This document shows, piece by piece, positions 1 to 47,651 of a DNA stretch of 47,651 nucleotides. The DNA is from an uncultured Thermoplasmata archaeon. GTDB lineage: Archaea > Thermoplasmatota > Penumbrarchaeia > JAEHCK01 > CBDVCJ01. A program made the position numbers and the translations under genes. Location: the NCBI GenBank assembly GCA_965372445.1, contig CBDVCJ010000001.1, positions 1 through 47,651 of the forward strand, given 5' to 3'. How positions within the stretch are numbered: the stretch's first letter is position 1; the number at the start of each line of letters is the position of its first letter. The notes below the pieces were generated by a model, which saw only the letters and a list, made by a program, of their open reading frames with translations, ran no database searches and had not been told where the DNA came from.

Positions 1-10010: not shown

Positions 10011-10108
10011 CCCCGCATTAAAGTGCGGGGACTTTCAATTCAAATTGAATGTAACGTCACAAATGTGACGCACCGATAAATTAGGATATCTTTTTGGCCT
10101 GAAGGCCA
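10011..10108. repeat. Train of four different short hairpins between riboflavin synthase and ribH
   Basis: CCCCGCA-ttaaag-TGCGGGG (10011-10030). TTCAAT-tcaa-ATTGAA (10034-10049). CGTCAC-aaat-GTGACG (10055-10070). TTGGCC-tgaa-GGCCAA (10093-10108). The last resembles CCGGCC-tgaa-GGCCGG at 38031-38046. Confidence 0.8.
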
Positions 10109-10126
10109 AGGTTTCCGAATTGCTAA

Positions 10127-11099
<973 letters not shown>

Positions 11100-11112
<13 letters not shown>

Positions 11113-11819
11113 TCTTTCCAGGCCTCCACGATCTCCCAGCCATCCAAATAAAGTATATCATTATTATCTGCATATTTCTTAACTTCTAGTTTACGTTTCG
11201 AATTACCGTCATCGCCCATAATCTCGCAGCCCGCTGCGATAGGTATCAAGCCCGCCATTTTCATCAACGCCACAGACAGTTCGGTGTGGCCGAAACGAGT
11301 CTTTAACGGCTGTTCAGAAGCTAAACAAATTGATACATGACCTGGTGATCTGAAGTCCGAGCCAAATTTCTTGATCGCATTACCATTTTCCATAGTCATA
11401 ACGTCTTTTGAAAGTGCTGCAAATTCAAACATTGTAAGAGCCCGATCAATATCTGTGATTCCCGTGAACGTATTGCGATGGTTTATTGTCAGGGAAAAAG
11501 ATGACTTTGTATCATAGGGGATATCATTGGGTATCAAGGCTTTGAATATTCTAAACTCCTCCCAATTCTGCTGGTACAAATCAGTTAAAAACGGCAATTC
11601 TAATTTTTGCCCGATCTCATTTGCTACCATCAGAAAGATCAATCCACCCCCCTCTTTCCGCATCATTCTTATGCTCTCAGGTGTGACGAATTCGGCCGGT
11701 ATAATAAAATCCGATTCCTCCTCCCGCCCGTCAGCGTCATACACAATGATGAATTTACCTTGGTTTAACTCTTCGATCGCTTGAATTACGCGTGTAGAAT
11801 TTATTTTCAGGTCTTTCAT
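11100..11819 (-). CDS. ribB: 3,4-dihydroxy-2-butanone 4-phosphate synthase
   Basis: 239 aa with DADGREEESDFIIPAEFVTPE and the GH..IC motif region typical of DHBP synthase. Confidence 0.9.
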
Positions 11820-11921
11820 AATTGCATATATAGCCGATATTACTATAAGTTTTTTTTGTAGTTACCAGAAAAAGAGTTGAAAAAAATCACGGTTTTGGAA
11901 TATTTCAATAAATAACACGAA

Positions 11922-12875
11922 TCATGTCATTACACCAGGTAGGAGATAGATAAAAATACCATACATAAACAATAGAAATATTGCATGTACACGCCCAATT
12001 TTTCGTTTTGAAAAGAGTAATGTGACTATAGAAACGAACATTAAGAGGGGTAAAGTTGTATTTATGATGCTGTCAGCTACAGGTTTAGAAAAATCATTGA
12101 GATTTATCGGGTGAATCATTGCTGCAATACCTAAAACAAATAAAATATTTATTATATTACTTCCCAGTACATTTCCGATAGATATTGAATGCCTTTTTTT
12201 TAAGGCCGCGCTCACCGAAGTTGCAAGCTCGGGTAATGACGTACCAAACGCGACCGCGAACAGTGCCACCACAATAGGCGCAATACTAAACTCCTCGGCA
12301 ATATCAATCGCACCTTCCACAAGTAAATATGAACCGATAATGACGCCTATAGCGCCCATAGCCACGAGCATCAATTCTTTGCCGATCTTTCCCTTTTTGG
12401 CGCCAATACCAATATGAAGCGTTTTGTATAGATAGAAAACATAACTAACAAAAGCCACGATGAAGATCAAACCATCCAATCTTCCGATCTCACGGTCAAG
12501 AATCAGAACGAATAGTAAAATTGCGACAATGTTCATAAAAACCGCGTCTCGGAATGTTTCTTCACCAGGCTCTAATTTAATTAATAACGCAGCAATACCA
12601 AGTACCAGACAAATATTTGCAATATTTGATCCGATAACGTTGCCTAACGCGATCTCGCTGTATCCTGTAAAAGAAGCAACCGTCGAGGCGCCAAGCTCTG
12701 GCAACGAGGTAGCAAACGCGACCAGAGTTAACCCGATGAGGTGCTCGGAGACCCCTAACTTAAGTGCAGTGTTCGCAGCGCCGTCGACGAAGACATTACT
12801 ACCCTTGATTAAGATAATCAAGCCAATAACGAAAATAATGGCTGGAAACAAAATAGGCATGAGAGGTTCAAGCAT
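11922..12875 (-). CDS. Ca2+/cation antiporter (CaCA, YrbG-like)
   Basis: 317 aa, about 10 TM segments, with two alpha-repeats GNVIGSNIANI and GNVLGSNIINI. Confidence 0.85.
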   Translation of the reverse strand: MLEPLMPILFPAIIFVIGLIILIKGSNVFVDGAANTALKLGVSEHLIGLTLVAFATSLPELGASTVASFTGYSEIALGNVIGSNIANICLVLGIAALLIKLEPGEETFRDAVFMNIVAILLFVLILDREIGRLDGLIFIVAFVSYVFYLYKTLHIGIGAKKGKIGKELMLVAMGAIGVIIGSYLLVEGAIDIAEEFSIAPIVVALFAVAFGTSLPELATSVSAALKKRHSISIGNVLGSNIINILFVLGIAAMIHPINLNDFSKPVADSIINTTLPLLMFVSIVTLLFSKRKIGRVHAIFLLFMYGIFIYLLPGVMT

Positions 12876-12987
12876 TAAATTGCCTAATAATATTGTTTTT
12901 ATATAAAGCTGTCTAAATATCCATTTAATCGCGGAAAAAGTTATATCTGAAAAGAATCCTTTGGAATAATAGAAAATTAACCTCTAG

Positions 12988-13992
12988 GTGTTTGTTCACT
13001 TTGGTCGAGGGGGATTTTGTGTGTATCCAAATTATTATGAACCGAGGACCGTCAAAGGTCTAAAATACATTAATCTTGCCTGGATTTTATATATTGTCGC
13101 TTTGGTAATATTATTGATAATGTTAATTGTGCTGATCCCTGTTCTTATGGAGGCATTTAATGATCCAGATGACTTTGATCCATCAAATTTCGGAATTTTA
13201 TTTGGAATTATAGCTGGTGCTTGTCTTTCTGGACTGTTTTCCCTTATTGTTGTTATACTATTTCTTATCGGAATTATATATATGTTGACAGGCCGCGAGG
13301 AATTTGGACCTCAACATTCAAGCCGTGTAATGTTAGGCTTCATCTTTCTGCTTATCGGTTTCATTATTCCGGTCTTTGGCGGGTTTGGAACGGCATTTAG
13401 TTATAGTGGTTATGGTAGCGCAATATACATAACCTCGGGATTTAGTATCGCGTCCAGCATTTTAATGGCTTTAGGGCTTGTGTTTTTAATTGAAAACCTA
13501 TTAGACGAAAAGTGGAAAAGAATATTATGGACCGGAGGTTTGATCTTTATAATTTTTAGTATAATCGCTGCCGCGATTAATATATGGCTCTTTACAAGCT
13601 TAATCTCTGATATTAGTGACCCAGAGACTTTTTATCTATCTGGTTTTTCGACTTTTACGTTGGTCTCTAGCGGTTTAACGGCAATGAATTTACTACCGAT
13701 CTTTATTTTTCTATTATGCTATCGCCAAGCCGAACAAAGGATCCGCACCGGCGAGCTCAAGGTAGTCCAACCTATGTATCCCCCGCCGCCCCCGCCCTAT
13801 TATTATCCCCCACCGCCGCCCGCCTATTATCCGCCACCTGCTTATGGCTATCCGCCACCTGCTTATGGCTATCCACCGCCAGCAGTCCCACCCAGCGGGC
13901 CTCCGGGCACGCCCCGCAAATGCCCGTCGTGCGAGAAAGAAGCACCACTCGGCATCCCAAGATGCCCGAATTGCGGGTTTTACTTCGGTTAA
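12988..13992 (+). CDS. Polytopic membrane protein with PPxY-rich tail and C-terminal zinc ribbon
   Basis: 334-aa ORF with a GTG start in the track (start uncertain) and multiple TM segments. The tail is PPPPPPYYYPPPPPAYYPPPAYGYPPPAYGYPPP, followed by CPSC-x11-CPNC. Confidence 0.7.
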   Translation: MFVHFGRGGFCVYPNYYEPRTVKGLKYINLAWILYIVALVILLIMLIVLIPVLMEAFNDPDDFDPSNFGILFGIIAGACLSGLFSLIVVILFLIGIIYMLTGREEFGPQHSSRVMLGFIFLLIGFIIPVFGGFGTAFSYSGYGSAIYITSGFSIASSILMALGLVFLIENLLDEKWKRILWTGGLIFIIFSIIAAAINIWLFTSLISDISDPETFYLSGFSTFTLVSSGLTAMNLLPIFIFLLCYRQAEQRIRTGELKVVQPMYPPPPPPYYYPPPPPAYYPPPAYGYPPPAYGYPPPAVPPSGPPGTPRKCPSCEKEAPLGIPRCPNCGFYFG

Positions 13993-14020
13993 TATTGGCA
14001 AAACTATCTGGTGAAAGCTC

Positions 14021-14482
14021 GGTCCTGAGTCCGTAGTCCTGCGTCCGATAAGTTGTGAGTGTTCGTGAGACTGTTTTTATATTGCAAAAGAGCGTAGGAT
14101 TGTTTCAAGAATACCATAATGCGTCGGATATGATGTCTTTTAATAGATGCGTGGGAGCTCCATTTGATTGCTGAGGGCGTTGGATTGCTCAAATAAACAA
14201 TAATCGTGTGAATCAAACGAAAAAACACTCGAACGCATTAAATTAGTCAGTAGGCAATCCAACAAATCAATTAAATGGCATTCAGGTCCCACGCCAATGA
14301 AAATAACTTGACGCTCCTACGCAATTTGGCAAACAGTTAACAATCCAACGCATATAGGTGAAATTTTATCTATCCCACATAATGACAATGTTACCACAAA
14401 CTCACAACTATATGGGCTCCCTGGACTCCCAAGACTCTTTCGCCTATCGCCCTTCGCCTTTCTCGTGGCAAACTCCAATCTT
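14021..14482 (+). repeat. Family-B phased inverted-array element, copy B1
   Basis: The core is bounded by AGTTGTGAGT (14051-14060) and ACTCACAACT (14400-14409). Forward cores start at 14065, 14094, 14123, 14151 and 14179. Reverse cores start at 14229, 14258, 14287, 14315, 14344 and 14373. Outer layers are a GAGTCC-type array (14021-14049 vs 14412-14437), a TTTCGCC array (14437-14465) and GCAAACTCCAATCTT (14468-14482). Confidence 0.9.
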
Positions 14483-14491
14483 GAAAAAAGA

Positions 14492-14953
14492 TCAGATGAT
14501 ATGTCCAACGATATCGGTCTGTTCTCGGTCACAATAAAAACAATTTAATCTGATCGGATCTTTTGAGGTAACAACACATTTACTCCCTATAGGTTCATTC
14601 TTGTTCGAAACGCAGTTCGGGTTCTCGCATTTCACTATACCCTCAATTATAGCCGGGAGCTCTACCTTATGCTTTTTCTCGACATTGAAATTACGGATAA
14701 TATTGAAAGTGGCATTTGGGGCAATTAACGCGATCTTATCAAGTTCATGAGGGTCCAATTCCCGATCCTCGATCTTGACAATATCTTTTTTATCCATTTT
14801 AGCTTTGCCGGAATCGACGTACATTGCCACACTAACGATCGACTCCTGTTTGCCGGTTATCCCAAGTATCTTCAACACTTTCAGTGCCATTCCTTTTTCG
14901 ATATGGTCTATTACGGTACCATTTTTTATGGGTGTAACTTTGAATTCTTTCAT
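14492..14953 (-). CDS. pyrI: Aspartate carbamoyltransferase regulatory subunit
   Basis: 153 aa. N-terminus is KVTPIKNGTVIDHI. The zinc domain is CENPNC...CFYC. Confidence 0.93.
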   Translation of the reverse strand: MKEFKVTPIKNGTVIDHIEKGMALKVLKILGITGKQESIVSVAMYVDSGKAKMDKKDIVKIEDRELDPHELDKIALIAPNATFNIIRNFNVEKKHKVELPAIIEGIVKCENPNCVSNKNEPIGSKCVVTSKDPIRLNCFYCDREQTDIVGHII

Positions 14954-15030
14954 AGTGATCTCACCTCGGTATCCCCACGACCCCGCCCCAAAATAATTAA
15001 TATATAATTTACGACGCGGATATTCTACCC

Positions 15031-15969
15031 TTAAGGAGCTTTACCCAATATTAGCGAAAGTAGCGCCATCCTTACAGGCACACCATTGAACGCCTGTTTG
15101 AAATAAATTGCATGGTCCGTTTTATCGACCTCGTAAGCAATTTCTGTAATTCTAGGTAACGGGTGCATGATCTTCAGATCGTTTTTTGCATTGCTTAATA
15201 ATTCCATATCCACCCGGTACGAGCCCGCAACTTTACGATATTCGGTTTCGTCGGGTATCCGTTCTTTCTGGATACGAGTAACGTAAAGCACATCGGCGTT
15301 CGAGATCACATCGTCGAGCGAGTTGCCCGTCGAAGGTTCAATCCCAAGTTCCTTCAAACCATTAATTATCTCCTGCGGCATCTGCAACAATGGCGGCGCA
15401 ATAAAATGGATGTCAGCGCCAAACAGAGCAAGTGCATGTACCAGCGAATGTACCGTGCGTCCATATTTTAGGTCGCCGACCATCACAATATTCATGTTCT
15501 TGATCTTGCCTTTGGCGGTTTTTATTGTAAATAGGTCCAATAAAGTTTGGGTTGGATGCTGGCCCGCACCGTCACCGCCATTGATCACCGGTTTCGATGA
15601 AAATTCGGTTGCGAGTCGCGCTGCACCTTCTTGTGGATGGCGCAATACTATTGCATCCGCATAGGACTCGGCCATTTTGATAGTATCCGCCAAGGTCTCA
15701 CCTTTCATTACCGATGTGCCCTCTTGACCGAACACCGATATAACCTTACCACCAAGTCTGCACATTGCACTTTCAAAAGATAACCTGGTTCTTGTGCTTG
15801 GTTCAAAAAACATGGTCGTTAAAATCTTACCCGCCAATAAGTTGCTTGTCTTTTCGCCTTTAGCGATGGGTATCATCTTTTTGGCGATATTGATAATATA
15901 ATCGATTTCCTCTTTATTAAAATCCTTAATTGATACAATATCCCTGTTTTTAAAATTGAATTTTTTCAT
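15031..15969 (-). CDS. pyrB: Aspartate carbamoyltransferase catalytic subunit
   Basis: Motifs STRTRLSFE, HPTQ and HPLPR are present. I prefer ATG 15969 (MKKFNFKNRDI...) over the track start 16005, which reaches into the repeat-rich spacer. Confidence 0.93.
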   Translation of the reverse strand: MKKFNFKNRDIVSIKDFNKEEIDYIINIAKKMIPIAKGEKTSNLLAGKILTTMFFEPSTRTRLSFESAMCRLGGKVISVFGQEGTSVMKGETLADTIKMAESYADAIVLRHPQEGAARLATEFSSKPVINGGDGAGQHPTQTLLDLFTIKTAKGKIKNMNIVMVGDLKYGRTVHSLVHALALFGADIHFIAPPLLQMPQEIINGLKELGIEPSTGNSLDDVISNADVLYVTRIQKERIPDETEYRKVAGSYRVDMELLSNAKNDLKIMHPLPRITEIAYEVDKTDHAIYFKQAFNGVPVRMALLSLILGKAP

Positions 15970-16075
15970 CCAATTACCGAGATTTGCTAATAATGCTAAT
16001 CGCATTTAAAATTATCTGTTGGAATGCGGCGAAAGGATTGAGGATGAGATGAAGATTCGAGATTGCCTTTGGAAA

Positions 16076-16120
16076 GACGAAAGGCGAAAGGTAAATACTG
16101 CTTTCGCCTATTGCCTTTTT
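16076..16120. repeat. GGCGAAA/TTTCGCC hairpin (family C) inside a larger nested palindrome (about 16030-16240)
   Basis: GGCGAAAG (16083-16090) pairs with CTTTCGCC (16101-16108). Flanking layers are GATTCGAG vs CTCGAATC, and AAGGATTGAGGATG (about 16033-16046) vs CATCCTCCATCCTT (about 16225-16238). Confidence 0.75.
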
Positions 16121-16287
16121 TTGTGGACTCGAATCGGGAATCTGGAATCCAATAATTTACCCTCACATCACAAATGCCGAAGGGATTTGGGATGTTCATG
16201 CGGAGAACAAAGTTCGACGCATGCATCCTCCATCCTTTAACAATAAATCCCAAACATATATAACTTCAAATCTCAATTTGCATTTCG

Positions 16288-16821
16288 ATGAGCAATCTAA
16301 TTTCCTATAACAATCGCACCCCCAAAGTCGACGAAGGTGCGTATGTGAACCTCCATTCGATAATTATCGGGAGAGTAATAATAGAAAAGAACTGCAGTAT
16401 CTGGCCGGGCTCAATTATTTGTGCTTTTGATCAGGAGATACATTTACAATCAGAAGTATTGATATTAAATAAAGCAGTGATCTTGGCAACCGAGACCCAT
16501 TCCGTTGAGATCGAAGAGGGCACATTAATTTCTCAATTAACTACACTTCAAGGCTGTAGAATTGGTAAGAGCGTATTGATCGGCCGTGGCGCCAAAGTAT
16601 CTGAAGGCGTGACGATTGGTGACGGTACGATTTTGTATCCTAACACGCTGGTTTTACCAGGCGAAGAAATACCTCAGGGCTCGTTAGTGTCCGAAGTACC
16701 GTCGAAAATAATACGTGAAGTGACCGAGCAAGAGACCCAGGCGGTACATGAGCAATATGAAAAGCTTAAGAAAATGGCAGAAGACTTTGGAGGCTATTAT
16801 AATTTGAGCGTGGAAGAATAA
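16288..16821 (+). CDS. Gamma-carbonic-anhydrase-like left-handed beta-helix protein, probably lacking Zn ligands
   Basis: 177 aa with hexapeptide-repeat periodicity, an N-terminus like YrdA/PaaY-type proteins and SIWPG. The positions of the usual His ligands read ATETH / SQ / LQG. Confidence 0.75.
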   Translation: MSNLISYNNRTPKVDEGAYVNLHSIIIGRVIIEKNCSIWPGSIICAFDQEIHLQSEVLILNKAVILATETHSVEIEEGTLISQLTTLQGCRIGKSVLIGRGAKVSEGVTIGDGTILYPNTLVLPGEEIPQGSLVSEVPSKIIREVTEQETQAVHEQYEKLKKMAEDFGGYYNLSVEE

Positions 16822-16826
16822 TTTTT
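16822..16826 (+). terminator. Oligo-T tract after the gamma-CA-like gene
   Basis: TAA (16819-16821) is followed by TTTTT. Inference. Confidence 0.3.
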
Positions 16827-16985
16827 ATAAATGATCTATTGTTAGGGATTATTGAATATATTGTATTACAGACGGCTATCTATGGAATATGGAAATCGGA
16901 TGTCAGAGTGAGCTTCCGACATCTGTCTTCTGACTCCCGTCTTCCTATTTAATAACAATCCCGAAGCTTGGAAATCGAAACAAAA

Positions 16986-17546
16986 TCATTCTTTCACGGG
17001 GGGCGACCAGCTTGTGTAAAGTTCATGTGCGATCCCTAATGCATCAAGCACTTTGCCGACAATAAAATTCACCATATCTTCAATTTTTTCCGGTTTTGTA
17101 TAGAAGGCCGGCATTGCCGGCAGAATGACCACCCCTAAACTCGAAAGTTTTGCCATGTTCTGTAAATGTATGGTGTTCAATGGCGTTTCTCGAGGTACCA
17201 AGATCAATTTTCGGTGTTCTTTTAGGCAAACATCCGCAACTCGTGTGATCAAGTTATCAGTAACGCCCGAAGCTATTTTAGATAAGGTCGAGGTCGAACA
17301 TGGTATGATAACAATTGCATCGTATTTTACCGTACCCGACGAAATCGAAACGCTGAGGTCTGAATTGTCATAATTGTAATCGGCCAGTTTTATAACGTCA
17401 TTCACAGATAGATCGAGCTCGTGCTCTAATAAGCACTCCGCATTTTTCGATAAAATCAGATGCGTTTCTTCAACCTCTAAATACTTTAAAAGCGTTGTGG
17501 CATAAACTATCCCGGAAGCACCTGTAATGCCGATCACGATCTTCAT
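16986..17546 (-). CDS. ubiX: Flavin prenyltransferase UbiX
   Basis: 186 aa. N-terminus is MKIVIGITGASG and the overall layout is UbiX/Pad1-like. Confidence 0.9.
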   Translation of the reverse strand: MKIVIGITGASGIVYATTLLKYLEVEETHLILSKNAECLLEHELDLSVNDVIKLADYNYDNSDLSVSISSGTVKYDAIVIIPCSTSTLSKIASGVTDNLITRVADVCLKEHRKLILVPRETPLNTIHLQNMAKLSSLGVVILPAMPAFYTKPEKIEDMVNFIVGKVLDALGIAHELYTSWSPPVKE

Positions 17547-17587
17547 CTTAAACCTACCTGAAAAATATTGCGATCTTGGTACGGACT

Positions 17588-17986
17588 CTATTTCTTATTA
17601 GGCTTTGAACCCCTTTTCGTGCGTTTTGGGGCTTTTGAATGTTTGTCCAATTCATTTTCTATTTGAGCCAAATTATTATTGGAATTTTTGCCGGATAATA
17701 ATTTATTACGGATCCCTTCTTCGATTCTTGCAAGAGTATCGACATCGATCTTTTCGATACGCTCGATCAAGCTCTGCTCGAATATTATTGCCATATATTG
17801 CTGTGTGAATATAACCGCTGAAAAAATTGCAGCGACCGCCAAAAACACGAAACCGATCACACTATCAGGAAGAGACGTAACTAAATAAATGGTATATACG
17901 AAAATAACTGCCATCAGTATAACAAATTCGCTCACTAATTTTAATCCTTCAGAGGATTTGGCTGTAGTGTCTAAGGTGTTTTGCAT
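17588..17986 (-). CDS. Small membrane protein (2 TM) with Lys-rich C-terminus, function unknown
   Basis: 132-aa ORF with two hydrophobic helices and a coiled tail. No recognisable family. Confidence 0.55.
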   Translation of the reverse strand: MQNTLDTTAKSSEGLKLVSEFVILMAVIFVYTIYLVTSLPDSVIGFVFLAVAAIFSAVIFTQQYMAIIFEQSLIERIEKIDVDTLARIEEGIRNKLLSGKNSNNNLAQIENELDKHSKAPKRTKRGSKPNKK

Positions 17987-18046
17987 ACAATTCGTATTGT
18001 GAATAGTTTTATATATTTAAAATATTGCTTACTTGGGTTGGGAATA

Positions 18047-18543
18047 CCAATAGAAAGGCGAGAGACGATTATTTTAGTCATGGAGTCCGATAAGTTGTGA
18101 GTGTTAGTGGGACTGCTATTGTATTGCTAAATAGCGTAGGATTTTTTTAGGCATGCTATTATGCGTGGGATTGCCATTATAACGATAAAGGGCGTGGGAT
18201 TGTCATTATAACTATAAAGGGTGTTGGTTGCTTAATAAACATTAACCGTTGAAATCATACGAAAAAGCGCCTTAACGCATCAATAAAATGGCATTCAGGT
18301 CCCACGCCTAATGGCAATTCAATCCAAATCCTACGCCTTTTAACATGCAGGTAGTAATCCTACGCATTGTAGCGATGGGTATCTATCCTACATAATGATA
18401 AAAATGCCACAAGTACACAACTCACAACTATTAAGACTCGCGACTCACCACTCTTGACTCACGACCAATTAAACCAAACCATTTAACCTCATTTCGCCTA
18501 TCGCCTATCGCCTATTGCCTTTTCAATAGCAAACTCCAATCTT
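18047..18543 (+). repeat. Family-B phased inverted-array element, copy B2
   Basis: The core is bounded by AGTTGTGAGT (18093-18102) and ACTCACAACT (18420-18429). Forward cores start at 18107, 18136, 18165, 18194 and 18223. Reverse cores start at 18271, 18300, 18329, 18358 and 18386. Outer layers are AAAGGCGAGAGACGA (about 18055-18069) vs (TCGCCTA)x3 (18494-18514), then GCAAACTCCAATCTT (18529-18543). Confidence 0.9.
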
Positions 18544-18555
18544 AATAATAGTTAT

Positions 18556-18564
18556 CTTTATATC
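18556..18564 (+). promoter_or_regulatory. TATA-like box upstream of trmY
   Basis: The centre of CTTTATATC is ~30 nt before ATG 18590, which fits a very short or absent leader. Inference. Confidence 0.3.
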
Positions 18565-18589
18565 TCAATTAAGCATTAAAGCGTTTTAT

Positions 18590-19234
18590 ATGCGTAGATT
18601 TATTGTTATTGGCCACCGCGCTAAAACGACCGGGGACTTCACCCTCAACGATCTCTGTGGTTCCGGCGGGCGTATGGATATATTGACTCGATGCGTTAAT
18701 TCCGCATTTTTTTTGTCACACGATCTCAGGCGCAATGTCGAGCTTAATTTGGTGCTTTGCGGCGGTGAGGCGTCGCCGAAAACAATAAGGCTTGTCGGCG
18801 ACGAGCTGCGGTATTTGAACCCCGACGAACGCAGCACAGGTGCATTACTTAGAAATGCGCTAATGAAATTTAACTCCACTGAAGTTGCTTCCCCCAAAAA
18901 AAGCGATCGGACACAATTTAATGAAATTCGGTCCACACCAGGAATTTTTATTTCAGATCGTGGCTTTCAAGAGGTCGTGGGATCATGTGCTGAAGTTTCG
19001 AGAATAATATACCTTTCCGAAGAAGGTCAGGACATTGGTGATTTTGGACTATCTAAGCAGGATCAAGATCTCACTTTTGTTTTAGGTGACGATAAAGGTT
19101 TATCCGAGCAAGAGGAAGAAATATTACAGAAATATAACCCGATATGTGTTAGCCTTAGTCCGCTGATACTACATGCGGACCATTGCATAATTTTAGTGCA
19201 TCGAGAATTAGATGAAGAGTTTTTGTCTAAATAA
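18590..19234 (+). CDS. trmY: tRNA (pseudouridine54-N1)-methyltransferase (SPOUT, DUF358)
   Basis: 214 aa. The N-terminus MRRFIVIGHRAKTTGDFTLNDLCGSGGRMDILTRC matches the TrmY family pattern. Confidence 0.8.
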   Translation: MRRFIVIGHRAKTTGDFTLNDLCGSGGRMDILTRCVNSAFFLSHDLRRNVELNLVLCGGEASPKTIRLVGDELRYLNPDERSTGALLRNALMKFNSTEVASPKKSDRTQFNEIRSTPGIFISDRGFQEVVGSCAEVSRIIYLSEEGQDIGDFGLSKQDQDLTFVLGDDKGLSEQEEEILQKYNPICVSLSPLILHADHCIILVHRELDEEFLSK

Positions 19235-19261
19235 ATAACTTTGGTTCATCTCCCAATTTAA

Positions 19262-19434
19262 GGCAAGATAGTTATTATAGTGGCAAGATGGGGCGGTGGT
19301 CTGTGGAAATACCAAGACAATTGAAGATAGAAGCTAGAAAATGGAAGATAGAGATTAATTGGCTCTAGCTTCCATCTTCTTGCTTCTAATATCTTCCCAC
19401 ATACCACATCCCAAACTTGCCACTAAAAATTGCC
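19262..19434. repeat. Nested palindrome with GAAGATRG core and family-G outer arms
   Basis: The left arm AGTGGCAAGATGGGGCGGTGGTCTGTGG (19279-19306) faces CCCACATACCACATCCCAAACTTGCCACT (about 19396-19424). The inner GAAGATAG/CTAGCTTCC motifs are mirrored around 19355-19362. Confidence 0.8.
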
Positions 19435-19524
19435 ATTAAGACATTCGTAATAAAATTCTATTTCCCCAAAATCGGGAGAAGTACTATAACTTTTAATGGC
19501 AGGGTATCTAAAATAATTTATCGA

Positions 19525-22104
19525 TCAAGGCATGAACTCATAGCCCGAGCTGGTTGATTTTAAGGTGTACAGTAACTGGCCGGTTTCGGCATCTAAGGCT
19601 AACGTATAACCTTGGGTCGGGTTTTGGATATAGAACGCGTACCTCGATCTTTCAAGCACTTGTATCGAGGTTATATCTATTGTTGGGTACGCCACATTGG
19701 CTCTTACACCATATGACACATTACCGAAATCTACCCTCCCCTGGTTATTAAACAAATTTTCATCGATCTCGGTATCCGTCAAATTCACCAGTATTTGCTC
19801 GGAGCTCGCAAAAGTCAATATCGGGTCGAAATCGCGGCTGGAGTTGGGTATGGAATCGATGATGAGCTCTGTACTATCAAACACCCCGTTCTTATCGACC
19901 ATGATATTAAACCCTTCTTTGCTATCTTTCACACCAAATGTCAGATTCCAAAATAGATCCTGGATCTCTCTCTCACCAGTCCCCGCACAATATCCCTTAA
20001 CAACGTAAAGGTTTGGATGGCTATTTTTATAGGCAACAAATCCTGCATCGGTTTCTACATATTGGATCGCTTGCTCGGGGGGATAGGCATTAAAGCTATT
20101 CGGTCCCTGGCCTTGGGACGGCAGATATTTCCAGGCAGAATGATTTTCGTATTCTTTATACAGCACATTCGAATAAAAATGCCCGCCACCAGGTGCAGAT
20201 GCATCGCAAGAGTCGGGTATTACAGTACTCCCAGCGCTATAATCCTTCATCACCGAACTATGGACGATCGTGGTGGTGTTGCCTTCAAGGGTGCTTTCGA
20301 TATAAATATACATCATTACCGGGAACGAAACATCCTCTGCAACCCATACGTTCATGAAAAATTCATCCAGGTTGTTGCGTGCCATTGTCGAGCTATCTAA
20401 GGTCAAATTGACTTTGATCGCCGGACTATTATACACGAAATCGACGCTTTCGGCTTTCCAAATATAGATTATATTGCCGTATTCCACAGCATCAGTATGT
20501 CCGAGCTCGATCGGCTCGTCGGCTAGGTCCTCGATCCTGAACCTTTGGGGCTCCTTGCGCAGGTCGGGATACGAGCGTAATTCGTTATGGGATGTCATTG
20601 GCATATCGATCGCGCCAATGATCGGGATATTGGCAATTGATAATGTTAGATCAATATCATTCACCACATATGTTTTAATGGTGTTCAAGGTTTTATAATC
20701 GGTATAAGCTTCATCCTCCGAGTTCATCGTACCGTCAAGCTCGGCAGTGAACTCATACGGCTCCGGGAAGATCGGATGGGTGGCGGTGCCTTTCACCTCG
20801 CCCGATAGATCCAGGTTCTGTTTTGTCTCTCTTCTATATGTCGAATGCTTTACCCAAAACCCATCCTCAATATTGGGCGCATCTTTTAGCTGTGTGCTCA
20901 TCGGATCGATATCTTGAGTGTTAAAGTTCATATGGATATCTCTGATGACCAATGTGATCTCTTCACCCTCATATACAGTTTTGAAGCTAACGATCCCGTC
21001 AGGGTTGGTCAGGTCGAAGAACCCCTTGACATCGTACTCGCCGTAATCATCCAGATTCTCGGAGGTCAAGGTTATGCTGATGGGTTTAACTGTTATGCCA
21101 ACAGAATCGCTATCTTCATATGAACCCTTTTTAACGGTCAAGGTCACAGTATAATTCTTCTCTATACCTTCACTCGGACTGAAATAGCCCGTTACCTTCC
21201 GGTCGCTCAAAGTGCTGGATTTCAATTTGAAATCGTTATCAATTTCCCATAAGTATTCGTCGATATCGCCTTCCGAGTCAATCGCATCAAATATAATGAT
21301 CTCACCTGCATTATAATCGGTAAATGCTGGCTGGACTGTTATTATCGCATCTAATACAGGTGGCGTCGTCGATCCATTACCATCCTCTCTTGTGCTGTAA
21401 TAATAGTAAGAAACGATAGTTGCCAAAATCACAACTACCGCGATCAATATAGCCTTACCTTTATTTGAGGCCCGTTCACGTTTAATTGGCGCTTTACGGC
21501 GGCGTTTGGGGCGCGGCGCCTCTTCTTCCTCTTCTTCTTCAAGCTCTTCTTCAGCCTCCTCTTCTTCATCATCAGACGCACGCTCGACATCGCCCTCCTT
21601 CAAATCCATGATCTTGAACTTGACCTCTTTGCCCTCCTCGAGGCCTTTAACTTCGATTGGCTCCACAGCAGCCGCTTCCAGCTCGCGGTCGGCAGCGCGC
21701 ATTTGGCGAGTCTTACGGGTCGGCAGTCTTGCAGGTGGTTTACCGACATGTATCACAGCTTCTTCAGCCTTTTTCGGTACTTCTTCGGGCTCTTCAACCT
21801 CCATAGGCTCCCCTAATAGCATCAGCGAATCCTTAGGCGCGGGCTTGGATGGTGGCGGCGGTGCTTCCGGCGGGGGTGCGCTCACTTTGCGCGCCTCTGC
21901 CAAGATCTCGTCTTTGCTACCAATTTGGCTTTTTAGTATTTGCAGACGCCGACGCTTAAACTCATCAAAATCAGAACCCAGTAGCTCTTCCAAGTTTTCA
22001 GTATCGAACCCCAACTCTCGCCACTCTTGAATCTTCCGAAGATACATCTCCCTCTCTTCTACCGAAGGTAAATTTGGGTTTGTCGGGTCCCCTGACATAG
22101 GCAT
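19525..22104 (-). CDS. Type-II (N-in) membrane protein with a large ectodomain
   Basis: The cytoplasmic N-terminal ~260 aa carry a Pro-rich stretch and an EEEEAEEELEEEEEEE block. The TM helix is AILIAVVVILATIVSYYYY. A PKD-like module (YTVTLTVKKG...) and an ~550-aa uncharacterised ectodomain follow. I prefer ATG 22104 or 22098. The track start 22263 runs through the (GGCGAAA)n repeat. Confidence 0.75.
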   Translation of the reverse strand: MPMSGDPTNPNLPSVEEREMYLRKIQEWRELGFDTENLEELLGSDFDEFKRRRLQILKSQIGSKDEILAEARKVSAPPPEAPPPPSKPAPKDSLMLLGEPMEVEEPEEVPKKAEEAVIHVGKPPARLPTRKTRQMRAADRELEAAAVEPIEVKGLEEGKEVKFKIMDLKEGDVERASDDEEEEAEEELEEEEEEEAPRPKRRRKAPIKRERASNKGKAILIAVVVILATIVSYYYYSTREDGNGSTTPPVLDAIITVQPAFTDYNAGEIIIFDAIDSEGDIDEYLWEIDNDFKLKSSTLSDRKVTGYFSPSEGIEKNYTVTLTVKKGSYEDSDSVGITVKPISITLTSENLDDYGEYDVKGFFDLTNPDGIVSFKTVYEGEEITLVIRDIHMNFNTQDIDPMSTQLKDAPNIEDGFWVKHSTYRRETKQNLDLSGEVKGTATHPIFPEPYEFTAELDGTMNSEDEAYTDYKTLNTIKTYVVNDIDLTLSIANIPIIGAIDMPMTSHNELRSYPDLRKEPQRFRIEDLADEPIELGHTDAVEYGNIIYIWKAESVDFVYNSPAIKVNLTLDSSTMARNNLDEFFMNVWVAEDVSFPVMMYIYIESTLEGNTTTIVHSSVMKDYSAGSTVIPDSCDASAPGGGHFYSNVLYKEYENHSAWKYLPSQGQGPNSFNAYPPEQAIQYVETDAGFVAYKNSHPNLYVVKGYCAGTGEREIQDLFWNLTFGVKDSKEGFNIMVDKNGVFDSTELIIDSIPNSSRDFDPILTFASSEQILVNLTDTEIDENLFNNQGRVDFGNVSYGVRANVAYPTIDITSIQVLERSRYAFYIQNPTQGYTLALDAETGQLLYTLKSTSSGYEFMP

Positions 22105-22169
22105 GTAATCGGAATAATAATAACTGTTTGGAGAATATAAAATTTGTGGTTTGTTACCCTTTTTAAAAA

Positions 22170-22231
22170 GGCGACAGGCGAAAGGCGAAAGGCGAAAGGC
22201 GGGGCCGACAAGCTTTCGTCTATCGTCTTTC
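22170..22231. repeat. (GGCGAMA)x4 heptamer array facing CTTTCGTCTATCGTCTTTC (family C)
   Basis: Heptamer units are at 22170, 22177, 22184 and 22191. The complementary arm is 22213-22231. Its two mismatches are G:T on the + strand. Confidence 0.85.
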
Positions 22232-22262
22232 AAATTAAAACAATTTAACCGCAGATGCCTCA

Positions 22263-23315
22263 TTAATCACATAAATTCAACTTCAACTTCGCCGCGACCC
22301 CAACGGCTTTTGTATATTCGGTCAATTTCAACCGCCTATCTATATCGTCGTGGTCGAACGCGTGCCATTCCGGGTGGTACTGGTCCATAACATTCACACG
22401 CACCCTCGAGGTATCTAAATTTGCCGCGAGCCATTTCAGTATCGGTTCAGAACAGCACTCGATATGGTTCGGCAGTACCAAGTGTCTTACGATCATCTCG
22501 GTTTGCGAATTCGCAAGTTTGTGGTTGCGGCTGACGATCCCCCAATAATTTTTAACATTCGATAATCGCTTGCCGCATTTATTGTTGCCGTATTTAAAAT
22601 CCGTTAAATATACGTCGATCACCCCATCGAGCAACTTCATCGCCTCTTGGGTGAGATACATATTGGAATTCCAGACCTGGGCGATGTTCTTGTTAGCGTA
22701 GGTCAGCACCTCGAGTATGAACGCAAGATTGCTCGTAGGGTCGCCACCGACCCAGTTTGCGTTACGCGCACGTGCGCCAATATCCTTCAACATCCTCGCC
22801 ACGATCCGCGGCGCGATCTCGAGGCCGCCGGTCGGGTTCTGGCTGATGTCCCAGTTCTGACAGAATACGCAATCGAACGTACAGCCGGCAAAGAAAAAAG
22901 TATAGGAAGGCACAAGCTCAGATTCCTCGCCATGATGTAAAAACTCGGATGAGATCCGCGAGTTGCCGACCCCGCAATGCCCTAATTGGTCAGGCCGGGC
23001 AGCTTTGCAGCGACGCTCGCAAAATGTGCACTCACGAAAGATACGGTTTGCGAGCTCGAGCTTAAGGTCCAATAACGAAACCTTTGGCGATCCAACCTCT
23101 TGGGGGTCTGTCTTGTTCTTGAGCTTCAGATCTCCCTTGAATCTATTGTAATATGTCGCCAAAGCCCGGTCATGTTCGCTCCACAGCTCATCAATAGCAG
23201 CATTTAAATCCAATTTGACCGGTAACAATTTAGCTAACCTATATCTTGGTAAAGCCTCACCATTAATGATCGCGTAATATCTGGGCAATGCACGTTTGGC
23301 AGCGTTCTCGAACAT
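22263..23315 (-). CDS. Radical SAM enzyme, PflX-like (putative glycyl-radical/activase family)
   Basis: 350 aa with the CxxxCxxC cluster motif CTFDCVFCQN. The layout resembles COG1313-type proteins. Confidence 0.85.
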   Translation of the reverse strand: MFENAAKRALPRYYAIINGEALPRYRLAKLLPVKLDLNAAIDELWSEHDRALATYYNRFKGDLKLKNKTDPQEVGSPKVSLLDLKLELANRIFRECTFCERRCKAARPDQLGHCGVGNSRISSEFLHHGEESELVPSYTFFFAGCTFDCVFCQNWDISQNPTGGLEIAPRIVARMLKDIGARARNANWVGGDPTSNLAFILEVLTYANKNIAQVWNSNMYLTQEAMKLLDGVIDVYLTDFKYGNNKCGKRLSNVKNYWGIVSRNHKLANSQTEMIVRHLVLPNHIECCSEPILKWLAANLDTSRVRVNVMDQYHPEWHAFDHDDIDRRLKLTEYTKAVGVAAKLKLNLCD

Positions 23316-23354
23316 TACACCACAATTTCTATAGTCTAATAAGTAGTTTTCGAA

Positions 23355-24347
23355 ATGATGACGATACCCGATCTATACGAATATGTATACTATTTAACAC
23401 GCCAGATCCCAACGGGAATGGTAAGTTCCTACGGCGCGATCGCCAGTGCCCTGGGTGATATCCGTGCCAGCAGGGGCGTGGGCGAGGCCGAGCACCTTAA
23501 CCCCACAGCGGTGATCATGCCCTGTCACCGGGTGGTCTATTCTGACGGTGGGCTGGGTGGGTATGGCGGTACCGGTGGCCAGGGGCGTAAGATCGAGCTG
23601 TTAGCTACGGAAGGTGTTGATGTTAAAGACGGTAAGATCGTGGATTTTGAGAATGTACTTTTCCGCGATTTCAAAACCGAGTATCCGTTGAAACAGCTAC
23701 GAGACCAGCAGCTAAAATATAGAAAAAAGATAGTAACAAAAAACAGTTTAGAAGCACAAGCCCTCGTCAAAAAAGGCGGTTATATCGCAGGTATCGATGT
23801 CGCCTATTCGGGGTGGGACGGTTACGGTGCCTGTGCGGTTATGGGATACCCGGATCTTGAGTTAGAAAAGGTGGTGACTGCAAAAACCAGAATTAAACTT
23901 CCTTATGTCCCGACCTATCTGGGTTTCCGTGAATTTCCTGTAATAGAAAAGCTCGTGAACCAAACCAAAAAATTGAAGTTGGAACCGTTGGTTTTCATGC
24001 TCGACGGAAACGGTATACTCCATCCTTATGGCATGGGGCTGGCGTCGCATATGGGTGCTGCGCTGGATATTACTACGGTTGGTGCTGCCAAGAGACCTTT
24101 GTGTGGTAAGTTGGAGAACTATCCAGAAAAAGAGGGCGAGGCGAGTAAGATACTTTTTGAAGGGCAACATATAGGGTATGGTCTGAGATCGTCGCTCAAG
24201 GCCAAGAACTTGATCTATGTGTCGGCAGGGCATAATATCTCGAATAAGACCGCTTTAGATATCGTTACGAAGTGTTGCAGGACACGCATTCCGGAGCCGA
24301 TAAGGGAAGCGCACAAGGCGGCGAGTCGTTTCAAGGCCCAGGAATAA
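23355..24347 (+). CDS. nfi: Fusion of an O6-alkylguanine-DNA alkyltransferase domain and endonuclease V
   Basis: The N-terminal ~90 aa carry the active-site motif PCHRVV. The remainder has EndoV motifs GIDVAY, GFREFP, DGNGILHPYGMGLASHMG and VGAAK. Confidence 0.85.
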   Translation: MMTIPDLYEYVYYLTRQIPTGMVSSYGAIASALGDIRASRGVGEAEHLNPTAVIMPCHRVVYSDGGLGGYGGTGGQGRKIELLATEGVDVKDGKIVDFENVLFRDFKTEYPLKQLRDQQLKYRKKIVTKNSLEAQALVKKGGYIAGIDVAYSGWDGYGACAVMGYPDLELEKVVTAKTRIKLPYVPTYLGFREFPVIEKLVNQTKKLKLEPLVFMLDGNGILHPYGMGLASHMGAALDITTVGAAKRPLCGKLENYPEKEGEASKILFEGQHIGYGLRSSLKAKNLIYVSAGHNISNKTALDIVTKCCRTRIPEPIREAHKAASRFKAQE

Positions 24348-24393
24348 TCTGGATTTTTAACCGCTGAATTTTATTGTTATTTTTAATTTTCTC

Positions 24394-24556
24394 GCACCCC
24401 CATATATAAACCGCAGAGTACGCAGAGGACGCTGAATTAAGGTGAGGTCTAGGGACGCTGCCTAGAATTTATTGGGTTATTTTTACTAATAATTCCTACT
24501 TCAATATATATTCAGCGTTCTCAGCGACCTCAGCGGTTTAATAATGGGGGGCGGGG
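24394..24556. repeat. Nested palindrome, family D (CGCWGAG 9-mer arrays) with C5/G6 outer layer
   Basis: AAACCGCAGAGTACGCAGAGGACGCTGAAT (24408-24437) faces ATTCAGCGTTCTCAGCGACCTCAGCGGTTT (24510-24539). The outer layer is GCACCCCCATATAT vs ATAATGGGGGGCGGGG. Confidence 0.85.
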
Positions 24557-24647
24557 ATCAAAACTAAAAACCAAAAACTAATAAACGCAAATCACGAATC
24601 AGGGAAAAAAAATCAACGCACTTTGTCCCCTTAGCGGTAAAAAACCT

Positions 24648-25187
24648 TCAATCTCGGTAAACAAACTCTTCCCTAAAAACAACCTCTCCTGTCTTTAAGT
24701 AAACAATCCACACTTCGATAATGTCGCCATCTATTATGTTCTGTGCTTGAAGCTCTGGGGGTGCATCGAAACCTATACTTTCGGTTTCTTCCCACCACTC
24801 ATCAGGGGGTGGACCCGTTACGTCATAAGTTATGTTGCCATCCTCAGGCCATTTAAGTGAAACTGGCATTTCTCCTTCCTTACACACTCTTATTATGTAA
24901 TCCTCCATGTTTACACGATTACCTGCGCCTTTTGTTAGTACAAATAGGCATCCGTTGGAAATATTATCATCACCTTGCCTCAATTCTGCCACCATTATCT
25001 CTATTGTAGGAGGAGTTCGTGTCCAATGTCTAAATGATAAAAAAGTTATAAAAGCGGATAAGATAATAAAAATTAATAATATTGCCAAAACACAAATTCC
25101 TAACTCTTTTTTGTTAAATTCTTTTGCCCCATCTCTATTTTCTTGGGCCTCTGAATTTTGAACTTTAGGATTTTTCATGGGTTTCAA
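24648..25187 (-). CDS. Small N-terminally anchored membrane protein (paralog 1), function unknown
   Basis: 179 aa with one TM helix and a ~110-aa ectodomain. It is clearly homologous to the neighbouring disrupted gene (shared ...WPEDGN..., IGFDAPP, GD.IEV...GEV). Confidence 0.6.
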   Translation of the reverse strand: MKPMKNPKVQNSEAQENRDGAKEFNKKELGICVLAILLIFIILSAFITFLSFRHWTRTPPTIEIMVAELRQGDDNISNGCLFVLTKGAGNRVNMEDYIIRVCKEGEMPVSLKWPEDGNITYDVTGPPPDEWWEETESIGFDAPPELQAQNIIDGDIIEVWIVYLKTGEVVFREEFVYRD

Positions 25188-25299
25188 TATTTAATATCTA
25201 TAATTATAGTATATATTATTAATTAGAACATGTAGGCTACATGTAGCGTCTGAAAAATTATCAACCTTATTTCCAAAATAATGTAACGTAAAATTTTCT

Positions 25300-25919
25300 T
25301 CAATCCTGATATGTAAATTGCCCCACATAAGCAACCTCACCCGATGCCAGGTTGATAATACTAACTTCGATAACGTCGTCATCTTCAATCCCGGTAAGGC
25401 CAGGCGGTGCATCGAACCCTATGATCTCAGTTGTGTCCCACCACAGCTCGTCATCAGATCTTAAGTTGCTGTCGATACTGGAGGCAGTTGTATTGCCATT
25501 TTCCGGCCACCTTAAAGAAATAGACGAACGACCTCGCTCGCTAATTTTGAACCTTAATCAGCGATCTTTACAGGTTCCCCGCTACCTTTTTGCAGCGTGA
25601 ACAGGCACCCGCAAGTCATGTTGCCCGGCCCTCGTTCTAAGTTCGCAACGATATTTTCTACCCAGATTTCTTCTGACGAGCTCAAACTTGAAACCCAAAC
25701 ATATAAAATACCAGCTAAAATGAGAGGGATCATTATAATTATAATAATAACAACCACAATGATTATTATGATCTTTTTGTTATCTTGAGGTGGTCGAGGT
25801 GGTTGATAAGGATATGGATACTGGTAACCAGGATACTGAGGATATTGTGGATACTGTGGCGGTTGAGGTGGTTGTTCCCCTTGTGGCGGATCATATGCGG
25901 TACTTCTCATTTCACTCAA
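25300..25919 (-). pseudogene. Paralog 2 of the small anchored protein, interrupted by a 1-nt frameshift near 25554-25557
   Basis: The 121-aa ORF (25554-25919) stops at KIAD*. A second frame continues LRFKISERGRSSISLRWPENGN...IIGFDAPPGLTGIEDDDVIEVSIINLASGEVAYVGQFTYQD* to 25300. This continuation is collinear with paralog 1. Confidence 0.65.
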
Positions 25920-25977
25920 TTGAATGATAAAGGGTTTACTATTTATTATTTTCTAAAAACTAATGGACAATTCAACA

Positions 25978-26525
25978 GAAATCCCAAACTCAAAATATGT
26001 CAAGGTTACGTCCGACGGTTACGAAGCCCGTAGGGTTAGCTTGACGACATACAGATATTAAATCTAAAGTCAAGATAAGCCCGAGGTCTTTGGACGAAGT
26101 CCAAAGTCCGTAGGCTTGAAGTCCATAAGGACGAAAGCCCTCGGGCATGAATGTGCCCGTGGGGTTGAAGACTGGAAGTCGAAACCCCGAATGCATTGTG
26201 CAGGGCTCAATGCATGTGTCGAAGCTCGCGGAACGGTTTCGAATTAACTTTTTCAATAAACAAAAAAACCGCAGAGTCGCAGAGAGCACAGAGTATAAAC
26301 TGATATTATGAAATCTATTCTCTGCGTTCTCTGAGCCTCTGGTGTTGAAGTCCGTAGGACGAAACACCTCAAGTAAAAAAAGTTAAAATCACCAAAATAT
26401 CATTTTTTACTTGTGCGGTTGGTTTTTTTGAAAATAATCAAACACGAACTTCATGTTTCTCTAATCATTTTAAAAATTAGAAATTGGGATTTTGAGTTTG
26501 TTTTGGATTTTGAAATTTGGGATTT
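25978..26525. repeat. ~550-bp composite of nested palindromes and short hairpins
   Basis: The outer pair is GAAATCCCAAACTCAAAAT (25978-25996) vs ATTTTGAGTTTG...TTTGGGATTT (26489-26525). Inside are CGTAGGGTTAGCTTGACGA (26029-26047), CTTTGGAC-gaa-GTCCAAAG (26088-26106), GGGCATGAATGTGCCC (26143-26158), ATGCATTG...CAATGCAT (about 26190-26215) and a family-D palindrome (26267-26346). Confidence 0.8.
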
Positions 26526-26549
26526 ATTATGCTAATCTGATGAATATTG

Positions 26550-29500
26550 TTATTCCCAATCGACATCCAGAAACTTATGGTTATTAGAGCCTTTTGAATC
26601 CTTTAACTCCGGCTCTTCGTCCTTATCCTTGTCCCAAGCGTCCTTTTCATCTTCTTCTACATCCCAATCCGCATCATCTTCCTCTTCGGCCGCGTCGTCC
26701 ATATCGTAAACCTCTTCTTCTTCCTCATCGTCATCGAGCCATTCGTCCTCATCTTCGTTCTCGTCTTCAGCGTCCATATCATAGACCTCTTCTTCCCCTT
26801 CATCTTCTTCATAGTGGTCTTCGGGCTCTTCTTCATCCAAGTGGCTCTCACGCCACTTAACCTTGTCACGCGGTCTGCGTCCTCTTCCACGACGCGCGCC
26901 AGGCCGGTGCCTGGGGCCTCCTCTGCGTCGAGGCCGATAATCGTCATCCAATTCGCCCATCATTCTCTCGGCTCTTCGGGCCCTGCCGTGGGGCGGTGGG
27001 GGGGGCGGCGGCGCTCGGTGAAGCGGTGGGGGCACAAGTTCACGATGTGCTCTTCGGCGGTTGCGGCGGCTGAGTACTACGCCAATCGCTATCAGGATTA
27101 TTAGAATAATAATGATCAAAACGATCCAAGGTATCACTTCGCTGAAATCGAATTCAGAAGATTCTTCATCGAACCGCACCTTTTGCTCGACCAAGGTCGA
27201 AGCATTGATCTTATCCCTGTGGCTAGCATCTCCTTCTGAATAAATTAAAACCGAGAGATTAAAATAACCAGGATCAAAATCCTCTGGGATGAAGATCCTC
27301 AACGTCTCAGTCCGTTCCTGGCCCGGGGCAAGATCATATTTGTGCTTTAGTGGGAAGTGAATGTTATTTTTCAAGCTCGCTGGGATACCGATAACTTCTC
27401 GATAGATCCCGTCTTGGCCATTGCCTGAATTTTTGATCGTGATGTTATAATGCACTTCTTTATTCGGTGCCGTAGATTTTTCGGCATCCTCCACCTCAAG
27501 CTCAACATCGAAAAGCTGTATCACTGTCACCCTTATGGGTATTGTATCAGTACTTTCATCCCCCAGCAAGGTACCAATGATCTCCATTTCATATTCACCG
27601 GCATTGCCGCTGGCATAGGATGTAACTGTAACTATTTCCTTGATAGAGCTGAACGCATCGACCGTGAAGATCTTGCCCATCTCACCCACAGAGGTTTTCC
27701 AATCTTTTGGAAGGTCGATAATTGATAGATTCACAAGATCAACGTCGTTACCATCATTAACGATCTCAACCTCAAATTTGGCCGAGATGCCAGGGTCGAC
27801 CGTATATTGGGTCACAGCACAGTTGATCTCAAAATCATAGGTGCGTTCTACTATTGCGGTCATGTTGATATCTTCAGTTGAGCCATCGCCATCCAGCGTG
27901 GCGTCGATCGAGATATTGTAACTGCCGGCTAATACATGCTTAGGTGCGATCACAATGAGGTCGACATAAGTATCGTCAAAGGGACCTAATATTATATCTT
28001 CGGTTCGTGTCAACTTGATGTTCCAATTCTGGGGTTTCTTGATAAATCCCAGATCCACGGAATCTACACCATTCCCTTCATTATCGATATATATCCTATG
28101 TTGTACAGTATCCCCGCCCTCTATTGTGAATGTATCAACAAAATAGGTCACGTTAAAGCCAAAATAACGGTCTATTGTAGTTACTGTAACAATTGTGGTC
28201 TTACTGCCGTCGCCCATGAGTTCTACGATGGCCTCTACAAGATAGGTACCTGCAAGTTCATCGTCGGGAATTCCGAGCTCAAGAGTTATGACTTCGCTAT
28301 CATAGGGGTCGATCAGGAAATTATCTTCGTGGCTGAAATCCATTGTCCAGTTCTGTGGAATGTTATTCAAGGTGACTTTAATGATGTCCACACCATTGCC
28401 TGTATGGTTGATCTGAATATTATATTCGACCATATCGCCAGGCTCAACAGTGTATTCTCTATTCTCACAAAAGACCTCGACGCCATAAACACGGTTAACG
28501 GAGCCAGTGATCGCAAGAGTATCATTAAAATGACTAAATGGATCTTGCAATGCGCCTAATGCATTTATTGGGTAACTGCCCTCCAGGGTTTTGTCAGGTA
28601 CAGTAATATTAAGATAAACGACCTTGAATTTATGTGGATCGATAGTGAGATCTTGGATAACCTCATCCTCATACACAAAATTCATCACCCATTCTTCGGG
28701 TGCGGCAGGTGTTGTGAAGTCAATTATGTCGATATCATTACCATGGTTCCACACTACGATATCTACTAATTCATTCTGGCCCGGGTCTAATTTGAAGGTG
28801 TAGCTGGTATCGGCCTTTAAATCGAGCTCGACACCGTAAATACGGTTCACTGTGGTGTGGGTTGTGATTGAAATGGTCTTATCTTTATTCTTCGAGAAAT
28901 AGGCAAACACATCGATCGCGCCAACTGTATATGCAAGTTCATCTGCGGGTACGGTCACATTTAGTGTGATCGTGATATTGGTATCTGGGTCGATCTCGAT
29001 CGTGCTTTGGTTCAGCTCGGCGGTCCAACCGGACGGTGTGTTGCCGACATATAATTTAATTGTGCGGGTCAATTTGCCGTTGTTCGAGAGTGTGACCTCA
29101 TAACTGGTCGATTCACCGGGGTCTATATTACTTGAATTATCTTCACTGGTGAGATTGAAGAACTTGATAGGTAAGCCGCCCACAGATAATGAGGGATCAC
29201 CGAATAGAATGTATTCCACAATGGTTTTATAATCTGCAAAATTCGGTGTGCCGATATTTCTCAGGTAATCCAATTTAGCGGCGTCCAACATCTTACCGGC
29301 AGTAGAAATACCATCATCGTAATTCTTGTACAATCGGACATTGAAATAGCCGGAATATCTGGAAATGTGTGCTGCGCCCCACATACCATATCCAATACGG
29401 GACGCGCCAATACTTGTAATTGCACCGCCATTATAATTCAAAACCACATCTTCGGCGATACAATCATTAGAATCGAACGCGCCAGTGAGACACGCGTCAA

Positions 29501-31058
29501 AATTAAGGAACGGTAATTTATAGCCATTTGTCAACCCCAGCGCATCAGCGCCCGAGAACTTGCCCGCCCAGCTGTCGATATTACCGTGGTCGTGGAAGGT
29601 TGCGAAGCCTGAACCTTTGTTCAGGGTGCTAACAATATCACTTTTGGTACATGTGCCGAGGCTTTGATATAACTTGGTCTGGACAAAATCCGTGAGATAA
29701 TTATCACCGATATAATCTGCTGCGTATTCACCTTCATAAACACCGCTACCTTCATTAAATGTATCTAACCCCACGAGTGTCGCGTTCTCGAACCATATAT
29801 CGGCAGCGGCGTTAAGTTCATAATAGATGATCTTATCAACGAACATCTCCACATCGAAGGTCGTGCTTGCCGGCAGTCGTCCTAAATATACATCCGGGTA
29901 AAGGTCGGCATGATCGATATCCTGGTTGCTATTTGCATTATATTCGCCATAGATCCCATCACCGTCCAGATCCCAATCATCGAAATTCATCTGTGAATCG
30001 TAAAAATCGGCAAAATACAGGTCTGAAGGTACATCGCCGTCGCCCTCACCAATAATAATTGCTTTTCTATATGGCATCTTATCAATGTCACCAACTAATA
30101 TAACATAGGTGATATTCCAATTCTCTTTAGCATTATAGATGAAATATTTTATCTGTTCCTGCTGATCGACACCCTGCTTGGGGAAATATACGCCAGTATC
30201 AATATCTGTAAGGGTAACGATCTTTGCCTCGATCGAGGTGTTCTTTTTATGATCCACCAGCGGTTGAAGTGCATTAACGAACCCAGCAGGTGTAATTATC
30301 AACAGGTCATATTCTACTAATGACTTTGGGTCAGATCTATCCGCATTTCTATTACCATTAACATTGCTAAGATCACTGGGTAATTGATATTTTATCTCGA
30401 AATCGGCTGATCTTAGATGTTCAATAATATCAATTGCAGGCCGATATCGAACTGGGTATATATTGACAGACAGAAACAGCGTGATTTCATCGGTTTCAGG
30501 GTCCAGGCCCATGCCAGTACGATAATCGAACCATTTGCTGGGGTAGAGTTCTGAAGAGCTGTAGATATCCTGGTTTGGTCTGATGAGTCTCAACGGCCCG
30601 TAATCGACGCTTATTTCATCTTCCGGATAATATTCAAGCTGGCTGATCGGGTTTGGGGTCTGAGAGGGTACGACCTTTTTCGTGACTTTCATTGAAGAGG
30701 GTATTTCTGGATAGAAATCTACCGATAATATTTCCGTGCCGGGCTTGAATTTGAATTGCTGGTTATTATACGGCAGCATCGGTTTGCCAAACCCACCATT
30801 TACGAGGCCCGAAGCACCGTCAATATAAATTTTCAGATATTCATCTGCTTCCTGGGTCGTGGGTTCATTAAATGTCATTGCGACTTTCTTCACCATAACC
30901 TCAGGGTTACTATCCAGCTCGGTTGGGCGAGCTTCAAGATTATCTTGAGTGGTGGTCGAAAAATCGGTACTGCCGACCCAAAGGGTTCCACTTGAAGGTA
31001 TTGCAGCTAATGTTAGCGAAATTAAGATAATTAATACTAATATAACTTTTCTCAGCAT
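26550..31058 (-). CDS. Membrane-anchored C25 (gingipain-like) cysteine peptidase with ~7 CARDB/NEW3-like repeats and a long charged tail
   Basis: 1502 aa with a signal peptide. C25-like motifs are LLIITPAGF, YVILVGD, SDLYFADFYD, His motif FHDHGNIDSW and Cys motif FDACLTGAFD. About seven ~105-aa beta-sandwich repeats follow (Y.V...N.GN..D...W). After the TM helix come P7, an Arg-rich stretch and then a D/E-rich tail ending in LDVDWE. Confidence 0.85.
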   Translation of the reverse strand: MLRKVILVLIILISLTLAAIPSSGTLWVGSTDFSTTTQDNLEARPTELDSNPEVMVKKVAMTFNEPTTQEADEYLKIYIDGASGLVNGGFGKPMLPYNNQQFKFKPGTEILSVDFYPEIPSSMKVTKKVVPSQTPNPISQLEYYPEDEISVDYGPLRLIRPNQDIYSSSELYPSKWFDYRTGMGLDPETDEITLFLSVNIYPVRYRPAIDIIEHLRSADFEIKYQLPSDLSNVNGNRNADRSDPKSLVEYDLLIITPAGFVNALQPLVDHKKNTSIEAKIVTLTDIDTGVYFPKQGVDQQEQIKYFIYNAKENWNITYVILVGDIDKMPYRKAIIIGEGDGDVPSDLYFADFYDSQMNFDDWDLDGDGIYGEYNANSNQDIDHADLYPDVYLGRLPASTTFDVEMFVDKIIYYELNAAADIWFENATLVGLDTFNEGSGVYEGEYAADYIGDNYLTDFVQTKLYQSLGTCTKSDIVSTLNKGSGFATFHDHGNIDSWAGKFSGADALGLTNGYKLPFLNFDACLTGAFDSNDCIAEDVVLNYNGGAITSIGASRIGYGMWGAAHISRYSGYFNVRLYKNYDDGISTAGKMLDAAKLDYLRNIGTPNFADYKTIVEYILFGDPSLSVGGLPIKFFNLTSEDNSSNIDPGESTSYEVTLSNNGKLTRTIKLYVGNTPSGWTAELNQSTIEIDPDTNITITLNVTVPADELAYTVGAIDVFAYFSKNKDKTISITTHTTVNRIYGVELDLKADTSYTFKLDPGQNELVDIVVWNHGNDIDIIDFTTPAAPEEWVMNFVYEDEVIQDLTIDPHKFKVVYLNITVPDKTLEGSYPINALGALQDPFSHFNDTLAITGSVNRVYGVEVFCENREYTVEPGDMVEYNIQINHTGNGVDIIKVTLNNIPQNWTMDFSHEDNFLIDPYDSEVITLELGIPDDELAGTYLVEAIVELMGDGSKTTIVTVTTIDRYFGFNVTYFVDTFTIEGGDTVQHRIYIDNEGNGVDSVDLGFIKKPQNWNIKLTRTEDIILGPFDDTYVDLIVIAPKHVLAGSYNISIDATLDGDGSTEDINMTAIVERTYDFEINCAVTQYTVDPGISAKFEVEIVNDGNDVDLVNLSIIDLPKDWKTSVGEMGKIFTVDAFSSIKEIVTVTSYASGNAGEYEMEIIGTLLGDESTDTIPIRVTVIQLFDVELEVEDAEKSTAPNKEVHYNITIKNSGNGQDGIYREVIGIPASLKNNIHFPLKHKYDLAPGQERTETLRIFIPEDFDPGYFNLSVLIYSEGDASHRDKINASTLVEQKVRFDEESSEFDFSEVIPWIVLIIIILIILIAIGVVLSRRNRRRAHRELVPPPLHRAPPPPPPPHGRARRAERMMGELDDDYRPRRRGGPRHRPGARRGRGRRPRDKVKWRESHLDEEEPEDHYEEDEGEEEVYDMDAEDENEDEDEWLDDDEEEEEVYDMDDAAEEEDDADWDVEEDEKDAWDKDKDEEPELKDSKGSNNHKFLDVDWE

Positions 31059-31287
31059 TGAAACAACGCTCCTATTATTTTTACACTATTCACTAAAACC
31101 ATTAAATTTTATATATATTAATAATTTGGGGGATTTTATGCATTTTTAATCTTGTTATATATCACTTATTTATGAATAGCCAATTATAAAATGTTCTTTC
31201 GCATAATATCATACTTAAAATCATTATATATTCTTTTCGGAACTTTGTATCTATAATCTTTCAATTGTTGGTATATAAGGTATGGAT

Positions 31288-31779
31288 ATCGGTTGCGGTG
31301 TCGAAGCTCGTATCGTTAGGCGGTTTGGAAGCTCGGCAACAATAGTTTTTAGTTTACAGTCTGGGGTTTGCAGTTTCACTTATTAAAAATAAAAGCCTCA
31401 AGAGGTTGGAAGTTACTATTAGATATTGATATACAGGTTAAAGTTAGGAAGCCGGTATGGAAATTAGGTTATGAAGTTGGTATTGAAGTTTGAAATTTGA
31501 TATTAGGTAGAAGCCCAACTTCTTAACCTCTAGACCACACAGGCTCTTTCAGGTTTCAATGATTTATTTCAGAGCCTTTATGGTTTCGTCCTATCGGACT
31601 TCAACCACCCTGGCCTCATAACCTTAACCCAACATCCAACATCGTAAATAATTCCTATTCAATTAAGGGGGTACTACAAACTAAAAACAACAAACTGCAA
31701 ACTTATAATTATAGTATAAATTTTCGAAACCGCCTTGACCAGCTTCGAGACGCGCATCGAAACCGCAACGGTAACCGAT
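31288..31779. repeat. Largest nested palindrome (~490 bp, at least 3 layers)
   Basis: Layer 1 is 31288-31336 vs 31721-31779 (shared blocks ATCGGTT, GCGGT.TCGA, AGCT, AGGCGGTTT). Layer 2 is AGTTTGY heptamer arrays, 31343-31376 vs 31671-31704. Layer 3 is GGTTA/GAAGTT arrays, about 31404-31500 vs about 31515-31645. Confidence 0.85.
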
Positions 31780-31877
31780 AAAGATAATGATTTTCTTAAA
31801 AAATTGAAATAAAAACTTTAAATTGATATTATTGTATTCAGATGATATTGAGCTTAGATAAACAGGGATAGTTATTC

Positions 31878-32591
31878 ATGAAAAAGGCATTCTTGCTGGA
31901 TTTCGAACTTAATAAACCCTTTACTTATATCGAAGATTTTATCAATATCCTCTCAAAATCAGATATTGAAATAGATATTTTTAATGTGAGTGATGCCGGC
32001 AAAGATAAAAAGTCGCCGCTTATGAATAAGATCGAAGCTTCTAATTTTTTAATACTGCGCAAACCTTTAACATTCCTGACCAGTGAATCTTCACGCGCTC
32101 ATATACGTGAAGCGGTAATGGAGGGCAATAAGAACTTACTAATAATTTATTCATTTAGCGACATAGATTCACTCGAGGTGCTGAACGATTTCATGGCGCC
32201 CTTAAACCTCCGCGCTTCAAGTTTGATGGTGTATGACGATAACAATAATTTTGAAAGTCGAAGAATCGTTGTGTTTCACAAAGCAAATGGCTGTTTTGTG
32301 CACCCGGAAGTGTTTAAAGGTGTGGAGAAGGTCGTAATACCGCAAGCCCATCATATTTTCATTACCAACCCCTCCAAAGCAATGATCCGCGGCAACCCAA
32401 CCACACGCACCCTGGGTACCACCGATATGCCGGTTGCCGGGGTTGAAGGTAGCGATATAATTGTTGGTGCTTACAATGAAGAATCCTCGAGAGTTGTAAT
32501 TATGGATTCTACGTTGGTTAATAATAAATATATCAGAGAAAATACGCGATTTGTCAAGAACATTATTAAATGGATAAGTGAAGCAGTTTGA
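31878..32591 (+). CDS. Hypothetical cytoplasmic protein (possibly DUF4350/GldG-like glutamine-amidotransferase-like fold)
   Basis: 237-aa ORF. The C-terminal pattern VVIMDSTLVNNKYI..NTRFVKNIIKWI resembles that family. This is a weak by-eye call. Confidence 0.55.
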   Translation: MKKAFLLDFELNKPFTYIEDFINILSKSDIEIDIFNVSDAGKDKKSPLMNKIEASNFLILRKPLTFLTSESSRAHIREAVMEGNKNLLIIYSFSDIDSLEVLNDFMAPLNLRASSLMVYDDNNNFESRRIVVFHKANGCFVHPEVFKGVEKVVIPQAHHIFITNPSKAMIRGNPTTRTLGTTDMPVAGVEGSDIIVGAYNEESSRVVIMDSTLVNNKYIRENTRFVKNIIKWISEAV

Positions 32592-32603
32592 AAAATGTTT
32601 TTT

Positions 32604-32737
32604 TGATGCACTGTTCATTGGTGGTCTATAGGCTTTTAATTGAATTTTGATAGATCATAAATGCAATATAAAACAGTGCATCTAATAGAAAAAGTTTTGA
32701 CAATGCATCATGAGATTAATTATAAGGCAGTGCATCA
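32604..32737 (+). promoter_or_regulatory. Four copies of CAGTGCATC, three of them phased at 27 bp
   Basis: TGATGCACTG is at 32604-32613 in inverted orientation. CAGTGCATC is at 32674-32682, CAATGCATCA at 32701-32710 and CAGTGCATCA at 32728-32737. Direct-copy starts at 32674, 32701 and 32728 are exactly 27 bp apart. Confidence 0.6.
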
Positions 32738-32741
32738 AAAA

Positions 32742-32903
32742 TTATGGCCTGGCACCTTTTAAGTCCTTTTTGCGCTTGATCGTATCAATGAGTTTCGAAT
32801 AAATAAGGTCAAGAACCTTATCGCTCTCGGCTTTGCGCTGTGCGGCACGCTTTCTGAGCTCTTCTTCATCTACGATCTCGTGGATTTTCAAGCCGATAGT
32901 CAT
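32742..32903 (-). CDS. Candidate 53-aa small ORF (not in track), possibly ribbon-helix-helix-like
   Basis: The sequence is MTIGLKIHEIVDEEELRKRAAQRKAESDKVLDLIYSKLIDTIKRKKDLKGARP*. It is below the track length cut-off and its 3' end abuts the CAGTGCATC repeats. Coding status is unproven. Confidence 0.3.
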   Translation of the reverse strand: MTIGLKIHEIVDEEELRKRAAQRKAESDKVLDLIYSKLIDTIKRKKDLKGARP

Positions 32904-33195
32904 TTTACAGTCCTCAAAATAACTATTGTTAGTGGTTTAATGTTGAATCAATGATAAAGATTTGCCAAACTATATCATCAATTATTTTCTAGGTGGTTGA
33001 TGGTCAATGATATATGAATAAGTCTATATATATTTTATTGGTTTCCTCTTGTTGATTATCGACTTAATTTTTCAAATTAATGTTTAGTGGTATTTTATTA
33101 ATTTGTTAAAACGCTAAAAATCATAGGCCTTTCATTGTCTCCAACACAAAATAGAAATATTACTAAACAACTAATGTGAATGGTGGCCAAAATAA

Positions 33196-33933
33196 ATGCT
33201 TGATCATTTTCTGTACTTGATCCCAGACCCTGAGCATTGGTTGATCTACAGCCCTATTGGCGTCATCGTACTAATTTTAACTGCCTACAGCTCCGGGTTT
33301 TTGAAGCTCAAAGGTTATTTAAAAACAAATTACACACGCAAGCTCTTTCATTTCATAATTTTCACAGTTGCGGGTATCATCGGCATTTTCAGCGGGCTAA
33401 AAGGTGTAATTGTATTTGGCAGTGTCGCCGGGATATTTATTATGGTAACGATCAATTTAGGGATTGGCAATATCTTTTATGAAGGTCTTGCACGAGAACA
33501 GGATTCACCGCACAGGTCATTTTATCTGATCGTACCTTTTGTGGCAACTGCCTGTGGTGGGCTGGTGAATAATCTATTTATCGGTCAATTTGCGGTCATT
33601 GGGTATCTTGTCGTCGGTTGGGGCGACGCCGTCGGCGAGCCTATTGGCGTTAGGTTTGGTAAACACAAATATAAAGTACCGACCGTTGTTAAAGTAGTCT
33701 GCTATCGTTCACTCGAAGGCTCATTTGCGATCTTTATTGTTTCCACTCTAGCAATTTCAATGATTCTGATAAATGTCTTCAAAACCACAATATTAATTGG
33801 CCTATTAATAGGTATAATATCAGGGCTCATTACCTGCATAGTCGAGGCAATATCTCCACATGGTATCGATAACTTTACCACCCAATTCTTTTCCGCTTCT
33901 TCGGCTTATTTTTTTATGAATTATATTTTTTAA
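33196..33933 (+). CDS. CdsA-superfamily membrane protein, polyprenol (dolichol/phytol) kinase-like
   Basis: 245 aa, multi-TM, with motifs YTRKLFHF and GWGDAVGEPIGVRFGKHKY typical of CTP-dependent polyprenol kinases and cytidylyltransferases. Confidence 0.7.
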   Translation: MLDHFLYLIPDPEHWLIYSPIGVIVLILTAYSSGFLKLKGYLKTNYTRKLFHFIIFTVAGIIGIFSGLKGVIVFGSVAGIFIMVTINLGIGNIFYEGLAREQDSPHRSFYLIVPFVATACGGLVNNLFIGQFAVIGYLVVGWGDAVGEPIGVRFGKHKYKVPTVVKVVCYRSLEGSFAIFIVSTLAISMILINVFKTTILIGLLIGIISGLITCIVEAISPHGIDNFTTQFFSASSAYFFMNYIF

Positions 33934-36900
33934 ACGATTGGGTTCTTACATTCCGGACAAATGAACCAACCATCTTTTATAGGGGTGCCACAGTTCGAGC
34001 ATTGTCCTTGTTCATCACCTTCACTCTCTGCTTCAGAACTATCAGCATCGCCCCCAGAATCCTCAGAGCTCTTGACTTTAGGCGAACTCTTGATCTTGGG
34101 CTGCTTTAATTTAGGTGTTTTTGGCGCGACGGGTTCTGATTCCGAAGCGGGCGGTAGTTTCGCCTGTAGCTCATCGCCTATGCCACTGGTTGCCGCCGGC
34201 GGTGGCAAACTTAATTCGGGTTGCGCCTGCTCGACTGGAGCCATCACTGGCTGCTCTGCGGTTGCTTCCATTTCGTAAGCCGGCTGGGTCTGCTGGGCAT
34301 ATTCAGGGCTTTGCTGCATCGACATTTGCATGTATTGTTGCTGATATTGTTGAAATTGGTCGGGCTGCATTTGTGCATATTGCTGCATATATTGTGCAAA
34401 TTGCTCGATCGTGAGCGTTGGATACATTTGTTGATATTGTTGATACATTGCATACTGCTCTGGTGTCAATCCCCCGTATTGCTGGTCGGGTTGCGCGGCA
34501 GCCCCCGCAGGCATCATCATCCCAGGCGCACCAGCCGTCTCAACACCGGCATAAGCGTAACCATATCCACTACTCGCCGCGGCTTGGGCAGCGATCTGTT
34601 CCATTTCAGCCTCTTCCTCGGCCTCTTGCTCCTCACGCCTCTTTTTGAGAAATAAAAATGCAACTACAAATATAATAACCAAAACGATCACGATGCTAAT
34701 AATTATCCATTCAAACGGGAACCCAGCACTTTTATCGCTATCATCACCGCGTTTTGAGGTGTCTGGAGGTATTACTGTTATGGTCTCACTTGTGGAATTA
34801 GATGCACCATACAAATCCACGACCGTTAATGTGACCGTGTATTCACGGCCTTCCTCAAAGGTCCAGAGTACCGTCTCACCTTCTGCGTCTTCATCGTCGG
34901 TACTTCCGTCGTCCGCATCAAAATCCCAATAATAATCAACTGTATCACCGTCCGGATCAACAATATCCAAAGCTTCAAAGGTCCAGGTTAGATTCTCCTT
35001 GGTCTTTCGTGTGTCCGGGTCCGAATCTTTGGTAAATGCATTGAGGTTGGTGCTTGAGACTATGGGCGGGTCATTTTGGTTCTTGACCGAAACATTCACA
35101 ATCAACCAATCAAAAGATTTTAAATTATCTTTTACCGTAATATTTATTGTCGCATAACCAAGCCTGCCATGTTCCGGAGTTGGTGTAAATGTTACATCCA
35201 TTGCAAAAATATTCTCATCCAGATCGGTTTCATCGACATTTTCAGTTAAGCCAAACAATTTATTGTTATCCGTTGAAAATTCGATCTCATCATCCGGGTC
35301 CATTTCTCTTGCTAATATAGTGAAAGTATATTTTTGATGTTCCGTCGCTTCATTTTCATCCTCAAGCACGATCTCGTTAGTATCTTCATCTATCTCCTCG
35401 TCGTAAATTCCTTTCTTAACTTGGAAAATCAATGGTGCATCATTAACATTTTTCACTTCTATGATGATTTTTATTTTGTCAAAATAATTAATTGAATCCG
35501 TTACTCTGACCTCAGCTTCAAAATCACCGACATCCTCATTTGTGGGCTTGAATGAGATATTGGCTTTCGTGGGGTCAATTTTATCCTTTTTCACTGTGAA
35601 TTTCTCCTCGGGTGTAACTTTGAAACCCAATATATCGCCCAAGGGTGTTGACATATCATCATCCTTTGCCACAACTGTAAAATTATAATATTTATCTTGT
35701 TTTACATGATCTGAAAGTTCTACGGTATCTTGACCTGAAGTCACAGTGTCTATTGTGATCCCGTGTACGAACTTTGCAATCACTGGCGCATCATTTGTAT
35801 TGGTGATCTCGAAAATTACATCCACGGTCTTTATATTGTTCTCTGAATAGCCGTCGTCGACCTTAATTTCAACATAATGTATACCCACATCCTCATTTTT
35901 TGGACGGAATGAAATGTAGCCAGTCCCAGAGATAATGTCGAACAGGGTCGTGTTGTCCGAGTAGGTCAATGCATCACGCTCAACCGGGTCGTAGGCTGAG
36001 ACTGTCACGTTAATATATACATCCTCTTTGCCCTTGACCTTACCCGATGTAATATCTGGCGGCGGTATTGAAAACCCAACTTTCCATTCGGTAGTGTCAT
36101 TGATCACTGGGGCGTCATTTACCGAAGAAATTACGACTATGATCGAATGATGTACAAACTCAGACGAGGTATCTGTTGCATTTAGCTGGATCGTGTCTGC
36201 ACCGAATTTATTGGATTTCGGTGTGATCTCCACAGAATCGTTCACCAGGATCTCCGCCGTGATCCAAAGACTGTCATAAGGCTGTACCTCGTTCCAGACG
36301 GTTCCGGTCCAGATACTGAATGTAAGTGTATCACCTACATCCTGGTCGCCGAAAATGCTATTAAGATCGATGTAGCGCGTCGGGTCGTCCTCGTTAAAAT
36401 TAATATTTTCGACTGCACCTGTTTTTATGTGCGGTTTGTAATTTGATATATAGGTCACCTTAATTTTCGGGCGTTCGGAAGCGGTTGTATGGTCCGAAGT
36501 GCGCAAGAATTTAATTGCAGCTGCGCCTCCGGATCCAATAATTAATGCACCGTAATTATCTTTTGTGCCACCGTGCCAATCTGCCGCCAGCTGAGAAATA
36601 TCCCAGGTGTACCAACCCACCCCCGTCACCGAGGTGCTGCCCGACGAAGCGGTATCATGGTCGCCGCCGGGTGTATCCCAGCGTGTAGTACCATCCGTTG
36701 TGTTCCAATTAACACCGCTATCTATGATCGCGCCCGTTGACGTCCCATCACCTTCAATCCAATCTTTGTTAACGCGGTAAATATCCATTGTAAGTGCGTC
36801 TCCTGTAGGTGCATTATGACAATAAATCTCCAGATCGGCTTGTGTGATATCAGCGTCTTGCGGCAAACTTGAAAAGCCGAACTGTATTATGCCTCGGATG

Positions 36901-37997
36901 GGCTGGCTTGAGGAATCCAGGGTAATCCAAAATTCAGGGTCGGCACCGATATTAAACCTTCGCTGATCTTGACCGCTTGTACTTTGACCGGTAATAAGGA
37001 ACGAATCCTTACCATCAAGCGGTCCGGGTTGGATAGTGTCAGTCGTAGGGTCAATAACAACCGGATACTGCCGTTCCGGCGCCACAAGCCACGAGTATGG
37101 CGTTTTTATAGAAAATAATATTCTGTTTTTAATTAACGAATATTGTGCTTGCAAATCGTATTGGCATTCAACAGAATTAAACGAATTGGATTGTTCATAC
37201 GCAACCGGTGCGGGGATCCTGAAAACACCTTCATTATTTTCGTCTCGGAACTCGATCTCCGAGGAGGTCGTTAATGCTTCACCATTTAGAACTAATTCTT
37301 CGTTATCAATATATAATGATAAGCCATCCGAGTATTCGATATATCCATAATAATCAAGTGTAAGTTTATCATTTGACGCATCATATGCTGCCAACTCCTC
37401 CGGGGAATTGGTGAGCAATATGTTGTGTTTCAATTTATTTAATCCGACGACATATTCATCAATGGTATTTGGAAATGCATTCGTAAAGCTAATTTTATTC
37501 TCCTCTATTTCGGCACCAACGTCGTTAACAATCGCACCGAATATCGGGGCGCCATTTGTATCTACAATCGTCATCCCGAGAGGTTCCCATGTTAACCAAT
37601 CATTATCGGCCGCAGTCTTCACGGTCTGGGTTGTCTCCGCGTAATCATTACTGAAATATGCCTTCAGGCCATTCTCCTCACATGCGAAATCGTAATCATT
37701 TGTCGGGTCCTCGTAAGGCCGAATCGTTGTATCTATTTCCTGCCAATTACCTGTATCATCTTTATAATGGACAGGTCCGATATAGATCTCGGCGGTTGTT
37801 GTTCCGTCCGGGTTAGGATAAAATTTTGCATTGCTCGTTCGCATTGATATTTGTTCGAGTTCATTATCATTCAGTTTAATCTTAGTTTCCAGCAAATCTT
37901 TTGGGTTTTCAAAACTCGTAAGTGCATTAACTGTTGGTAATAAAAATGTCAATACTACCAGAATACCCACTAACAATCTAATGTTCGTATTATTCAT
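33930..37997 (-). CDS. Giant single-pass surface protein: DNRLRE-like module, cadherin-like repeats, PKD, TM helix, Q/M-rich tail and zinc ribbon
   Basis: 1355 aa with a signal peptide. One module reads ADLEIYCH...MDIYRVNKDWIEG...VNWNT (tentatively DNRLRE-type). About five repeats end in NDAPV/NDAPL/NDPPI. A PKD-like module reads DPDGDTVDYYWDF...TVTLTVVDLYG. After the TM helix the tail is QQYQQMY...QQYQQQYMQM and ends in CSNC-x12-CPEC. Confidence 0.85.
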   Translation of the reverse strand: MNNTNIRLLVGILVVLTFLLPTVNALTSFENPKDLLETKIKLNDNELEQISMRTSNAKFYPNPDGTTTAEIYIGPVHYKDDTGNWQEIDTTIRPYEDPTNDYDFACEENGLKAYFSNDYAETTQTVKTAADNDWLTWEPLGMTIVDTNGAPIFGAIVNDVGAEIEENKISFTNAFPNTIDEYVVGLNKLKHNILLTNSPEELAAYDASNDKLTLDYYGYIEYSDGLSLYIDNEELVLNGEALTTSSEIEFRDENNEGVFRIPAPVAYEQSNSFNSVECQYDLQAQYSLIKNRILFSIKTPYSWLVAPERQYPVVIDPTTDTIQPGPLDGKDSFLITGQSTSGQDQRRFNIGADPEFWITLDSSSQPIRGIIQFGFSSLPQDADITQADLEIYCHNAPTGDALTMDIYRVNKDWIEGDGTSTGAIIDSGVNWNTTDGTTRWDTPGGDHDTASSGSTSVTGVGWYTWDISQLAADWHGGTKDNYGALIIGSGGAAAIKFLRTSDHTTASERPKIKVTYISNYKPHIKTGAVENINFNEDDPTRYIDLNSIFGDQDVGDTLTFSIWTGTVWNEVQPYDSLWITAEILVNDSVEITPKSNKFGADTIQLNATDTSSEFVHHSIIVVISSVNDAPVINDTTEWKVGFSIPPPDITSGKVKGKEDVYINVTVSAYDPVERDALTYSDNTTLFDIISGTGYISFRPKNEDVGIHYVEIKVDDGYSENNIKTVDVIFEITNTNDAPVIAKFVHGITIDTVTSGQDTVELSDHVKQDKYYNFTVVAKDDDMSTPLGDILGFKVTPEEKFTVKKDKIDPTKANISFKPTNEDVGDFEAEVRVTDSINYFDKIKIIIEVKNVNDAPLIFQVKKGIYDEEIDEDTNEIVLEDENEATEHQKYTFTILAREMDPDDEIEFSTDNNKLFGLTENVDETDLDENIFAMDVTFTPTPEHGRLGYATINITVKDNLKSFDWLIVNVSVKNQNDPPIVSSTNLNAFTKDSDPDTRKTKENLTWTFEALDIVDPDGDTVDYYWDFDADDGSTDDEDAEGETVLWTFEEGREYTVTLTVVDLYGASNSTSETITVIPPDTSKRGDDSDKSAGFPFEWIIISIVIVLVIIFVVAFLFLKKRREEQEAEEEAEMEQIAAQAAASSGYGYAYAGVETAGAPGMMMPAGAAAQPDQQYGGLTPEQYAMYQQYQQMYPTLTIEQFAQYMQQYAQMQPDQFQQYQQQYMQMSMQQSPEYAQQTQPAYEMEATAEQPVMAPVEQAQPELSLPPPAATSGIGDELQAKLPPASESEPVAPKTPKLKQPKIKSSPKVKSSEDSGGDADSSEAESEGDEQGQCSNCGTPIKDGWFICPECKNPIV

Positions 37998-38240
37998 TTA
38001 CTTGCCTCCAATAAATTGTCCTTATTACCCCCGGCCTGAAGGCCGGAGCCCATTATTTTTCATGTACCTAAATTACCTCATTAACTCAAATGTTTGAAAT
38101 TTGACATGATATTAATTTGCTCTTAACTCACTGGCCTAAAAGACCAGGGTTTCTAAATGTCTTGTAAACATATCTCCAATGGTATTTATTATTAGGGTTA
38201 GATTTTATTATTTAATGAATTTATCTGTTAAATAACACCT

Positions 38241-38684
38241 TCATGCAACCTCCATGCCAGATGAGGTTGTACTTTTGCCTTTATCTTTTCTTTGGATATT
38301 GATCTGTGGTAACGGGAACGGAGGTGGGAGCTTAAGATCGCGCGAGATCATTGTGGCTTCGGGTACACAGGTGCGCATGACCGCGGTATGAATTTCAGAT
38401 GCGATCTCATCCGGCATATTTGCTTTGGTACTCCATTGCTGAGCCAACGCCGCTGCATCGCCTTCATAGATCAAAGAACCTTCGATCTTGATCATACCTA
38501 CCCCGCCGTAATTCGCAGTATATCTGAAATCGATATTTGCCTCCTTGTCATTGATCTCAGTTATTAATGTAACTGTGCTATTATTATCGATCCTTATATT
38601 TCGCACTTTTTCATCACGTTTGGTAAACCTCCGCGCTTCGACCGAGGTTAATTCTAGGGCTTTAATTGACATATTCATACACAT
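38241..38684 (-). CDS. Hypothetical protein (weak SecB-like pattern)
   Basis: 147-aa ORF. The likely start is at MSIKALEL (38672). The C-terminal CVPEATMISRDLKLPPPFPLPQINI is reminiscent of the SecB CP..LFPYARE......FP.L.L.PVNF region. This is a low-confidence by-eye call. Confidence 0.5.
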   Translation of the reverse strand: MCMNMSIKALELTSVEARRFTKRDEKVRNIRIDNNSTVTLITEINDKEANIDFRYTANYGGVGMIKIEGSLIYEGDAAALAQQWSTKANMPDEIASEIHTAVMRTCVPEATMISRDLKLPPPFPLPQINIQRKDKGKSTTSSGMEVA

Positions 38685-38863
38685 CCAAATAAACTAGTTT
38701 TTTTAGCTCCCATGTTTAAAATTAACATTAAGTAAAGGCGATTTTATTAATAATATTTACTATACCACTTTAAAGTTATTGGTAATATATAAAAGTTAGG
38801 GACTTATGTGATGGCATAAACCTGGATTTAATGTACTAATGTCTGTGGTTAGTAAGTCTAAAA

Positions 38864-39183
38864 AGTTGTGAGTGTCCGTGGGATTGCTATTTTTACGCCA
38901 GAGGATGTGGGATTGCTTTAAGGTTGCCATTTGATGTGGGATTACCATTTAATAACCTGATGGTGTAGGATTGCCATTATATTGATAAAAGACATTGGAC
39001 TGTTTAATTAAACAATAACTTCGTGAATCAAACGAAAAACACTCCAACGCATCAACAAAATGGCAATCAGTTCCCACACCCAATGGCTAAACTTGACAAT
39101 CCTACACAATTTAGCAAATAGTTAGCAATCCTACACCAATGGACGAAATTTTAACAATCCCACTTGGAGCTATTATAACAACT
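38864..39183 (+). repeat. Family-B phased inverted-array element, copy B3
   Basis: The left terminus is AGTTGTGAGT (38864-38873). Forward cores start at 38878, 38907, 38936, 38965 and 38994. Reverse cores start at 39043, 39072, 39100, 39129 and 39158. The right terminus is degenerate (AACAACT, 39177-39183) and abuts the arcS stop at 39185. Confidence 0.9.
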
Positions 39184-39184
39184 G

Positions 39185-41053
39185 TCACGTATGGTGTCGG
39201 ACCTTAACCGCCACCCCGCGTTTACTTCTTAATATCTCAGGTGTGCTCATTACCGCTTTGCCCACACCCCGAAGCTCGTCTTTATGTAGTATCACAACCT
39301 CGTCCTCAATTCTGATATCCGGATCAGCATCGGTAATACCCACCGCCATCACGCTGCCTTTTGGCTTGAAATCGTCAATTTCCACCCAAAAAGAATGGCT
39401 GGCCGCCAAAACCTTTGCGCCTTCCAGTGTAAGTGAAATCATACCGCGCTCGGCGATCAGCATCCCCAGCTGTTCTTTGCCGCAAAATATTTTCAGATAA
39501 GGATATTTTCCTTTGATCGTGATCTCACGGTCTTTAAAAAACCTTTCACCTATCTCGCCAAATTGAAACTTCAATATATTCACCATATATTCCTTCAACC
39601 GTTCCTGCTGTGGAATATGCTCATATTGTTGGGCAACTTCAGTTAGGTTTTTTGCCAAATTCATAAGCGCGCTCTGGGACGTTGGGTGTGAACCGTTGCA
39701 AGTTTTTATAATATCAATATCCAGAGTTTGGAATAGCTGCTCCACGATCTCTAATAACTCACCGTTGAGATGCACAATGATATTATCATATCGGTTATTT
39801 TCAATAAACCACTTCAGATCCTGGTCGATCATAGCCTTCTCCGAATGGTCCCAGGCTCCTGAGACCGGGATATCGTATTGTTGGGCCGGATAAAATAATT
39901 CTAACTCACGCGGTACCACCCCCAACGGAGAGGTCAGTATTACCTCATGAACCACACTTGGATTTGCAGAACTTATTAATGCCTGCCTGAACAATTTATG
40001 CGATCTCGAGCTGGAATAGGGTTTACGGGCAGAACAAGGAAGCAACAACAATATCTTTGACGCAGAGGGTTTATTATATCGTGCTTTCAATCGATCTCTA
40101 AACCTTTTCACCTCTGGTCGCCCGATCGCTCCCGACGATACGGCAATGAGTCTCGAACGGCGCATTATAGGCAAATAGAGCTCTTGAAAGTCATAATACT
40201 CCAGATCACCGATCTTCAAAACCGTGGTGAGCCACGGCTCGGATATTGCCCGCTGCTCAACGAGCTCACGCAGCGAGCCGTTGTTAATTGCAGTTCTGAT
40301 AGTCCCTAATTCGGATAAGGCAGAATAATAATTGTGATGAAGTATATGTTCAAACCCGAATTTTTCCGGATCACCGGTTTCCGCAGCGTTACATGCCGGG
40401 CAATAGCAAAATCTTCCACCCTCATAAATAGCATCTTTCGAATATTTACCATTATTATTTAGTAAAACACCATCTCGTGCATTCAAAATTAATCGGGTCG
40501 TATCGATGAGGTCAATTCCACAATAAATTAATAATGCCAATTGGTTTGGCACCCCAATTGCTGGTGCATAAAGTGGTTTGTGATAACCAATGGCCTTTTT
40601 TACCTTGATGACGGCCTCCACAAAACCACGCGGGTTGCGAAGCAATTCGATCGCATTACCCAAAACATATAGTTCCGCATTCGGGTTGATCTGGTCGGCT
40701 AAATCTTCGGTCGAGTAGTTATGGATCATATAAACATCAGTTTCTTCTGAATATTCCTCTTGGTCATCAAACAATTCATTACAGCTTAGGGGATAGCCCA
40801 AATCTGCCGGTATGGTCAATTCCGGGTTGCCGATCGTGTCCTCCTCCAAATCGGTGCTGAACTTACTGCCCGAGTCAATAATGTATGGCTTATTTGTTTG
40901 GAGGCTATGGTCTGCAATAAAAATATCGGCCTCTGAGAATGGCTTGAACCGTTCTGAGGCTATAAAAAATATATTCGGAGTCGTGATCGTTGTATTTCTA
41001 AGGCTCCAATTAGCAACTCTACCAAGCCCGTCACGGTTAGTTATCTCGAACAC
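39185..41053 (-). CDS. arcS: Archaeosine synthase (ArcTGT paralog, TgtA2 type) with C-terminal PUA domain
   Basis: 622 aa. The N-terminus MFEITNRDGLGRV is TGT-like and the Zn motif CYCPAC...H is present. LLPCSARKPYSSSRSH fits the PC-x3-KPY-x2-S-x2-H motif reported for ArcS. The C-terminus is PUA-like. Confidence 0.75.
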   Translation of the reverse strand: MFEITNRDGLGRVANWSLRNTTITTPNIFFIASERFKPFSEADIFIADHSLQTNKPYIIDSGSKFSTDLEEDTIGNPELTIPADLGYPLSCNELFDDQEEYSEETDVYMIHNYSTEDLADQINPNAELYVLGNAIELLRNPRGFVEAVIKVKKAIGYHKPLYAPAIGVPNQLALLIYCGIDLIDTTRLILNARDGVLLNNNGKYSKDAIYEGGRFCYCPACNAAETGDPEKFGFEHILHHNYYSALSELGTIRTAINNGSLRELVEQRAISEPWLTTVLKIGDLEYYDFQELYLPIMRRSRLIAVSSGAIGRPEVKRFRDRLKARYNKPSASKILLLLPCSARKPYSSSRSHKLFRQALISSANPSVVHEVILTSPLGVVPRELELFYPAQQYDIPVSGAWDHSEKAMIDQDLKWFIENNRYDNIIVHLNGELLEIVEQLFQTLDIDIIKTCNGSHPTSQSALMNLAKNLTEVAQQYEHIPQQERLKEYMVNILKFQFGEIGERFFKDREITIKGKYPYLKIFCGKEQLGMLIAERGMISLTLEGAKVLAASHSFWVEIDDFKPKGSVMAVGITDADPDIRIEDEVVILHKDELRGVGKAVMSTPEILRSKRGVAVKVRHHT

Positions 41054-41218
41054 AATGAATCACGAGTGGCAAATGGTAATCATTGTTTTTATAATTTCTT
41101 TTTAAAATCCAATGTCGGGGTGCGAATGGCGAATACTATTGAAGAATATTTCCAATATTCAAATACTACCAATACTACCAATGAAATCCCAATGGCAAAA
41201 TTCCAAGACCCAAGCTTT

Positions 41219-41274
41219 AAAAATCCTGAAAGGATTTTTAATGCGAGGTAACTTGGCGTAGCAAGTTACCGCAG
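41219..41274 (-). repeat. Family-A double-hairpin module, copy A3
   Basis: The + strand reads AAAAATCCT-gaa-AGGATTTTT, then AATGCGAG, then GTAACTT-ggcgtagc-AAGTTAC, then CGCAG. Confidence 0.85.
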
Positions 41275-41278
41275 CCGT

Positions 41279-41334
41279 AAAAAAGCCGAAGGGTTTTTTA
41301 GGGCGAGGCAACTTGACGAAGTAAGTTGCCGCAG
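41279..41334 (-). repeat. Family-A double-hairpin module, copy A4
   Basis: The + strand reads AAAAAAGCC-gaa-GGGTTTTTT, then AGGGCGAG, then GCAACTT-gacgaagt-AAGTTGC, then CGCAG. Its hairpin 1 is identical to that of A5. Confidence 0.85.
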
Positions 41335-41494
41335 ATGCAAGTTCCAAACAAATCCCAAAATTCAAGTACCGAAATTCCAAACGACATTAAAATTTGGATT
41401 TTGGTATTTGGTTCTTGGTACTTGCATAATTTGGTACTATTGGAAATATTAATAAAACAAATAAATCAACGCGTTGCCCCACAAACCGTCACAT

Positions 41495-41731
41495 TTAGCC
41501 TTTAGGTCGTGTGTAGATGACTTTATAGCGGTCTGGGTACTCTTTAAAACAAGTATCACATCCCTCATCCAGTTCTTCCGGTATAACAGGTTCGAGCCTC
41601 ACTTCCAGCCCAAGTGATTCATACATCTCTTTAGCCTCAGACAGTCTTGGCTCGTCGTAGATGAACCTGCGGGTCCAACCCTCCTTTTGCAATTGTCCAT
41701 CGCGAGTTACATCTTGGTTATCTTCTGTCAT
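41495..41731 (-). CDS. Small conserved-looking hypothetical protein (78 aa)
   Basis: The ORF has balanced composition (GWTRRFIYDEPRLSEAKEMYESLGLEVRLEPV...C..C...YKVIYTR). No family recognised. Confidence 0.55.
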   Translation of the reverse strand: MTEDNQDVTRDGQLQKEGWTRRFIYDEPRLSEAKEMYESLGLEVRLEPVIPEELDEGCDTCFKEYPDRYKVIYTRPKG

Positions 41732-41752
41732 ATTAACGCCCCGTTTCAGATA

Positions 41753-41967
41753 GGTTTCGAACTGCGGTCTCGGTTTCGAAGCTCGTAGGGTTAGCTTGAC
41801 GATTTTTAATATATTCTATTAAAGTCAAGCGAGGCCTGAGGGCACGAATGTGCCCGTGTCGATGCTCGTCGGTCGGTTTCGGCCGGTTACGAATTTCGCA
41901 ACCCAAACGCAACCGATTAACGAACTTCGAAACGAGCATCGTAACCGAAACCCTAAACGAGAAACCG
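41753..41967. repeat. Composite palindromic spacer sharing modules with 25978-26525
   Basis: CGTAGGGTTAGCTTGACGA (41784-41802) is identical to 26029-26047. GTCAAGC (41824-41830) pairs with GCTTGAC. GGGCAC-gaat-GTGCCC is at 41840-41855. GATGCTCGT pairs with ACGAGCATC, and GGTTACGA with TCGTAACC. Confidence 0.8.
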
Positions 41968-41977
41968 TTAACTATTC

Positions 41978-42844
41978 TTATGGTATTAGTCTGGCTACAT
42001 TCATATTAAGCTCGAGCCCCAACGCATTCGCCACCGGCGGACATTTGGTCCGCAATAAATACGCGATCGGCCGGTAATCGGTCTCTGAAAACGCTTCGAA
42101 ATTGCCCATGCCTTTGGATATTATCAGATCGACGGACTCGATCTTAGCCTGCAACTCAGGCGTGATCTTCTCGAAATCGACCCCGACAGCATAAGCATTG
42201 GTCGTTAGTACTTCGTCCACTTCAGCTTCTAATCCAAGCTTTTCAACATCTTCCATGGTAGCATCGTTAAGGATTGGCGCGCCTTTGACAATTAGTGTTA
42301 TATACACACCTAGCTTCTTAATCTCTCTGAGCAACAATTTATCGAAAATAATCTCGCCGCAGTTATCCGTGAAAAACAGGATTTTCGCATCCTTTTGGAG
42401 ATATTTTCTGATTTTATCAACATCATCAATATGTAATCCTTCCATACATAATTCATCGAATTTATGATCTAATGCTTCAGGGTTCTCAGCACTGCCTTCG
42501 ATCCCGAAATCGAGCACATTGCCCGCAATTGCACATACCACTGCCGCATGAAGTTTATCCTCGGCTTGTGCTAGGAATTGCTCGGCTTTAGGTAATAATT
42601 TCAGTGCAACGGTGTTGCACCTGGCTTTGATGTCGGTGTAAGGGTCGTTGGTGCCTAGGACTCCAAGCACTCTTTTATGGAGTTTAGTCGATACCTCGAT
42701 CGAGCATTTATCTTCTGAATAATCCTCGGCCAAAACATTACAGGCCTCTCTAATTACGGCTTGGGCTTTGGCATCATCCACGAGCGACGCCTCAAATACC
42801 GCACGCCTTAGCAAGCATGGTACACAATGTGATGTGATCTTCAT
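41978..42844 (-). CDS. DUF89 (ARMT1-like) damage-control phosphatase
   Basis: The N-terminus is MKITSHCVPCLLRR and the metal-site motifs DNCGEIIFD and SKGMGNFE are present. I prefer ATG 42844. The track start 42994 extends into the repeat region. Confidence 0.8.
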   Translation of the reverse strand: MKITSHCVPCLLRRAVFEASLVDDAKAQAVIREACNVLAEDYSEDKCSIEVSTKLHKRVLGVLGTNDPYTDIKARCNTVALKLLPKAEQFLAQAEDKLHAAVVCAIAGNVLDFGIEGSAENPEALDHKFDELCMEGLHIDDVDKIRKYLQKDAKILFFTDNCGEIIFDKLLLREIKKLGVYITLIVKGAPILNDATMEDVEKLGLEAEVDEVLTTNAYAVGVDFEKITPELQAKIESVDLIISKGMGNFEAFSETDYRPIAYLLRTKCPPVANALGLELNMNVARLIP

Positions 42845-42920
42845 TTTGGAACCTCGGAATAATATAAACCAGTGGAAGTGTAATATATCAATATATTTAA
42901 AATATTTTAATTCGTTAAAT

Positions 42921-43223
42921 AGTGGAAAGGGTAGGTTTGGGATGTGGCTTATTAAATTCCAAGAACCAAGAGACAAATTCCAAACAAATCCCAAGGTTCA
43001 AATACCAAGTTCCAAAAAAATCCAAATGTGAAGGCCTAAAGATTAATTAATTGGAATTTTGGAATTGGTACTTGCGGCAACTTACTTCGTCAAGTTGCCT
43101 CGCATTGAAAATCCTTTCAGGATTTCCAAAGTTGGAGCTTGTTTGGCTCTTGGAGGTTTGCTTCTTGGAGTTTTGCATTGCCCACATACCTCATACCACA
43201 CACCACCGCCCCATCTTACCACT
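42921..43223. repeat. ~300-bp nested palindrome enclosing module A5
   Basis: The outer arms are AGTGGAAAGGGTAGGTTTGGGATGTGG (42921-42947) vs CCCACATACC...CCACACACCACCGCCCCATCTTACCACT (43181-43223). The last 28 nt match the reverse complement of 19279-19306 at 26/28. Inner CCAAG/TTCCAAA arrays face TTGGA arrays. Confidence 0.8.
43073..43131 (+). repeat. Family-A double-hairpin module, copy A5
   Basis: GGCAACTT-acttcgtc-AAGTTGCC (43076-43099), then TCGC, then GAAAATCCT-ttc-AGGATTTCC (43107-43127), then AAAG. Confidence 0.85.
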
Positions 43224-43264
43224 GAAAATAATTTAACAATAATGGGGCTTTTAATTAATAAAGA

Positions 43265-44812
43265 TCAGATCTCCATATATTTCTTCTCCGGCCATGCCGG
43301 CCATCCAATATAGTACGCCAACTCTCTCAGGAACTCATTTGCATCATAATACGAGATCTCCCATGATTCTTCATGTTGGTGGTTTTCGATTATATCGCGG
43401 GTGGCCTCGAGCCAGACCGGCATATCCATAGGTACTGCGCCGAACAATAATGAAACCAACAGCCCATTCTCAAACCCCAGTGTCTCTCGCACCTTGGGTG
43501 CAGGTATGGGTTGGGGCTTAAGGTTCGCAGCGTGACTGATGACGCCCGTTGTTATGCCCTCACGCCCGCCGATAAAGTTCAACATCCCCGATAATTTTGG
43601 GAACCACTCGTCAGATACAAAATCGCTGAACTCGTCGAAATATTTACTTCCTTCAGGGTAAACCGGTATGCAGTAGATACTGGTGGCTCTGAACTCGTAA
43701 AGCGCCGAGGAAGATCCTCTGAACGTGAACAGTTCCAAGTTCTCCTCATCACTATTTTTATCTTCCTCAAGCTTCTCCAGCTGTATTACCCCGTCGCGCA
43801 TCTCTTTTAAAACCGTATCCACCTGGCCCACATCCTCGATATTCGGGTCGATCCATAGATGCGGCACAACGAACGGTCTTTCCGGCGACAGGCCGGCCAT
43901 AATATCAGGTATATCTATCGGCCCGAGCGGCCAATTGTCCTGCATCCAGCTCTGCTCTTTCGGGCTCGCTACCACATATTTCAAAAACGGATATAGTGCC
44001 TGGGATAACAACTCAATGGGGAATGGGTTAAGCACTTCTTCACGGATCTCTTTGCGTGCAAAGTCTTTCCAGCATTGTGCAAAGTGGTGGTTGCTCAACG
44101 GAAAGATCGCAATTCTGGAATGCTGGAATTCATATGAATGGTCGGTATCTTCGCGTTTAATAGTTTTATTTAACACAAGTCTGCAATCATGAGGTATTCT
44201 AGTGAAATCACGTTCTGAGATCCTGCGCGCGATCTTTAATAGTTTTCCCATGGTCGGCGCAACGGTCCGCGGCCCCTGTAGTGCAAGCGCCGAGCGTCTG
44301 GGCAAAACCGTGAACAGCCAAAAAACCGTTGAGGCAGGTAGAACATATCCAAGATGTTGTAGAACTTCAGGTGTAAGCCCACCACCGGTACCGCCATCCG
44401 CAGTGTGGATAATAACGACAATTGCCGGCTCGATCTCCGAGATGGGTTTGTAAAGGTTATCAGCCAGATTCTGCACCACCTCCTCATTGAGCACCGCTTT
44501 CGCGGCCCTGCCAGGTCTACCCCCCGCACCTCGAGACATGCCCCGGACGGTGCTGGATAACGAGATCTTTTGGGCTTGCGGGATGTTTTCGAAAAAGCCT
44601 TTGGTGGTCGGATCTGCGCTGGTGTCTACTATGAATGTATATGGTGTATCTGTATTTGCCCGAATGGCTTTGGTTAAACAGCTATATCTATCAAGTTCCT
44701 GGTGGTCAACAATCTTTTCCAAGCCTTCAGATAGTATCCGCGAGCCGCCGCCGCCGATACCGACGATGACGATCGATGGTAGCTTCCTGCCGCCTGACTC
44801 ATCATTAGCCAA
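43265..44812 (-). CDS. Divergent FtsZ/tubulin-superfamily GTPase with a unique ~190-aa C-terminal region
   Basis: 515 aa. VGIGGGGS (aa 17-24) is T1-like. GAGGRPGRAAKA (aa 95-106) is T3-like. HTADGGTGGG (aa 136-145) is the T4 signature. IFPLSNHHF (aa 235-243) is T6-like. GPIDIPDIMAG (aa 297-307) is T7-like. The order and spacing parallel the canonical FtsZ in this window. Confidence 0.8.
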   Translation of the reverse strand: MANDESGGRKLPSIVIVGIGGGGSRILSEGLEKIVDHQELDRYSCLTKAIRANTDTPYTFIVDTSADPTTKGFFENIPQAQKISLSSTVRGMSRGAGGRPGRAAKAVLNEEVVQNLADNLYKPISEIEPAIVVIIHTADGGTGGGLTPEVLQHLGYVLPASTVFWLFTVLPRRSALALQGPRTVAPTMGKLLKIARRISERDFTRIPHDCRLVLNKTIKREDTDHSYEFQHSRIAIFPLSNHHFAQCWKDFARKEIREEVLNPFPIELLSQALYPFLKYVVASPKEQSWMQDNWPLGPIDIPDIMAGLSPERPFVVPHLWIDPNIEDVGQVDTVLKEMRDGVIQLEKLEEDKNSDEENLELFTFRGSSSALYEFRATSIYCIPVYPEGSKYFDEFSDFVSDEWFPKLSGMLNFIGGREGITTGVISHAANLKPQPIPAPKVRETLGFENGLLVSLLFGAVPMDMPVWLEATRDIIENHQHEESWEISYYDANEFLRELAYYIGWPAWPEKKYMEI

Positions 44813-44888
44813 TAATCTCCCCCATATGCAGTTCTAAGGAAATCATAATCAGATATATCTAACTTTTGATTGAATAGTTCTTAAAATA

Positions 44889-45022
44889 GGTTACGAAGTT
44901 CGGTTATGGTTAGGAAGCCGGTTTGGAAGTTAGTGTTAAGGTTAGGATTTGTCCTTATTTGATCCAACTTCATAACCCCAAGACCAAACTCGCCTCCTAA
45001 CCTTAACCAAATGTCCAACTTC
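44889..45022. repeat. 134-bp palindrome (family E: GGTTAGGA/GAAGTT arrays)
   Basis: The left arm is 44889-44947 and the right arm 44963-45022. Shared blocks are GAAGTT, GGTTA, GGTTAGGA, GTTTGG and GTTAGGA. GTTAGGAAGCCGGT is also present at 31443-31456. Confidence 0.85.
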
Positions 45023-45033
45023 TGTTGGAATTC

Positions 45034-46839
45034 TTAGTAATTTCTGGGTGGGTTTTGCTGCTGGGGCGGTGGATAGTAAGGTTGCTGTGGCGGTTGCTGT
45101 GGCGACGGATAATAGGGTTGCTGTGGTTGCTGCTGCTGTGGCGGTGGATAGTAGGGTTGTTGTGGCTGTTGCGGTTGCGGCGGGTAATCCTGTGGCGGTG
45201 GTGGCGTCGGCTGGGTTGGCGGTTGCTGTGGTTGCGGCATTCGATCGCCTGGCGCCTGGTATTGCGTACCACCAGGTGCGCCCGGTGGGGGTTGCTGCCA
45301 TTGTCGTTTGCGGCTGCGCTTGCGCGCCCAGATCCCCAAAATACATATCACAATAACAATAATCGCGATCGTTAAAATTAGGAATGCCATATCTAATCCC
45401 GAAGCATCTTCACCATCACTGCTTTTCTTGGACGAGGCTTTGTAATCTTCATAATCCGCTTTGATCGTGTCGCGGGTCACTTCATTAAAGGTCTTCACCT
45501 CACTATATGTCTGGGGCTCCAGTTCATCTTCCTCCTCACCATTAGAAAAGGGGTCTTCAGAGTCCGAGCCCGGAAGCTCGACCGATATGAAATTCCCATT
45601 CTTGAAAGAATACCAATTTTCAGATCTTGCCATCGTATCTATCGCATTGGGTTGGTCCCCGGCCCCAAGATCTTCGGTACCAATAATCGAGGGGTCTTCA
45701 ATATCCATCTCTACATAGGAACCAGGGCTCCAATAATTGTTCAGGGCGTTATCGGAATATTCGTCTTCCCAATACCAATCATATTGCGGTCCGATCTTAT
45801 ATGCAGTTATTTCTGTATTATCGGGTAATATTTTGGTATCTTGCTCGATATTACGGAATGAATATTCGACCCATTCAGGCCCGATCGTCACGGGAAAGTT
45901 CAACCCCTCACCCAAAGTGATATCGCCTTTCTCGGTCTCAGGCGCGCTTTCCGGCATATCGATCATCATATCATATGAAATTGTGCCTGAAAATTCATTC
46001 AAAATGATCGTCATTTGAGAACTGGCGTCCCAAGATTCGTAATCCTTGATCGGAAAATCAAAAATATCCAAAGGCGGGTTATAAATAATATCATAAGACG
46101 CTTTCCAATCGGTTATAGTTTGTTTCAGGGTAAAGTACATCCTCACCTCGTCTGAAGTGCCAGGGTCGGTTGGCTGCTCCTCATTCGGCACCTCCTCGCC
46201 ACCTCTTACATCACCTTCGAAAAGATCTTCAAAGAAATAGCCACTGTAGGTTATATCGTACAGAAAATCCACATCCGAATTCAGCACGAAATCGAAGCTG
46301 CCTTTTGCAATTGCAAGTTCGTCAACAGTGAAATAGATATGACCTGTCAGTGCCAGATCGAACCACATATAACCCTCGATCTTATAATCCATCCGCATAT
46401 CCTCTAACATTTCAGATATATCATCTTCAGATTGACGAGTTCCGTACTGTTCCATCATACTCGCGAAATCCATGCTCATTACAATATCCATCTGGGCAGC
46501 CATCGCAATATATTCTTCATAATATACATCATAACAAATATATTCAGTTTGACCGACCGTGACCTTCGTATTATCATCTTGAACCGTCAATGCACGATAA
46601 TAGCCCATGTTGCCTGAAACCACCATTTTGGATACGTCAAAATATTCGGTTTCCATATCATCGAAAAATCCATCTTGAGTAAGTTCATCCTCGTAGCCCA
46701 TACACCACTGGTCGCCAATCTCCCAGATCGGTACATCGTTCTCTTCTGGTACTACTATTATTCCTTGTACACTTGCACCTGCTAGCATGAAAAATGCTAA
46801 TGCTATACAAATCACATATATTGACCTCATCTTCATCAC
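45034..46839 (-). CDS. Single-pass surface protein with P/Q/Y-rich cytoplasmic tail
   Basis: 601 aa with a signal peptide, an ~480-aa acidic ectodomain with no recognised domain, and a TM helix FLILTIAIIVIVICILGIWA followed by RKRSRKR. The tail has three QQPYYPPPQQ-type repeats. Confidence 0.75.
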   Translation of the reverse strand: MMKMRSIYVICIALAFFMLAGASVQGIIVVPEENDVPIWEIGDQWCMGYEDELTQDGFFDDMETEYFDVSKMVVSGNMGYYRALTVQDDNTKVTVGQTEYICYDVYYEEYIAMAAQMDIVMSMDFASMMEQYGTRQSEDDISEMLEDMRMDYKIEGYMWFDLALTGHIYFTVDELAIAKGSFDFVLNSDVDFLYDITYSGYFFEDLFEGDVRGGEEVPNEEQPTDPGTSDEVRMYFTLKQTITDWKASYDIIYNPPLDIFDFPIKDYESWDASSQMTIILNEFSGTISYDMMIDMPESAPETEKGDITLGEGLNFPVTIGPEWVEYSFRNIEQDTKILPDNTEITAYKIGPQYDWYWEDEYSDNALNNYWSPGSYVEMDIEDPSIIGTEDLGAGDQPNAIDTMARSENWYSFKNGNFISVELPGSDSEDPFSNGEEEDELEPQTYSEVKTFNEVTRDTIKADYEDYKASSKKSSDGEDASGLDMAFLILTIAIIVIVICILGIWARKRSRKRQWQQPPPGAPGGTQYQAPGDRMPQPQQPPTQPTPPPPQDYPPQPQQPQQPYYPPPQQQQPQQPYYPSPQQPPQQPYYPPPQQQNPPRNY

Positions 46840-46907
46840 TCCTCACCAACCATATAATATTGTACATAGTATAAATCAATACTGGTATTTAATTGTTTTT
46901 CTAATTA

Positions 46908-47223
46908 TTCGGGATTCGGGACGCGGGATTCGATAACTTAGAAGTTTGTAGTTTGTGGTTTGTAGTTTGCAGTTTCCCCCCGCCCCCCATTCAACCGCTG
47001 AGTACGCTGAACTCGCTGAAAAACCAATTGTGGGGGTGTAGCGGGTCGGGTGTAGGGTGTATTGAAATGTCCCGACACCCTATACGCTATACCCAACACC
47101 CCCTCAATTTAGCTAATAATTCAGCGTTTTCAGCGTCCTCAGCGGTTAGAACTTTAAAATGAATTAGTTACATGTCCTTTGTGTTAAAAGCCGACTCCCG
47201 AGCCCTGAACACCGATTCCCGAA
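46908..47223. repeat. ~315-bp nested palindrome (families D, AGTTTGY, GGGATTCG)
   Basis: Layer 1 is TTCGGGATTCGGGACGCGGGATTCG (46908-46932) vs CCGACTCCCGAGCCCTGAACACCGATTCCCGAA (47191-47223). (AGTTTGY)x4.7 is at 46943-46975 and CCCCCCGCCCCCC at 46976-46988. The D arms are 46993-47020 vs 47119-47147. The inner GGGGGTGT...ACACCCCC layer is 47030-47105. Confidence 0.85.
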
Positions 47224-47335
47224 GTAATTATAAATTAAAATCCTCGACTTTCTTCAACTGGCTAGAAGTGAATATATGGCCGGAGTGAGACTTATATTAT
47301 TGACTTTATAAATTGTGAAAAGTTTTTTAATCCAT

Positions 47336-47651
47336 CTAGTATCGACGCTTTGGGTCATAATAATTATTTGGTGCTCCAGATTTGATATTATTTTGTGGTG
47401 GATAGGTTTGATCTTGATAATAAATCCTTTGAGTTTGGTTTTGAGGGTAATAATTATATTGCTGTCGACTTTGAGATTCTTGCTTTGGATATTGTTTATT
47501 TATTGGTGGTTTATGTCTCTTTTTCAACATTATTAGGAAAATTATTGCGAATATTATGATTATTACAATAATTAATAATAAAAATAAAATCGAGCTGTCT
47601 TTTACTTCTTTTCCATCTTTATTATTACTTTCTTCAGTTCCGATTATTATA
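47336..47651 (-). CDS. 3' part of another single-pass membrane protein gene (5' end outside window)
   Basis: The frame stays open upstream of the track ORF to the window edge: ...GTEESNNKDGKEVKDSS-ILFLLLIIVIIIIFAIIFLIM-LKKRHKPP... It shows a TM helix followed by a Q/Y/N/P-rich tail ending in YYDPKRRY*. Confidence 0.55.
   Translation of the reverse strand, partial: IIIGTEESNNKDGKEVKDSSILFLLLIIVIIIIFAIIFLIMLKKRHKPPINKQYPKQESQSRQQYNYYPQNQTQRIYYQDQTYPPQNNIKSGAPNNYYDPKRRY

Follow-up and report, generated by a model that had tools for sequence, protein, structure and literature searches.

A gene-less foldback element of phased 29-bp units in a Thermoplasmata archaeon and its homology to a gene-carrying PF05635 cassette

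The PF05635 protein family was first found in rRNA intervening sequences (IVS), where its function remains unclear (PMC4990558). The ORF-bearing IVS of Coxiella burnetii 23S rRNA is 428-444 nt long and is closed by a 28-bp terminal stem that RNase III cleaves; its loop contains an S23p ORF. Mobility of the ORF-bearing IVS of 23S rRNA genes (Coxiella burnetii, Leptospira; S23p/PF05635) has long been suspected and is unproven (PMC4990558). In the literature that we searched, the family is seldom mentioned. The element described here, B1, resembles these IVS in being closed by inverted arms and terminal words and in folding as a hairpin (z = -4.1), and three copies of the same design (C70 in the same assembly, and L054 and L056) hold a small PF05635 four-helix-bundle gene in a loop closed by inverted repeats. 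It differs from them in its setting, since B copies are intergenic and B1 lies between protein-coding genes rather than in helix 25 or 45 of 23S rRNA. The arms are also 130-350-bp arrays of 29-bp units instead of a single stem of ~28 bp, B1 itself is gene-less, and the host is an archaeon. From the sequence comparisons given below, B1 appears to be a derivative of a cassette of the PF05635 (23S_rRNA_IVP, hereafter IVP) kind and not a strict member of it.

Other described repeats share parts of this design. MITEs are miniature inverted-repeat transposable elements (for a review see PMC3184786, as cited in PMC4692102). B copies are MITE-like in being short (300-620 bp), non-coding, intergenic and multi-copy (45 complete and ~20 broken), with terminal inverted words, and in a relationship to a gene-carrying parent that would be one of internal deletion. 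Unlike MITEs, the parent of the B family is without a recognisable transposase, the arms are tandem arrays, and no consistent target-site duplication was found among the copies. Eukaryotic foldback transposons such as Drosophila FB and Galileo have long inverted arms of tandem sub-repeats, the number of which varies by copy and by arm. The B arms resemble them in exactly this respect, although FB and Galileo are eukaryotic, some have a transposase, and no sequence or protein relationship links them to the B family. Heptamer repeat arrays are known from bacteria, with GGGAATC in Xanthomonas and GGGGAYT in Nostoc (PMC4692102). Like these arrays and REP/BIME mosaics, the outer layers of B1 and B2 are intergenic, modular and often arranged as convergent inverted pairs, but they differ in being nested in strict order around a core of 29-bp units and in being tied to PF05635 genes, a link that is mentioned in neither PMC4692102 nor PMC4679880. 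A CRISPR array is ruled out, as the 29-bp units have position-specific remainders that are common to copies and the arrays stand as inverted pairs. In essence, the B family combines an IVS-like cassette with the MITE and foldback kinds in a new form; what is new here is the tie of this family to an IVP cassette and a rule of layer order. B1 is probably a canonical, gene-less and dispersed foldback that derives from such a cassette, has diversified by whole-unit change and lies within layered word arrays.

The window, the whole 47,651-nt stretch of DNA that was analysed, is contig C1 of a 4.04-Mb, 452-contig assembly with 40.6% G+C (G000) and contains three copies, B1, B2 and B3 (Table 1). The PyrB protein encoded in it has 65-74% identity to those of MAGs that are labelled Thermoplasmata archaeon. 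Typed in a 29-nt register, B1 reads IAGKB / CDETFOH, which is the standard form of the family. Its reverse cores are TCCNAC hexamers that start at 14258, 14287, 14315, 14344 and 14373, together with a one-mismatch TCGAAC at 14229, and their spacings are 29, 29, 28, 29 and 29 bp. As the initial annotation had counted, these six cores in B1 stand against five in B2 (~18270, which is degenerate, 18300, 18329, 18358 and 18386) and five in B3 (39043, 39072, 39100, 39129 and 39158). Within B1, AGTTGTGAGT (14051-14060) is perfectly complementary to 14400-14409 (inverted repeat I11, 10/10), and unit D has as its partner the innermost left unit, L1 (GTTGGATTGC / GCAATCCAAC), matching 14179-14188 at 10/10 positions (inverted repeat I14). 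The centres of B1, B2 and B3 hold no ORF, and thus no PF05635 gene lies in their loops. B1 is found between the convergent 3′ ends of an ORF at 12988-13992 (+) and of pyrI at 14492-14953 (-), while B2 is found between the divergent 5′ ends of ORFs at 17588-17986 (-) and 18590-19234 (+), so the two contexts are unrelated, as first described. A database look-up of the genes flanking B1 and B2 gave no exact-protein match.

Table 1. Coordinates of B1, its parts and the related features of B2 and B3 in the window.
Feature	Position	Strand	Description
B1, left GAGTC-type word array	14021-14046	+	GGTCCTGAGTCCGTAGTCCTGCGTCC; read directly; partner of the right GACTC-type array, pairs with 14414-14437 in the DNA fold
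B1, left terminal word (H class)	14050-14062	+	AAGTTGTGAGTGT; at the ends of most copies
B1, left arm	14063-14207	+	five 29-nt forward units I-A-G-K-B (14063, 14092, 14121, 14150, 14179), core GYGTNGGAT; from register print and unit typing
B1, unit C (asymmetric centre)	14208-14236	+	GTGAATCAAACGAAAAAACACTCGAACGC; degenerate core; in the loop of the fold
B1, unit D ('extra' unit of the initial annotation)	14237-14265	+	ATTAAATTAGTCAGTAGGCAATCCAACAA; 29-nt register
B1, right-arm units E, T, F, O	14266-14381	+	starts 14266, 14295, 14324, 14353; reverse cores TCCCAC, TCCTAC, TCCAAC, TCCCAC
B1, right terminal segment H	14382-14410	+	contains ACAAACTCACAACT
B1, right GACTC-type array	14414-14437	+	GGGCTCCCTGGACTCCCAAGACTC
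B1, TCGCC-class heptamer array	14437-14462	+	TRF period 7; without a clear left-hand partner at B1
B1, 15-mer	14468-14482	+	GCAAACTCCAATCTT; first words of the outermost CTCCAAT-class layer
B2	18080-18543	+	I-A-J-J-B / C-(no D)-E-M-F-Q-H plus outer layers
B2, GACTC-type array	18435-18465		
B2, TCGCC heptamer array	18494-18520		
B2, 15-mer	18529-18543		exact copy of GCAAACTCCAATCTT
B3	38850-39175	+	five forward and five reverse units; without unit D, right terminal word and outer layers

B1 belongs to a large dispersed family. BLAST of B1-B3 against the 4.04-Mb assembly finds ~60 loci, and chaining of phased cores gives 115 arrays (56 forward, 59 reverse), which pair as 45 complete forward-to-reverse foldbacks and 0 reverse-to-forward pairs; the unpaired arrays lie mostly at contig ends, where ~20 arrays are broken. 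Arms range from 3 to 12 units across the family, and the copies occur between convergent, divergent and tandem genes alike. Chance cannot account for the phasing of the cores: counts of same-strand GT[GAT]GGA pairs reach 364 at a distance of 29 bp and 84 at 28 bp, compared with ~2 at other distances, further peaks are found at 57/58, 86/87 and 115/116 bp, and a three-core phased pattern has 306 matches where the reversed control pattern has 0. Each unit consists of a 9-12-nt core, GYGTNGGATTG, and a position-specific remainder, with all cores facing the centre and the heptamer words AGTTGTGAG / CTCACAACT closing the ends of the element. A print of the copies in 29-nt register confirms that the units are position-specific and conserved from copy to copy, with the order C-D-E-(M/P/T)-F-(O/S/Q)-H in the right arm of nearly all copies and a variable left arm (IAGKB, IALAGKB, UIALJB, AGWNLJJB and others). 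The asymmetric centre GTGAATCAAACGAAAAA is common to ~20 copies, and this conserved feature makes the element directional. Position by position, the third core base in one arm mirrors that in the other (L1/D GTTGGA, L2/E GTGGGA and L3/R4 GTAGGA, read at 14179-14323 of the window and in family copies), which sets the pairing register and shows the palindrome to be ancestral to the family. The termini of B1 (14043-14129 and 14342-14437) are 88-98% identical to those of 13 other copies, all of which are cut by contig ends. The copies on C278, C445, C300 and C187 are 92-98% identical to B1 as far as 14437, where the near-identity ends, and outside these near-identical termini the GACTC arrays vary in length and sequence.

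Unit D had been taken for an additional unit gained by B1, a view that is reversed when the whole family is considered. Of the 22 typed copies, 17 have the unit, as do all three copies that carry the gene (G000 C70, L054 and L056), and it is missing as exactly one unit only from B2, B3 and the copies on C13 and C208, with a partial deletion of 19 bp in C181. The junction of the deletion falls between the repeated ends of units C and D (...AACG[C/A]A-T, the hyphen marking the junction). By this distribution, B2, B3, C13 and C208 have lost unit D, and B1 has retained the ancestral state. The fold places unit C in the loop and sets unit D opposite the innermost left unit, its pairing partner. When D is gone, that left unit comes to stand opposite C, whose core is likewise of GTTGGA type, so that loss of D makes the loop shorter while five units still face five. 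B2 and C13 group as sisters (support 100/99) and have other derived characters in common; outside this pair the tree of family copies is poorly resolved.

That the arrays change by whole units, as was proposed from B1 and B2, is supported by unit strings, by element lengths and by an orthologous pair of copies, and is limited by a number of non-unit changes. Between unit strings such as IAGKB, IALAGKB and IAJJB, the differences are whole units that have been inserted, deleted or replaced. Lengths were compared without alignment as the distance between the terminal words in 19 elements (300-617 bp). Taken modulo 29, the distances are clustered (R = 0.64, where the null 99.9th percentile is 0.59), and 4 of the 19 lengths are off-phase. 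B1 and B2 measure 357 bp and 335 bp by the same words, a difference of -29 and +7, or one unit less and one heptamer word more. The copy on C70 and its metagenome orthologue (L054/L055) have both flanking genes in common and are 80% identical; the only large indel between them is 58 bp, equal to two units, in the right arm, and the small indels within a left unit (-4, +5) almost cancel, leaving the phase intact. Besides the off-phase lengths, the exceptions are the 19-bp deletion in C181 and a jitter of ±1 nt (28/29/30). Replacement can be followed in B2, whose adjacent forward J units (18163-18191 and 18192-18220) differ at 2 of 29 positions (TRF: period 29, 93% matches), bearing out the near-identity that was first put at about 3 differences. 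The sister copy on C13 reads I-A-G-J-B, with G standing where B2 has its first J, the unit types of both copies having been assigned by hand from their sequences. In B2, therefore, a second J has taken the place of unit G and still has 93% identity to the J beside it. Copies of the family diversify as whole units are lost, duplicated or replaced, most likely through slippage or unequal recombination between conserved cores that lie 29 bp apart.

The origin of B1 is suggested by the copy on C70 (9791-10625), in which a 149-codon ORF lies exactly between the innermost left unit and unit C. This ORF matches PF05635 (23S_rRNA_IVP) with 107.9 bits and also TIGR02436, 'four helix bundle protein', and unit C follows immediately on the 3′ side of the IVP domain. 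An end-to-end alignment of B1 with C70 has 76% identity over 372 nt and matches the two unit for unit (five units on the left, followed by C D E x F O H), and the only large gap, of ~488 bp, corresponds to the upstream region or promoter and the coding sequence of the IVP gene. It is because B1 is gene-less and yet aligns with C70 across this gap that it is placed as a derivative. A ~60-copy archaeal foldback family is thereby anchored unit for unit to a PF05635 cassette. The direction of change is best read as deletion of the gene rather than insertion of a gene into a B loop, such that the B family would derive from the gene-carrying cassette by an internal deletion of ~490 bp. The C70 copy is the only gene-carrying B copy in this assembly, and its locus is unmoved across ~20% nucleotide divergence (C70 compared with L054), so movement of the gene-carrying form is not frequent. 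As further details of these genes, the C70-type IVP ORF (G000 C70:10063-10512; L054:835-1290) does not end with the four-helix-bundle domain but reads on across units C and D to a stop in E, making two 29-bp units coding in the gene-carrying form; the resulting tail reads ...LERIKL..TSTK, and the orthologue of the C70 protein in a related genome (G003) is without it. An upstream motif, AAGGGGGAA, is found ~5-10 nt before the start codon of most IVP genes (C70, C106, C388, C5, C55 and C141; L054 and L058), by which the homology of the cassettes reaches into the 5′ leader.

The association of IVP genes with inverted arrays extends beyond C70. There are 17 PF05635 genes in the assembly, and by eye most are bracketed by an upstream array and its downstream reverse complement. 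When an inverted-repeat score of the flanks was computed for all ORFs, 8 of 14 scorable IVP genes reached at least 13, compared with 1.7% of 2387 other ORFs (Mann-Whitney p = 3e-6); an earlier TRF search for gene-enclosing heptamer pairs was too strict, picking up no more than 4 IVP genes. Across 37 genomes of the class, PF05635 is confined to the four from this order (with 17, 22, 6 and 3 copies) and to one further genome (2 copies), and among 41 genomes (our own and 40 relatives) phased GTNGGA arrays are found only in G000 and G003, the two richest in PF05635. G003 encodes an intact orthologue of the C70 protein, at 68% identity, with forward and reverse arrays of 28-bp units on either side, and its truncated IVP copies lie between arrays with a GACGTGGGATAT core. 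Metagenome IVP proteins that are 86-90% identical to the C70 type lie in B-type arms (L054/L055, and L056 at another locus), a 71% homologue lies in 28-29-bp units with a ATGTTGTAT core, and ~60% identical homologues in bacterial trmD operons lie between inverted arrays of 9-nt words. Across these homologues, the period of the arms follows the protein subfamily while the core sequence drifts. IVP proteins that are ~70% identical stand between different words (GGAGTCA at G000 C19, AGTTGTC at G003 L030), which argues against a simple fixed specificity of protein for word. As a separate observation, the 28-bp units at three G003 loci (L046, L047 and L051, on C110, C47 and C267) are nearly identical within an array, with up to 9 copies of GACGTGGGATATGTCGTTGAGATTTCAG, and such arrays also enclose truncated IVP genes that have in-frame stops; the near-identity of the units, unlike the diverged, position-specific units of G000, suggests that the arrays may have expanded recently there. 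A few small ORFs other than IVP are also enclosed by inverted heptamer arrays in G000 (C192:189-836 and C446:207-684, with 146 aa of no assigned function and 140 aa), and these may represent another kind of cargo or may simply happen to lie between two spacers that bear arrays.

The right flank of B1 had been thought to mark a special relationship with B2. The two copies do carry a GACTC-type array, a heptamer array and an identical 15-mer in the same order, and in the 4.04-Mb assembly the 15-mer occurs exactly only at these two sites, with 85 sites at up to 2 mismatches. The special relationship itself is not sustained, however, as the same layers recur elsewhere. The order of CTCACAAC word, GACTC array, TCGCC array and CTCCAAT words is found at the B copies on C79, C304, C347, C81 and C66, and the same four-layer order is found on C39 and C64, at loci without the 29-bp core; C39:480-1100 forms a complete palindrome in which a different core is flanked on each side by these four layers. 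Genome-wide, the order from the centre outward is 29-bp core, CACAAC, GACTC, TCGCC and CTCCAAT. A both-strand genome scan of the steps gives 53 forward and 1 reverse for B to H, 37 and 8 for H to G, 16 and 0 for G to T, and 17 and 0 for T to A. TCGCC-class heptamer arrays number 216 in the genome. The arrays to the right of B1 and B2 are thus additional layers of a word-array arm of the same kind, their order being fixed across the genome, and this order provides a rule for the assembly of layered intergenic palindromes. The two outermost layers of B1 are without a clear counterpart on the left, since the upstream gene extends to 13992 on that side. Each outer word class also brackets an IVP gene in G000: GGCGAAA / TTTCGCC on C5, GATTGGAG / CTCCAATC on C61 and GGAGTCA / TGACTCC on C19. 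In light of the whole family, one unit more or less and a common flank amount to ordinary repeat dynamics.

How the copies spread, and what the cores do, allows several explanations. Among the B copies of the assembly no transposase, consistent target-site duplication or empty site was found, so that their mobility is putative; the flanks of the terminal words mostly continue the palindrome, with TA on both sides in some copies (C7, C215) and not in others (C24, C22). The gene-carrying partner encodes only a four-helix-bundle protein of ~120-150 aa. Retro-mobility with an Avd-like partner is ruled out, as the genome contains no reverse transcriptase (RVT_1). Mobilisation in trans by a domesticated Y1 (RAYT-like) transposase, as for the hairpin repeats of REP/BIME/REPIN systems, would suit dispersed, modular intergenic palindromes in a genome that has one Y1_Tnp gene. 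That gene (C285:1777-2124) belongs to an ordinary IS200-like insertion whose short GC hairpins are unrelated to the B cores and heptamer words, it is not flanked by B units or heptamer words, and the B arms are arrays of 29-bp units instead of single REP hairpins, and so this model is rejected as highly improbable. The IS200-like transposase gene itself sits inside a large repeat-protein gene. It is also rather improbable that the copies act as RNA, whether through a long, imperfectly paired hairpin transcript that undergoes processing in the manner of an rRNA intervening sequence or in the role of a structured non-coding RNA. B1 and B2 both fold as long hairpins (z = -4.1), and the closest known relatives, the 23S rRNA IVS, are excised by RNase III at their inverted-repeat stem (PMC4990558). 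Against this, the window has no Rfam match at gathering thresholds, rRNA included, the copies occur in all orientations relative to genes, and RNAalifold on 14 copies pairs only the invariant cores, with a covariation term of +0.17 and no meaningful compensatory changes. Conservation falls on the cores, on the direction in which they point and on the distance between them, and not on a stem. This pattern speaks more for phased sites, used by a protein or by a recombination process, than for an RNA or DNA helix under selection.

Such sites could belong to the host. If the copies were protein-binding platforms that serve, for example, nucleoid organisation or regulation, selection would keep the 29-bp phase and the copies would be neither selfish nor mobile. 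The strict conservation of core and phase alongside variable inter-core sequence, the invariably inward orientation, and the recurrence of a GTGGGAT-type core with a 28-bp period in another family of the same order all fit this explanation. We consider it unlikely, since the number of units is free at 3 to 12 per arm, the copies occupy convergent, divergent and tandem gene contexts, recent copying is suggested by the near-identical termini at 13 other loci, and B1 is not conserved at the orthologous pyrI site of relatives. Nor does the genome have a histone-fold protein that could explain a step of ~30 bp, and histone phasing as the cause of the ~29-bp step is ruled out by the same finding. 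Descent of the gene-less foldbacks from an IVP cassette, the reading that we prefer, leads to a candidate partner, the C70-type protein, and a candidate DNA substrate, the GYGTNGGATTG arrays at 29-bp phase; the phased cores would be binding sites, possibly for an IVP oligomer. A wider extension, which we offer tentatively and regard as somewhat doubtful, would have cores and heptamer words alike as loading sites for IVP/Avd oligomers, and the repeat 'onion' as the nested debris of IVP cassettes that inserted into each other's centres in a fixed hierarchy. The heptamer arrays of many prokaryotes, as yet without an explanation, would have the same source, PF05635 cassettes would be cross-domain minimal mobile elements without a conventional transposase, and the B family would comprise their non-autonomous derivatives.

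The immediate surroundings of B1 were also compared. In relatives, the spacer downstream of pyrI is without B1 and is either short or occupied by a different palindrome. The nearest pyrI orthologue (87% amino acid identity) is on the contig L019 (Ga0209536_100294078), which ends 188 bp after the gene and carries at 1846-2033, downstream of pyrI, a CGGGAGT-type heptamer palindrome in place of B1, the same site having been taken by a different member of the repeat vocabulary. On the other side of B1, the ORF at 12988-13992 (+) has no Pfam match. Its product is rich in proline and tyrosine, with CxxC...CxxC motifs at the C-terminal end, and 27- and 21-bp tandem repeats at 13771-13874 encode runs of PPPPYY type. 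Comparable PPGYY tails are also found elsewhere in small membrane ORFs (C29, C269).

Follow-up and report, generated by a model that had tools for sequence, protein, structure and literature searches.

How is a small intergenic repeat to be understood when its two halves carry the same short site at a nearly constant step and face each other across a conserved centre? The question is raised by three copies of one repeat, here called family B, in a 47.6-kb stretch of archaeal DNA that was analysed as a whole and is referred to as the window. Mobile elements, binding platforms of the host, hairpins, replication origins and by-products of repeat turnover were each considered as explanations, and the evidence that bears on them is set out below.

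Three copies of one element and their surroundings

The window is chromosomal DNA of an uncultured Thermoplasmata-related archaeon. Pfam scans of 30 ORFs identified genes for CysRS, PEP synthase, FtsZ, riboflavin enzymes and PyrB/PyrI, together with TrmY, endonuclease V, a C25 peptidase and archaeosine synthase. The closest named matches of TrmY are from Thermoplasmata and Methanomassiliicoccales MAGs (53-57% identity). The same scans of the 47.6 kb revealed no gene of the orc1/cdc6, par, rep, cas or transposase kind, and a search of the window for tRNA genes likewise found none. The cumulative GC skew declines steadily from one end of the window to the other; it is monotonic past all three copies and has no turning point.

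The original prediction had placed three homologous elements in this window, all in one orientation, and this was confirmed for each of them (B1, B2 and B3; Table 1). They measure 324-355 bp between their ends, are intergenic in every case and lie within 25 kb of each other. In full-length alignments B1 and B2 are 74% identical, B1 and B3 72%, and B2 and B3 66%. None of their ORFs exceeds 39 aa and none is conserved, so family B is non-coding. The genes on either side are arranged differently at each copy (convergent, divergent or tandem), with B1 placed between convergent genes and B3 directly after a stop codon. Because these contexts differ, family B is regarded as dispersed and not tied to neighbouring genes.

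Each copy is built from five 29-bp units in the left arm and five inverted units in the right arm, except that the right arm of B1 has six, the additional unit being a clean 29-bp indel. Both arms point inward to an asymmetric AT-rich centre of about 40-50 bp. The terminal inverted repeat, AGTTGTGAGT/ACTCACAACT, had been described as perfect in two copies and degenerate on the right side of the third. It is indeed perfect in B1 and B2, and in B3 its right end is half lost.

Table 1. Positions of the family B copies, their parts and the layers that enclose them, in window coordinates
Feature	Position	Strand	Remarks
B1 left outer layer	14021..14049	+	degenerate heptamers, GAGTCCN-like: GGTCCTGAGTCCGTAGTCCTGCGTCCGATA; read directly
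B1 element	14048..14402	+	nhmmer E=1.8e-96
B1 left end	14050-14062	+	
B1 left units, five (starts)	14063, 14092, 14121, 14149, 14177	+	
B1 centre	~14188-14227	+	
B1 right units, six (ends)	14236, 14265, 14294, 14322, 14351, 14380	+	
B1 right end	14393-14402	+	ACTCACAACT
B1 right outer layers	14403..14482	+	(GGACTCN)n, then (TCGCCNN)n at 14437-14462, then GCAAACTCCAATCTT; homologous to B2 right flank
B2 left outer layers	18040..18089	+	remnant of (AGGCGAN)n (GAAAGGCGAGAGACGAT), then GGAGTCCGATA
B2 element	18090..18432	+	nhmmer E=1.5e-99
B2 left end	18092-18104	+	
B2 left units, five (starts)	18105, 18134, 18163, 18192, 18221	+	
B2 centre	~18232-18268	+	
B2 right units, five (ends)	18278, 18307, 18336, 18365, 18393	+	
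B2 variant R4 unit	18288..18310	+	AAATGGCATTCAGGTCCCACGCC; 83-97% pairwise identity; block also at 14275-14297 (B1) and 39060-39082 (B3, 2 changes)
B2 right end	18423-18432	+	
B2 right outer layers	18433..18545	+	(ACTCNCN)n to ~18468; (TCGCCTA)n at 18490-18525; then GCAAACTCCAATCTT
B3 element	38862..39185	+	nhmmer E=9.5e-98
B3 left end	38863-38875	+	
B3 left units, five (starts)	38876, 38905, 38934, 38963, 38992	+	
B3 centre	~39003-39040	+	
B3 right units, five (ends)	39050, 39079, 39107, 39136, 39165	+	
B3 right end			degenerate; abuts stop codon of archaeosine synthase gene at 39185

Several known kinds of repeat were set aside. A plasmid iteron or partition centromere was rejected on the housekeeping chromosomal genes in the neighbourhood (pyrBI, trmY, archaeosine synthase, ftsZ and riboflavin genes) and on BLASTN searches of plasmid and phage collections, which returned no match. 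A CRISPR array, in which direct repeats of 23-47 nt alternate with unique spacers beside a leader and cas genes, was rejected as well: here 29 bp is the entire period, of which the core takes up 11 nt, the arms are inverted, the would-be spacers are homologous between copies and cas genes are absent. A coding repeat was discarded in view of a period that is not a multiple of 3 and the lack of an ORF.

Sites, spacing and ends

The 30 units in register give an 11-bp core consensus, GYGTNGGATTG, the near-invariant part of which is GT.GGA. Positions G3, T4, G6, G7 and A8 are kept in 144 of the 150 cells and position 5 is free; a weaker ATTGCYAAA-like motif is found at unit positions 19-27. The step between units is 29 bp, with 28 bp in 4 of the 24 steps of the unit register. 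The innermost unit of either arm is degenerate (GTGTTGGTTGC, GCGTTAAGG). Changes of length within an arm comprise one whole 29-bp unit and single-base steps only. The 29-bp phase previously claimed for these arrays was largely borne out, since GT was found at 18107, 18136, 18165 and 18194 (and 18223), TCCNAC at 18300, 18329, 18358 and 18386, and the equivalent sites in B3. It needs qualification on three points, namely the 28-bp steps, the degenerate innermost units and the extra right unit of B1.

Both the core and its spacing are confined to the element. In the window, 13 matches to GYGTRGGATTG with at most one mismatch were found where 2.65 were expected, and all 13 are inside B1-B3. Same-strand pairs of GTNGGA at a distance of 28 or 29 bp number 20 in the window, again all within the three copies, whereas in 200 whole-window shuffles the mean was 0.155 and no shuffle had more than 2.

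Comparison of orthologous units between copies separates what is kept from what drifts. The GT.GGA positions differ in 13 of 150 comparisons (8.7%) and the 18-nt spacers in 233 of 540 (43%; Fisher p=4e-17); for the whole 11-nt core the figure is 25%. Ranked by pairwise identity, the left end comes first (100%), followed by the R4 block (83-97%), the centre (74-83%), the cores (73-84%) and the spacers (54-67%). The left end, the 13-nt AAGTTGTGAGTGT, is the sole part identical in B1, B2 and B3, and its motif does not occur in the window beyond them. The R4 unit is the best-conserved part after it. As had been predicted, its 23-nt block AAATGGCATTCAGGTCCCACGCC is identical in B1 and B2; B3 differs from it at 2 positions.

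Inverted cores could in principle act by pairing with each other. On such an account, in the manner of REP/BIME elements or a long structured RNA, the cores of a transcript, of single-stranded DNA or of a cruciform would pair into five helices of 9-11 bp and serve to terminate transcription, stabilise mRNA or mark a processing site. Both strands do fold better than shuffles (z -3.0 to -7.8), but such scores follow automatically from the inverted cores. In register, 76% of the core cells pair, and the placement of B1 between convergent genes and of B3 just 3' of a stop codon also counts in favour of this account. Pairing alone, however, does not demand the near-invariant GT.GGA sequence, and the free position 5 sits in the middle of the helix, where it is often mismatched. 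Core position 2 changes from C-G to U-A on both arms in B3 units 2-4, a point in favour of pairing. These are the only double-sided changes, the same single substitution in three units, and they fit a division into GTGT and GCGT core subfamilies as well as they would fit pairing. Covariation is not above the control, with 53-54 of 500 shuffles reaching the observed values. Searches of Rfam 15 gave no match, neither over the whole window at gathering thresholds nor over 17990-18590 with E up to 1.

The spacers bear on this point as well. The claim that the element is not one long hairpin was upheld, and a single long hairpin is rejected because the spacers are not complementary: spacer identity is 0.36 between cognate arm units (L_i/R_i) and 0.33 between non-cognate ones, compared with 0.55 between orthologous units of different copies. 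Cognate spacers are thus no more alike than non-cognate ones, and the short helices would be split by internal loops of 18 x 18 nt. A structural hairpin of any of these kinds is therefore considered improbable.

With cores and step kept while the spacers drift and the arms remain unlike, selection has preserved oriented motifs and their spacing and not a hairpin. Since it is the oriented motif, the spacing, the ends and the centre that are kept, rather than a helix, we infer recognition by a sequence-specific protein. The phased sites of family B would then be the signature of protein binding on duplex DNA, as judged from the conservation pattern.

The same sites in relatives and the nested palindromes

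If family B served the genes beside it, it should be found at the same sites in relatives. An nhmmer profile of the family matched nothing in about 50 kb of relatives' sequence and only the three known copies in the window. At the B2 site, L002 (GCA_030672045.1; TrmY 77% amino-acid identity) is empty of family B. It has the promoter blocks and the AGGCGAN/TCGCCT layers found in the window, with just 18 bp between the layers; the AGGCGAN layer to the left of B2 is orthologous to L002 2858-2890 and the TCGCCT layer to its right is likewise orthologous to L002. The same site holds a family A double-hairpin core in L001 (TrmY 84%) and other inserts within (GGGGTCA)n layers in L003 and L020 (67%). 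At the B3 site a family A core is present in L015 (77%) and a short unrelated spacer in L019 (60%). At the B1 site, the pyrBI-hexapeptide segment of L020 and L021 has the opposite orientation to that in the window, with short junctions. The interiors of the relatives' B2 and B3 sites differ from the window by more than the element itself, so no precise insertion or excision junction can be drawn. The promoters that flank the copies are conserved with relatives and are not touched by the element.

Absence from syntenic positions of relatives had been named in advance as an observation that would speak against the original prediction, and this is what was found at B2 and B3, where relatives have either nothing or a different insert. 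Another such observation, a match to MITE or IS ends with target-site duplications, was not made, as no duplication is present.

Wider searches turned up no relative of the element. A 20-mer kept in all three copies (AAATGGCAWTCAGKTCCCAC) had one chance match among genome contigs (Arthrobacter), two unrelated matches among metagenome contigs and none among viral contigs. The phased two-core pattern had four matches in viral contigs, none of which is the element, and the left end plus first unit had none there. A match of the two-core pattern in L011, a contig of high GC content, is a perfect tandem repeat of 3 x 29 bp and was dismissed as coincidence. Literature searches on archaeal heptamer palindromes and prokaryotic foldback MITEs, which were not exhaustive, returned nothing that matches. 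The statement that no described archaeal repeat class has such a layout agrees with these non-exhaustive database and literature searches.

These comparisons bear on whether the element is a cis-acting platform of the host, on which the phased sites would bind a nucleoid-associated protein or a regulator and act as a chromatin boundary or insulator separating transcription units, a loading site or a partition site. Such a platform would be selected by the host and spread by ectopic recombination between the ubiquitous heptamer arrays, not by transposition. Retention of cores, spacing, centre and R4 at 26-34% divergence fits purifying selection in place, and the copies fill intergenic space while leaving the flanking promoters intact and conserved with relatives. 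All three share one orientation in a window of uniform GC skew, and the outer layers common to B1 and B2 recur at other loci. On the other hand, a gene-tied function should be syntenic, and the B2 and B3 sites of all relatives examined lack the element, including the relative with 84% TrmY identity. The three gene contexts also differ, and a shared orientation of three copies has a chance probability of 0.25. On balance a host platform is judged unlikely, more probable than the hairpin all the same.

An origin of replication, or a sequence derived from one, would place opposed ORB-like sites for Orc1/Cdc6 around an AT-rich unwinding region. Polar, non-palindromic sites that converge on an AT-rich centre are the sole origin feature found in family B, and the 29-bp step is one that we take to be compatible with the size of an Orc1 footprint. 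Against this stand the absence of an orc1/cdc6 gene from the window, the presence of three copies in 25 kb, a GC skew without an extremum at any copy and relatives whose corresponding sites lack the element. Moreover, the core does not contain TCCA..GGAAA, which we take to be the signature of ORB and mini-ORB sites. An origin is accordingly held to be extremely improbable. The original prediction had likened the opposed arrays to cooperative protein-binding sites such as iterons, centromere-like sites or ORB-like sites. Its general part holds, in that the units look like oriented recognition sites by the contrast between core and spacer divergence, but the analogies to origins (ORB), centromeres and iterons do not, given the absence of orc1/cdc6, par and rep genes, the skew without a turn and three copies so close together.

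The surroundings of the copies are repetitive in their own right. Most long intergenic regions of the window are made up of nested inverted arrays of degenerate 7-nt (sometimes 9-nt) repeats. Nested heptamer arrays were likewise found in relatives and in L018, a 2.8-kb contig that probably belongs to the same or a sister MAG and in which no family B copy was found. B1 and B2 sit at the apex of such arrays. B2 is enclosed by two layers, (AGGCGAN)n/(NTCGCCT)n and (GAGTCNN)n/(ACTCNCN)n, and B1 by a (GAGTCNN)n/(ACTCNCN)n layer, with the AGGCGAN/TCGCCT layer on its right side only; B3 has no heptamer outer layers. The terminal inverted repeat doubles as the innermost unit of the 7-nt layer, whose left and right arrays read (NNNGAGT)n and (ACTCNNN)n. 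Outer layers shared by B1 and B2 are also found at other loci. The heptamer type of the left outer layer of B1 flanks B2 too, as well as a family A core in L001. Other parts of the window, 135-168 among them, contain heptamer arrays of GGATTG/CAATCC.

Inside the palindromes of this lineage, sequence turns over fast. Between L003 and L020, whose trmY genes have 92.7% nucleotide identity, the outer (GGGGTCA)n arrays align closely and the interiors of 300-400 bp are unrelated. The nested heptamer palindrome system around family B is striking and apparently undescribed.

This abundance of arrays invites the explanation that family B is a functionless by-product, a tandem array expanded by slippage and then duplicated in inverted form by the palindrome building of the lineage. 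Nested inverted arrays are common here and in relatives, B1 differs by exactly one unit, and arrays based on GGATTG/CAATCC exist outside the element. Decay, however, cannot yield 8.7% divergence at five core positions beside 43% in the spacers across all 30 units. Nor does neutrality account for a 29-bp step held through such divergence, or for a 13-nt end that is identical in three copies. A neutral origin is thus rated very improbable, slightly below the hairpin.

A bolder proposal takes the palindromes themselves as the system of interest. Family B may be one cargo type in an undescribed archaeal intergenic system of heptamer 'onions' with landing pads at their apex, in which unrelated cores (family A, family B and others) are inserted or exchanged as cassettes even between strains of about 93% identity. 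Family B would in that case be a platform of 29-bp step, read by a dedicated protein that drives the exchange or organises local chromatin. This proposal is speculative and rather unlikely, though it is rated above the host platform.

A foldback-type reading and its nearest known counterparts

Tentatively, and with slightly less than even confidence, we prefer to read family B as a non-autonomous mobile element of the foldback type, or one multiplied by ectopic copying; its recombinase or transposase would bind to the phased sites. As a lineage-restricted, dispersed, non-coding repeat it is best filed as foldback/MITE-like, of which none has been described in this lineage.

In the mechanism proposed, a sequence-specific protein would read the conserved sites on double-stranded DNA and load as a head-to-tail array along each arm. 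With a step of 29 bp, or about 2.76 helical turns, the array would spiral round the DNA instead of lying on one face. Pairing of the two arm arrays could then bring the conserved ends together. The sites would then have the role of subterminal binding sites, recognised by a transposase or recombinase that acts in trans to copy or move the element; the ends of Tn7 and Mu, eukaryotic foldback elements and En/Spm are comparable. The apex of a heptamer palindrome may be the preferred place for insertion or recombinational replacement, which would account both for the flanks shared by B1 and B2 and for the absence of a target-site duplication.

Several features of a MITE are present, namely terminal inverted repeats and a small, non-coding, multi-copy and intergenic character. 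The flanks read CGATA|...|ATATG for B1 and CGATA|...|ATTAA for B2, with AAAAA to the left of B3, and those of B1 and B2 are homologous. No target-site duplication was found at the ends of B1-B3, nor any direct repeat beyond a chance AT or ATA. This counts against a mobile element, and on this point family B does not behave as a MITE. Also against mobility, no autonomous partner with the same ends and a transposase was found in the 47.6-kb window. Moreover, the copies known are just the three in the window, all of them old (26-34% diverged), and in the absence of near-identical copies there is no sign of recent activity. Given the flanking layers shared by B1 and B2, these copies may have spread by recombination between heptamer arrays, with no dedicated enzyme.

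The 29-bp step sets adjacent sites on different faces of the helix. This is unusual for cooperative arrays and is a further point against a mobile element.

If the foldback-type reading is correct, family B would be the first archaeal foldback-style mobile repeat with phased multi-site arms to be described. The archaeal examples in a review of prokaryotic MITEs come only from Sulfolobus, Halobacterium, Haloquadratum, Desulfurococcus and few others, with none from Thermoplasmatota (PMC10969869), and no such elements of the host's Thermoplasmata lineage appeared in the literature found. From the pattern of conservation a precise recognition site can be read off, GYGTNGGATTG repeated every 29 bp, which is usable as bait for a protein. 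Nested heptamer palindromes with fast-changing interiors suggest that archaeal intergenic DNA is built and remodelled in a way that has gone unrecognised. Since repeats break contigs, these palindromes matter for the genome assembly of uncultured groups. They are also relevant to the annotation of promoters and terminators and to how mobile DNA targets palindromes.

Among known systems, the foldback elements FB and Galileo of Drosophila have long inverted arms of tandem short units (10, 20 and 31 bp in FB) around a non-repeated centre. Most of their copies are non-coding with conserved ends; the two arms closely complement each other, and insertion produces target-site duplications. Family B is similar in its inverted arms of tandem units, its non-repeated centre, its non-coding nature and its conserved ends. 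Unlike these eukaryotic elements, its arms share just an 11-bp core per 29-bp unit, and there is no duplication.

Repeated polar sites that are inverted at the two ends are found in the TnsB sites of Tn7, in L1-3/R1-3 of Mu, in Tn402/Tn5053 and in the subterminal repeats of En/Spm. Family B resembles these multi-site ends in having polar sites inverted between arms and conserved terminal nucleotides; its ends contain TGTGAG...CTCACA, that is, TG...CA. It differs in that each arm has five or six sites, regularly spaced by 29 bp and taking up the entire element, and in the lack of cargo, of a 5-bp duplication and of a nearby transposase gene.

Archaeal oriC regions carry inverted arrays of ORB or mini-ORB sites around an unwinding element. 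The opposed polar arrays of family B converge on an AT-rich centre in a similar way, but they contain no recognisable ORB-like sequence, have no orc1/cdc6 neighbour or skew inflection and are not syntenic. In parC of plasmid R1, two sets of five 11-bp iterons surround a core promoter; the iterons are contiguous, direct and in helical phase, and they adjoin parMR. Family B likewise groups short sites 5 + 5 about a distinct core, and in both the spacing is constrained. In contrast to parC, its sites recur every 29 bp with opposite orientation in the two arms, and the element is chromosomal and dispersed.

Heptamer tandem arrays have reportedly been described from Nostoc (STRR) by Elhai et al. 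in 2008, with nested insertions into other repeats. Family B is intergenic and palindromic, as are REP/BIME/REPIN elements, pneumococcal BOX and the STRR and small dispersed repeats of cyanobacteria, and BOX has a modular structure with a variable number of internal tandem units. These repeats (REP/BIME, BOX, STRR) are all bacterial, and unlike them family B has 29-bp phased cores without arm complementarity. REPs in particular are true hairpins of 20-40 bp tied to RAYT transposases and are bacterial (PMC3116915).

Family B is similar to prokaryotic MITEs such as Correia, Chunjie and those of Sulfolobus, Halobacterium and Haloquadratum: all are of small size, lack coding capacity, lie between genes in several copies, are AT-rich and have terminal inverted repeats, and size variants exist (PMC10969869). 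Family B departs from them in lacking a direct-repeat duplication and in possessing an internal phased array. Taken by analogy, its function would most resemble that of multi-site transposon ends and eukaryotic foldback elements, and its genomic behaviour that of prokaryotic MITEs, BOX and REP/BIME.

Heptamer palindromes and family A

Nearly all long intergenic regions are made up of nested inverted arrays ("onions"), in which the tandem repeats are degenerate and 7 nt long, or in some cases 9 nt. The two arms of these heptamer arrays match at the conserved heptamer positions and mismatch at the degenerate ones. The apex of the palindromes is where family A is located, a second repeat family consisting of two small hairpins side by side. 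It has the layout GGTAATTT..AAATTACC, then CTCGC, then TTGAAAAT..ATTTTCAA, and its copies differ by compensatory changes (GGTAATT/AATTACC versus GGCAACTT/AAGTTGCC). Relatives with 77-84% protein identity also carry family A, at the sites occupied in the window by B2 and B3, two copies of the non-coding, 29-bp-phased family B element.

Coordinates of nested arrays and family A copies
Feature	Contig	Positions	Strand
Nested inverted arrays, first half	window	1-194, 1635-1855, 16006-16287, 19235-19524	
Nested inverted arrays, middle	window	24348-24647, 31059-31877	
Nested inverted arrays, right part	window	41054-41460, 42995-43264, 44813-45033, 46840-47250	
Nested inverted arrays, other contigs	L018; L020; L003	960-1260; 9500-9960; 2200-2520	
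(GAAGATA)n inverted pair	window	19313-19345 vs 19366-19398	
(AGGCGAN)n inverted pair	window	16068-16091 vs 16100-16120	
Three-layered nested array	window	31270-31790	
Family A copies	window	1-56, 1672-1727, 43077-43132	
Family A, two copies in tandem	window	41215-41335	minus
Family A copies in relatives	L001; L015	2500-2590; 6700-6760	

Other repeats and motifs

The mechanical ORF 19525-22263 includes, at its N-terminal end, five AAAGGCG heptamers in tandem (22162-22201). In a relative (L002), the orthologue is shorter, at 866 aa, and has a spacer of about 500 bp upstream. The true start of the ORF probably lies farther downstream, and the AAAGGCG stretch probably belongs to the intergenic region. 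Tandem repeats also occur within ORFs at 13771-13874 and 45048-45236. Their units are CCNCC-rich (21 and 27 nt) or of the GGTTGCTGTGGC type (36, 39 and 75 nt); the protein segments they encode are probably of low complexity and rich in proline or glutamine.

Between 32591 and 33196 lies an AT-rich spacer with three copies of CAGTGCATC, one of its complement GATGCACTG and a weaker variant, CAATGCATC (32600-32745), possibly a cluster of binding sites for a regulator. A high-GC viral contig from IMG/VR (L011 10440-10530; IMGVR_UViG_3300031578_000542) has a perfect 3 x 29-bp tandem repeat that includes CAATCCCACGTGATTG. Its core and period agree with those of family B by coincidence, and otherwise the two are not similar.

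Rearrangement and turnover

The pyrI-pyrB-hexapeptide transferase segment is inverted in the window (13993-16985) relative to the 67% relatives (L020 5198-9056, L021 342-4269), and the same inversion is seen in L002. One breakpoint carries B1, a further family B copy, and the other the repeat-bearing spacer 16822-16985.

The trmY genes of two close relatives share 92.7% nucleotide identity. Promoter and outer layers, (GGGGTCA)n/(TGACCCC)n, are common to both relatives, yet the 300-400-bp palindrome interior is wholly unlike between them (L003 2160-2545 vs L020 9474-10000). Because the outer layers are shared and the genes so similar while the interiors differ, these alignments indicate that palindrome interiors are swapped very fast, in a cassette-like manner.

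Follow-up and report, generated by a model that had tools for sequence, protein, structure and literature searches.

Foldback (FB) elements of Drosophila have long inverted arms made of tandem subrepeats, variable arm length and a variable or absent centre, and include non-autonomous copies. Pneumococcal BOX elements are modular, with a variable number of boxB units, hairpin-forming and intergenic, and keep a fixed A-Bn-C order in a single layer. One end of a REP palindrome is marked by a conserved tetranucleotide, GTAG or CGTC (PMC3733652). Among foldback-type elements, long TIRs with multiple binding sites have been reported (PMC3688188). In cyanobacteria, STRR hairpins are frequent between genes, and spacer hairpins formed by heptamer repeats have been proposed as transcript stabilizers (PMC2670836). 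In Xanthomonas, 70-75 heptamer sites are convergent inverted pairs that are capable of forming hairpins and vary strongly between close relatives, and bacterial heptamer SSRs have been ascribed to polymerase slippage (PMC4692102). No comparable archaeal system was found in the searchable literature.

Here, we analyzed a stretch of 47,651 nucleotides from an uncultured Thermoplasmata archaeon (hereafter the window; contig CBDVCJ010000001.1). Its palindromic blocks resemble BIMEs and REPINs in that they are intergenic and multi-copy, combine a few palindromic modules in alternating orientation, lie between housekeeping genes with no transposase nearby, and contain small hairpins (family B, below) that keep their pairing through compensatory change. 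They differ in having an archaeal host, no GTAG/CGTC tag and no RAYT seen in the window, and in being built from arms of 7-9-nt or 25-29-nt subrepeats with up to 4-5 nested layers over 130-580 bp, whereas REPs measure 20-40 bp and have fixed linkers; the family B hairpins are REP-sized (about 21-32 nt, five copies in 47.6 kb), while most of the mass consists of subrepeat arrays. With STRRs and the Xanthomonas GGGAATC arrays they share tandem G-rich heptamers in intergenic spacers, although those systems comprise one or few units per genome in a single layer, whereas here dozens of units are arranged in concentric layers together with non-array hairpin modules, and entire composites have dispersed as units. 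FB elements and foldback MITEs likewise have subrepeat-built inverted arms of variable length and a variable or missing centre; however, those elements are eukaryotic, with known transposase partners and target-site duplications, neither of which was found here. In MITEs, terminal inverted repeats are flanked by a target-site duplication; the blocks have inverted arms, and their flanks at the L002/window junctions are too diverged for a duplication to be recognized. BOX, Correia, RUP and ERIC elements are similarly modular, hairpin-forming and intergenic, but BOX elements have a fixed A-Bn-C order, a single layer and no heptamer periodicity, and show no sequence similarity to the blocks described here.

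We favor, with moderate confidence, the reading that the palindrome at 31281-31780 belongs to a lineage-restricted set of non-autonomous, foldback-type mosaic repeats that turn over by the copying of modules into palindromes. By analogy, such repeats would best be read as working like BIME, STRR or foldback elements.

A nested palindrome between divergent genes

The initial annotation had described an onion-like palindrome of ~490 bp at 31288-31779, assembled from layers of short-unit arrays. Folding confirmed an imperfect nested palindrome with slightly wider limits, 31281-31780, whose RNA MFE was -145.7 on the + strand (z -5.0) and -164.3 on the - strand (z -7.5), with a DNA MFE of -69.5 (z -4.2); none of 100 shuffles folded as well. 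With G-U pairs forbidden, the main stem of the constrained MFE fold comprised 109 Watson-Crick pairs, and lag-7 autocorrelation reached 0.371 versus 0.26 in shuffles (z 5.7). Stems of all palindromes were derived from constrained MFE folding; a stringent einverted-like DP halted after the two outer layers, and self-BLAST at E<=1e-3 overlooked most of the degenerate palindromes.

All three concentric layers of mirrored, complementary arrays were recovered. The outer layer (31281-31336 versus 31721-31780, with arms 74-92% complementary) is composed of a ~25-nt unit present twice per arm, the middle layer of AGTTTGY heptamers, and the inner layer of GGTTA/GAAGTT-type arrays at 31436-31505 versus 31511-31545 and 31602-31643. 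AT-rich unpaired connectors set the layers apart. As originally noted, the arms are imperfect and contain indels; they are quite degenerate, with unmatched branches, and the right arm bears side hairpins at 31534-31584 and 31582-31606 that are unpaired with the left. The parts of the palindrome and its flank are as follows, with no strand assigned unless given and L numbers denoting loci of relatives.

31281-31342: left arm of the outer layer; two copies of a ~25-nt unit, GGTTNCGG...GAAGCTCG, with orthologues in L001 and L004, where they form the outermost layer
31343-31377: left arm of the middle layer; five degenerate AGTTTKY heptamers of module family G, also at 46933-46975 and in L001
31436-31481: left arm of the inner layer, corresponding to the family D left arm; identity to the stand-alone palindrome 44889-45022 is 86-89% for that element's left arm, versus 76-78% for its right arm
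31482-31533: innermost hairpin and apex; GAAGTTGG ... CCAACTTC with TTGAAAT heptamers, in the place that a 44-bp apex takes in the stand-alone copy of family D
31534-31584: unmatched side hairpin, located in the right half; AGGCTCT...AGAGCCT, from inverted-repeat and fold data
31582-31606, - strand: small recurrent hairpin module; YTTGAAG-stem-loop-CGAAAR
31602-31643: right arm of the inner layer, which is the family D right arm; 80% identical to 44983-45022 and paired with 31436-31462
31671-31705: right arm of the middle layer; five RMAAACT heptamers (TRF period 7, 4.4 copies), 94% identical to L001 1540-1605
31706-31780: right arm of the outer layer; two copies of a unit containing TCGAAACCGC, orthologous to L001 and L008 CGTAACCGTTTGCYGTAACC
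31204-31265, + strand: conserved flank block beside the left end, outside the repeat; TATA-like ATTATATATTC followed by TTTCGGNNNTTTGTATC, kept in the window, L001, L003 and L004 and partly in L002

The palindrome is located between two divergent genes, that is, between their promoters. The flank motif TTTCGGNNNTTTGTATC showed no excess at the other palindromes of the window (9 matches versus 7.5 expected), and small ORFs of 26-42 aa within the palindrome were taken as spurious. The YTTGAAG...CGAAAR hairpin had five matches in the window (24747, 26116, 26165, 26345 and 31584) against 0.23 expected, and was also found at L002 9700 and L011 4525-4551. The match at 24747 falls within an ORF (24648-25187) and is no intergenic copy of the module. 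On inspection, a K-turn was rejected for this hairpin, as its internal loop lacks a 3-nt bulge followed by tandem G-A.

Palindromic blocks across the contig

Fifteen palindromic blocks account for 9.7% of the contig, which otherwise carries housekeeping genes. The nine other spacers to which the initial annotation had attributed the same construction all fold as long hairpins (9/9), and we identified five more beyond that list, at 1641-1849, 9986-10054, 13997-14451, 18027-18574 and 38830-39184. Fold z values of the spacers ranged from -3 to -19, versus about 0 for 16 coding controls, and the blocks had a lag-7 peak of 0.343 versus 0.25 in coding sequence. TRF returned about 20 period-7 arrays in the window, and tandem 7-nt units were enriched in intergenic DNA, as they are in STRR and heptamer SSR arrays. 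The block repertoire comprises tandem 7-9-nt arrays, many with a GGATT/TTGGA/TGGGA core, 25-29-nt units and small REP-like hairpins, a module on one arm facing its complement on the opposite arm. The claim that a palindrome separates all genes between 38 and 47 kb held for nearly every spacer, the exception being 37998-38240 (z -0.4/-1.6); within the 41-kb spacer, a 78-aa gene (41495-41731) leaves two parts, with one palindrome apiece. The blocks with annotated modules, none assigned a strand, are listed below.

1-194: half element, at the edge of the contig; AAATCTC and CAATCCT heptamer arrays preceded by a family B core
1641-1849: palindrome with a family B core and convergent genes on either side
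13997-14451: first copy of the family A foldback element; GYGTRGGATTGCCATT units every ~29 nt, GAGTCC and AAAGGCG arrays on the outside
16013-16260: palindrome between divergent genes; GAAAGGC and GGGAATC heptamers
18027-18574: family A foldback element, copy 2
19262-19434: palindrome; GAAGATA heptamers and, as outer layer, family F in the opposite orientation to the 43-kb copy
24394-24556: palindrome; arms of C5/G6CG4 and the CCGCWGAGN 9-mer (family C); single unpaired array only at the L002 site
25970-26545: ~575-bp palindrome; many small hairpin modules enclosed by outer arms of TTTGGGA type; one-sided array only in L001
38830-39184: family A foldback element, copy 3; L002 and L011 lack it in their orthologous spacers
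41145-41450: palindrome; two tandem family B double hairpins enclosed by CCAAT/CCAAG heptamer arms; L002 lacks it and has a 48-bp spacer
41753-41967: palindrome of GGTTTCG/CGAAACC type; GGTTACG-type palindromes at the same site in L002 and L011
42921-43223: palindrome; outer family F layer, CCAAG arrays and family B core; 62/63-identical block in L010 at a different locus
44889-45022: stand-alone copy of module family D; among five spacers, the sole palindrome still homologous in L011
46884-47243: multi-layer palindrome; GGGATTC, AGTTTGT, C6GC6, family C 9-mers and GGGTGTA heptamers

A Pfam scan of 28 window ORFs detected no transposase, RAYT included, in agreement with the initial annotation, and no IS element was found in the window or in the relatives' loci examined. 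That annotation had also proposed an archaeal analogue of REP/BIME elements. The mosaic character of the proposal stood, since modules are common to several spacers and to loci of relatives; REP/BIME membership was not supported: GTAG (30x) and CGTC (24x) occur at roughly random frequency in 4.6 kb on both strands, neither being among the enriched k-mers, the window has no RAYT or transposase, and the arms consist of 7-9-nt or 25-29-nt subrepeats instead of single 20-40-bp REPs. Neither plasmid and phage sequences, compared with 31281-31780, nor viral contigs, searched with the module patterns, gave a match. A CRISPR array was rejected, as the repeats run head-to-tail or inverted without a regular repeat-spacer pattern, and replication-origin ORB arrays were rejected for family A on inspection (three copies in 47 kb, no ORB-like sequence).

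We then considered whether the blocks are selected structures, namely DNA cruciforms or RNA hairpins that act as insulators, transcript-end or mRNA-stability elements or protein platforms, with a constrained architecture and free sequence; cyanobacterial spacer hairpins built from heptamer repeats offer a precedent as proposed transcript stabilizers (PMC2670836). The distribution of the blocks argues against this reading, as they occupy divergent, convergent and tandem spacers alike and 31281-31780 lies between two promoters. Bidirectional terminators, one of the alternatives raised earlier, were not supported in their bacterial form: hairpin plus T-run sites numbered 0 in 31000-31950 and 5 versus 9.3 expected in 38000-47651, no excess, and the element is away from 3' ends. 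A conserved structured RNA, another of those alternatives, likewise found no support. Rfam gave 0 matches at the gathering score over the whole window, with only two sub-threshold chance matches in the spacer; mismatches between arms (GT 12, AC 24, other 98) were wobble-compatible in 36/134 cases, without wobble bias; and older arms are only ~55-75% complementary. The small family B hairpins point the other way, with compensatory double changes at 7/20 pairs among the five copies and an A-run and a T-run bordering hairpin 1, which would give oligo-T on both strands. These changes and the conserved centre of family A (below) hint at constraint. Overall, we regard selected structure as an unlikely account of the blocks, which are probably selfish or neutral DNA, neither dedicated terminators nor RNA genes.

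Module families A and D, dispersed as foldback units

Copies of module families A, B, C, D, F and G are scattered over the spacers of the window, and several families are also present at other loci in relatives. Modules are thus shared, contrary to the unique spacers that the initial annotation had named as refuting its view. Families A and D behave as whole foldback units of the foldback type, with long subrepeat arms, a variable centre and side-specific arms that are dispersed together. The three ~350-bp copies of family A are 66-71% identical, including a conserved asymmetric centre that is better conserved than the arms. Left arms of family A are 61-71% identical to each other and right arms 58-70%, versus 48-57% between left and right; for family D, the corresponding values are 89% (left-left) versus 76-78% (left-right). 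Since arms group by side and not by locus, the palindromic units predate their dispersal. Between the 14-kb and 18-kb elements, entire multi-layer composites are homologous, asymmetric centres included. The inner layer of 31281-31780 is itself a copy of family D in which the apex has been swapped for 123 bp of other hairpins.

Outer layers are retained and inner layers replaced

In about 150 kb of clade DNA examined, the same spacers were palindromic in relatives with different content, the outer layers being orthologous and the inner layers replaced. At the locus of 31281-31780, the window and L001 have the outer and AGTTTGY layers in common, and the inner 290 bp of the palindrome in the window are replaced by a 73-bp unpaired array in L001. 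The flanks of L004/L008 are 96% identical to those of L001, yet only the outermost layer is common. L007 carries other heptamers at the orthologous site. This pattern, together with the inner layer that copies the stand-alone palindrome 44889-45022, supports the nesting of elements within one another that had been listed as an alternative.

All five orthologous spacers compared with L011 hold a palindrome there as well as in the window, and the palindrome has been replaced at 4/5. The one alignable orthologous palindrome (window 44885-45026) showed 0 double changes, its differences lying at consensus-unpaired positions. At the 19.3-kb site of L010, part of the left outer-layer sequence is retained (orthologous to window 19317) and the interior is that of the 43-kb-type element. 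At this non-orthologous site the interior includes a block identical at 62/63 positions to window 42935-42997, pointing to recent copying between loci, against a baseline of 83-89% identity for orthologous DNA (BLAST) and about 81% for the immediate left flank (counted from the alignment).

Presence and absence were likewise observed. A 335-bp block separates convergent genes in L002, and the same genes overlap by 4 bp in the window (33930-33933); conversely, L002 lacks the block at window 41145-41450, and its spacer L002 577-624 is empty. Palindromic blocks are confined to one clade, being absent from L009, L014, L005 and L006. Searching genome contigs with arcTGT returned only two 34%-identical loci, both without palindromes, and the 237-aa neighbour retrieved no relative; among metagenome contigs, there was one 1.1-kb match.

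These comparisons bear on selected structure in both directions. Every orthologous spacer compared in the nearest relatives, L011 and L010, holds some palindrome, five independent genomes have a palindrome in the peptidase/237-aa spacer, and only one of the five L011 spacers is homologous in its palindrome; such constant occupancy could equally reflect selection for a hairpin whatever its sequence. Orthologous spacers are nevertheless sometimes empty, and close relatives of the clade do without palindromes.

We also weighed mutation in place, whereby slippage would generate heptamer arrays and fold-back priming or strand-switching would invert them layer by layer without movement between loci. 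Single unpaired arrays occupy sites at which the window has full palindromes (L002 16328-16364, L001 6438-6602), and these fit local inverted duplication as well as the loss of one arm. Near-perfect, symmetric palindromes also occur, for instance (TAAGGCAC)5...(GTGCCTTA)5 at the L002 site orthologous to 31281-31780. On either strand, the 5' arm is usually the G-rich one, and bacterial heptamer SSRs have been attributed to polymerase slippage (PMC4692102). The side-grouped arms of families A and D, the homologous composites with asymmetric centres at 14 kb and 18 kb, and the 62/63-identical block of L010, however, require copying between loci, which makes a purely local origin improbable, although local processes may still contribute.

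A proposed model of module copying

Under the favored reading of mosaic repeats that turn over by module copying, whole palindromic modules would be copied into pre-existing palindromes, mostly at or near the centre. This could proceed through the repair of breaks or through gene conversion, the partners being dispersed copies that have arm sequences in common, or through a putative enzyme acting on hairpins or single-stranded DNA. Either route would leave outer layers old and orthologous and inner layers young and strain-specific. The blocks fill the dispensable part of a spacer, from a stop codon or promoter to the next promoter. The data show the nesting itself, the 7-nt period, shared modules, arm homology by side, presence/absence and exchanged interiors; how copying proceeds, and that no function is selected, we infer. 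A more specific proposal, which we consider possible though somewhat unlikely, is that the blocks are a new form of selfish DNA in prokaryotes, one that needs no transposase of its own to spread: a break or extrusion at the centre would be repaired from a locus sharing the arms, so that the donor's inner layers are copied ("homing" into hairpins), or a hypothetical archaeal hairpin-specific enzyme would act. Either would account for persistent occupancy with fast turnover of content, for old outer and young inner layers, and for the 62/63-identical block. No mobilizing enzyme was found, no target-site duplication was recognized at the L002/window presence-absence junctions, where flanks are too diverged, and among closely related loci no cleanly empty site turned up, so that the blocks are no more than candidates for mobility in the strict sense.

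Genome-wide confirmation would make this the first archaeal repeat system known to consist of multi-layer mosaic palindromes. In this Thermoplasmata lineage from sediment, mosaic palindromes take up ~10% of the chromosomal region analyzed and change faster than the neighbouring promoters; on confirmation, they would provide very sensitive strain markers and a natural system for the origin, tolerance and reshuffling of long palindromes in archaea (Mre11-Rad50, Hjc, replication slippage). Were the hairpins selected, they would represent an archaeal counterpart to REP-type mRNA or insulator elements.

Independent assemblies and contig breaks

If confirmed genome-wide, the palindromes would also be a likely cause of contig and synteny breaks in MAGs of the clade. 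Short-read contigs break inside palindromic regions at the left end of the window and in L004/L008, as might be expected if chimeric or collapsed palindromic reads had produced an assembly artefact, a concern already voiced in the initial annotation. We consider its probability close to negligible. An artefact would be a perfect inverted duplicate, whereas indels and unmatched branches make these arms imperfect, and independent NCBI, ENA, JGI and Logan assemblies have homologous palindromes at this site, between conserved flanks. Moreover, the left arm in L004 and the right arm in L008 are complementary although they lie on separate contigs.

Architecture of the nested palindrome

The window is a complete MAG contig of 47,651 bp; proteins that fall into 90% clusters with orthologues of its neighbours bear the label 'Thermoplasmata archaeon'. 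Its genes are those of a chromosome, for housekeeping and for surface proteins (CysRS, PEP synthase, FtsZ, riboflavin genes, PyrBI, endonuclease V, arcTGT, a CetZ-like tubulin and a 1502-aa C25 peptidase), with no transposase among them, as the initial annotation had stated. The nested palindrome occupies an 819-bp spacer between two divergent genes.

26550-31058, minus strand, peptidase gene
31281-31780, nested palindrome
31878-32591, plus strand, 237-aa gene of unknown function

A repeat finder recovered the three concentric layers first described at approximately 31288-31779 and extended them to 31281-31780. The outer arms (31281-31336 versus 31721-31780) are 74-92% complementary, and each holds two copies of a ~25-nt unit; in the middle layer, AGTTTKY heptamers (31343-31377) lie opposite RMAAACT heptamers (31671-31705), and GGTTA/GAAGTT-type arrays are the innermost of the three. 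The inner layer formed by 31436-31481 with 31602-31643 is a copy of module family D, with 123 bp of other hairpins in place of its 44-bp apex. Base identity at lag 7 was 0.371, compared with 0.26 in shuffles (z 5.7). Minimum-energy folding with G-U pairs forbidden yielded one main stem between 31287 and 31780, with 109 Watson-Crick pairs. AT-rich connectors interrupt this stem, as do two side hairpins of the right arm that are unmatched on the left. In the fold predictions that the initial annotation had proposed, no shuffle reached the observed energy with either RNA or DNA parameters.

Predicted folding of the palindrome
RNA, plus strand: MFE -145.7 kcal/mol, z -5.0
RNA, minus strand: MFE -164.3 kcal/mol, z -7.5
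DNA: MFE -69.5 kcal/mol, z -4.2

A conserved block at 31204-31265 (TATA-like ATTATATATTC, then TTTCGGNNNTTTGTATC) adjoins the left end of the palindrome in the window, in the related loci L001, L003 and L004, and partly in L002. The motif does not recur at the other palindromes of the window, and it could serve either as a promoter aimed towards the palindrome or as a site that regulates the peptidase gene.

Blocks as mosaics of shared modules

Similar nested palindromes fill long spacers elsewhere in the window, as had been claimed for most of them: spacers of at least 140 bp folded with z from -3 to -19, and 16 coding controls were centred on 0. The short AT-rich spacers of the window lacked such structure. 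Fifteen blocks comprise 4,614 nt, or 9.7% of the contig, and show a lag-7 peak of 0.343 that is missing from coding DNA; five of them, and a half element (1-194) with which the window begins, were additional to those listed initially. The claim that such a structure separates every gene from the next at 38-47 kb failed only at spacer 37998-38240. The G-rich arm usually lies 5′, whichever strand is read (9-10 of 14 window palindromes), the same layout as that reported as 'convergent' for Xanthomonas heptamer pairs (PMC4692102).

An all-against-all comparison of 13 kb of spacers revealed that the blocks are mosaics of recurrent module families; the sharing of modules among blocks is a direct observation.

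Module families in the window
Family A: ~350-bp foldback element, three copies (14034-14409, 18075-18422, 38855-39163; 66-71% identity), arms with GYGTRGGATTGCCATT cores at ~29-nt spacing, best conserved in its asymmetric centre
Family B: 60-nt double hairpin, five copies, each near the centre of a larger palindrome
Family C: CCGCWGAGN 9-mers
Family D: 134-bp palindrome, stand-alone copy at 44889-45022
Family F: GTGGCAAGATGGGGCGGTGG
Family G: AGTTTGY heptamers

GGATT, TTGGA or TGGGA cores are common to many units, and a small hairpin, TTGAAG...CGAAA, matched five times in the window (0.23 expected), four times between genes and once inside ORF 24648-25187. In families A and D the arms are side-specific, grouping by side rather than by locus: left-left, right-right and left-right identities were 61-71%, 58-70% and 48-57% for family A and 89%, 83% (right-right not distinct) and 76-78% for family D. 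These palindromic units therefore predate their dispersal and were copied whole from locus to locus.

Turnover in related genomes

Syntenic loci from several independent assemblies were found by protein identity. In every relative with the peptidase/237-aa gene pair the spacer is palindromic, with different content. L001 and L003 (peptidase 79% identical) agree with the window in the flanks and in two layers, the outermost and the AGTTTGY one, and a 73-bp unpaired TTTGGGA-type array takes the place of the window's inner 290 bp. L004 and L008, contigs from a single sample that each stop within the palindrome, have flanks 96% identical to L001 and only the outermost layer in common; the left arm of L004 and the right arm of L008 are complementary. 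L002 (68%) carries a near-perfect (TAAGGCAC)5...(GTGCCTTA)5 palindrome, L007 yet other heptamers, and the 41%-identical relative L009 a plain AT-rich spacer with no palindrome. The chimeric or collapsed assembly considered in the initial annotation was rejected, since the arms are imperfect, independent assemblies place a palindrome at the same site and complementary arms occur on separate contigs. Short-read assemblies are nonetheless interrupted by these repeats: contigs end inside palindromes (window 1-194, L004 1-150, L008 1-110), which is probably a cause of fragmented MAGs from short reads in this clade.

At other sites, five of five orthologous spacers were strongly structured in both the window and L011, with only the family D spacer homologous. 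Presence or absence of whole blocks distinguishes the window from L002 in both directions. Two convergent genes with a 4-bp overlap in the window are separated in L002 by a 335-bp (CCAATGN)n palindrome, and where the window has blocks 41145-41450 and 24394-24556, L002 has a 48-bp spacer and a single unpaired 9-mer array, respectively. The most telling comparison is the 19.3-kb site in L010, where part of the left outer-layer sequence is kept and the interior is that of the window's 43-kb element. A block there is identical to window 42935-42997 at 62 of 63 positions, near-identity at a non-orthologous site, although orthologous DNA is only 83-89% identical (BLAST) and the immediate left flank ~81% (counted from the alignment). 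Synteny with L010 breaks at the next palindromic spacer (L010 2603-3185, window 17987-18589), where L010 carries a different palindrome, of GAGTCC arrays with three family B hairpins; beyond it lies a 726-aa gene with no window counterpart. The more distant Thermoplasmata loci L009, L014, L005 and L006 showed neither structure nor 7-nt periodicity, which confines the phenomenon to a single clade.

Origin and possible roles

The blocks are most likely a population of non-autonomous foldback-type mosaic repeats. In eukaryotic foldback elements, tandem subrepeats build long inverted arms, and the blocks resemble these, as well as BIME/REPIN mosaics, in how they work. The likeness extends to the heptamer-repeat hairpins of cyanobacteria (STRR; PMC2670836) and Xanthomonas, whose GGGAATC arrays form 70-75 convergent inverted pairs that vary between close relatives (PMC4692102). 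The archaeal REP/BIME analogue proposed initially is supported for this mosaic behaviour, but actual membership is not supported, as the blocks lack the GTAG/CGTC tag and no RAYT occurs among the window genes. As regards MITEs, inverted arms are present; no target duplication was recognisable at the diverged junctions between window and L002, and neither the window nor the loci compared contained a parent IS. The literature searched contained neither a multi-layer concentric combination of many different units nor an archaeal host for such elements.

Turnover would come from modules being copied into palindromes already in place, chiefly in the direction of the centre, leaving outer layers older and orthologous and inner layers young and strain-specific. 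We infer two mechanisms compatible with the data: either dispersed copies with common arm arrays interact through break repair or gene conversion, which would need no transposase and leave no target duplication, or the genome encodes, at some other site, an enzyme specific for hairpins or single strands. Slippage and fold-back copying at the site itself probably also contribute, as suggested by lone arrays where a relative has a palindrome, but cannot account for homologies between loci.

The evidence counts against dedicated RNAs or bidirectional terminators, both raised in the initial annotation: blocks occupy spacers of every orientation (divergent, convergent and tandem), terminator-like sites show no enrichment, no Rfam family matched, and small symmetric stem mismatches (GT 12, AC 24, other 98) show no wobble excess. 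The one alignable orthologous palindrome has no compensatory changes, its differences lying at positions unpaired in the consensus. Selection may nevertheless favour some hairpin in these spacers, given that they stay occupied in the closest relatives, that 7 of 20 pairs in family B have changed on both sides and still pair, and that the family A centre is conserved.

Neighbouring genes and further repeats

A G5-6-N-G5-6 motif or its complement recurs across genomes as a thin layer of its own within several palindromes (window 85-97, 24545-24556 and 46975-46987; L001 ~1600; L007 80-93; L002 ~14590). An (AAAGGCG)5 array (22167-22201) falls within ORF 19525-22263, at its annotated 5′ end, and the unit recurs at window 14437 and 16072 and at L001 107-138; translation of this ORF probably begins further downstream, which would leave a short spacer that bears the repeats. 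The ARMT1-like ORF 41978-42994 has a TTG start that overlaps palindrome 42921-43223, and we place its real start near 42844 because the L011 orthologue has 288 aa. Two conserved genes lie within seemingly long spacers, one of 78 aa (41495-41731, minus) and one of 53 aa (32742-32903, minus); both are called in L002 and the latter also in L001. Two products of the window, a C25 gingipain-like peptidase (26550-31058) and a protein with PKD, CBM96 and disaggregatase-repeat domains (33930-37997), are very large and secreted or surface-located, in keeping with a Thermoplasmata lifestyle of protein degradation in sediment. Two ORFs of unknown function, 12988-13992 (plus; repeats 13771-13874, periods 27/21 nt) and 45034-46839 (minus; repeats 45048-45202, periods 36-39/75 nt), have tandem repeats in frame at their 3′ ends, which probably specify C-terminal tails of low complexity, rich in Pro or Gln.

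Follow-up and report, generated by a model that had tools for sequence, protein, structure and literature searches.

Genomic setting

The window analysed here is a whole contig of 47,651 bp from an uncultured archaeon related to Thermoplasmatota. The nearest named relatives are Thermoplasmata/Thermoplasmatota MAGs, with only 56-66% protein identity, and closer relatives (77-91%) were found only on short metagenomic contigs. Ordinary archaeal housekeeping genes are present (CysRS, PEP synthase, FtsZ, riboflavin genes and pyrBI), together with a gene for an archaeosine synthase (TGT + DUF5591 + PUA). An MGMT DNA-binding domain fused to endonuclease V is encoded at 23355-24347 (+); this fusion architecture is known from Thermoplasmatales, and thus fits the taxonomic placement of the host.

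A 515-aa protein encoded at 43265-44812 (-) gives a sub-threshold match to the Tubulin/FtsZ GTPase family (31 bits, for a cut-off of 33), and a normal FtsZ is encoded at 8235-9416. The tubulin-like gene, which is kept beside ARMT1 in the related contig L014, adjoins the gene of a 601-aa protein without a Pfam match (45034-46839, -), and repetitive DNA lies within the region of the latter gene, at 45048-45236. No tRNA genes were found in the window, and the contig begins too far 3' to reveal any tRNA-Cys upstream of cysS. Relatives have tRNA-Cys (GCA) immediately 5' of cysS (L013, 2458-2530; L017, ~165-345; L018, ~28-215). Inspection by eye suggests that this tRNA is interrupted in L017 and L018 by ~115 nt, probably an intron, for which ARAGORN made no call.

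Family A copies and their gene context

Family A comprises five copies of ~60 nt in the window, each of which can be folded into two hairpins (Table 1). The positions given for them in a preliminary description of this DNA are borne out, with slight shifts of the bounds when the copies are taken as 60-nt units. The strict pattern GCGAGGNAANTTN{1,2}CGNAGNNANTTNCC (on the reverse strand) has five matches in the window, which are all five copies, while 0.00 are expected from 100 shuffles of the window. Searching the window with a covariance model built from the five copies yielded no sixth full copy and only one solo hairpin, for which membership in Family A is a weak assignment. A4 and A3 form the sole doublet, arranged head-to-tail with a 60-nt period. 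As the contig begins within A1, this copy has no 5' TGC.

The four independent loci are all intergenic, with ~17% of the window being non-coding (0.17^4 ~1e-3, by simple arithmetic), and the copies are clustered locally, with A1/A2 near cysS and A3-A4/A5 near ARMT1. A1 lies 140 nt upstream of cysS (195-1634, +), and A2, located between convergent genes, begins 34 nt past the cysS stop. Between a conserved 78-aa ORF (41495-41731, -) and the ArcS promoter sits the A4-A3 doublet, which shares the orientation of both genes; A4 is ~160 nt downstream of the ORF, and A3 precedes the ArcS start (41053) by ~160 nt. A5 runs antisense to the two genes beside it, the tubulin-like gene (stop 43265) and ARMT1 (288 aa, start ~42844). 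The earlier statement that all copies sit at gene 3' ends or between convergent genes does not hold, given the location of A1 upstream of cysS and the antisense orientation of A5.

Table 1. Family A copies, hairpin-2 types and enclosing palindromes in the window, with the corresponding sites in related contigs
Feature	Position	Strand	Description	Score
A1	1-56	+	truncated at contig start; hairpin 1 GGTAATTTTC-TGC-GAAAATTACC, then TCGC; hairpin 2 TTGAAAATTCC-GTT-GGAATTTTCAA	65.4 bits (covariance model)
A2	1669-1727	+	hairpin 2 type a (AAAACCCTTCGGCTTTT)	77.3 bits
A3	41214-41273	-	3' member of head-to-tail doublet; hairpin 1 GGTAACTTGC-TAC-GCcAAGTTACC; hairpin 2 type b (AAAAATCCT-TTC-AGGATTTTT)	85.6 bits
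A4	41274-41333	-	5' member of doublet; hairpin 2 type a	81.4 bits
A5	43073-43132	+	hairpin 1 as in A4; hairpin 2 type b, as in A3	86.1 bits
Solo hairpin	16166-16194	-	like hairpin 2 type a (CCCAAATCCCTTCGGCATTTGTG); without hairpin 1	19.2 bits, E 0.007
Hairpin 2 type a			AAAACCC-TTC-GGcTTTT	
Hairpin 2 type b			AAAATCCT-TTC-AGGATTTT	
Hairpin 2 type c			AAAATTCC-GTT-GGAATTTT	
A2 outer inverted repeat, left arm	1647-1664	+	18-bp perfect stem	
A2 outer inverted repeat, right arm	1792-1809	+	partner of 1647-1664	
Tile run flanking A3	41150-41213		CCAA-type; pairs with 41425-41445 in predicted fold	
Tile palindrome beside A4-A3 doublet	41340-41445		CCAAA-type/TTTGG-type	z -8.2
Tile run 5' of A5	42954-43072		CCAA-type tiles, then TTGG-type run; outer palindrome arm	
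Tile run 3' of A5	43133-43175		TTGG-type; partner arm of palindrome enclosing A5	
L014 (ARMT1 91%)			order tubulin-like/ARMT1/78-aa ORF/ArcS as in window; A5 and A3/A4 sites hold other palindromes	
L014 copy			135 nt downstream of ArcS; truncated by contig end	
L019/L020 (cysS 85%, PpsA 89%)			syntenic over 10 kb; no copy; GGTTACG-type tiles at the A2 spacer	
L017 (cysS 80%)			contig begins within copy upstream of tRNA-Cys	
L013 (cysS 77%)			decayed copy ~135 nt upstream of cysS, just past tRNA-Cys	31.9 bits
L015 (ARMT1 81%), L018 (cysS 81%)			no Family A copy	
Replaced spacers in L014	1453-1658, 2526-3198			
Replaced spacers in L020	2341-2654, 10354-10505			
Replaced spacer in L019	1504-1588			

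Hairpin structure and pairing

Hairpin 1 is a 10-bp stem closed by a TNC triloop, GGYAAYTTNC-TNC-GN'(c)AARTTRCC, with an optional bulged C; with its flanks, it spans 31 nt. It is framed by TGC at its 5' foot and by an invariant TCGC directly 3' (GCGA on the other strand). What had been described as the loop of this hairpin is really two further pairs closing the triloop, one of which covaries: the N-N' pair is T-A, G-C or A-T depending on the copy, and hairpin 1 therefore has three covarying pairs. Hairpin 2 is an A-run/T-run palindrome of 11-13 bp, extending from the last C of TCGC to the G of AAAG, and occurs in three types. The T-run earlier thought to follow hairpin 2 in one orientation is its own 3' arm, 3-6 nt long and present in both orientations.

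The two-hairpin fold of each copy has z-scores of -2.3 to -5.8. The stem-1 variants listed in the preliminary description do keep their pairing, and the compensatory change that it noted extends to both hairpins. Among the five window sequences, 94% of cells are paired, with two-sided changes at 6 of the 21 pairs. Among nine sequences, including those of relatives, 91% are paired and two-sided changes reach 10 of 21 pairs, which was attained by 0 of 500 shuffles. When the partners of these nine sequences were slid by 1-3 columns as a control, only 26-53% of cells paired. As the sequences are few and related, these figures demonstrate that pairing is maintained, and not the level, RNA or DNA, at which this occurs.

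The structure offers little to tell one strand from the other. Antisense RNA folds of the copies are as stable as the sense folds or slightly more so, with no G-U pairs marking a strand. An attempt to find the functional RNA strand from the asymmetry of G-U and A-C pairs gave no answer, the sole A-C mismatch occurring in opposite contexts in the two copies that have it, A5 and that of L017. A pairing between the 3' tail CAAAGTTGG and the 5' arm of hairpin 1 is feasible in A5 only and was dropped, as was the slight likeness of hairpin 2 type c (TTCC-GTT-GGAA) to an origin-recognition box, this type occurring in only two copies.

The two hairpins assort independently, as first proposed. A4 and A5 share an identical hairpin 1 over 31 nt, and the hairpin-2 core AAAATCCTTTCAGGATTT is common to A3 and A5; the hairpin 2 accompanying the shared hairpin 1 is of type a in A4 (as in A2) and of type b in A5 (as in A3). 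Sharing of this kind cannot be reconciled with a single tree. The L014 copy has its outer stem in common with A4/A5, its apical part with A3, and a hairpin 2 of type c. The shuffling may reflect exchange at the invariant CCTCGC linker, by homologous recombination or by gene conversion; a crossover within an A4-A3-type doublet, from one unit to the other, would give precisely A5.

Occurrence in related genomes

The A2, A3/A4 and A5 sites are without the element in relatives of the same gene order at 85-91% protein identity. The family nevertheless occurs elsewhere in three relatives (L014, L017 and L013), with only ~8 copies available in all, from ~86 kb of lineage sequence. The copy in L014 differs from A3 in hairpin 1 by one compensated pair only, and hairpin 2 of the L017 copy (AAAATCAC-TTC-GTGATTT) differs from that of A5 by two compensated pairs. 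L013 provides one case of apparent positional retention, its copy lying upstream of cysS at a distance similar to that of A1, which hints at a function or at a hot spot.

Orthologous spacers share only their promoter-proximal 40-60 nt. Despite this turnover, near-identical Family A sequences are found in four genomes, which therefore implies constraint or ongoing copying. No clean pair of empty and filled sites was found among the syntenic relatives; because whole spacers are replaced between relatives, no exact empty site can be defined.

Three of 15 observed contig ends fall within copies (at the start of the window and of L017, and at the end of L014). With Family A covering ~0.5% of the sequence, the chance of this is ~6e-5 by our own binomial estimate, and the breaks are a hint at repetition. 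The L019 and L020 contigs both end in GGTTACG-type tiles, and several contigs of relatives end within tile-palindrome regions.

Beyond these relatives, Family A matched nothing known. Rfam gave no match at gathering score over the window, and none at E<=1 over 41100-43300. In reference genomes (596 Gb, a collection without the host organism), five bacterial pattern matches were obtained, none with a second hairpin, for ~9 expected by chance according to our own estimate. Seven matching loci were found in JGI metagenomes, six of which are single chance-like hairpins. The locus L008 was rejected as a relative: it carries three copies of an 83-nt G+C-rich repeat, which match Family A only where the pattern forces them to. 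This repeat belongs to another, higher-G+C organism and lies upstream of genes (1605-1687, 1727-1809 and 6783-6865); an outer stem ATCCCGCC/GGCGGGAT encloses an GGGAAATT/AATTTCCC hairpin, followed by TCGC. The one pattern match in IMG/VR is at chance level and inside coding-like sequence, and the plasmid and phage collections gave no meaningful match. The literature searched holds no description of such repeats in Thermoplasmatota.

Tile palindromes around the copies

Nearly every long spacer of the window consists of strand-asymmetric tandem tiles of 7-8 nt, arranged in long, nested, imperfect palindromes. The tile types are CCAAA / TTTGG, GGTTA / TAACC, CAGCG / CGCTG, GGAGTCAGG / CCTGACTCC and CGAAAC / GTTTCG. 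In predicted folds, each Family A copy that could be examined appears to lie inside a larger tile palindrome. A2 has an outer inverted repeat, and the doublet, A5 and the L013 copy are predicted within CCAA/TTGG stems; for the doublet, the tiles at 41150-41213 and the palindrome at 41340-41445 would constitute the enclosing outer stems. A 10-nt direct repeat, AGGAGTCAGG (1655-1664 and 1728-1737), brackets A2, although it may be mere tile units; the flanks of the other copies exhibit tile-like similarity only, without direct repeats. Hairpin 2 types b and c share words with the neighbouring CCAAA/TTTGG tiles, whereas hairpin 1 and TCGC are not tile-like.

The tile palindromes are themselves dispersed. 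The one at 24395-24570 resembles that at 46965-47160, and 31425-31660 resembles 44885-45035 save for a 70-nt internal insertion. At 80-91% protein identity, orthologous spacers hold tile palindromes of entirely different sequence, and L018 (270-480), when compared with its close relative L017 (400-510), has extra palindromic layers at the centre of a shared outer palindrome. The nested tile-palindrome system looks like a larger and more unusual feature than Family A itself.

Several other repeats were observed in the window. Nested tile palindromes also occur at 31270-31780, 41750-41960 and 19275-19428, and some are found at two loci with ~70-85% identity and internal insertions, resembling foldback elements with short-tandem-repeat arms. 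A foldback element of 300-480 nt is present in three copies, 67-83% identical (14043-14500, 18085-18566 and 38856-39163); its left arm consists of CGTGGGATTG units with a 29-nt period, its right arm of complementary AATCCYACGC units, and it is bounded by GTCCGATAAGTTGTGAGTG and CACAACTCACAAC. A short dispersed repeat, AGTGGCAAGATGGGGCGGTGGTCTGTGG, lies at 19279-19306 and 43196-43223 (also 19394-19428), with 93% complementarity between loci, and one of its copies is 65 nt from A5.

Comparison with known hairpin repeats

To our knowledge, and from the literature searched, REP-type small hairpin repeats are on record almost exclusively from bacteria and organelles. Family A shares several features with the bacterial REP, BIME and REPIN repeats and their RAYT transposase systems (PMC2817692, PMC3116915, PMC3733652): its hairpins are short imperfect palindromes (20-40 nt), extragenic and repeated (five window copies), with an invariant short tag beside the stem and stems kept by compensatory change, and the family is lineage-specific, with positions varying between relatives. 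However, REP palindromes are marked on one side by a conserved tetranucleotide, GTAG or CGTC (PMC3733652), whereas the Family A tag is TCGC/GCGA, and the Family A unit consists of two different hairpins. Moreover, the A4-A3 doublet is head-to-tail, unlike the inverted units of BIMEs and REPINs, the host is archaeal and the window contains no RAYT. Strict membership of the REP family fails, because there is neither a GTAG/CGTC tag nor inverted pairing of units. A REP/RAYT system further comprises a single-copy RAYT (Y1/HUH) gene flanked by REPs and more than ~100 palindromes per genome, whereas the ~8 copies of Family A come from ~86 kb.

Mitochondrial hairpin elements offer another parallel, namely the RHEs of sponges (PMC2800124) and the DHEs of Allomyces (Paquin et al. 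2000, as cited in PMC2800124). They are small hairpin-folding elements (with two hairpins in DHEs) that fill intergenic regions, and their presence differs between close genomes of identical gene order. They lack terminal inverted repeats and a linked enzyme and, in many cases, target duplications as well. However, they reside in organelle genomes of eukaryotes, and their sequences are unrelated to Family A. In descriptive terms, Family A belongs with the repetitive hairpin-forming or double-hairpin elements, being repeated, intergenic, hairpin-forming and differently placed in close relatives.

Prokaryotic MITEs (PMC10969869, PMC11602168) are likewise small, non-coding, intergenic, structured and dispersed, with presence/absence variation. 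For Family A, such variation at orthologous sites was found at A2, A3/A4 and A5, where whole spacers are replaced. In contrast to MITEs, its ends are not inverted repeats (5' TGCGGYAAY and 3' YYAAAGYT; TGCGG... and ...CAAAGT), and no parent insertion sequence is known for it. As to target-site duplications, none was seen consistently, and A2 alone is bracketed by a direct repeat, AGGAGTCAGG. PATE-like elements derived from IS200/IS605 have end hairpins that resemble each other in sequence and are recognised by a single TnpA; hairpin 1 (GGYAAYTT...) and hairpin 2 (TTGAAAATCC...) of Family A are unrelated in sequence. Finally, hairpin 2 resembles a bidirectional intrinsic terminator of the bacterial type in being an A-run/stem/T-run palindrome downstream of genes, but its stem is AT-rich and the T-run lies inside the stem.

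Origin and possible roles

We favour, at roughly even odds (a probability of about 0.5), the reading of Family A as a small non-coding, non-autonomous, REP/MITE-like dispersed double-hairpin repeat that spreads and recombines within a narrow Thermoplasmatota-related lineage. A mobile element is favoured because the copies are absent at syntenic sites while the family recurs elsewhere with near-unchanged sequence, because contig ends fall within copies, and because the hairpins assort. The other dispersed palindromic families of the genome also make it a setting that favours mobile hairpin elements. Copying would take place on DNA, with insertion into gene-distal intergenic sequence, perhaps preferentially within or near the apex of existing palindromes. 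An enzyme encoded elsewhere may recognise the folded hairpin, most likely hairpin 1 with its invariant TCGC tag, which would explain the preservation of the stem; alternatively, templated repair within the palindrome might restore pairing without selection. Should the element also act on transcripts, by impeding 3' exonucleases or by terminating weakly, this would be a secondary effect. Against mobility count the lack of terminal inverted repeats, the restriction of flanking direct repeats to A2, the lack of a clean pair of empty and filled sites, the small number of copies (~8), and the lack of a transposase or HUH/Y1 gene in the window; none was found among the called genes of the related loci either.

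The preliminary description had offered two options, and its mobile, REP-like hairpin fits the evidence better than its terminator or RNA-stability element. Termination or RNA stabilisation may be the primary role, yet support for this is weak: the T-runs are short and paired, the genes bring oligo-T runs of their own, relatives dispense with the element and A5 is antisense. Archaeal termination normally proceeds via free oligo-T tracts of five or more, with no need for a hairpin. At least five T are present in the hairpin-2 T-run of only two of the five copies, cysS carries its own T6 run directly at the stop codon (T8 in a relative), and no terminator-like site (a G+C-rich stem followed by at least five T) was found in 40900-43400. 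In its fullest form, this reading would make Family A an RNA-level 3'-end module, in which hairpin 2 acts in bidirectional termination or pausing, and hairpin 1 serves as an obstacle to 3'-5' exonucleases or as the binding site of a processing factor. Such a module would suit the co-orientation of the A2, A3/A4, L014 and L013 copies with a known upstream gene (only A5 departing from this), their location within spacers, which is gene-distal and precedes the conserved promoter of the following gene, and the covariation in both stems; hairpin 2, being symmetric, would read alike from either direction, and the site after tRNA-Cys and before cysS is seemingly kept in L013. With the T-runs limited to 3-6 nt within a stem, orthologous genes of close relatives doing without the element, and a functional strand that neither G-U pairs nor relative fold stability distinguish, we nevertheless consider it unlikely. 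The binding-site and sRNA-gene roles are less likely still. Covariation of a two-hairpin structure with several paralogues could also reflect a family of independent small RNA genes, but the upstream flanks are unrelated tiles with no TATA/BRE-like element at a fixed distance (the TATA-like runs tried as promoters lie at inconsistent distances), no Rfam family matches, and copies are gained or lost between close relatives, all of which makes such a family very improbable.

At the DNA level, hairpin 1 might instead be bound by a dimeric protein (DNA-binding, chromatin or topology), as its palindromic operator or as an architectural site. Bacterial BIMEs, for instance, bind IHF and gyrase, and the Family A core is perfectly dyad-symmetric (GGYAAYTT/AARTTRCC), with an invariant flank and a strictly intergenic location. 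This reading is improbable in view of the two-sided changes at three stem positions, which keep the pairing but alter the bases that a protein would read, of the lack of conservation at orthologous positions, and of the variable distance to promoters. Purely local duplication is a real alternative, since the two local clusters could have arisen in this way without transposition: segmental duplication, slippage and gene conversion would act in fast-evolving tile spacers, with pairing kept by templated repair rather than by selection. It would account for the two pairs of copies lying 1.6-1.8 kb apart, one of them involving a tandem doublet, for the ~15 nt of additional tile sequence shared by the A5 and A4 flanks, for the construction of hairpin 2 types b and c from neighbouring tile words, and for the wholesale turnover of spacers between relatives. 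It is nonetheless distinctly unlikely, as the same hairpin 1 recurs at unlinked sites 40 kb apart and at non-orthologous sites of other genomes, and as hairpin 1 with TCGC is not tile-like and is far better conserved than any tile.

Significance

Under the favoured reading as a dispersed mobile repeat, Family A is a new family of a familiar kind of hairpin repeat. The breakage of contigs within its copies would make it a handle on the poor assembly of these genomes, and it might be usable as a strain-tracking marker. A more far-reaching proposal, which we regard as rather unlikely, is that Family A represents the best-conserved part of an archaeal counterpart of REP/RAYT, in which an unlinked enzyme would read the GCGA-tagged hairpin 1 as folded single-stranded DNA and insert palindromic modules into the apices of palindromes. 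If true, such a system would be the source of the nested, onion-like tile palindromes of which most gene-distal intergenic DNA of the lineage consists, and which are replaced between genomes sharing 85-91% protein identity. Any enzyme partner, should there be one, could prove to be a hairpin-specific DNA enzyme of a sort so far undescribed in archaea. A family of hairpin repeats that is conserved in sequence and keeps its structure in an uncultured archaeal lineage would extend the phenomenon beyond bacteria and organelles.

Follow-up and report, generated by a model that had tools for sequence, protein, structure and literature searches.

A highly diverged tubulin/FtsZ-superfamily family, probably forming filaments, in uncultured Thermoplasmata archaea

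Our study brings to light a protein of an uncultured Thermoplasmata archaeon that belongs to the tubulin/FtsZ superfamily and is extremely diverged within it. We propose, with a probability of about 0.6, that it represents a new chromosomal, housekeeping family of filament-forming GTPases of this superfamily, confined to an uncultured Thermoplasmata lineage (Thermoplasmatota). The gene was analysed within a stretch of 47,651 nucleotides (the window), which also carries a canonical FtsZ gene. The features of its locus are as follows:

43265..44812, minus strand: the tubulin-superfamily gene (the target), a complete ORF of 515 aa (57.9 kDa, pI 5.2) with a TTG start and a TGA stop
44813..45033, minus strand: intergenic region 5' of the target, 221 nt, read directly, with the ribosome-binding site GGGGGAG at 44817-44823
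45034-46839, minus strand: upstream neighbour, a membrane protein with a signal peptide, one late transmembrane segment and a P/Q-rich tail of ~90 aa
8235-9416, minus strand: the window's canonical FtsZ (Tubulin 159.6 bits, FtsZ_C 109.6 bits), containing NLDFAD

The same 515-aa product is present in the protein collection as gene call P0001. A Shine-Dalgarno-like GGGGGAG lies 4 nt before the TTG start codon (44812-44810), and two A/T-rich, TATA-like boxes read further upstream, ATATAT at 44853-44858 and TATTTTAA at 44881-44888, would constitute a putative promoter. The 221-nt gap with this putative promoter and ribosome-binding site suggests that the target is a transcription unit of its own, apart from the upstream membrane-protein gene. 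The product of the latter is, as first described, a single-pass membrane protein with a P/Q-rich tail. The target itself has no transmembrane segment, its Kyte-Doolittle maximum of 1.62 falling on a predicted buried strand.

Membership in the superfamily was apparent from both profile and structure comparisons. Pfam Tubulin (PF00091) matches residues 13-164 of the target at E 2.9e-7 with 31.4 bits, just below its gathering score of 33, and a precomputed PF00091 match is found on most of 82 homologues. Of the two Pfam searches that had been proposed as a check on the original prediction, this one came out slightly under the cut-off, and FtsZ_C gave no match in the target at E<=1, nor in its C-terminal half at E<=10. 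The AlphaFold model (pLDDT 80.5, pTM 0.88) adopts the two-domain tubulin/FtsZ fold according to Foldseek, while its C-terminal half in isolation has no significant match. Against the PDB, Foldseek returned 699 matches at E<=0.001, the best 50 of which were all tubulins (beta, gamma, BtubA, and Asgard AtubA). Their E-values range from 1e-11 to 1e-10 and their TM scores by target from 0.56 to 0.67, over alignments of 522-567 columns; sequence identity in these alignments is 10-14% and RMSD 6-8 Å. Among viral structures (BFVD), just 10 proteins matched at E<=0.001, every named one being a phage FtsZ, tubulin or PhuZ. Altogether, the Pfam E-value of 2.9e-7, motif residues invariant in 43 members and Foldseek E-values of ~1e-11 put the assignment beyond chance. 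The claim of a second, highly diverged superfamily protein in the window was thereby borne out by Pfam, Foldseek, BFVD and profile search, and the predicted structure, suggested as a further test, pointed to the tubulin/FtsZ fold at E ~1e-11.

The motifs that support this assignment were re-translated and placed on the minus strand as follows, conservation being given for 43 family sequences:

44069..44779, minus strand: N-terminal GTP-binding (Rossmann-like) domain, residues 12-248, strands S1-S6 (Pfam Tubulin 13-164, DSSP)
44741..44764, minus strand: T1 loop VGIGGGGS, residues 17-24; G18, G20-G23 and S24 invariant
44609..44629, minus strand: T2-like loop VDTSADP, residues 62-68; D63, T64, S65, D67 and P68 invariant
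44495..44530, minus strand: T3 loop GAGGRPGRAAKA, residues 95-106 (translation)
44378..44407, minus strand: T4 signature loop HTADGGTGGG, residues 136-145, invariant
44081..44107, minus strand: S6/T6, IFPLSNHHF, residues 236-244, with the conserved Asn241
43937..44035, minus strand: core helix H7 region, starting VLNPFPIELLSQALYPFLKY, residues 260-292; model helices 264-272, 274-281 and 284-292
43892..43924, minus strand: T7 loop/H8, GPIDIPDIMAG, residues 297-307, with the acidic pair D300 and D303
43268..43891, minus strand: C-terminal half, residues 308-515, a mixed alpha/beta domain and, after it, terminal helices

Loops T1, T2, T3, T4, and T6, helix H7 and loop T7 follow one another in the translation in canonical order, as originally claimed for T1, T3, T4, T6, and T7; VDTSADP would correspond to T2 by its position after S2. 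The target thus carries the ordered T1-T7 elements with H7, the GGxTGxG signature of T4 and an acidic T7 residue that together characterize the superfamily. In T3, G95, A96, G97, G98, P100, G101, R102, and A103 are invariant in the 43 sequences. Three distant relatives of the family (described below) share its key residues, namely, the successive G, G, G, GA..P, GGTG, SN, N, and D: they retain the G, A, and P of T3, S240 and N241 of T6 and N262 of the H7 region, the last three being invariant in the family as well. In searches of PDB sequences, TubZ, Asgard tubulin and gamma-tubulin align to the target at its T4 loop. The GTPase domain also carries two family-specific inserts according to the model DSSP, in the H1-S2 loop (residues 36-58) and in the H5-S6 segment (200-232). 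Both acidic residues of T7 (D300 and D303) are invariant across the family, and the WPLGPIDIPDIMAGL.PERP segment of this region is invariant or nearly so. Their D-x-x-D spacing is identical to that of NLDFAD in the window's FtsZ, with the Asn of the FtsZ NxDxxD motif replaced by Pro, and the distant relatives read LDPSD, LDPND, and IDPSE, where the first Asp is fixed and the second position is Asp or Glu. The acidic pair had been noted from the start as retained, and its invariance would fit polymerisation-activated GTP hydrolysis.

The C-terminal half was initially described as an unrelated region of ~190 aa. It comprises in fact ~208 residues (308-515), and "unrelated" is fair at the sequence level, since no Pfam match was found in 17 members even at E<=10; its predicted fold, by contrast, is weakly tubulin-like. 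With a mean column identity of 66%, this half is as conserved as the GTPase domain, and it closes with a conserved Y-[IML]-G-W-x-x-W motif, beyond which the tails are variable. In the model, the order of its secondary-structure elements follows the S7-H9-S8-H10-S9-S10-H11-H12 of tubulin, with a hairpin after H9. Folded alone (pLDDT 71), it had no Foldseek match at E<=0.001; its marginal matches were HypE (the best, E 3e-3), TubZ, CetZ, and FtsZ (E 0.02-0.1) and tubulin too. Thus, the modelled C-terminal fold resembles the tubulin activation domain only weakly, and because the isolated half lacks a significant match, this assignment rests on the full-length alignment (RMSD 6-8 Å) together with the element order. 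A membrane-targeting C-terminus was considered and rejected: the conserved Y.GW..W seems to close the fold, the tails after GWxxW differ between members in both length and sequence, the protein lacks a transmembrane segment, and no conserved C-terminal peptide for a SepF/FtsA tether was found.

The family consists of 82 clusters and 34 loci from species-representative genomes, with proteins of ~500-545 aa that come without exception from Thermoplasmatota-type metagenome-assembled genomes (MAGs) of at least 30 species. It is under strong purifying selection, with dN/dS between members of 0.02-0.16. In one MAG, two loci (L019/L039) look like a single gene split over contigs whose overlap is about as long as the assembly k-mer, and the family is apparently single-copy in this genome, the one checked. 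An hmmsearch with the family profile through 1.84 billion representative proteins gave 15 matches, which correspond to the family itself (one 50% cluster plus fragments) and to three rare metagenomic relatives, P0089, P0091, and P0093; none was an FtsZ, tubulin, CetZ, or FtsZl2. The suggestion that this could be a new lineage is therefore upheld, the exhaustive profile search having reached no FtsZ or tubulin. Full-text literature searches found no description of the family, which apparently forms a tightly conserved group of its own that had not been described before.

The three relatives exceed the Pfam Tubulin cut-off (48-55 bits) and align to the family with hhalign probabilities of 98-99%, P0089 over 440 columns. 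Homologue searches of 5.8 billion clusters with a broadened alignment and with trimmed P0089 returned their own query alone, so that P0089 and P0091 count as singletons. The P0091 gene sits within a cluster of large orphan genes, a variant contig of which carries a nearby rve integrase. A mini-profile of P0089, P0091, and P0093 matches FtsZ and tubulin with 94-95% probability. The hhalign comparisons of the family itself with FtsZ, tubulin, and FtsZl2 were confined to the N-terminal GTP-binding domain. We used two profiles against PDB sequences, A1 from the family alone and A2 from the family plus these three relatives. The best single-family match of A1 was the phage c-st TubZ (E 0.045, T4 region only). 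A2 reached CetZ 3zid (2e-8), CetZ1 4b46 (1.5e-7), Asgard AtubA (3e-7), and gamma/beta tubulins (~1e-5), and FtsZ was absent from its best 60 PDB sequences; moreover, P0091 alone matches CetZ 3zid at 7e-4. By profile scores, the family and its relatives would thus best match the CetZ/tubulin side of the superfamily.

Neither of these nearest groups accommodates the target. CetZ are archaeal tubulin-like cell-shape proteins (PDB 3zid and 4b46), and the target resembles them in being an archaeal, chromosomal member of the tubulin superfamily that occurs alongside a canonical FtsZ; they also provide the best PDB sequence matches of A2. However, these matches are confined to the GTPase domain and neither A1 nor the exhaustive search found any CetZ. 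CetZ proteins measure ~360-395 aa, against 515 aa for the target with its two GTPase inserts and its much larger C-terminal half of orphan sequence, and they come from a phylum other than that of the family. The main text of a CetZ survey does not mention Thermoplasmata (PMC9856176). By analogy, the likely role would be that of a non-division cytoskeletal filament. Tubulins (alpha/beta/gamma, BtubA/B, Asgard AtubA/B, and Odin) provide the best whole-chain structural matches (E 1e-11, TM up to 0.67 by target), with a similar size, a similar element order including helices after S10, an insert in the H1-S2 loop and matches of A2 to the GTPase domain at about 1e-5 to 3e-7. They differ by the 10-14% identity, by Tubulin_C and a conserved acidic tail, both absent from the target, and by T1, which is GGGGS in the target and not GQCGNQ; hhalign of the family with human beta-tubulin (TUBB) gave a probability of 1%. 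With a single gene, the target would form a homopolymer if it polymerises.

To compare the genomic surroundings of the gene in about 36 loci, every ORF of >=80 aa up to about 6-8 kb away from it was clustered. Apart from the target gene and its shadow ORFs, nothing was widely common to these loci, and the best neighbour cluster covered 9 loci, all of one subgroup, so that the conservation of neighbourhood looked for on the original proposal does not extend beyond close relatives. The P/Q-rich membrane protein had been put forward as a partner, and it has no homologue near the gene in the about 36 other loci; as neighbourhoods are not conserved, this partnership is unsupported. Operon partnership was likewise rejected for ARMT1 from this clustering. 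The loci are flanked by ribosomal, eIF, V-ATPase, gyrase, and tRNA-synthetase genes, which differ between lineages, and the family gene is best read as chromosomal and housekeeping. PADLOC gave no defence match for the target, and searches (including tblastn) of 50,697 phage records, 72,556 plasmid records and IMG/VR gave no match to the family, on which grounds a defence or mobile origin was rejected.

Four other explanations deserve consideration. The family could be a fast-evolving third FtsZ paralogue that works in the division ring itself, together with the canonical FtsZ at 8235-9416. Archaea commonly have two or more FtsZ-type proteins (PMC9871819), and the target has in common with the window's FtsZ the superfamily, the GTPase-domain fold, a glycine-rich T1 and the T7 D-x-x-D spacing; hhalign aligned the family with this FtsZ across the GTPase domain at E 6.8e-4, with a probability of 27%. 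However, BLASTP between the two proteins found no alignment at E<=10, NCBIfam ftsZ (TIGR00065) scored 12 bits against a cut-off of 295.2, FtsZ_C is absent and so is a conserved C-terminal peptide such as the one by which FtsZ is anchored to SepF or FtsA, and identity with FtsZ was rejected on these grounds. Add to this that A2 leads to CetZ and tubulins with FtsZ outside its best 60 PDB sequences, that the best 50 Foldseek matches are all tubulins and that the strong purifying selection does not fit fast evolution at present, and a third FtsZ becomes unlikely. The target could also be a tubulin-fold GTPase that no longer polymerises, serving as a monomeric or dimeric regulator or scaffold with a repurposed C-terminal half. 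Such a change would be consistent with a C-terminal half devoid of sequence match or significant structural match, with two sizeable inserts in the GTPase domain and with the loss of the Asn of NxDxxD. Against this, the (near-)invariance of the T7 acidic pair and of WPLGPIDIPDIMAGL.PERP would be difficult to account for if the T7 surface did not work in trans, the pTM of 0.88 describes a compact two-domain tubulin-like body, and, to our knowledge, every tested superfamily member that retains T7 polymerises, as is established for this group. We therefore regard loss of polymerisation as improbable.

The reading first given to this locus was that of a membrane-remodelling protein of FtsZl1/FtsZl2 type working with the P/Q-tailed membrane protein. 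FtsZl1 measures ~1000 aa and has both a coiled coil and a helical C-terminal domain; it is encoded in a vWA/GTPase/OmpA operon and is devoid of recognisable T6-H7-T7 elements and of an FtsZ-like C-terminal domain (PMC2875224). Its likeness to the target is limited to the T1-T4 part of the GTPase domain: Tubulin_2 (PF13809) scored 9.1 bits against 27, and the target is a globular protein of 515 aa with T6-H7-T7, without coiled coil and without a vWA/GTPase/OmpA operon at the family loci, so that the FtsZl1-like assignment fails on score, size, architecture and context. FtsZl2 comes closer. It is a proteobacterial protein of ~700 aa encoded by a stand-alone gene (e.g., PFL_1302), with T1, T4, T6, H7, and T7 all present and a long mixed alpha/beta C-terminal region (Makarova and Koonin 2010), as in the target family. 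Using four sequences rebuilt from Additional file 2 of Makarova and Koonin, hhalign matched the family to FtsZl2 with 84% probability (E 8e-6, 192 columns, GTPase domain only), and both have small features in common (PS[IV] before S1, KI.LS, and AK.[IV]LN). But FtsZl2 is bacterial, longer, missing from the exhaustive search and no nearer to P0089/P0091/P0093 (~27 in profile comparison) than to FtsZ (26.7), while these relatives match FtsZ and tubulin (62-64) above FtsZl2 (41.5). We read the FtsZl2 similarity as lying at the superfamily level only, no stronger than would be expected between any two branches, and regard FtsZl2 membership as improbable since the weak, N-terminal match does not extend to the relatives. 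The membrane protein 221 nt upstream of the target was the remaining argument, and it has no counterpart at the about 36 other loci; we consider the FtsZl-type reading very unlikely. Finally, a DNA-segregation or mobile-element tubulin (TubZ/PhuZ-like), since fixed in the chromosome, could be invoked from the A1 match to c-st TubZ, from the presence of TubZ among the marginal structural matches of the C-terminal half and from the orphan-gene cluster and rve integrase near P0091. Such tubulins are encoded on a plasmid or phage together with an adaptor (TubR) and a centromere. The idea hardly stands up to the empty searches of phage records, plasmids, and IMG/VR, to the housekeeping flanks that vary by lineage without any conserved neighbour or TubR-like small DNA-binding gene at the family loci examined, and to the strong, uniform conservation over >=30 species, as is usual for cellular genes passed on vertically; we consider it very unlikely.

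We favor instead a filament-forming GTPase, and the target most likely builds GTP-driven filaments. By homology, GTP would be bound in the N-terminal domain and subunits would assemble head to tail, forming protofilaments in which each GTPase site is completed by the T7 loop (D300/D303) of the adjoining subunit. Hydrolysis would thus follow assembly, and the polymer would be dynamic. The elaborated C-terminal half (about 210 residues) would carry the T7-side contact surface and probably also bears lineage-specific lateral or partner contacts. We propose a housekeeping cytoskeletal role beside the canonical FtsZ, in cell shape, envelope organisation or as an accessory to division, by analogy with CetZ in Euryarchaeota; as the family showed neither a membrane anchor nor a conserved C-terminal peptide, and no partner gene emerged from its loci, this cellular role is conjectural.

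The tubulin/FtsZ superfamily has a central place in thinking on the origins of cell division and of the eukaryotic cytoskeleton, and each new branch (CetZ, TubZ/PhuZ, and Odin and Asgard tubulins) has brought a new polymer form or role. The target is not a new kind of molecule, and surprise is tempered by the weak Tubulin domain that databases already flag on most members. The family is unusual in that it shows core-gene-like conservation (dN/dS below 0.16), yet its profile reaches no FtsZ or tubulin in 1.84 billion proteins, and one half of the chain has an orphan sequence. Tentatively, and at somewhat under even odds, it could represent a third ancient archaeal tubulin-superfamily cytoskeleton besides FtsZ and CetZ/tubulin, a homopolymer with a canonical GTPase and a rebuilt activation domain. 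If this were true, the rebuilt domain would imply a new polymer architecture with a lineage-specific role, the filament might shape or organise cells possibly devoid of a rigid wall, and the three rare relatives would be what is left of a broader branch, so far hardly sampled, on the CetZ/tubulin side. The family adds a data point on that side of the tree, outside the Asgard archaea, and constitutes a defined candidate for a cytoskeletal system in a widespread, uncultured archaeal phylum.

The gene encoding the 515-aa tubulin-like protein (43265-44812, minus strand) starts with a TTG codon, 4 nt after a GGGGGAG ribosome-binding run, and is separated from its upstream neighbor by a 221-nt A/T-rich spacer with TATA-like boxes, which suggests a promoter region of its own. 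A public collection contains an identical gene call of 515 aa. Re-translation placed every motif quoted in the original prediction at its expected position; these motifs, together with a T2-like element, read as follows.

Residues 17-24: T1, VGIGGGGS
Residues 62-68: T2-like, VDTSADP
Residues 95-106: T3, GAGGRPGRAAKA
Residues 136-145: T4, HTADGGTGGG
Residues 236-244: T6, IFPLSNHHF
Residues 297-307: T7, GPIDIPDIMAG

Neither the protein sequence nor the family alignment revealed a membrane-targeting sequence, a transmembrane segment, or a conserved terminal peptide.

By sequence alone, the protein only just qualifies for the tubulin/FtsZ superfamily: Pfam Tubulin matched residues 13-164 only (E = 2.9e-7; 31.4 bits for a gathering score of 33), NCBIfam ftsZ scored 12 bits (cut-off, 295), and PDB sequence searches gave only matches around T4 (E 0.015-0.05), to Asgard tubulin B, TubZ, and gamma-tubulin. 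Evidence from the predicted structure is clear. The AlphaFold2 model, computed with 43 homologues as input (mean pLDDT, 80.5; pTM, 0.88), gave 699 Foldseek matches in the PDB at E<=0.001, the best 50 of which were all tubulins (beta, gamma, BtubA, and Asgard AtubA), aligned over 522-567 columns at 10-14% identity (E, 1e-11 to 1e-10; TM by target, 0.56-0.67). Only 10 proteins of a viral structure library matched at E<=0.001, and all the named ones were phage FtsZ, tubulin, or PhuZ. The HMMER and AlphaFold/Foldseek checks that the original prediction had called for thus uphold its proposal of a second, divergent tubulin/FtsZ-superfamily protein in the window, marginal by Pfam profile and clear by fold. 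The other one is a canonical archaeal FtsZ with GGGTGTG and NLDFAD (8235-9416, minus strand; Tubulin, 159.6 bits; FtsZ_C, 109.6 bits), which gave no BLASTP alignment with the target at E<=10. This FtsZ carries an N-terminal extension of ~60 aa.

When 1.84 billion representative proteins were searched exhaustively with a HMMER profile (E<=0.001), only 15 matched. Apart from the family's own sequences (fragments and one cluster at 50% identity), these comprised three distant proteins of full length, P0089 (3e-15), P0091 (8e-13), and P0093 (3e-7); no FtsZ, CetZ, tubulin, or FtsZl protein, FtsZl2 included, was among them. These relatives, ~490-515 aa long, exceed the Pfam Tubulin threshold (48-55 bits), align to the family by hhalign with a probability of 98-99%, and retain its core residues, with a T7 of the form [LI]DP[SN][DE]; in a set of 5.8 billion clusters, P0089 and P0091 are singletons. 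The alignment of P0089 spans 440 columns, so the C-terminal half is common to both. A mini-profile of the three matched FtsZ and beta-tubulin equally (probability, 94-95%). The best PDB sequence matches of a profile combining them with the family were CetZ (3zid, 2e-8; 4b46, 1.5e-7), and Asgard AtubA (3e-7), followed by gamma, Btub, and beta tubulins (~1e-5); the top 60 included no FtsZ. The family is therefore, on profile scores and fold and not on a phylogeny, a strongly derived offshoot from a rare branch nearer to CetZ/tubulin than to FtsZ. P0091 itself belongs to a tight cluster of large proteins encoded in one direction (1277, 503 [the tubulin-like one], 430, 549, 194, and 893 aa) whose genes overlap or abut (locus L041, 2802-14339; also L042). 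The cluster proteins have no Pfam or PADLOC match, an rve integrase adjoins the cluster on a variant contig, and it may represent a novel multi-protein system around a tubulin-like GTPase.

Known families were weighed individually. FtsZ membership failed on the TIGR00065 score, FtsZ_C, and C-terminal peptide tests, and TubZ/PhuZ membership on genomic context. CetZ membership failed, CetZ being reached only by the broadened profile and only over the GTPase domain. Membership in tubulin proper failed on the lack of a Tubulin_C match, a T1 reading GGGGS, and an hhalign probability of 1% against verified human TUBB. The suggested FtsZl1 likeness did not hold: Tubulin_2 scored 9.1 bits (cut-off, 27), and FtsZl1 is defined as a protein of ~1000 aa with a coiled coil, without T6-H7, in a vWA/GTPase/OmpA operon (Makarova and Koonin, PMC2875224), differing in size, coiled coil, and operon. 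Like the target, FtsZl2 has every motif, a long C-terminal region of alpha/beta type, and a gene that stands alone, hence the need for a direct comparison, made with four sequences rebuilt from Additional file 2 of Makarova and Koonin. The family matched them over the GTPase domain (hhalign probability, 84%; E = 8e-6). FtsZl2, however, scored no higher with the three distant relatives than with FtsZ, and these relatives preferred FtsZ and tubulin over it. We treat the resemblance, seen in profile alignments, as superfamily level only.

A word-index search gave 82 homologous clusters annotated as hypothetical proteins, 50-89% identical to the target and 500-545 aa at full length, with a few longer (one of 582 aa) or fragmentary. 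The few homologues with a named source come from Thermoplasmata or Thermoplasmatota MAGs. With one genome scanned per GTDB species, the family appeared at 34 loci, all in MAGs labeled Thermoplasmatota, Thermoplasmata, Thermoplasmatales, Methanomassiliicoccales, Methanobacteriota, or plain uncultured archaeon. One homologue, P0006 (80% identical; WP_455392307.1), is filed by NCBI under "[Eubacterium] cellulosolvens"; because all other labeled sources are Thermoplasmatota-type archaeal MAGs, a bacterial assembly seems to have received an archaeal contig through mis-binning. Only one MAG gave two loci (L019/L039), on contigs overlapping by about the assembly k-mer length, and these appear to be one gene split between contigs. 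Searches of phage and plasmid collections, IMG/VR, and PADLOC turned up no member.

Conservation spans the full family alignment (~120 invariant columns), the C-terminal 210 residues (66% mean column identity) equaling the GTPase domain, and dN/dS is 0.02-0.16 for the closest pairs. Residues 306-515 have no Pfam match in any member examined, even at E<=10, and sequence profiles never align this half to FtsZ, tubulin, or FtsZl2. The full-length model places the following elements there.

Residues 314-321: S7
Residues 330-340: H9, then an inserted hairpin
Residues 378-386: S8
Residues 395-410: H10
Up to residue 457: S9 and S10
After S10: three short helices, then a long last one (488-502)

This modeled order would be that of tubulin, with the terminal helices at the H11/H12 position. 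Folded alone, the half is weaker (pLDDT, 71), with no Foldseek match at E<=0.001; HypE and PurM-like domains were marginal (best, 3e-3), followed by many TubZ, CetZ, FtsZ, and tubulin chains (E 0.02-0.1). The C-terminal region described as unrelated is so by sequence and doubtfully so by fold; a heavily rebuilt activation domain is suggested by the model, not securely.

Features near the target are as follows.

45034-46839, minus strand: P/Q-tailed membrane protein, 601 aa
41978-42994: ARMT1-like gene
41215-41348 and 43058-43131, just downstream of the target: inverted-repeat arms flanking the ARMT1-like gene and small ORFs

The 601-aa product combines a signal peptide and a large, acidic external domain with a single transmembrane segment and a cytoplasmic tail of ~90 aa that carries PQQP/YYPPPQQ repeats. 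It has no genuine Pfam match, and in other genomes no homologue of it lies near the tubulin-like gene. When all surrounding ORFs were clustered across ~36 loci, no neighbor was common beyond close relatives, and neither this protein nor the ARMT1-like gene adjoined the tubulin-like gene elsewhere. The proposed partnership with the membrane protein is hence unsupported, given also the apparent promoter region of the target, and the neighborhood is not conserved beyond close relatives. Family genes are flanked by ordinary archaeal housekeeping genes (ribosomal proteins, eIF2-alpha, eIF1A, RIO1, V-ATPase, gyrase, AspRS), which vary between sublineages. In two distant members, the tubulin-like gene has a RIO1 kinase/KH (PNO1-like) pair downstream, directly after eIF-1A in L003 and ~5 kb away in L001; it did not recur in the ORF clustering of other loci and is probably coincidental, a product of conserved gene order in archaea. 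The inverted-repeat arms (~60-130 nt, 81-86% complementary, two hairpins each) share a 34-nt core with exactly two occurrences in the window, where none is expected by chance. For 43050-43250 (minus strand), RNA folding gave z = -3.05. Neither an Rfam match nor a copy in the 44 other loci turned up. The arms may represent a structured terminator/ncRNA or a MITE-like element. The window also encodes several very large predicted surface/secreted proteins (26550-31058, 33930-37997, 1856-5611, and 19525-22263, all minus strand). One is a peptidase C25 (gingipain-like) protein of 1502 aa; the others are a PKD/CBM96/disaggregatase-repeat protein (1355 aa), a He_PIG Ig-domain protein (1251 aa), and a protein of 912 aa without Pfam match.

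Full-text literature searches, as well as Santana-Molina 2023, Brown and Duggin 2023, Makarova and Koonin 2010, and the 2026 Asgard tubulin paper, gave no description of this family, whose members could sit unremarked among the unclassified sequences of such survey data sets. It bears out the "new lineage" alternative: the superfamily is known, but the family is new and its C-terminal half rebuilt. Its interest to cytoskeleton specialists is tempered both by the lack of a functional clue and by the weak Tubulin flag that databases already carry.

The nucleotide pocket, T1-T6, and N262 of H7 are fully conserved in the family, as is, in line with the original prediction, the T7 acidic pair, with the D-x-x-D spacing of FtsZ, within a conserved segment (W-P-[LM]-G-P-[IV]-D-[IL]-P-D-I-M-A-G-x-x-x-x-R-P). 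Together with the compact two-domain model, this argues for a GTP-dependent head-to-tail assembly, in which T7 would activate hydrolysis in trans. Strong purifying selection, the apparent presence of a single copy, the chromosomal context, and the canonical FtsZ alongside point, rather than to a division-ring FtsZ, a plasmid/phage segregation motor, or a defense component, to a housekeeping cytoskeletal role that may be analogous to that of CetZ.

Follow-up and report, generated by a model that had tools for sequence, protein, structure and literature searches.

The spacer around 46.9 kb of the window, by which we mean the whole 47.6-kb contig (47,651 nucleotides) of an uncultured Thermoplasmatota archaeon, is read here, at a probability of about 0.55, as a set of nested non-coding hairpin repeats, whose core is a copy, lacking any gene, of a hairpin common to both domains, and which have spread as selfish miniature DNA resembling REPINs and MITEs. 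The core (46993-47147) would be the gene-less form of an element whose bacterial counterparts lie in tandem beside, or enclose, small GxxExxY (PDDEXK_3) nuclease genes. It would lie inside a lineage-specific palindrome ending in a G/C-run clamp and G-poor heptamer arrays, this palindrome would itself lie inside a further GGGATTCG-type palindrome, and another small palindrome would occupy the loop of the core hairpin. The spacer 24348-24647 holds a diverged copy of the same composite, which an older CGCTGA hairpin encloses in its loop. The analysis covered the window and about 58 kb of related contigs; the parts of the spacers are listed in Table 1.

Table 1. Parts of the two composite spacers and of the third relative (positions in the window)
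Feature	Position	Strand	Basis
46.9-kb spacer: outer left layer, ATTCGGG/GGGATTCG array, about 3.7 units	46907..46932		TRF; pairs with 47190-47224 in predicted fold
(AGTTTGY)n heptamer array, 4.7 units	46943..46975		TRF; homologous to 24560-24586
C6GC6 clamp (minus strand: G6CG6)	46976..46988		homologous to 24546-24556
Left arm AACCGCTGAG-TA-CGCTGAA-CT-CGCTGAA, three 9-nt units	46993..47020		motif counts, alignment
Hairpin centre (loop), inner palindrome of GGGTGTA-type heptamers	47021..47118		TRF 47034-47061; fold
Right arm ATTCAGCG-TT-TTCAGCG-TC-CTCAGCGGTT	47119..47147		27/29 identical to 24510-24538
Right partner of the outer array, GCCGACTCCCGAGCCCTGAACACCGATTCCCGAAG	47190..47224		pairs with 46907-46932 in predicted fold
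24.4-kb spacer: outermost left terminus AACCGCTGAA, older small hairpin	24359..24368		orthologous to L135 5193-5258
Degenerate mirrored T-rich array and C-run TTTTATTGTTATTTTTAATTTTCTCGCACCCCCA	24369..24402		24380-24437 vs 24570-24510 75.8% inverted; fold
Left arm AAACCGCAGAG-TA-CGCAGAG-GA-CGCTGAAT	24408..24437		motif counts, alignment
Centre of the hairpin, unrelated to the 47-kb centre	24438..24509		sequence, fold
Right arm ATTCAGCG-TT-CTCAGCG-AC-CTCAGCGGTT	24510..24538		motif counts, self-BLAST
G6CG4, AAAACTA array (24560-24586), then CGCAAATCACGAATCAGGG (24586-24604)	24546..24604	+	TRF, self-BLAST
Outermost right terminus CTTAGCGGT, then A6 (minus strand: T6)	24630..24644		related-contig comparison
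Third relative, left: AACCGCAGAG-T-CGCAGAGAG-CACAGAG	26267..26346		motif counts, fold; degenerate
Third relative, 24-nt loop then right: CTCTGCG-TT-CTCTGAG-C-CTCTGGTG	26267..26346

The initial annotation described the arms of the two spacers as near-identical on the right and homologous on the left, and this is borne out: the right arms (24510-24538 and 47119-47147) agree at 27/29 positions (93.1%, self-BLAST E 8.7e-5) and the left arms (46993-47020 and 24408-24437) at about 23/28 on alignment. Homology continues outside the arms as an inverted self-BLAST match of 24511-24580 to 47020-46949 (74.7% over 75 nt, E 7e-6), which spans the arm, the C6GC6/G6CG4 clamp and the AGTTTGY/AAACTAA array. 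In the window, 13 matches to TCAGCGnnnTCAGCG at no more than 2 mismatches are found vs 2.06 expected, 8 of the 13 within the four arms, and 9 matches to AACCGCWGA vs 0.59 expected, 6 of the 9 at the ends of three spacer hairpins. These counts and the self-BLAST homology rule out chance for the similarity of the arms. An origin of the structures as a whole in chance low complexity or faulty assembly, for which nothing more than the repetitive look of the sequence speaks, has a negligible probability: motif counts far exceed those in shuffles, an assembly made independently from a different sample has the same hairpin at the orthologous position, and related elements occur in several independent assemblies.

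TRF calls arrays of ATTCGGG, AGTTTGT, GGGTGTA and 9-nt units, and self-BLAST shows the core 46993-47147 as a 71% self-palindrome across 160 nt. A third relative had been proposed at 26267-26346; it exists in a weaker form, in which the terminus is AACCGCAGAG and each arm has three CGCAGAG/CACAGAG units, and BLAST does not detect it. Inverted termini of the form (G/A)AACCGCWGA ... TCWGCGGTT(C/T) lie at 24409/24530, 46993/47139, 24359 and 26267. CGCWGA loci are few, three in the 47 kb and a single one among the relatives, which counts against the preferred reading. Unit pairs at about 9-nt spacing number 11 in window and relatives together, vs 0.075 expected. Each of the six window arms has three units, as has the left arm in the related contig L135, where the right arm is down to one; the constant number is unlike a free-running microsatellite.

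The order of the layers was the main argument for a composite element with a defined grammar rather than random low complexity. For the 46.9-kb spacer the layers described on the left are in place, but the right half is without the mirrored C-run and AGTTTGY layer; it does have a partner (47190-47224) of the outer GGGATTCG array. For the 24.4-kb spacer the layers described on the right are likewise there, and its left side carries degenerate mirrored layers as well. An additional outermost pair of this spacer is AACCGCTGAA (24359-24368) with TTAGCGGT (24631-24638). A structured composite and a partly recurring layer order can thus be upheld, but the two spacers cannot count as independent sentences of a grammar, being diverged copies of one composite repeat that are homologous through non-repetitive junctions (e.g. 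CCCCGCCCCCCATT..AACCGC). Bipartite intergenic G-runs (G5-7 N G4-7) number 13 in the window plus five related contigs, and 11 of them have a G-poor heptamer array, starting with A[ACT]CT, directly 3'; plain G5 runs follow no ordering rule, the G-poor 3' sequence being confined to the bipartite long G-runs. On its minus strand the array at 46943-46975, where AAACTRC stands directly 3' of the G-run, obeys this rule. Five copies of the G-run family end in ...GAATCCAC, and the related contig L136 (4100-4300) has heptamer array, C-run and CNCAGA-type arms in the same order. Shared descent from one composite, with serial nesting into hairpin centres, explains the order of layers in both spacers better than a free combinatorial grammar does; layering is attributed to one hairpin nested in the centre of another because the comparison of orthologous loci shows such nesting.

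The spacer between the EndoV gene and the 179-aa gene is 300 nt long in the window and 66 nt in L135, and is absent in L138, where the genes overlap. In L135 the 66 nt are a single CGCTGA hairpin, AAACCGCTGAGGACGCAGAGGGCGCTGAA-tatt-TTCGGCG, the ends of which are matched by the outermost pair of the 24.4-kb spacer of the window; therefore the 260-nt layered palindrome sits in the loop of the older hairpin. The RibH/FtsZ, FtsZ/PpsA and TrmY spacers hold different palindromes in the window and in two relatives (L127, L128), with the promoter-proximal sequence conserved. The elements bear two marks of a MITE, being bounded by terminal inverted repeats and dispersed in several copies. No direct duplication at the element ends was seen when L135 6680-6990 and the window copies were read by eye, no excision footprint or transposition intermediate was seen, and no autonomous element sharing the same ends was found in the window and its relatives.

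It could be argued that all of this grew in place without mobility, slippage making the arrays and template switching mirroring the arms, and that the loci came to resemble each other through convergence or through gene conversion or local duplication. Arrays with units of 7-9 nt do occur throughout the window, and some arm pairs are perfectly complementary with their spacers included (e.g. L001), as templated correction would give. It should be added that heptamers are the commonest long simple repeats of prokaryotes and have been ascribed to slippage (Mrazek 2007, as summarised in PMC4679880). Growth in place is nevertheless improbable, since the homology of loci 22 kb apart crosses non-repetitive junctions, three units are kept in 6/6 window arms, orthologous sites differ by whole composite units, Archaea and several bacterial phyla have the 9-10-nt termini in common, and the elements are specifically associated with one gene family.

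Layered, strongly folding palindromes of 7-9-nt tandem units occupy most of the longer spacers in the window and the related contigs. Of the window spacers of at least 80 nt, 14/22 fold at z <= -2.7 (15 mononucleotide shuffles per spacer), the coding controls ranging from -2.2 to +2.6. Against dinucleotide shuffles the three spacers named above have z-scores of -7.5 to -9.8; for 46900-47235 the predicted fold reaches -130.9 kcal/mol (z -9.8). Self-BLAST brings out six or more families of dispersed repeats, with coordinates in spacers or in short ORFs without Pfam match.

Folding of this strength is also what functional RNA hairpins would show, that is, transcribed 3'-UTR or inter-gene structures which stop read-through, insulate the next promoter or stabilise mRNA, and in which selection maintains a strong hairpin of some kind while its sequence is free to change. 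Many of the palindromes begin right after a stop codon, with conserved promoter-proximal sequence downstream of them, some copies have pairs of the G.U type on one strand (e.g. CGCTGAA/TTCAGTG in L119 and CGCTGAA/TTCGGCG in L135), and the sense strand folds better in all 8 structured same-strand spacers. This last asymmetry, however, is also found in convergent and divergent spacers and tracks the negative GC skew of the whole window, so it is not evidence for selection at the RNA level. Layered palindromes are likewise present in the divergent promoter-promoter spacers 16006-16287 and 17987-18589, an orthologous spacer may measure anything from 0 to 300 nt, and the hairpin repeat matches no Rfam family and no paper found; in Rfam 15 nothing reached the gathering score, and only generic hairpin models appeared, far below threshold. 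Archaeal transcription terminates at oligo-T and is not known to need a hairpin. At the 24.4-kb palindrome, oligo-T runs stand between the palindrome and the stop codons on both strands: T5 at 24354-24358, 7 nt downstream of the EndoV stop codon, precedes the outermost left terminus, and the minus-strand T6 at 24639-24644 follows the stop codon of the 179-aa gene by 3 nt. Because of these preceding runs the palindrome is probably largely untranscribed, and a role as RNA hairpin is altogether unlikely. An intrinsic terminator was rejected as well, the T-runs (24354-24358, 24639-24644) lying outside and before the palindrome and TAATAA/AGAACT following the arms. No tRNA or tmRNA was found in the window.

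The preferred reading, nested and spreading hairpin repeats, draws further on the distribution of the arm type, which is three CGCWGA hexamers at 9-nt spacing with the termini AACCGCWGA...TCWGCGGTT. It occurs as spacer hairpins in Phycisphaerae, Planctomycetota, Anaerolineales (Chloroflexota), a 'delta proteobacterium' MAG and Bacteroidales; in Rivularia and Saprospiraceae it is present as single spacer arrays, for which no partner arm was found. A pattern of 24 specified bases has 10 metagenome matches, and the inspected ones lie in unit arrays outside long ORFs. The bacterial loci from this metagenome pattern and from a first genome-wide one were found by a pattern derived from the window, so that their similarity to it is partly by construction; of the 116 loci given by a first, loose genome-wide pattern most are coding chance matches in high-GC genomes. 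Of ten viral matches to the arm pattern, 9 encode Ala-Glu repeats, and the remaining one (L148) forms a hairpin in a spacer. The G-run pattern has no match in viral contigs, and the window has no similarity to plasmids and phages.

GxxExxY ORFs (TIGR04256 / PF13366, E 1e-29 to 1e-42) adjoin the hairpins in L073, L083, L096 and L123, and when GxxExxY loci were picked by protein similarity alone, 4/4 had flanking hairpins. The termini in these protein-picked bacterial loci are standard in L149 and L154 and of a variant form, CCCGCAGA...TCAGCGGGA, in L157-160; in L149 the ORF lies between GAACCGCTGA and TCAGCGGTTC. Hexamers number 3-38 per kb within 450 nt of a GxxExxY ORF and 0-1.9 per kb farther out. 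In the proteins, to which no solved structure is related by sequence, the residues D, E and K that make up the PD-(D/E)xK pattern never vary. Unlike the gene of the REPIN/RAYT system discussed below, GxxExxY genes are reportedly often present in multiple copies per genome (NCBIfam description of TIGR04256). A literature search on the unit strings and on GxxExxY gave nothing relevant except one table entry on the family, and PMC3424549 gives PDDEXK_3 as a family of unknown function with multiple transfers between Bacteria and Archaea. A tblastn search of plasmids gave one GxxExxY match, and one viral GxxExxY locus has GGATT-type units in place of CGCTGA. Since tblastn detects GxxExxY ORFs neither in the window nor in its relatives L127-L138 (roughly 58 kb), the window copies are ORF-less (solo) derivatives and not full units of hairpin and gene. 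No partner gene was identified in the window and relatives for the lineage-specific layers, the G-runs and heptamers. The viral locus and these two negative results count against the preferred reading.

The conserved hexamers could instead be protein-binding arrays at the DNA level (iterons), forming centromere-like, nucleoid-organising or replication-origin sites in which hexamers at 9-bp spacing, and not the hairpin, are functional. Ribbon-helix-helix proteins, omega of pSM19035 among them, bind heptad arrays, and a central W mismatch (CGCAGA facing TCAGCG, CGCTGA facing TCTGCG) recurs in several lineages. The hexamers are conserved and the 2-3-nt spacers between them variable and often non-complementary between arms, hence binding iterons fit this feature as well as a hairpin does. 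We still regard iterons as very unlikely in view of the more than 15 different unit sequences in 47 kb, the want of an adjacent orc1/cdc6, par or other partner gene, a number of sites too large for origins, and elements that are not conserved at orthologous positions. An archaeal oriC/ORB was rejected on similar grounds, with no orc1/cdc6 among the annotated ORFs and dozens of such palindromes per 47 kb; a CRISPR array does not agree with contiguous, inverted units of 7-9 nt in place of 24-48-nt direct repeats with unique spacers, and the defining features of an integron attC are absent.

Among known systems, REPIN/REP sequences with their RAYT (Bertels & Rainey 2011, PMC3116915) are likewise short extragenic inverted repeats folding as hairpins, are dispersed in spacers with clusters arising by insertion into or next to existing copies, and have clusters adjoining a single small nuclease/transposase-type gene, the analogue of which is the bacterial GxxExxY gene. 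They differ in that the partner here is a PD-(D/E)xK-fold protein (PF13366) and not a Y1 HUH transposase, that each arm consists of three hexamers spaced at 9 nt where a REP is a 16-mer, and that the CGCWGA termini are common to both domains, whereas REPs are diverse and co-evolve each with its own RAYT (PMC3116915). Membership of the REPIN/RAYT system itself was rejected: the 38 window ORFs scanned have no transposase domain, and no RAYT was seen. MITEs, including SM1-4 of the archaeon Sulfolobus, are small non-coding elements with terminal inverted repeats. The window elements resemble them in this, in their multiple diverged copies, in presence and absence between relatives and in nesting, but are unlike them in that no target-site duplication or matching transposase was identified and the inverted repeats are made of tandem short units.

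The cyanobacterial STRR arrays are reportedly tandem heptamers in spacers, and the small dispersed repeats (SDR) of Nostoc (cited in PMC3116915) are said to be tiny elements lying within heptamer arrays and within copies of themselves. Both habits recur in the window, in an archaeal host, with other unit sequences and with the arrays as mirrored layers of one long palindrome. A cyanobacterial origin (STRR/HIP1) was rejected, HIP1 (GCGATCGC) occurring once in the window vs 0.84 expected and the genes being archaeal. Most archaea are without RNase III, the enzyme which excises 23S intervening sequences. Those intervening sequences (Coxiella IVS with S23p; PMC4990558) are small selfish elements that have, as in L149, a small ORF of unclear role inside a long stem, but the window copies are ORF-less and lie in spacers, not in rRNA. 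The TAACTGA heptamers of Beggiatoaceae, Cyanobacteria and Bacteroidetes are intergenic direct repeats for which horizontal spread is suspected and no mechanism known (PMC4679880); they too are one short unit forming spacer arrays in distant lineages, but they stand immediately before start codons, where a role in regulating translation has been proposed for them, whereas the present arrays are inverted, hairpin-forming repeats linked to a nuclease gene family.

As to how the hairpin repeats move, they are possibly mobilised by the candidate GxxExxY nuclease. The elements would multiply as selfish DNA, landing in the centres of hairpins or elsewhere in spacer DNA, a structure-specific nuclease acting in trans, for which GxxExxY is the candidate, would recognise the hexamer arrays, and replication slippage would change the array length both ways. 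A bolder proposal, which we offer tentatively and would not expect to hold in full, is that GxxExxY and the CGCWGA-array hairpins form a second, RAYT-independent partnership of the REPIN kind that has moved between Bacteria and Archaea, the hairpin serving as nuclease substrate or binding array, gene-less copies multiplying by themselves, and hairpin centres being preferred landing sites, by which the spacers become layered.

If this is true, PF13366 / TIGR04256, a large and widely transferred family without an assigned function, would gain a testable DNA hairpin partner with a simple hexamer code, and a second system of nuclease and miniature hairpin, besides RAYT/REPIN, would extend across both prokaryotic domains. 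Spacers of this kind can be annotated by the signature AACCGCWGA, hexamers at 9-nt spacing, TCWGCGGTT. The partnership would account for the layered short-repeat spacers in some uncultured archaea, Planctomycetota, Chloroflexota and Bacteroidota, and may also account for the short recorded contigs of many GxxExxY genes.

The initial annotation had read a series of layers on the left of the 46.9-kb spacer (about 46907-47224) and their mirror image on the right of the 24.4-kb spacer (24348-24647), and this description of the sequence is correct (see the table). The arm match of 27/29 which it claimed was recovered by self-BLAST of the window, in which the two right arms are 93.1% identical (E 8.7e-5). 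A second, inverted match aligns 24511-24580 with 47020-46949 (74.7% over 75 nt, E 7e-6), and the two matches together extend the homology over arm, C/G-run and heptamer array; the spacers hold homologous copies of one composite. The four arms are in register when aligned, and three of the four follow a C-run and an A/T-rich linker. The two-unit arm pattern occurs 13 times in the window against 2.06 expected, and AACCGCWGA 9 times against 0.59, six of which form ends of the three spacer hairpins. These motif counts exclude a chance origin of the arm similarity. The third relative, at 26267-26346, is real, with the shared terminus and three CGCAGAG-like units per arm, though it is degenerate. 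The three spacers fold much more stably than their dinucleotide shuffles (z = -9.8, -7.9 and -7.5), and the structure predicted for 46900-47235 pairs the outer GGGATTCG array with 47190-47224.

Layers of the two related spacers of the window, and loci (L numbers) found elsewhere by the arm pattern
Feature	Position or locus	Where
Outer left array ATTCGGG/GGGATTCG	46907-46932	46.9-kb spacer
(AGTTTGY)n array	46943-46975	46.9-kb spacer
C6GC6	46976-46988	46.9-kb spacer
Left arm AACCGCTGAG-TA-CGCTGAA-CT-CGCTGAA	46993-47020	46.9-kb spacer
Inverted right arm	47119-47147	46.9-kb spacer, after 98-nt centre
TCAGCG arm	24510-24538	24.4-kb spacer, right side
G6CG4	24546-24556	24.4-kb spacer, right side
AAAACTA array, then CGCAAATCACGAATCAGGG	24560-24586 (array)	24.4-kb spacer, right side
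Perfect 28-bp arms, GGAAT-type arrays inside	L001	Phycisphaerae MAG
Arm present	L012, L034, L054	Phycisphaerae MAG
Spacer hairpin	L058	Planctomycetota
Spacer hairpin	L083, L109	Anaerolineales
Spacer hairpin	L017, L033, L046	'delta proteobacterium' MAG
Spacer hairpin	L096	Bacteroidales

The three spacers are one case of a pervasive habit of layered spacer palindromes in this genome. TRF found about 20 arrays of 7-nt units in the window, with many different units and nearly all in spacers, and most long spacers read as layered, imperfect palindromes built of such arrays, be they convergent, tandem or divergent. Fourteen of the 22 spacers of at least 80 nt fold with z <= -2.7 (15 mononucleotide shuffles each), the coding controls ranging from -2.2 to +2.6. 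At least six dispersed repeat families were found by self-BLAST, with match coordinates in spacers or in short ORFs without a Pfam match. The window is the whole of a 47,651-bp contig from an uncultured Thermoplasmatota archaeon, and its genes are archaeal in character: they include ArcTGT with DUF5591 and PUA domains, a methyltransferase gene of the Methyltrn_RNA_2 type (PF04013, here called TrmY), PyrBI, riboflavin-pathway genes (two DMRL_synthase, one CTP_transf_like, one DHBP_synthase), a C25 peptidase and an EndoV-MGMT fusion; no tRNA and no Rfam match was found in the window.

Other features of the contig should be mentioned. A family of about 350 nt has three copies in the same orientation (14034-14409, 18075-18422 and 38855-39163; 66-71% identity by self-BLAST), each a large palindrome with a conserved centre and arms carrying several GTGGGATTGCCATT-like 14-17-mers about 29 nt apart. 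The first copy overlaps the short ORFs 14004-14228 and 14317-14532, which are therefore probably spurious, and no orc1/cdc6 gene was found near the family. Inverted repeats of 84% identity, 1.8 kb apart (41204-41348 and 43058-43141; also 41338-41381 with 42974-43016 and 1666-1726), bracket an ARMT1-like gene (41978-42994) and three small ORFs, and their GCGAGGCAACTTGACGAAGCAAGTTGCCGCAG-type module was found again at 1.7 kb by self-BLAST. Very small GGCCTGAAGGCC / GGCCTAAAAGACC hairpins lie in several spacers (10090-10110, 38030-38050, 38130-38150); this hairpin is missing from the orthologous RibC/RibH spacer of the relative's contig L127. At 23355-24347 Endonuclease V carries a fused N-terminal 6-O-methylguanine-DNA-methyltransferase DNA-binding domain, a fusion common to hundreds of relatives. 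In addition to a canonical FtsZ (8235-9416), the window encodes a 515-aa protein (43265-44812) with only a weak Tubulin/FtsZ GTPase match (31.4 bits, under the Pfam cut-off). Coding tandem repeats at 45048-45202 and 13771-13874 (periods 36-75 and 21-27) give Pro/Gly-rich low-complexity stretches in proteins of 601 and 334 aa, of unknown function.

Contigs of relatives with 74-89% protein identity to the window have spacers of like kind and draw in part on the same modules (G-runs, AATCTCGAATC arrays, TTGGATTTTGAAATTTGGGATT arrays and CGGTTTCGAAGCTCG palindromes), but the orthologous spacers hold different elements. Upstream of ftsZ and ppsA the promoter-proximal sequence is kept in the window and L127, for ftsZ also in L128, whereas the distal part holds, from genome to genome, either a palindrome unrelated to the others or no palindrome at all. 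Orthologous spacers thus gain, lose and exchange elements rapidly. The spacer between EndoV and a convergent gene of 179 aa is the decisive case for nesting: it is absent in L138, where the genes overlap, 66 nt in L135 and 300 nt in the window. The 66 nt of L135 are one small hairpin, TTAAACCGCTGAGGACGCAGAGGGCGCTGAA-tatt-TTCGGCGATTAAAAAAA, and its ends have counterparts in the outermost pair of the window, TTTTTAACCGCTGAA (from 24354) and CTTAGCGGTAAAAAA (to 24644). The layered palindrome of 260 nt therefore sits in the loop of an older CGCTGA hairpin, and this nesting is why the 24.4-kb spacer is layered.

Thirteen bipartite spacer G-runs (G5-7 N1-2 G4-7) were counted in the window and five related contigs, and 11 of them have a G-poor heptamer array directly 3', starting A[ACT]CT (for example AAACTGCAAACTAC, AACTAAAATCTCGAATCTC and ATCTGATATCTGAAATCC; several end in GAATCCAC), a rule which plain G5 runs in the window and relatives do not follow. 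Complete copies are symmetric, running from array and C-run through the inner content to G-run and array (L135 6690-6960, L136 4100-4300). The inner content varies: the two window copies have CGCWGA arms there, L136 has arms of the CNCAGA type, and GGTTAGG arrays take this place in L135 and at 31.3-31.7 kb of the window. These copies form a palindromic family that is specific to the lineage and bounded by a heptamer array plus a G/C clamp; it both houses other hairpins centrally and occupies the centres of others. The initial annotation had argued from the conserved layer order for a composite element with a defined grammar. A recurrent order does exist, that of G-run and heptamer array; the likeness of the two spacers is instead explained by each holding a diverged copy of one composite, together with nesting.

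The arm type is spread across both domains. A scan with CCGCTGAGnnCGCTGAnnnCGCTGA, using one genome per species, matched mostly coding repeats in high-GC genomes. Besides these, spacer hairpins built alike turned up in several phyla. Single spacer arrays of the same units occur in Rivularia (L040, beside heptamer arrays) and Saprospiraceae (L081), at neither of which a partner arm was found. A stricter pattern, in which 24 bases were specified, matched 10 metagenome contigs, each of 53-64% GC; those inspected have the match within an array of such units, and this array lies outside long ORFs. The termini (G/A)AACCGCTGA...TCAGCGGTT(C/T) recur across loci, and hexamers that face each other often mismatch at their central W (CGCTGA facing TCTGCG, or CGCAGA facing TCAGCG), as also in the 24.4-kb element. 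The Phycisphaerae MAG JBDKRA01 (L001 627-771, L012 243-425, L034, L054) has CGCTGAG arms and GGAAT-type layers, with centres that differ by copy; layering in this high-GC bacterium means that it is not peculiar to the archaeon. At another locus, L118 (7848-7885), a heptamer array of five GTGAAAC, half of the parS palindrome TGTTTCACGTGAAACA, adjoins a CGCTGAG array, and L124 has two full parS-like sites near a CGCTGA array (about 1700-1800, reverse strand as printed).

In bacteria the arm type is specifically linked to one nuclease-fold gene family. A GxxExxY ORF of 125-135 aa directly adjoins the hairpins in L123, L096, L083 and L073. The first three ORFs match NCBIfam TIGR04256 and Pfam PF13366 (PDDEXK_3) with E 1e-29 to 1e-42, and that of L073 is 72% identical to the L123 protein (tblastn, E 1.5e-58). 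L073 has four tandem hairpins upstream of the ORF and one downstream, and the first CGC-TGA unit of the downstream arm supplies the stop codon of the ORF in both L073 and L123. Since these loci had been found through the arm pattern, four GxxExxY proteins were picked independently, by protein similarity alone, and their contigs inspected. Hairpins lie next to the gene in all four: in L149 the ORF is between GAACCGCTGA and TCAGCGGTTC, and in L157, L159 and L160 it is flanked on both sides by two to four tandem hairpins. Within 450 nt of the ORF the hexamers number 3-38 per kb, against 0-1.9 per kb farther out. The D...ExK pattern of PD-(D/E)xK nucleases is conserved in the family; no solved structure related to it by sequence was found. 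A superfamily survey (PMC3424549) lists PDDEXK_3 as of unknown function and reports multiple transfers and clades in which bacterial and archaeal members are mixed. In one viral member the flanks share the GTCTGAA...TTCAGAC ends but are built of GGATT-type units, so the array unit may differ between GxxExxY clades. By tblastn no GxxExxY ORF was found in the window or in the relatives' contigs (L127-L138); the window hairpins are gene-less copies. In L153 (1-1500) cas1-cas2 and a short CRISPR-like repeat (GTCCAAACCAACCGAATTCCGACTAAGGAATTGAA) are followed closely downstream by a GxxExxY gene, and a CGCTGA hairpin begins right at the last repeat. For many GxxExxY proteins the longest recorded contig is very short (0.5-3 kb), as expected if repetitive flanking hairpins break assemblies.

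A dedicated RNA role for the palindromes has to be weighed. The sense strand folds better, but GC skew is negative over nearly the whole window and most structured spacers fold better on the minus strand regardless of gene orientation; the bias tracks the skew and does not discriminate between the readings. Palindromes also occupy divergent spacers, which speaks against such a role. In the 24.4-kb spacer the palindrome is separated from both stop codons by oligo-T (T5 at 24354-24358; on the minus strand, T6 and T8). Since archaeal RNA polymerase ends transcription at oligo-T, this palindrome is probably mostly untranscribed, which again argues against an RNA role.

No Rfam family matched the hairpins, and a literature search gave no paper with the unit strings or on GxxExxY flanks. 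Elements of this general kind are known (small palindromic spacer repeats, heptamer arrays, nested miniature elements); the layered architecture in an archaeon, the cross-domain arm conservation and the arm link to PDDEXK_3 genes appear to be undescribed. We propose that the elements would be selfish, non-autonomous hairpin repeats, like the REPINs beside RAYT genes (PMC3116915). They would land in hairpin centres and other spacer DNA, as sites that are either tolerated or preferred, slippage would alter the arrays, and the hexamer arrays may be the recognition feature of a trans-acting protein, for which GxxExxY is a candidate.
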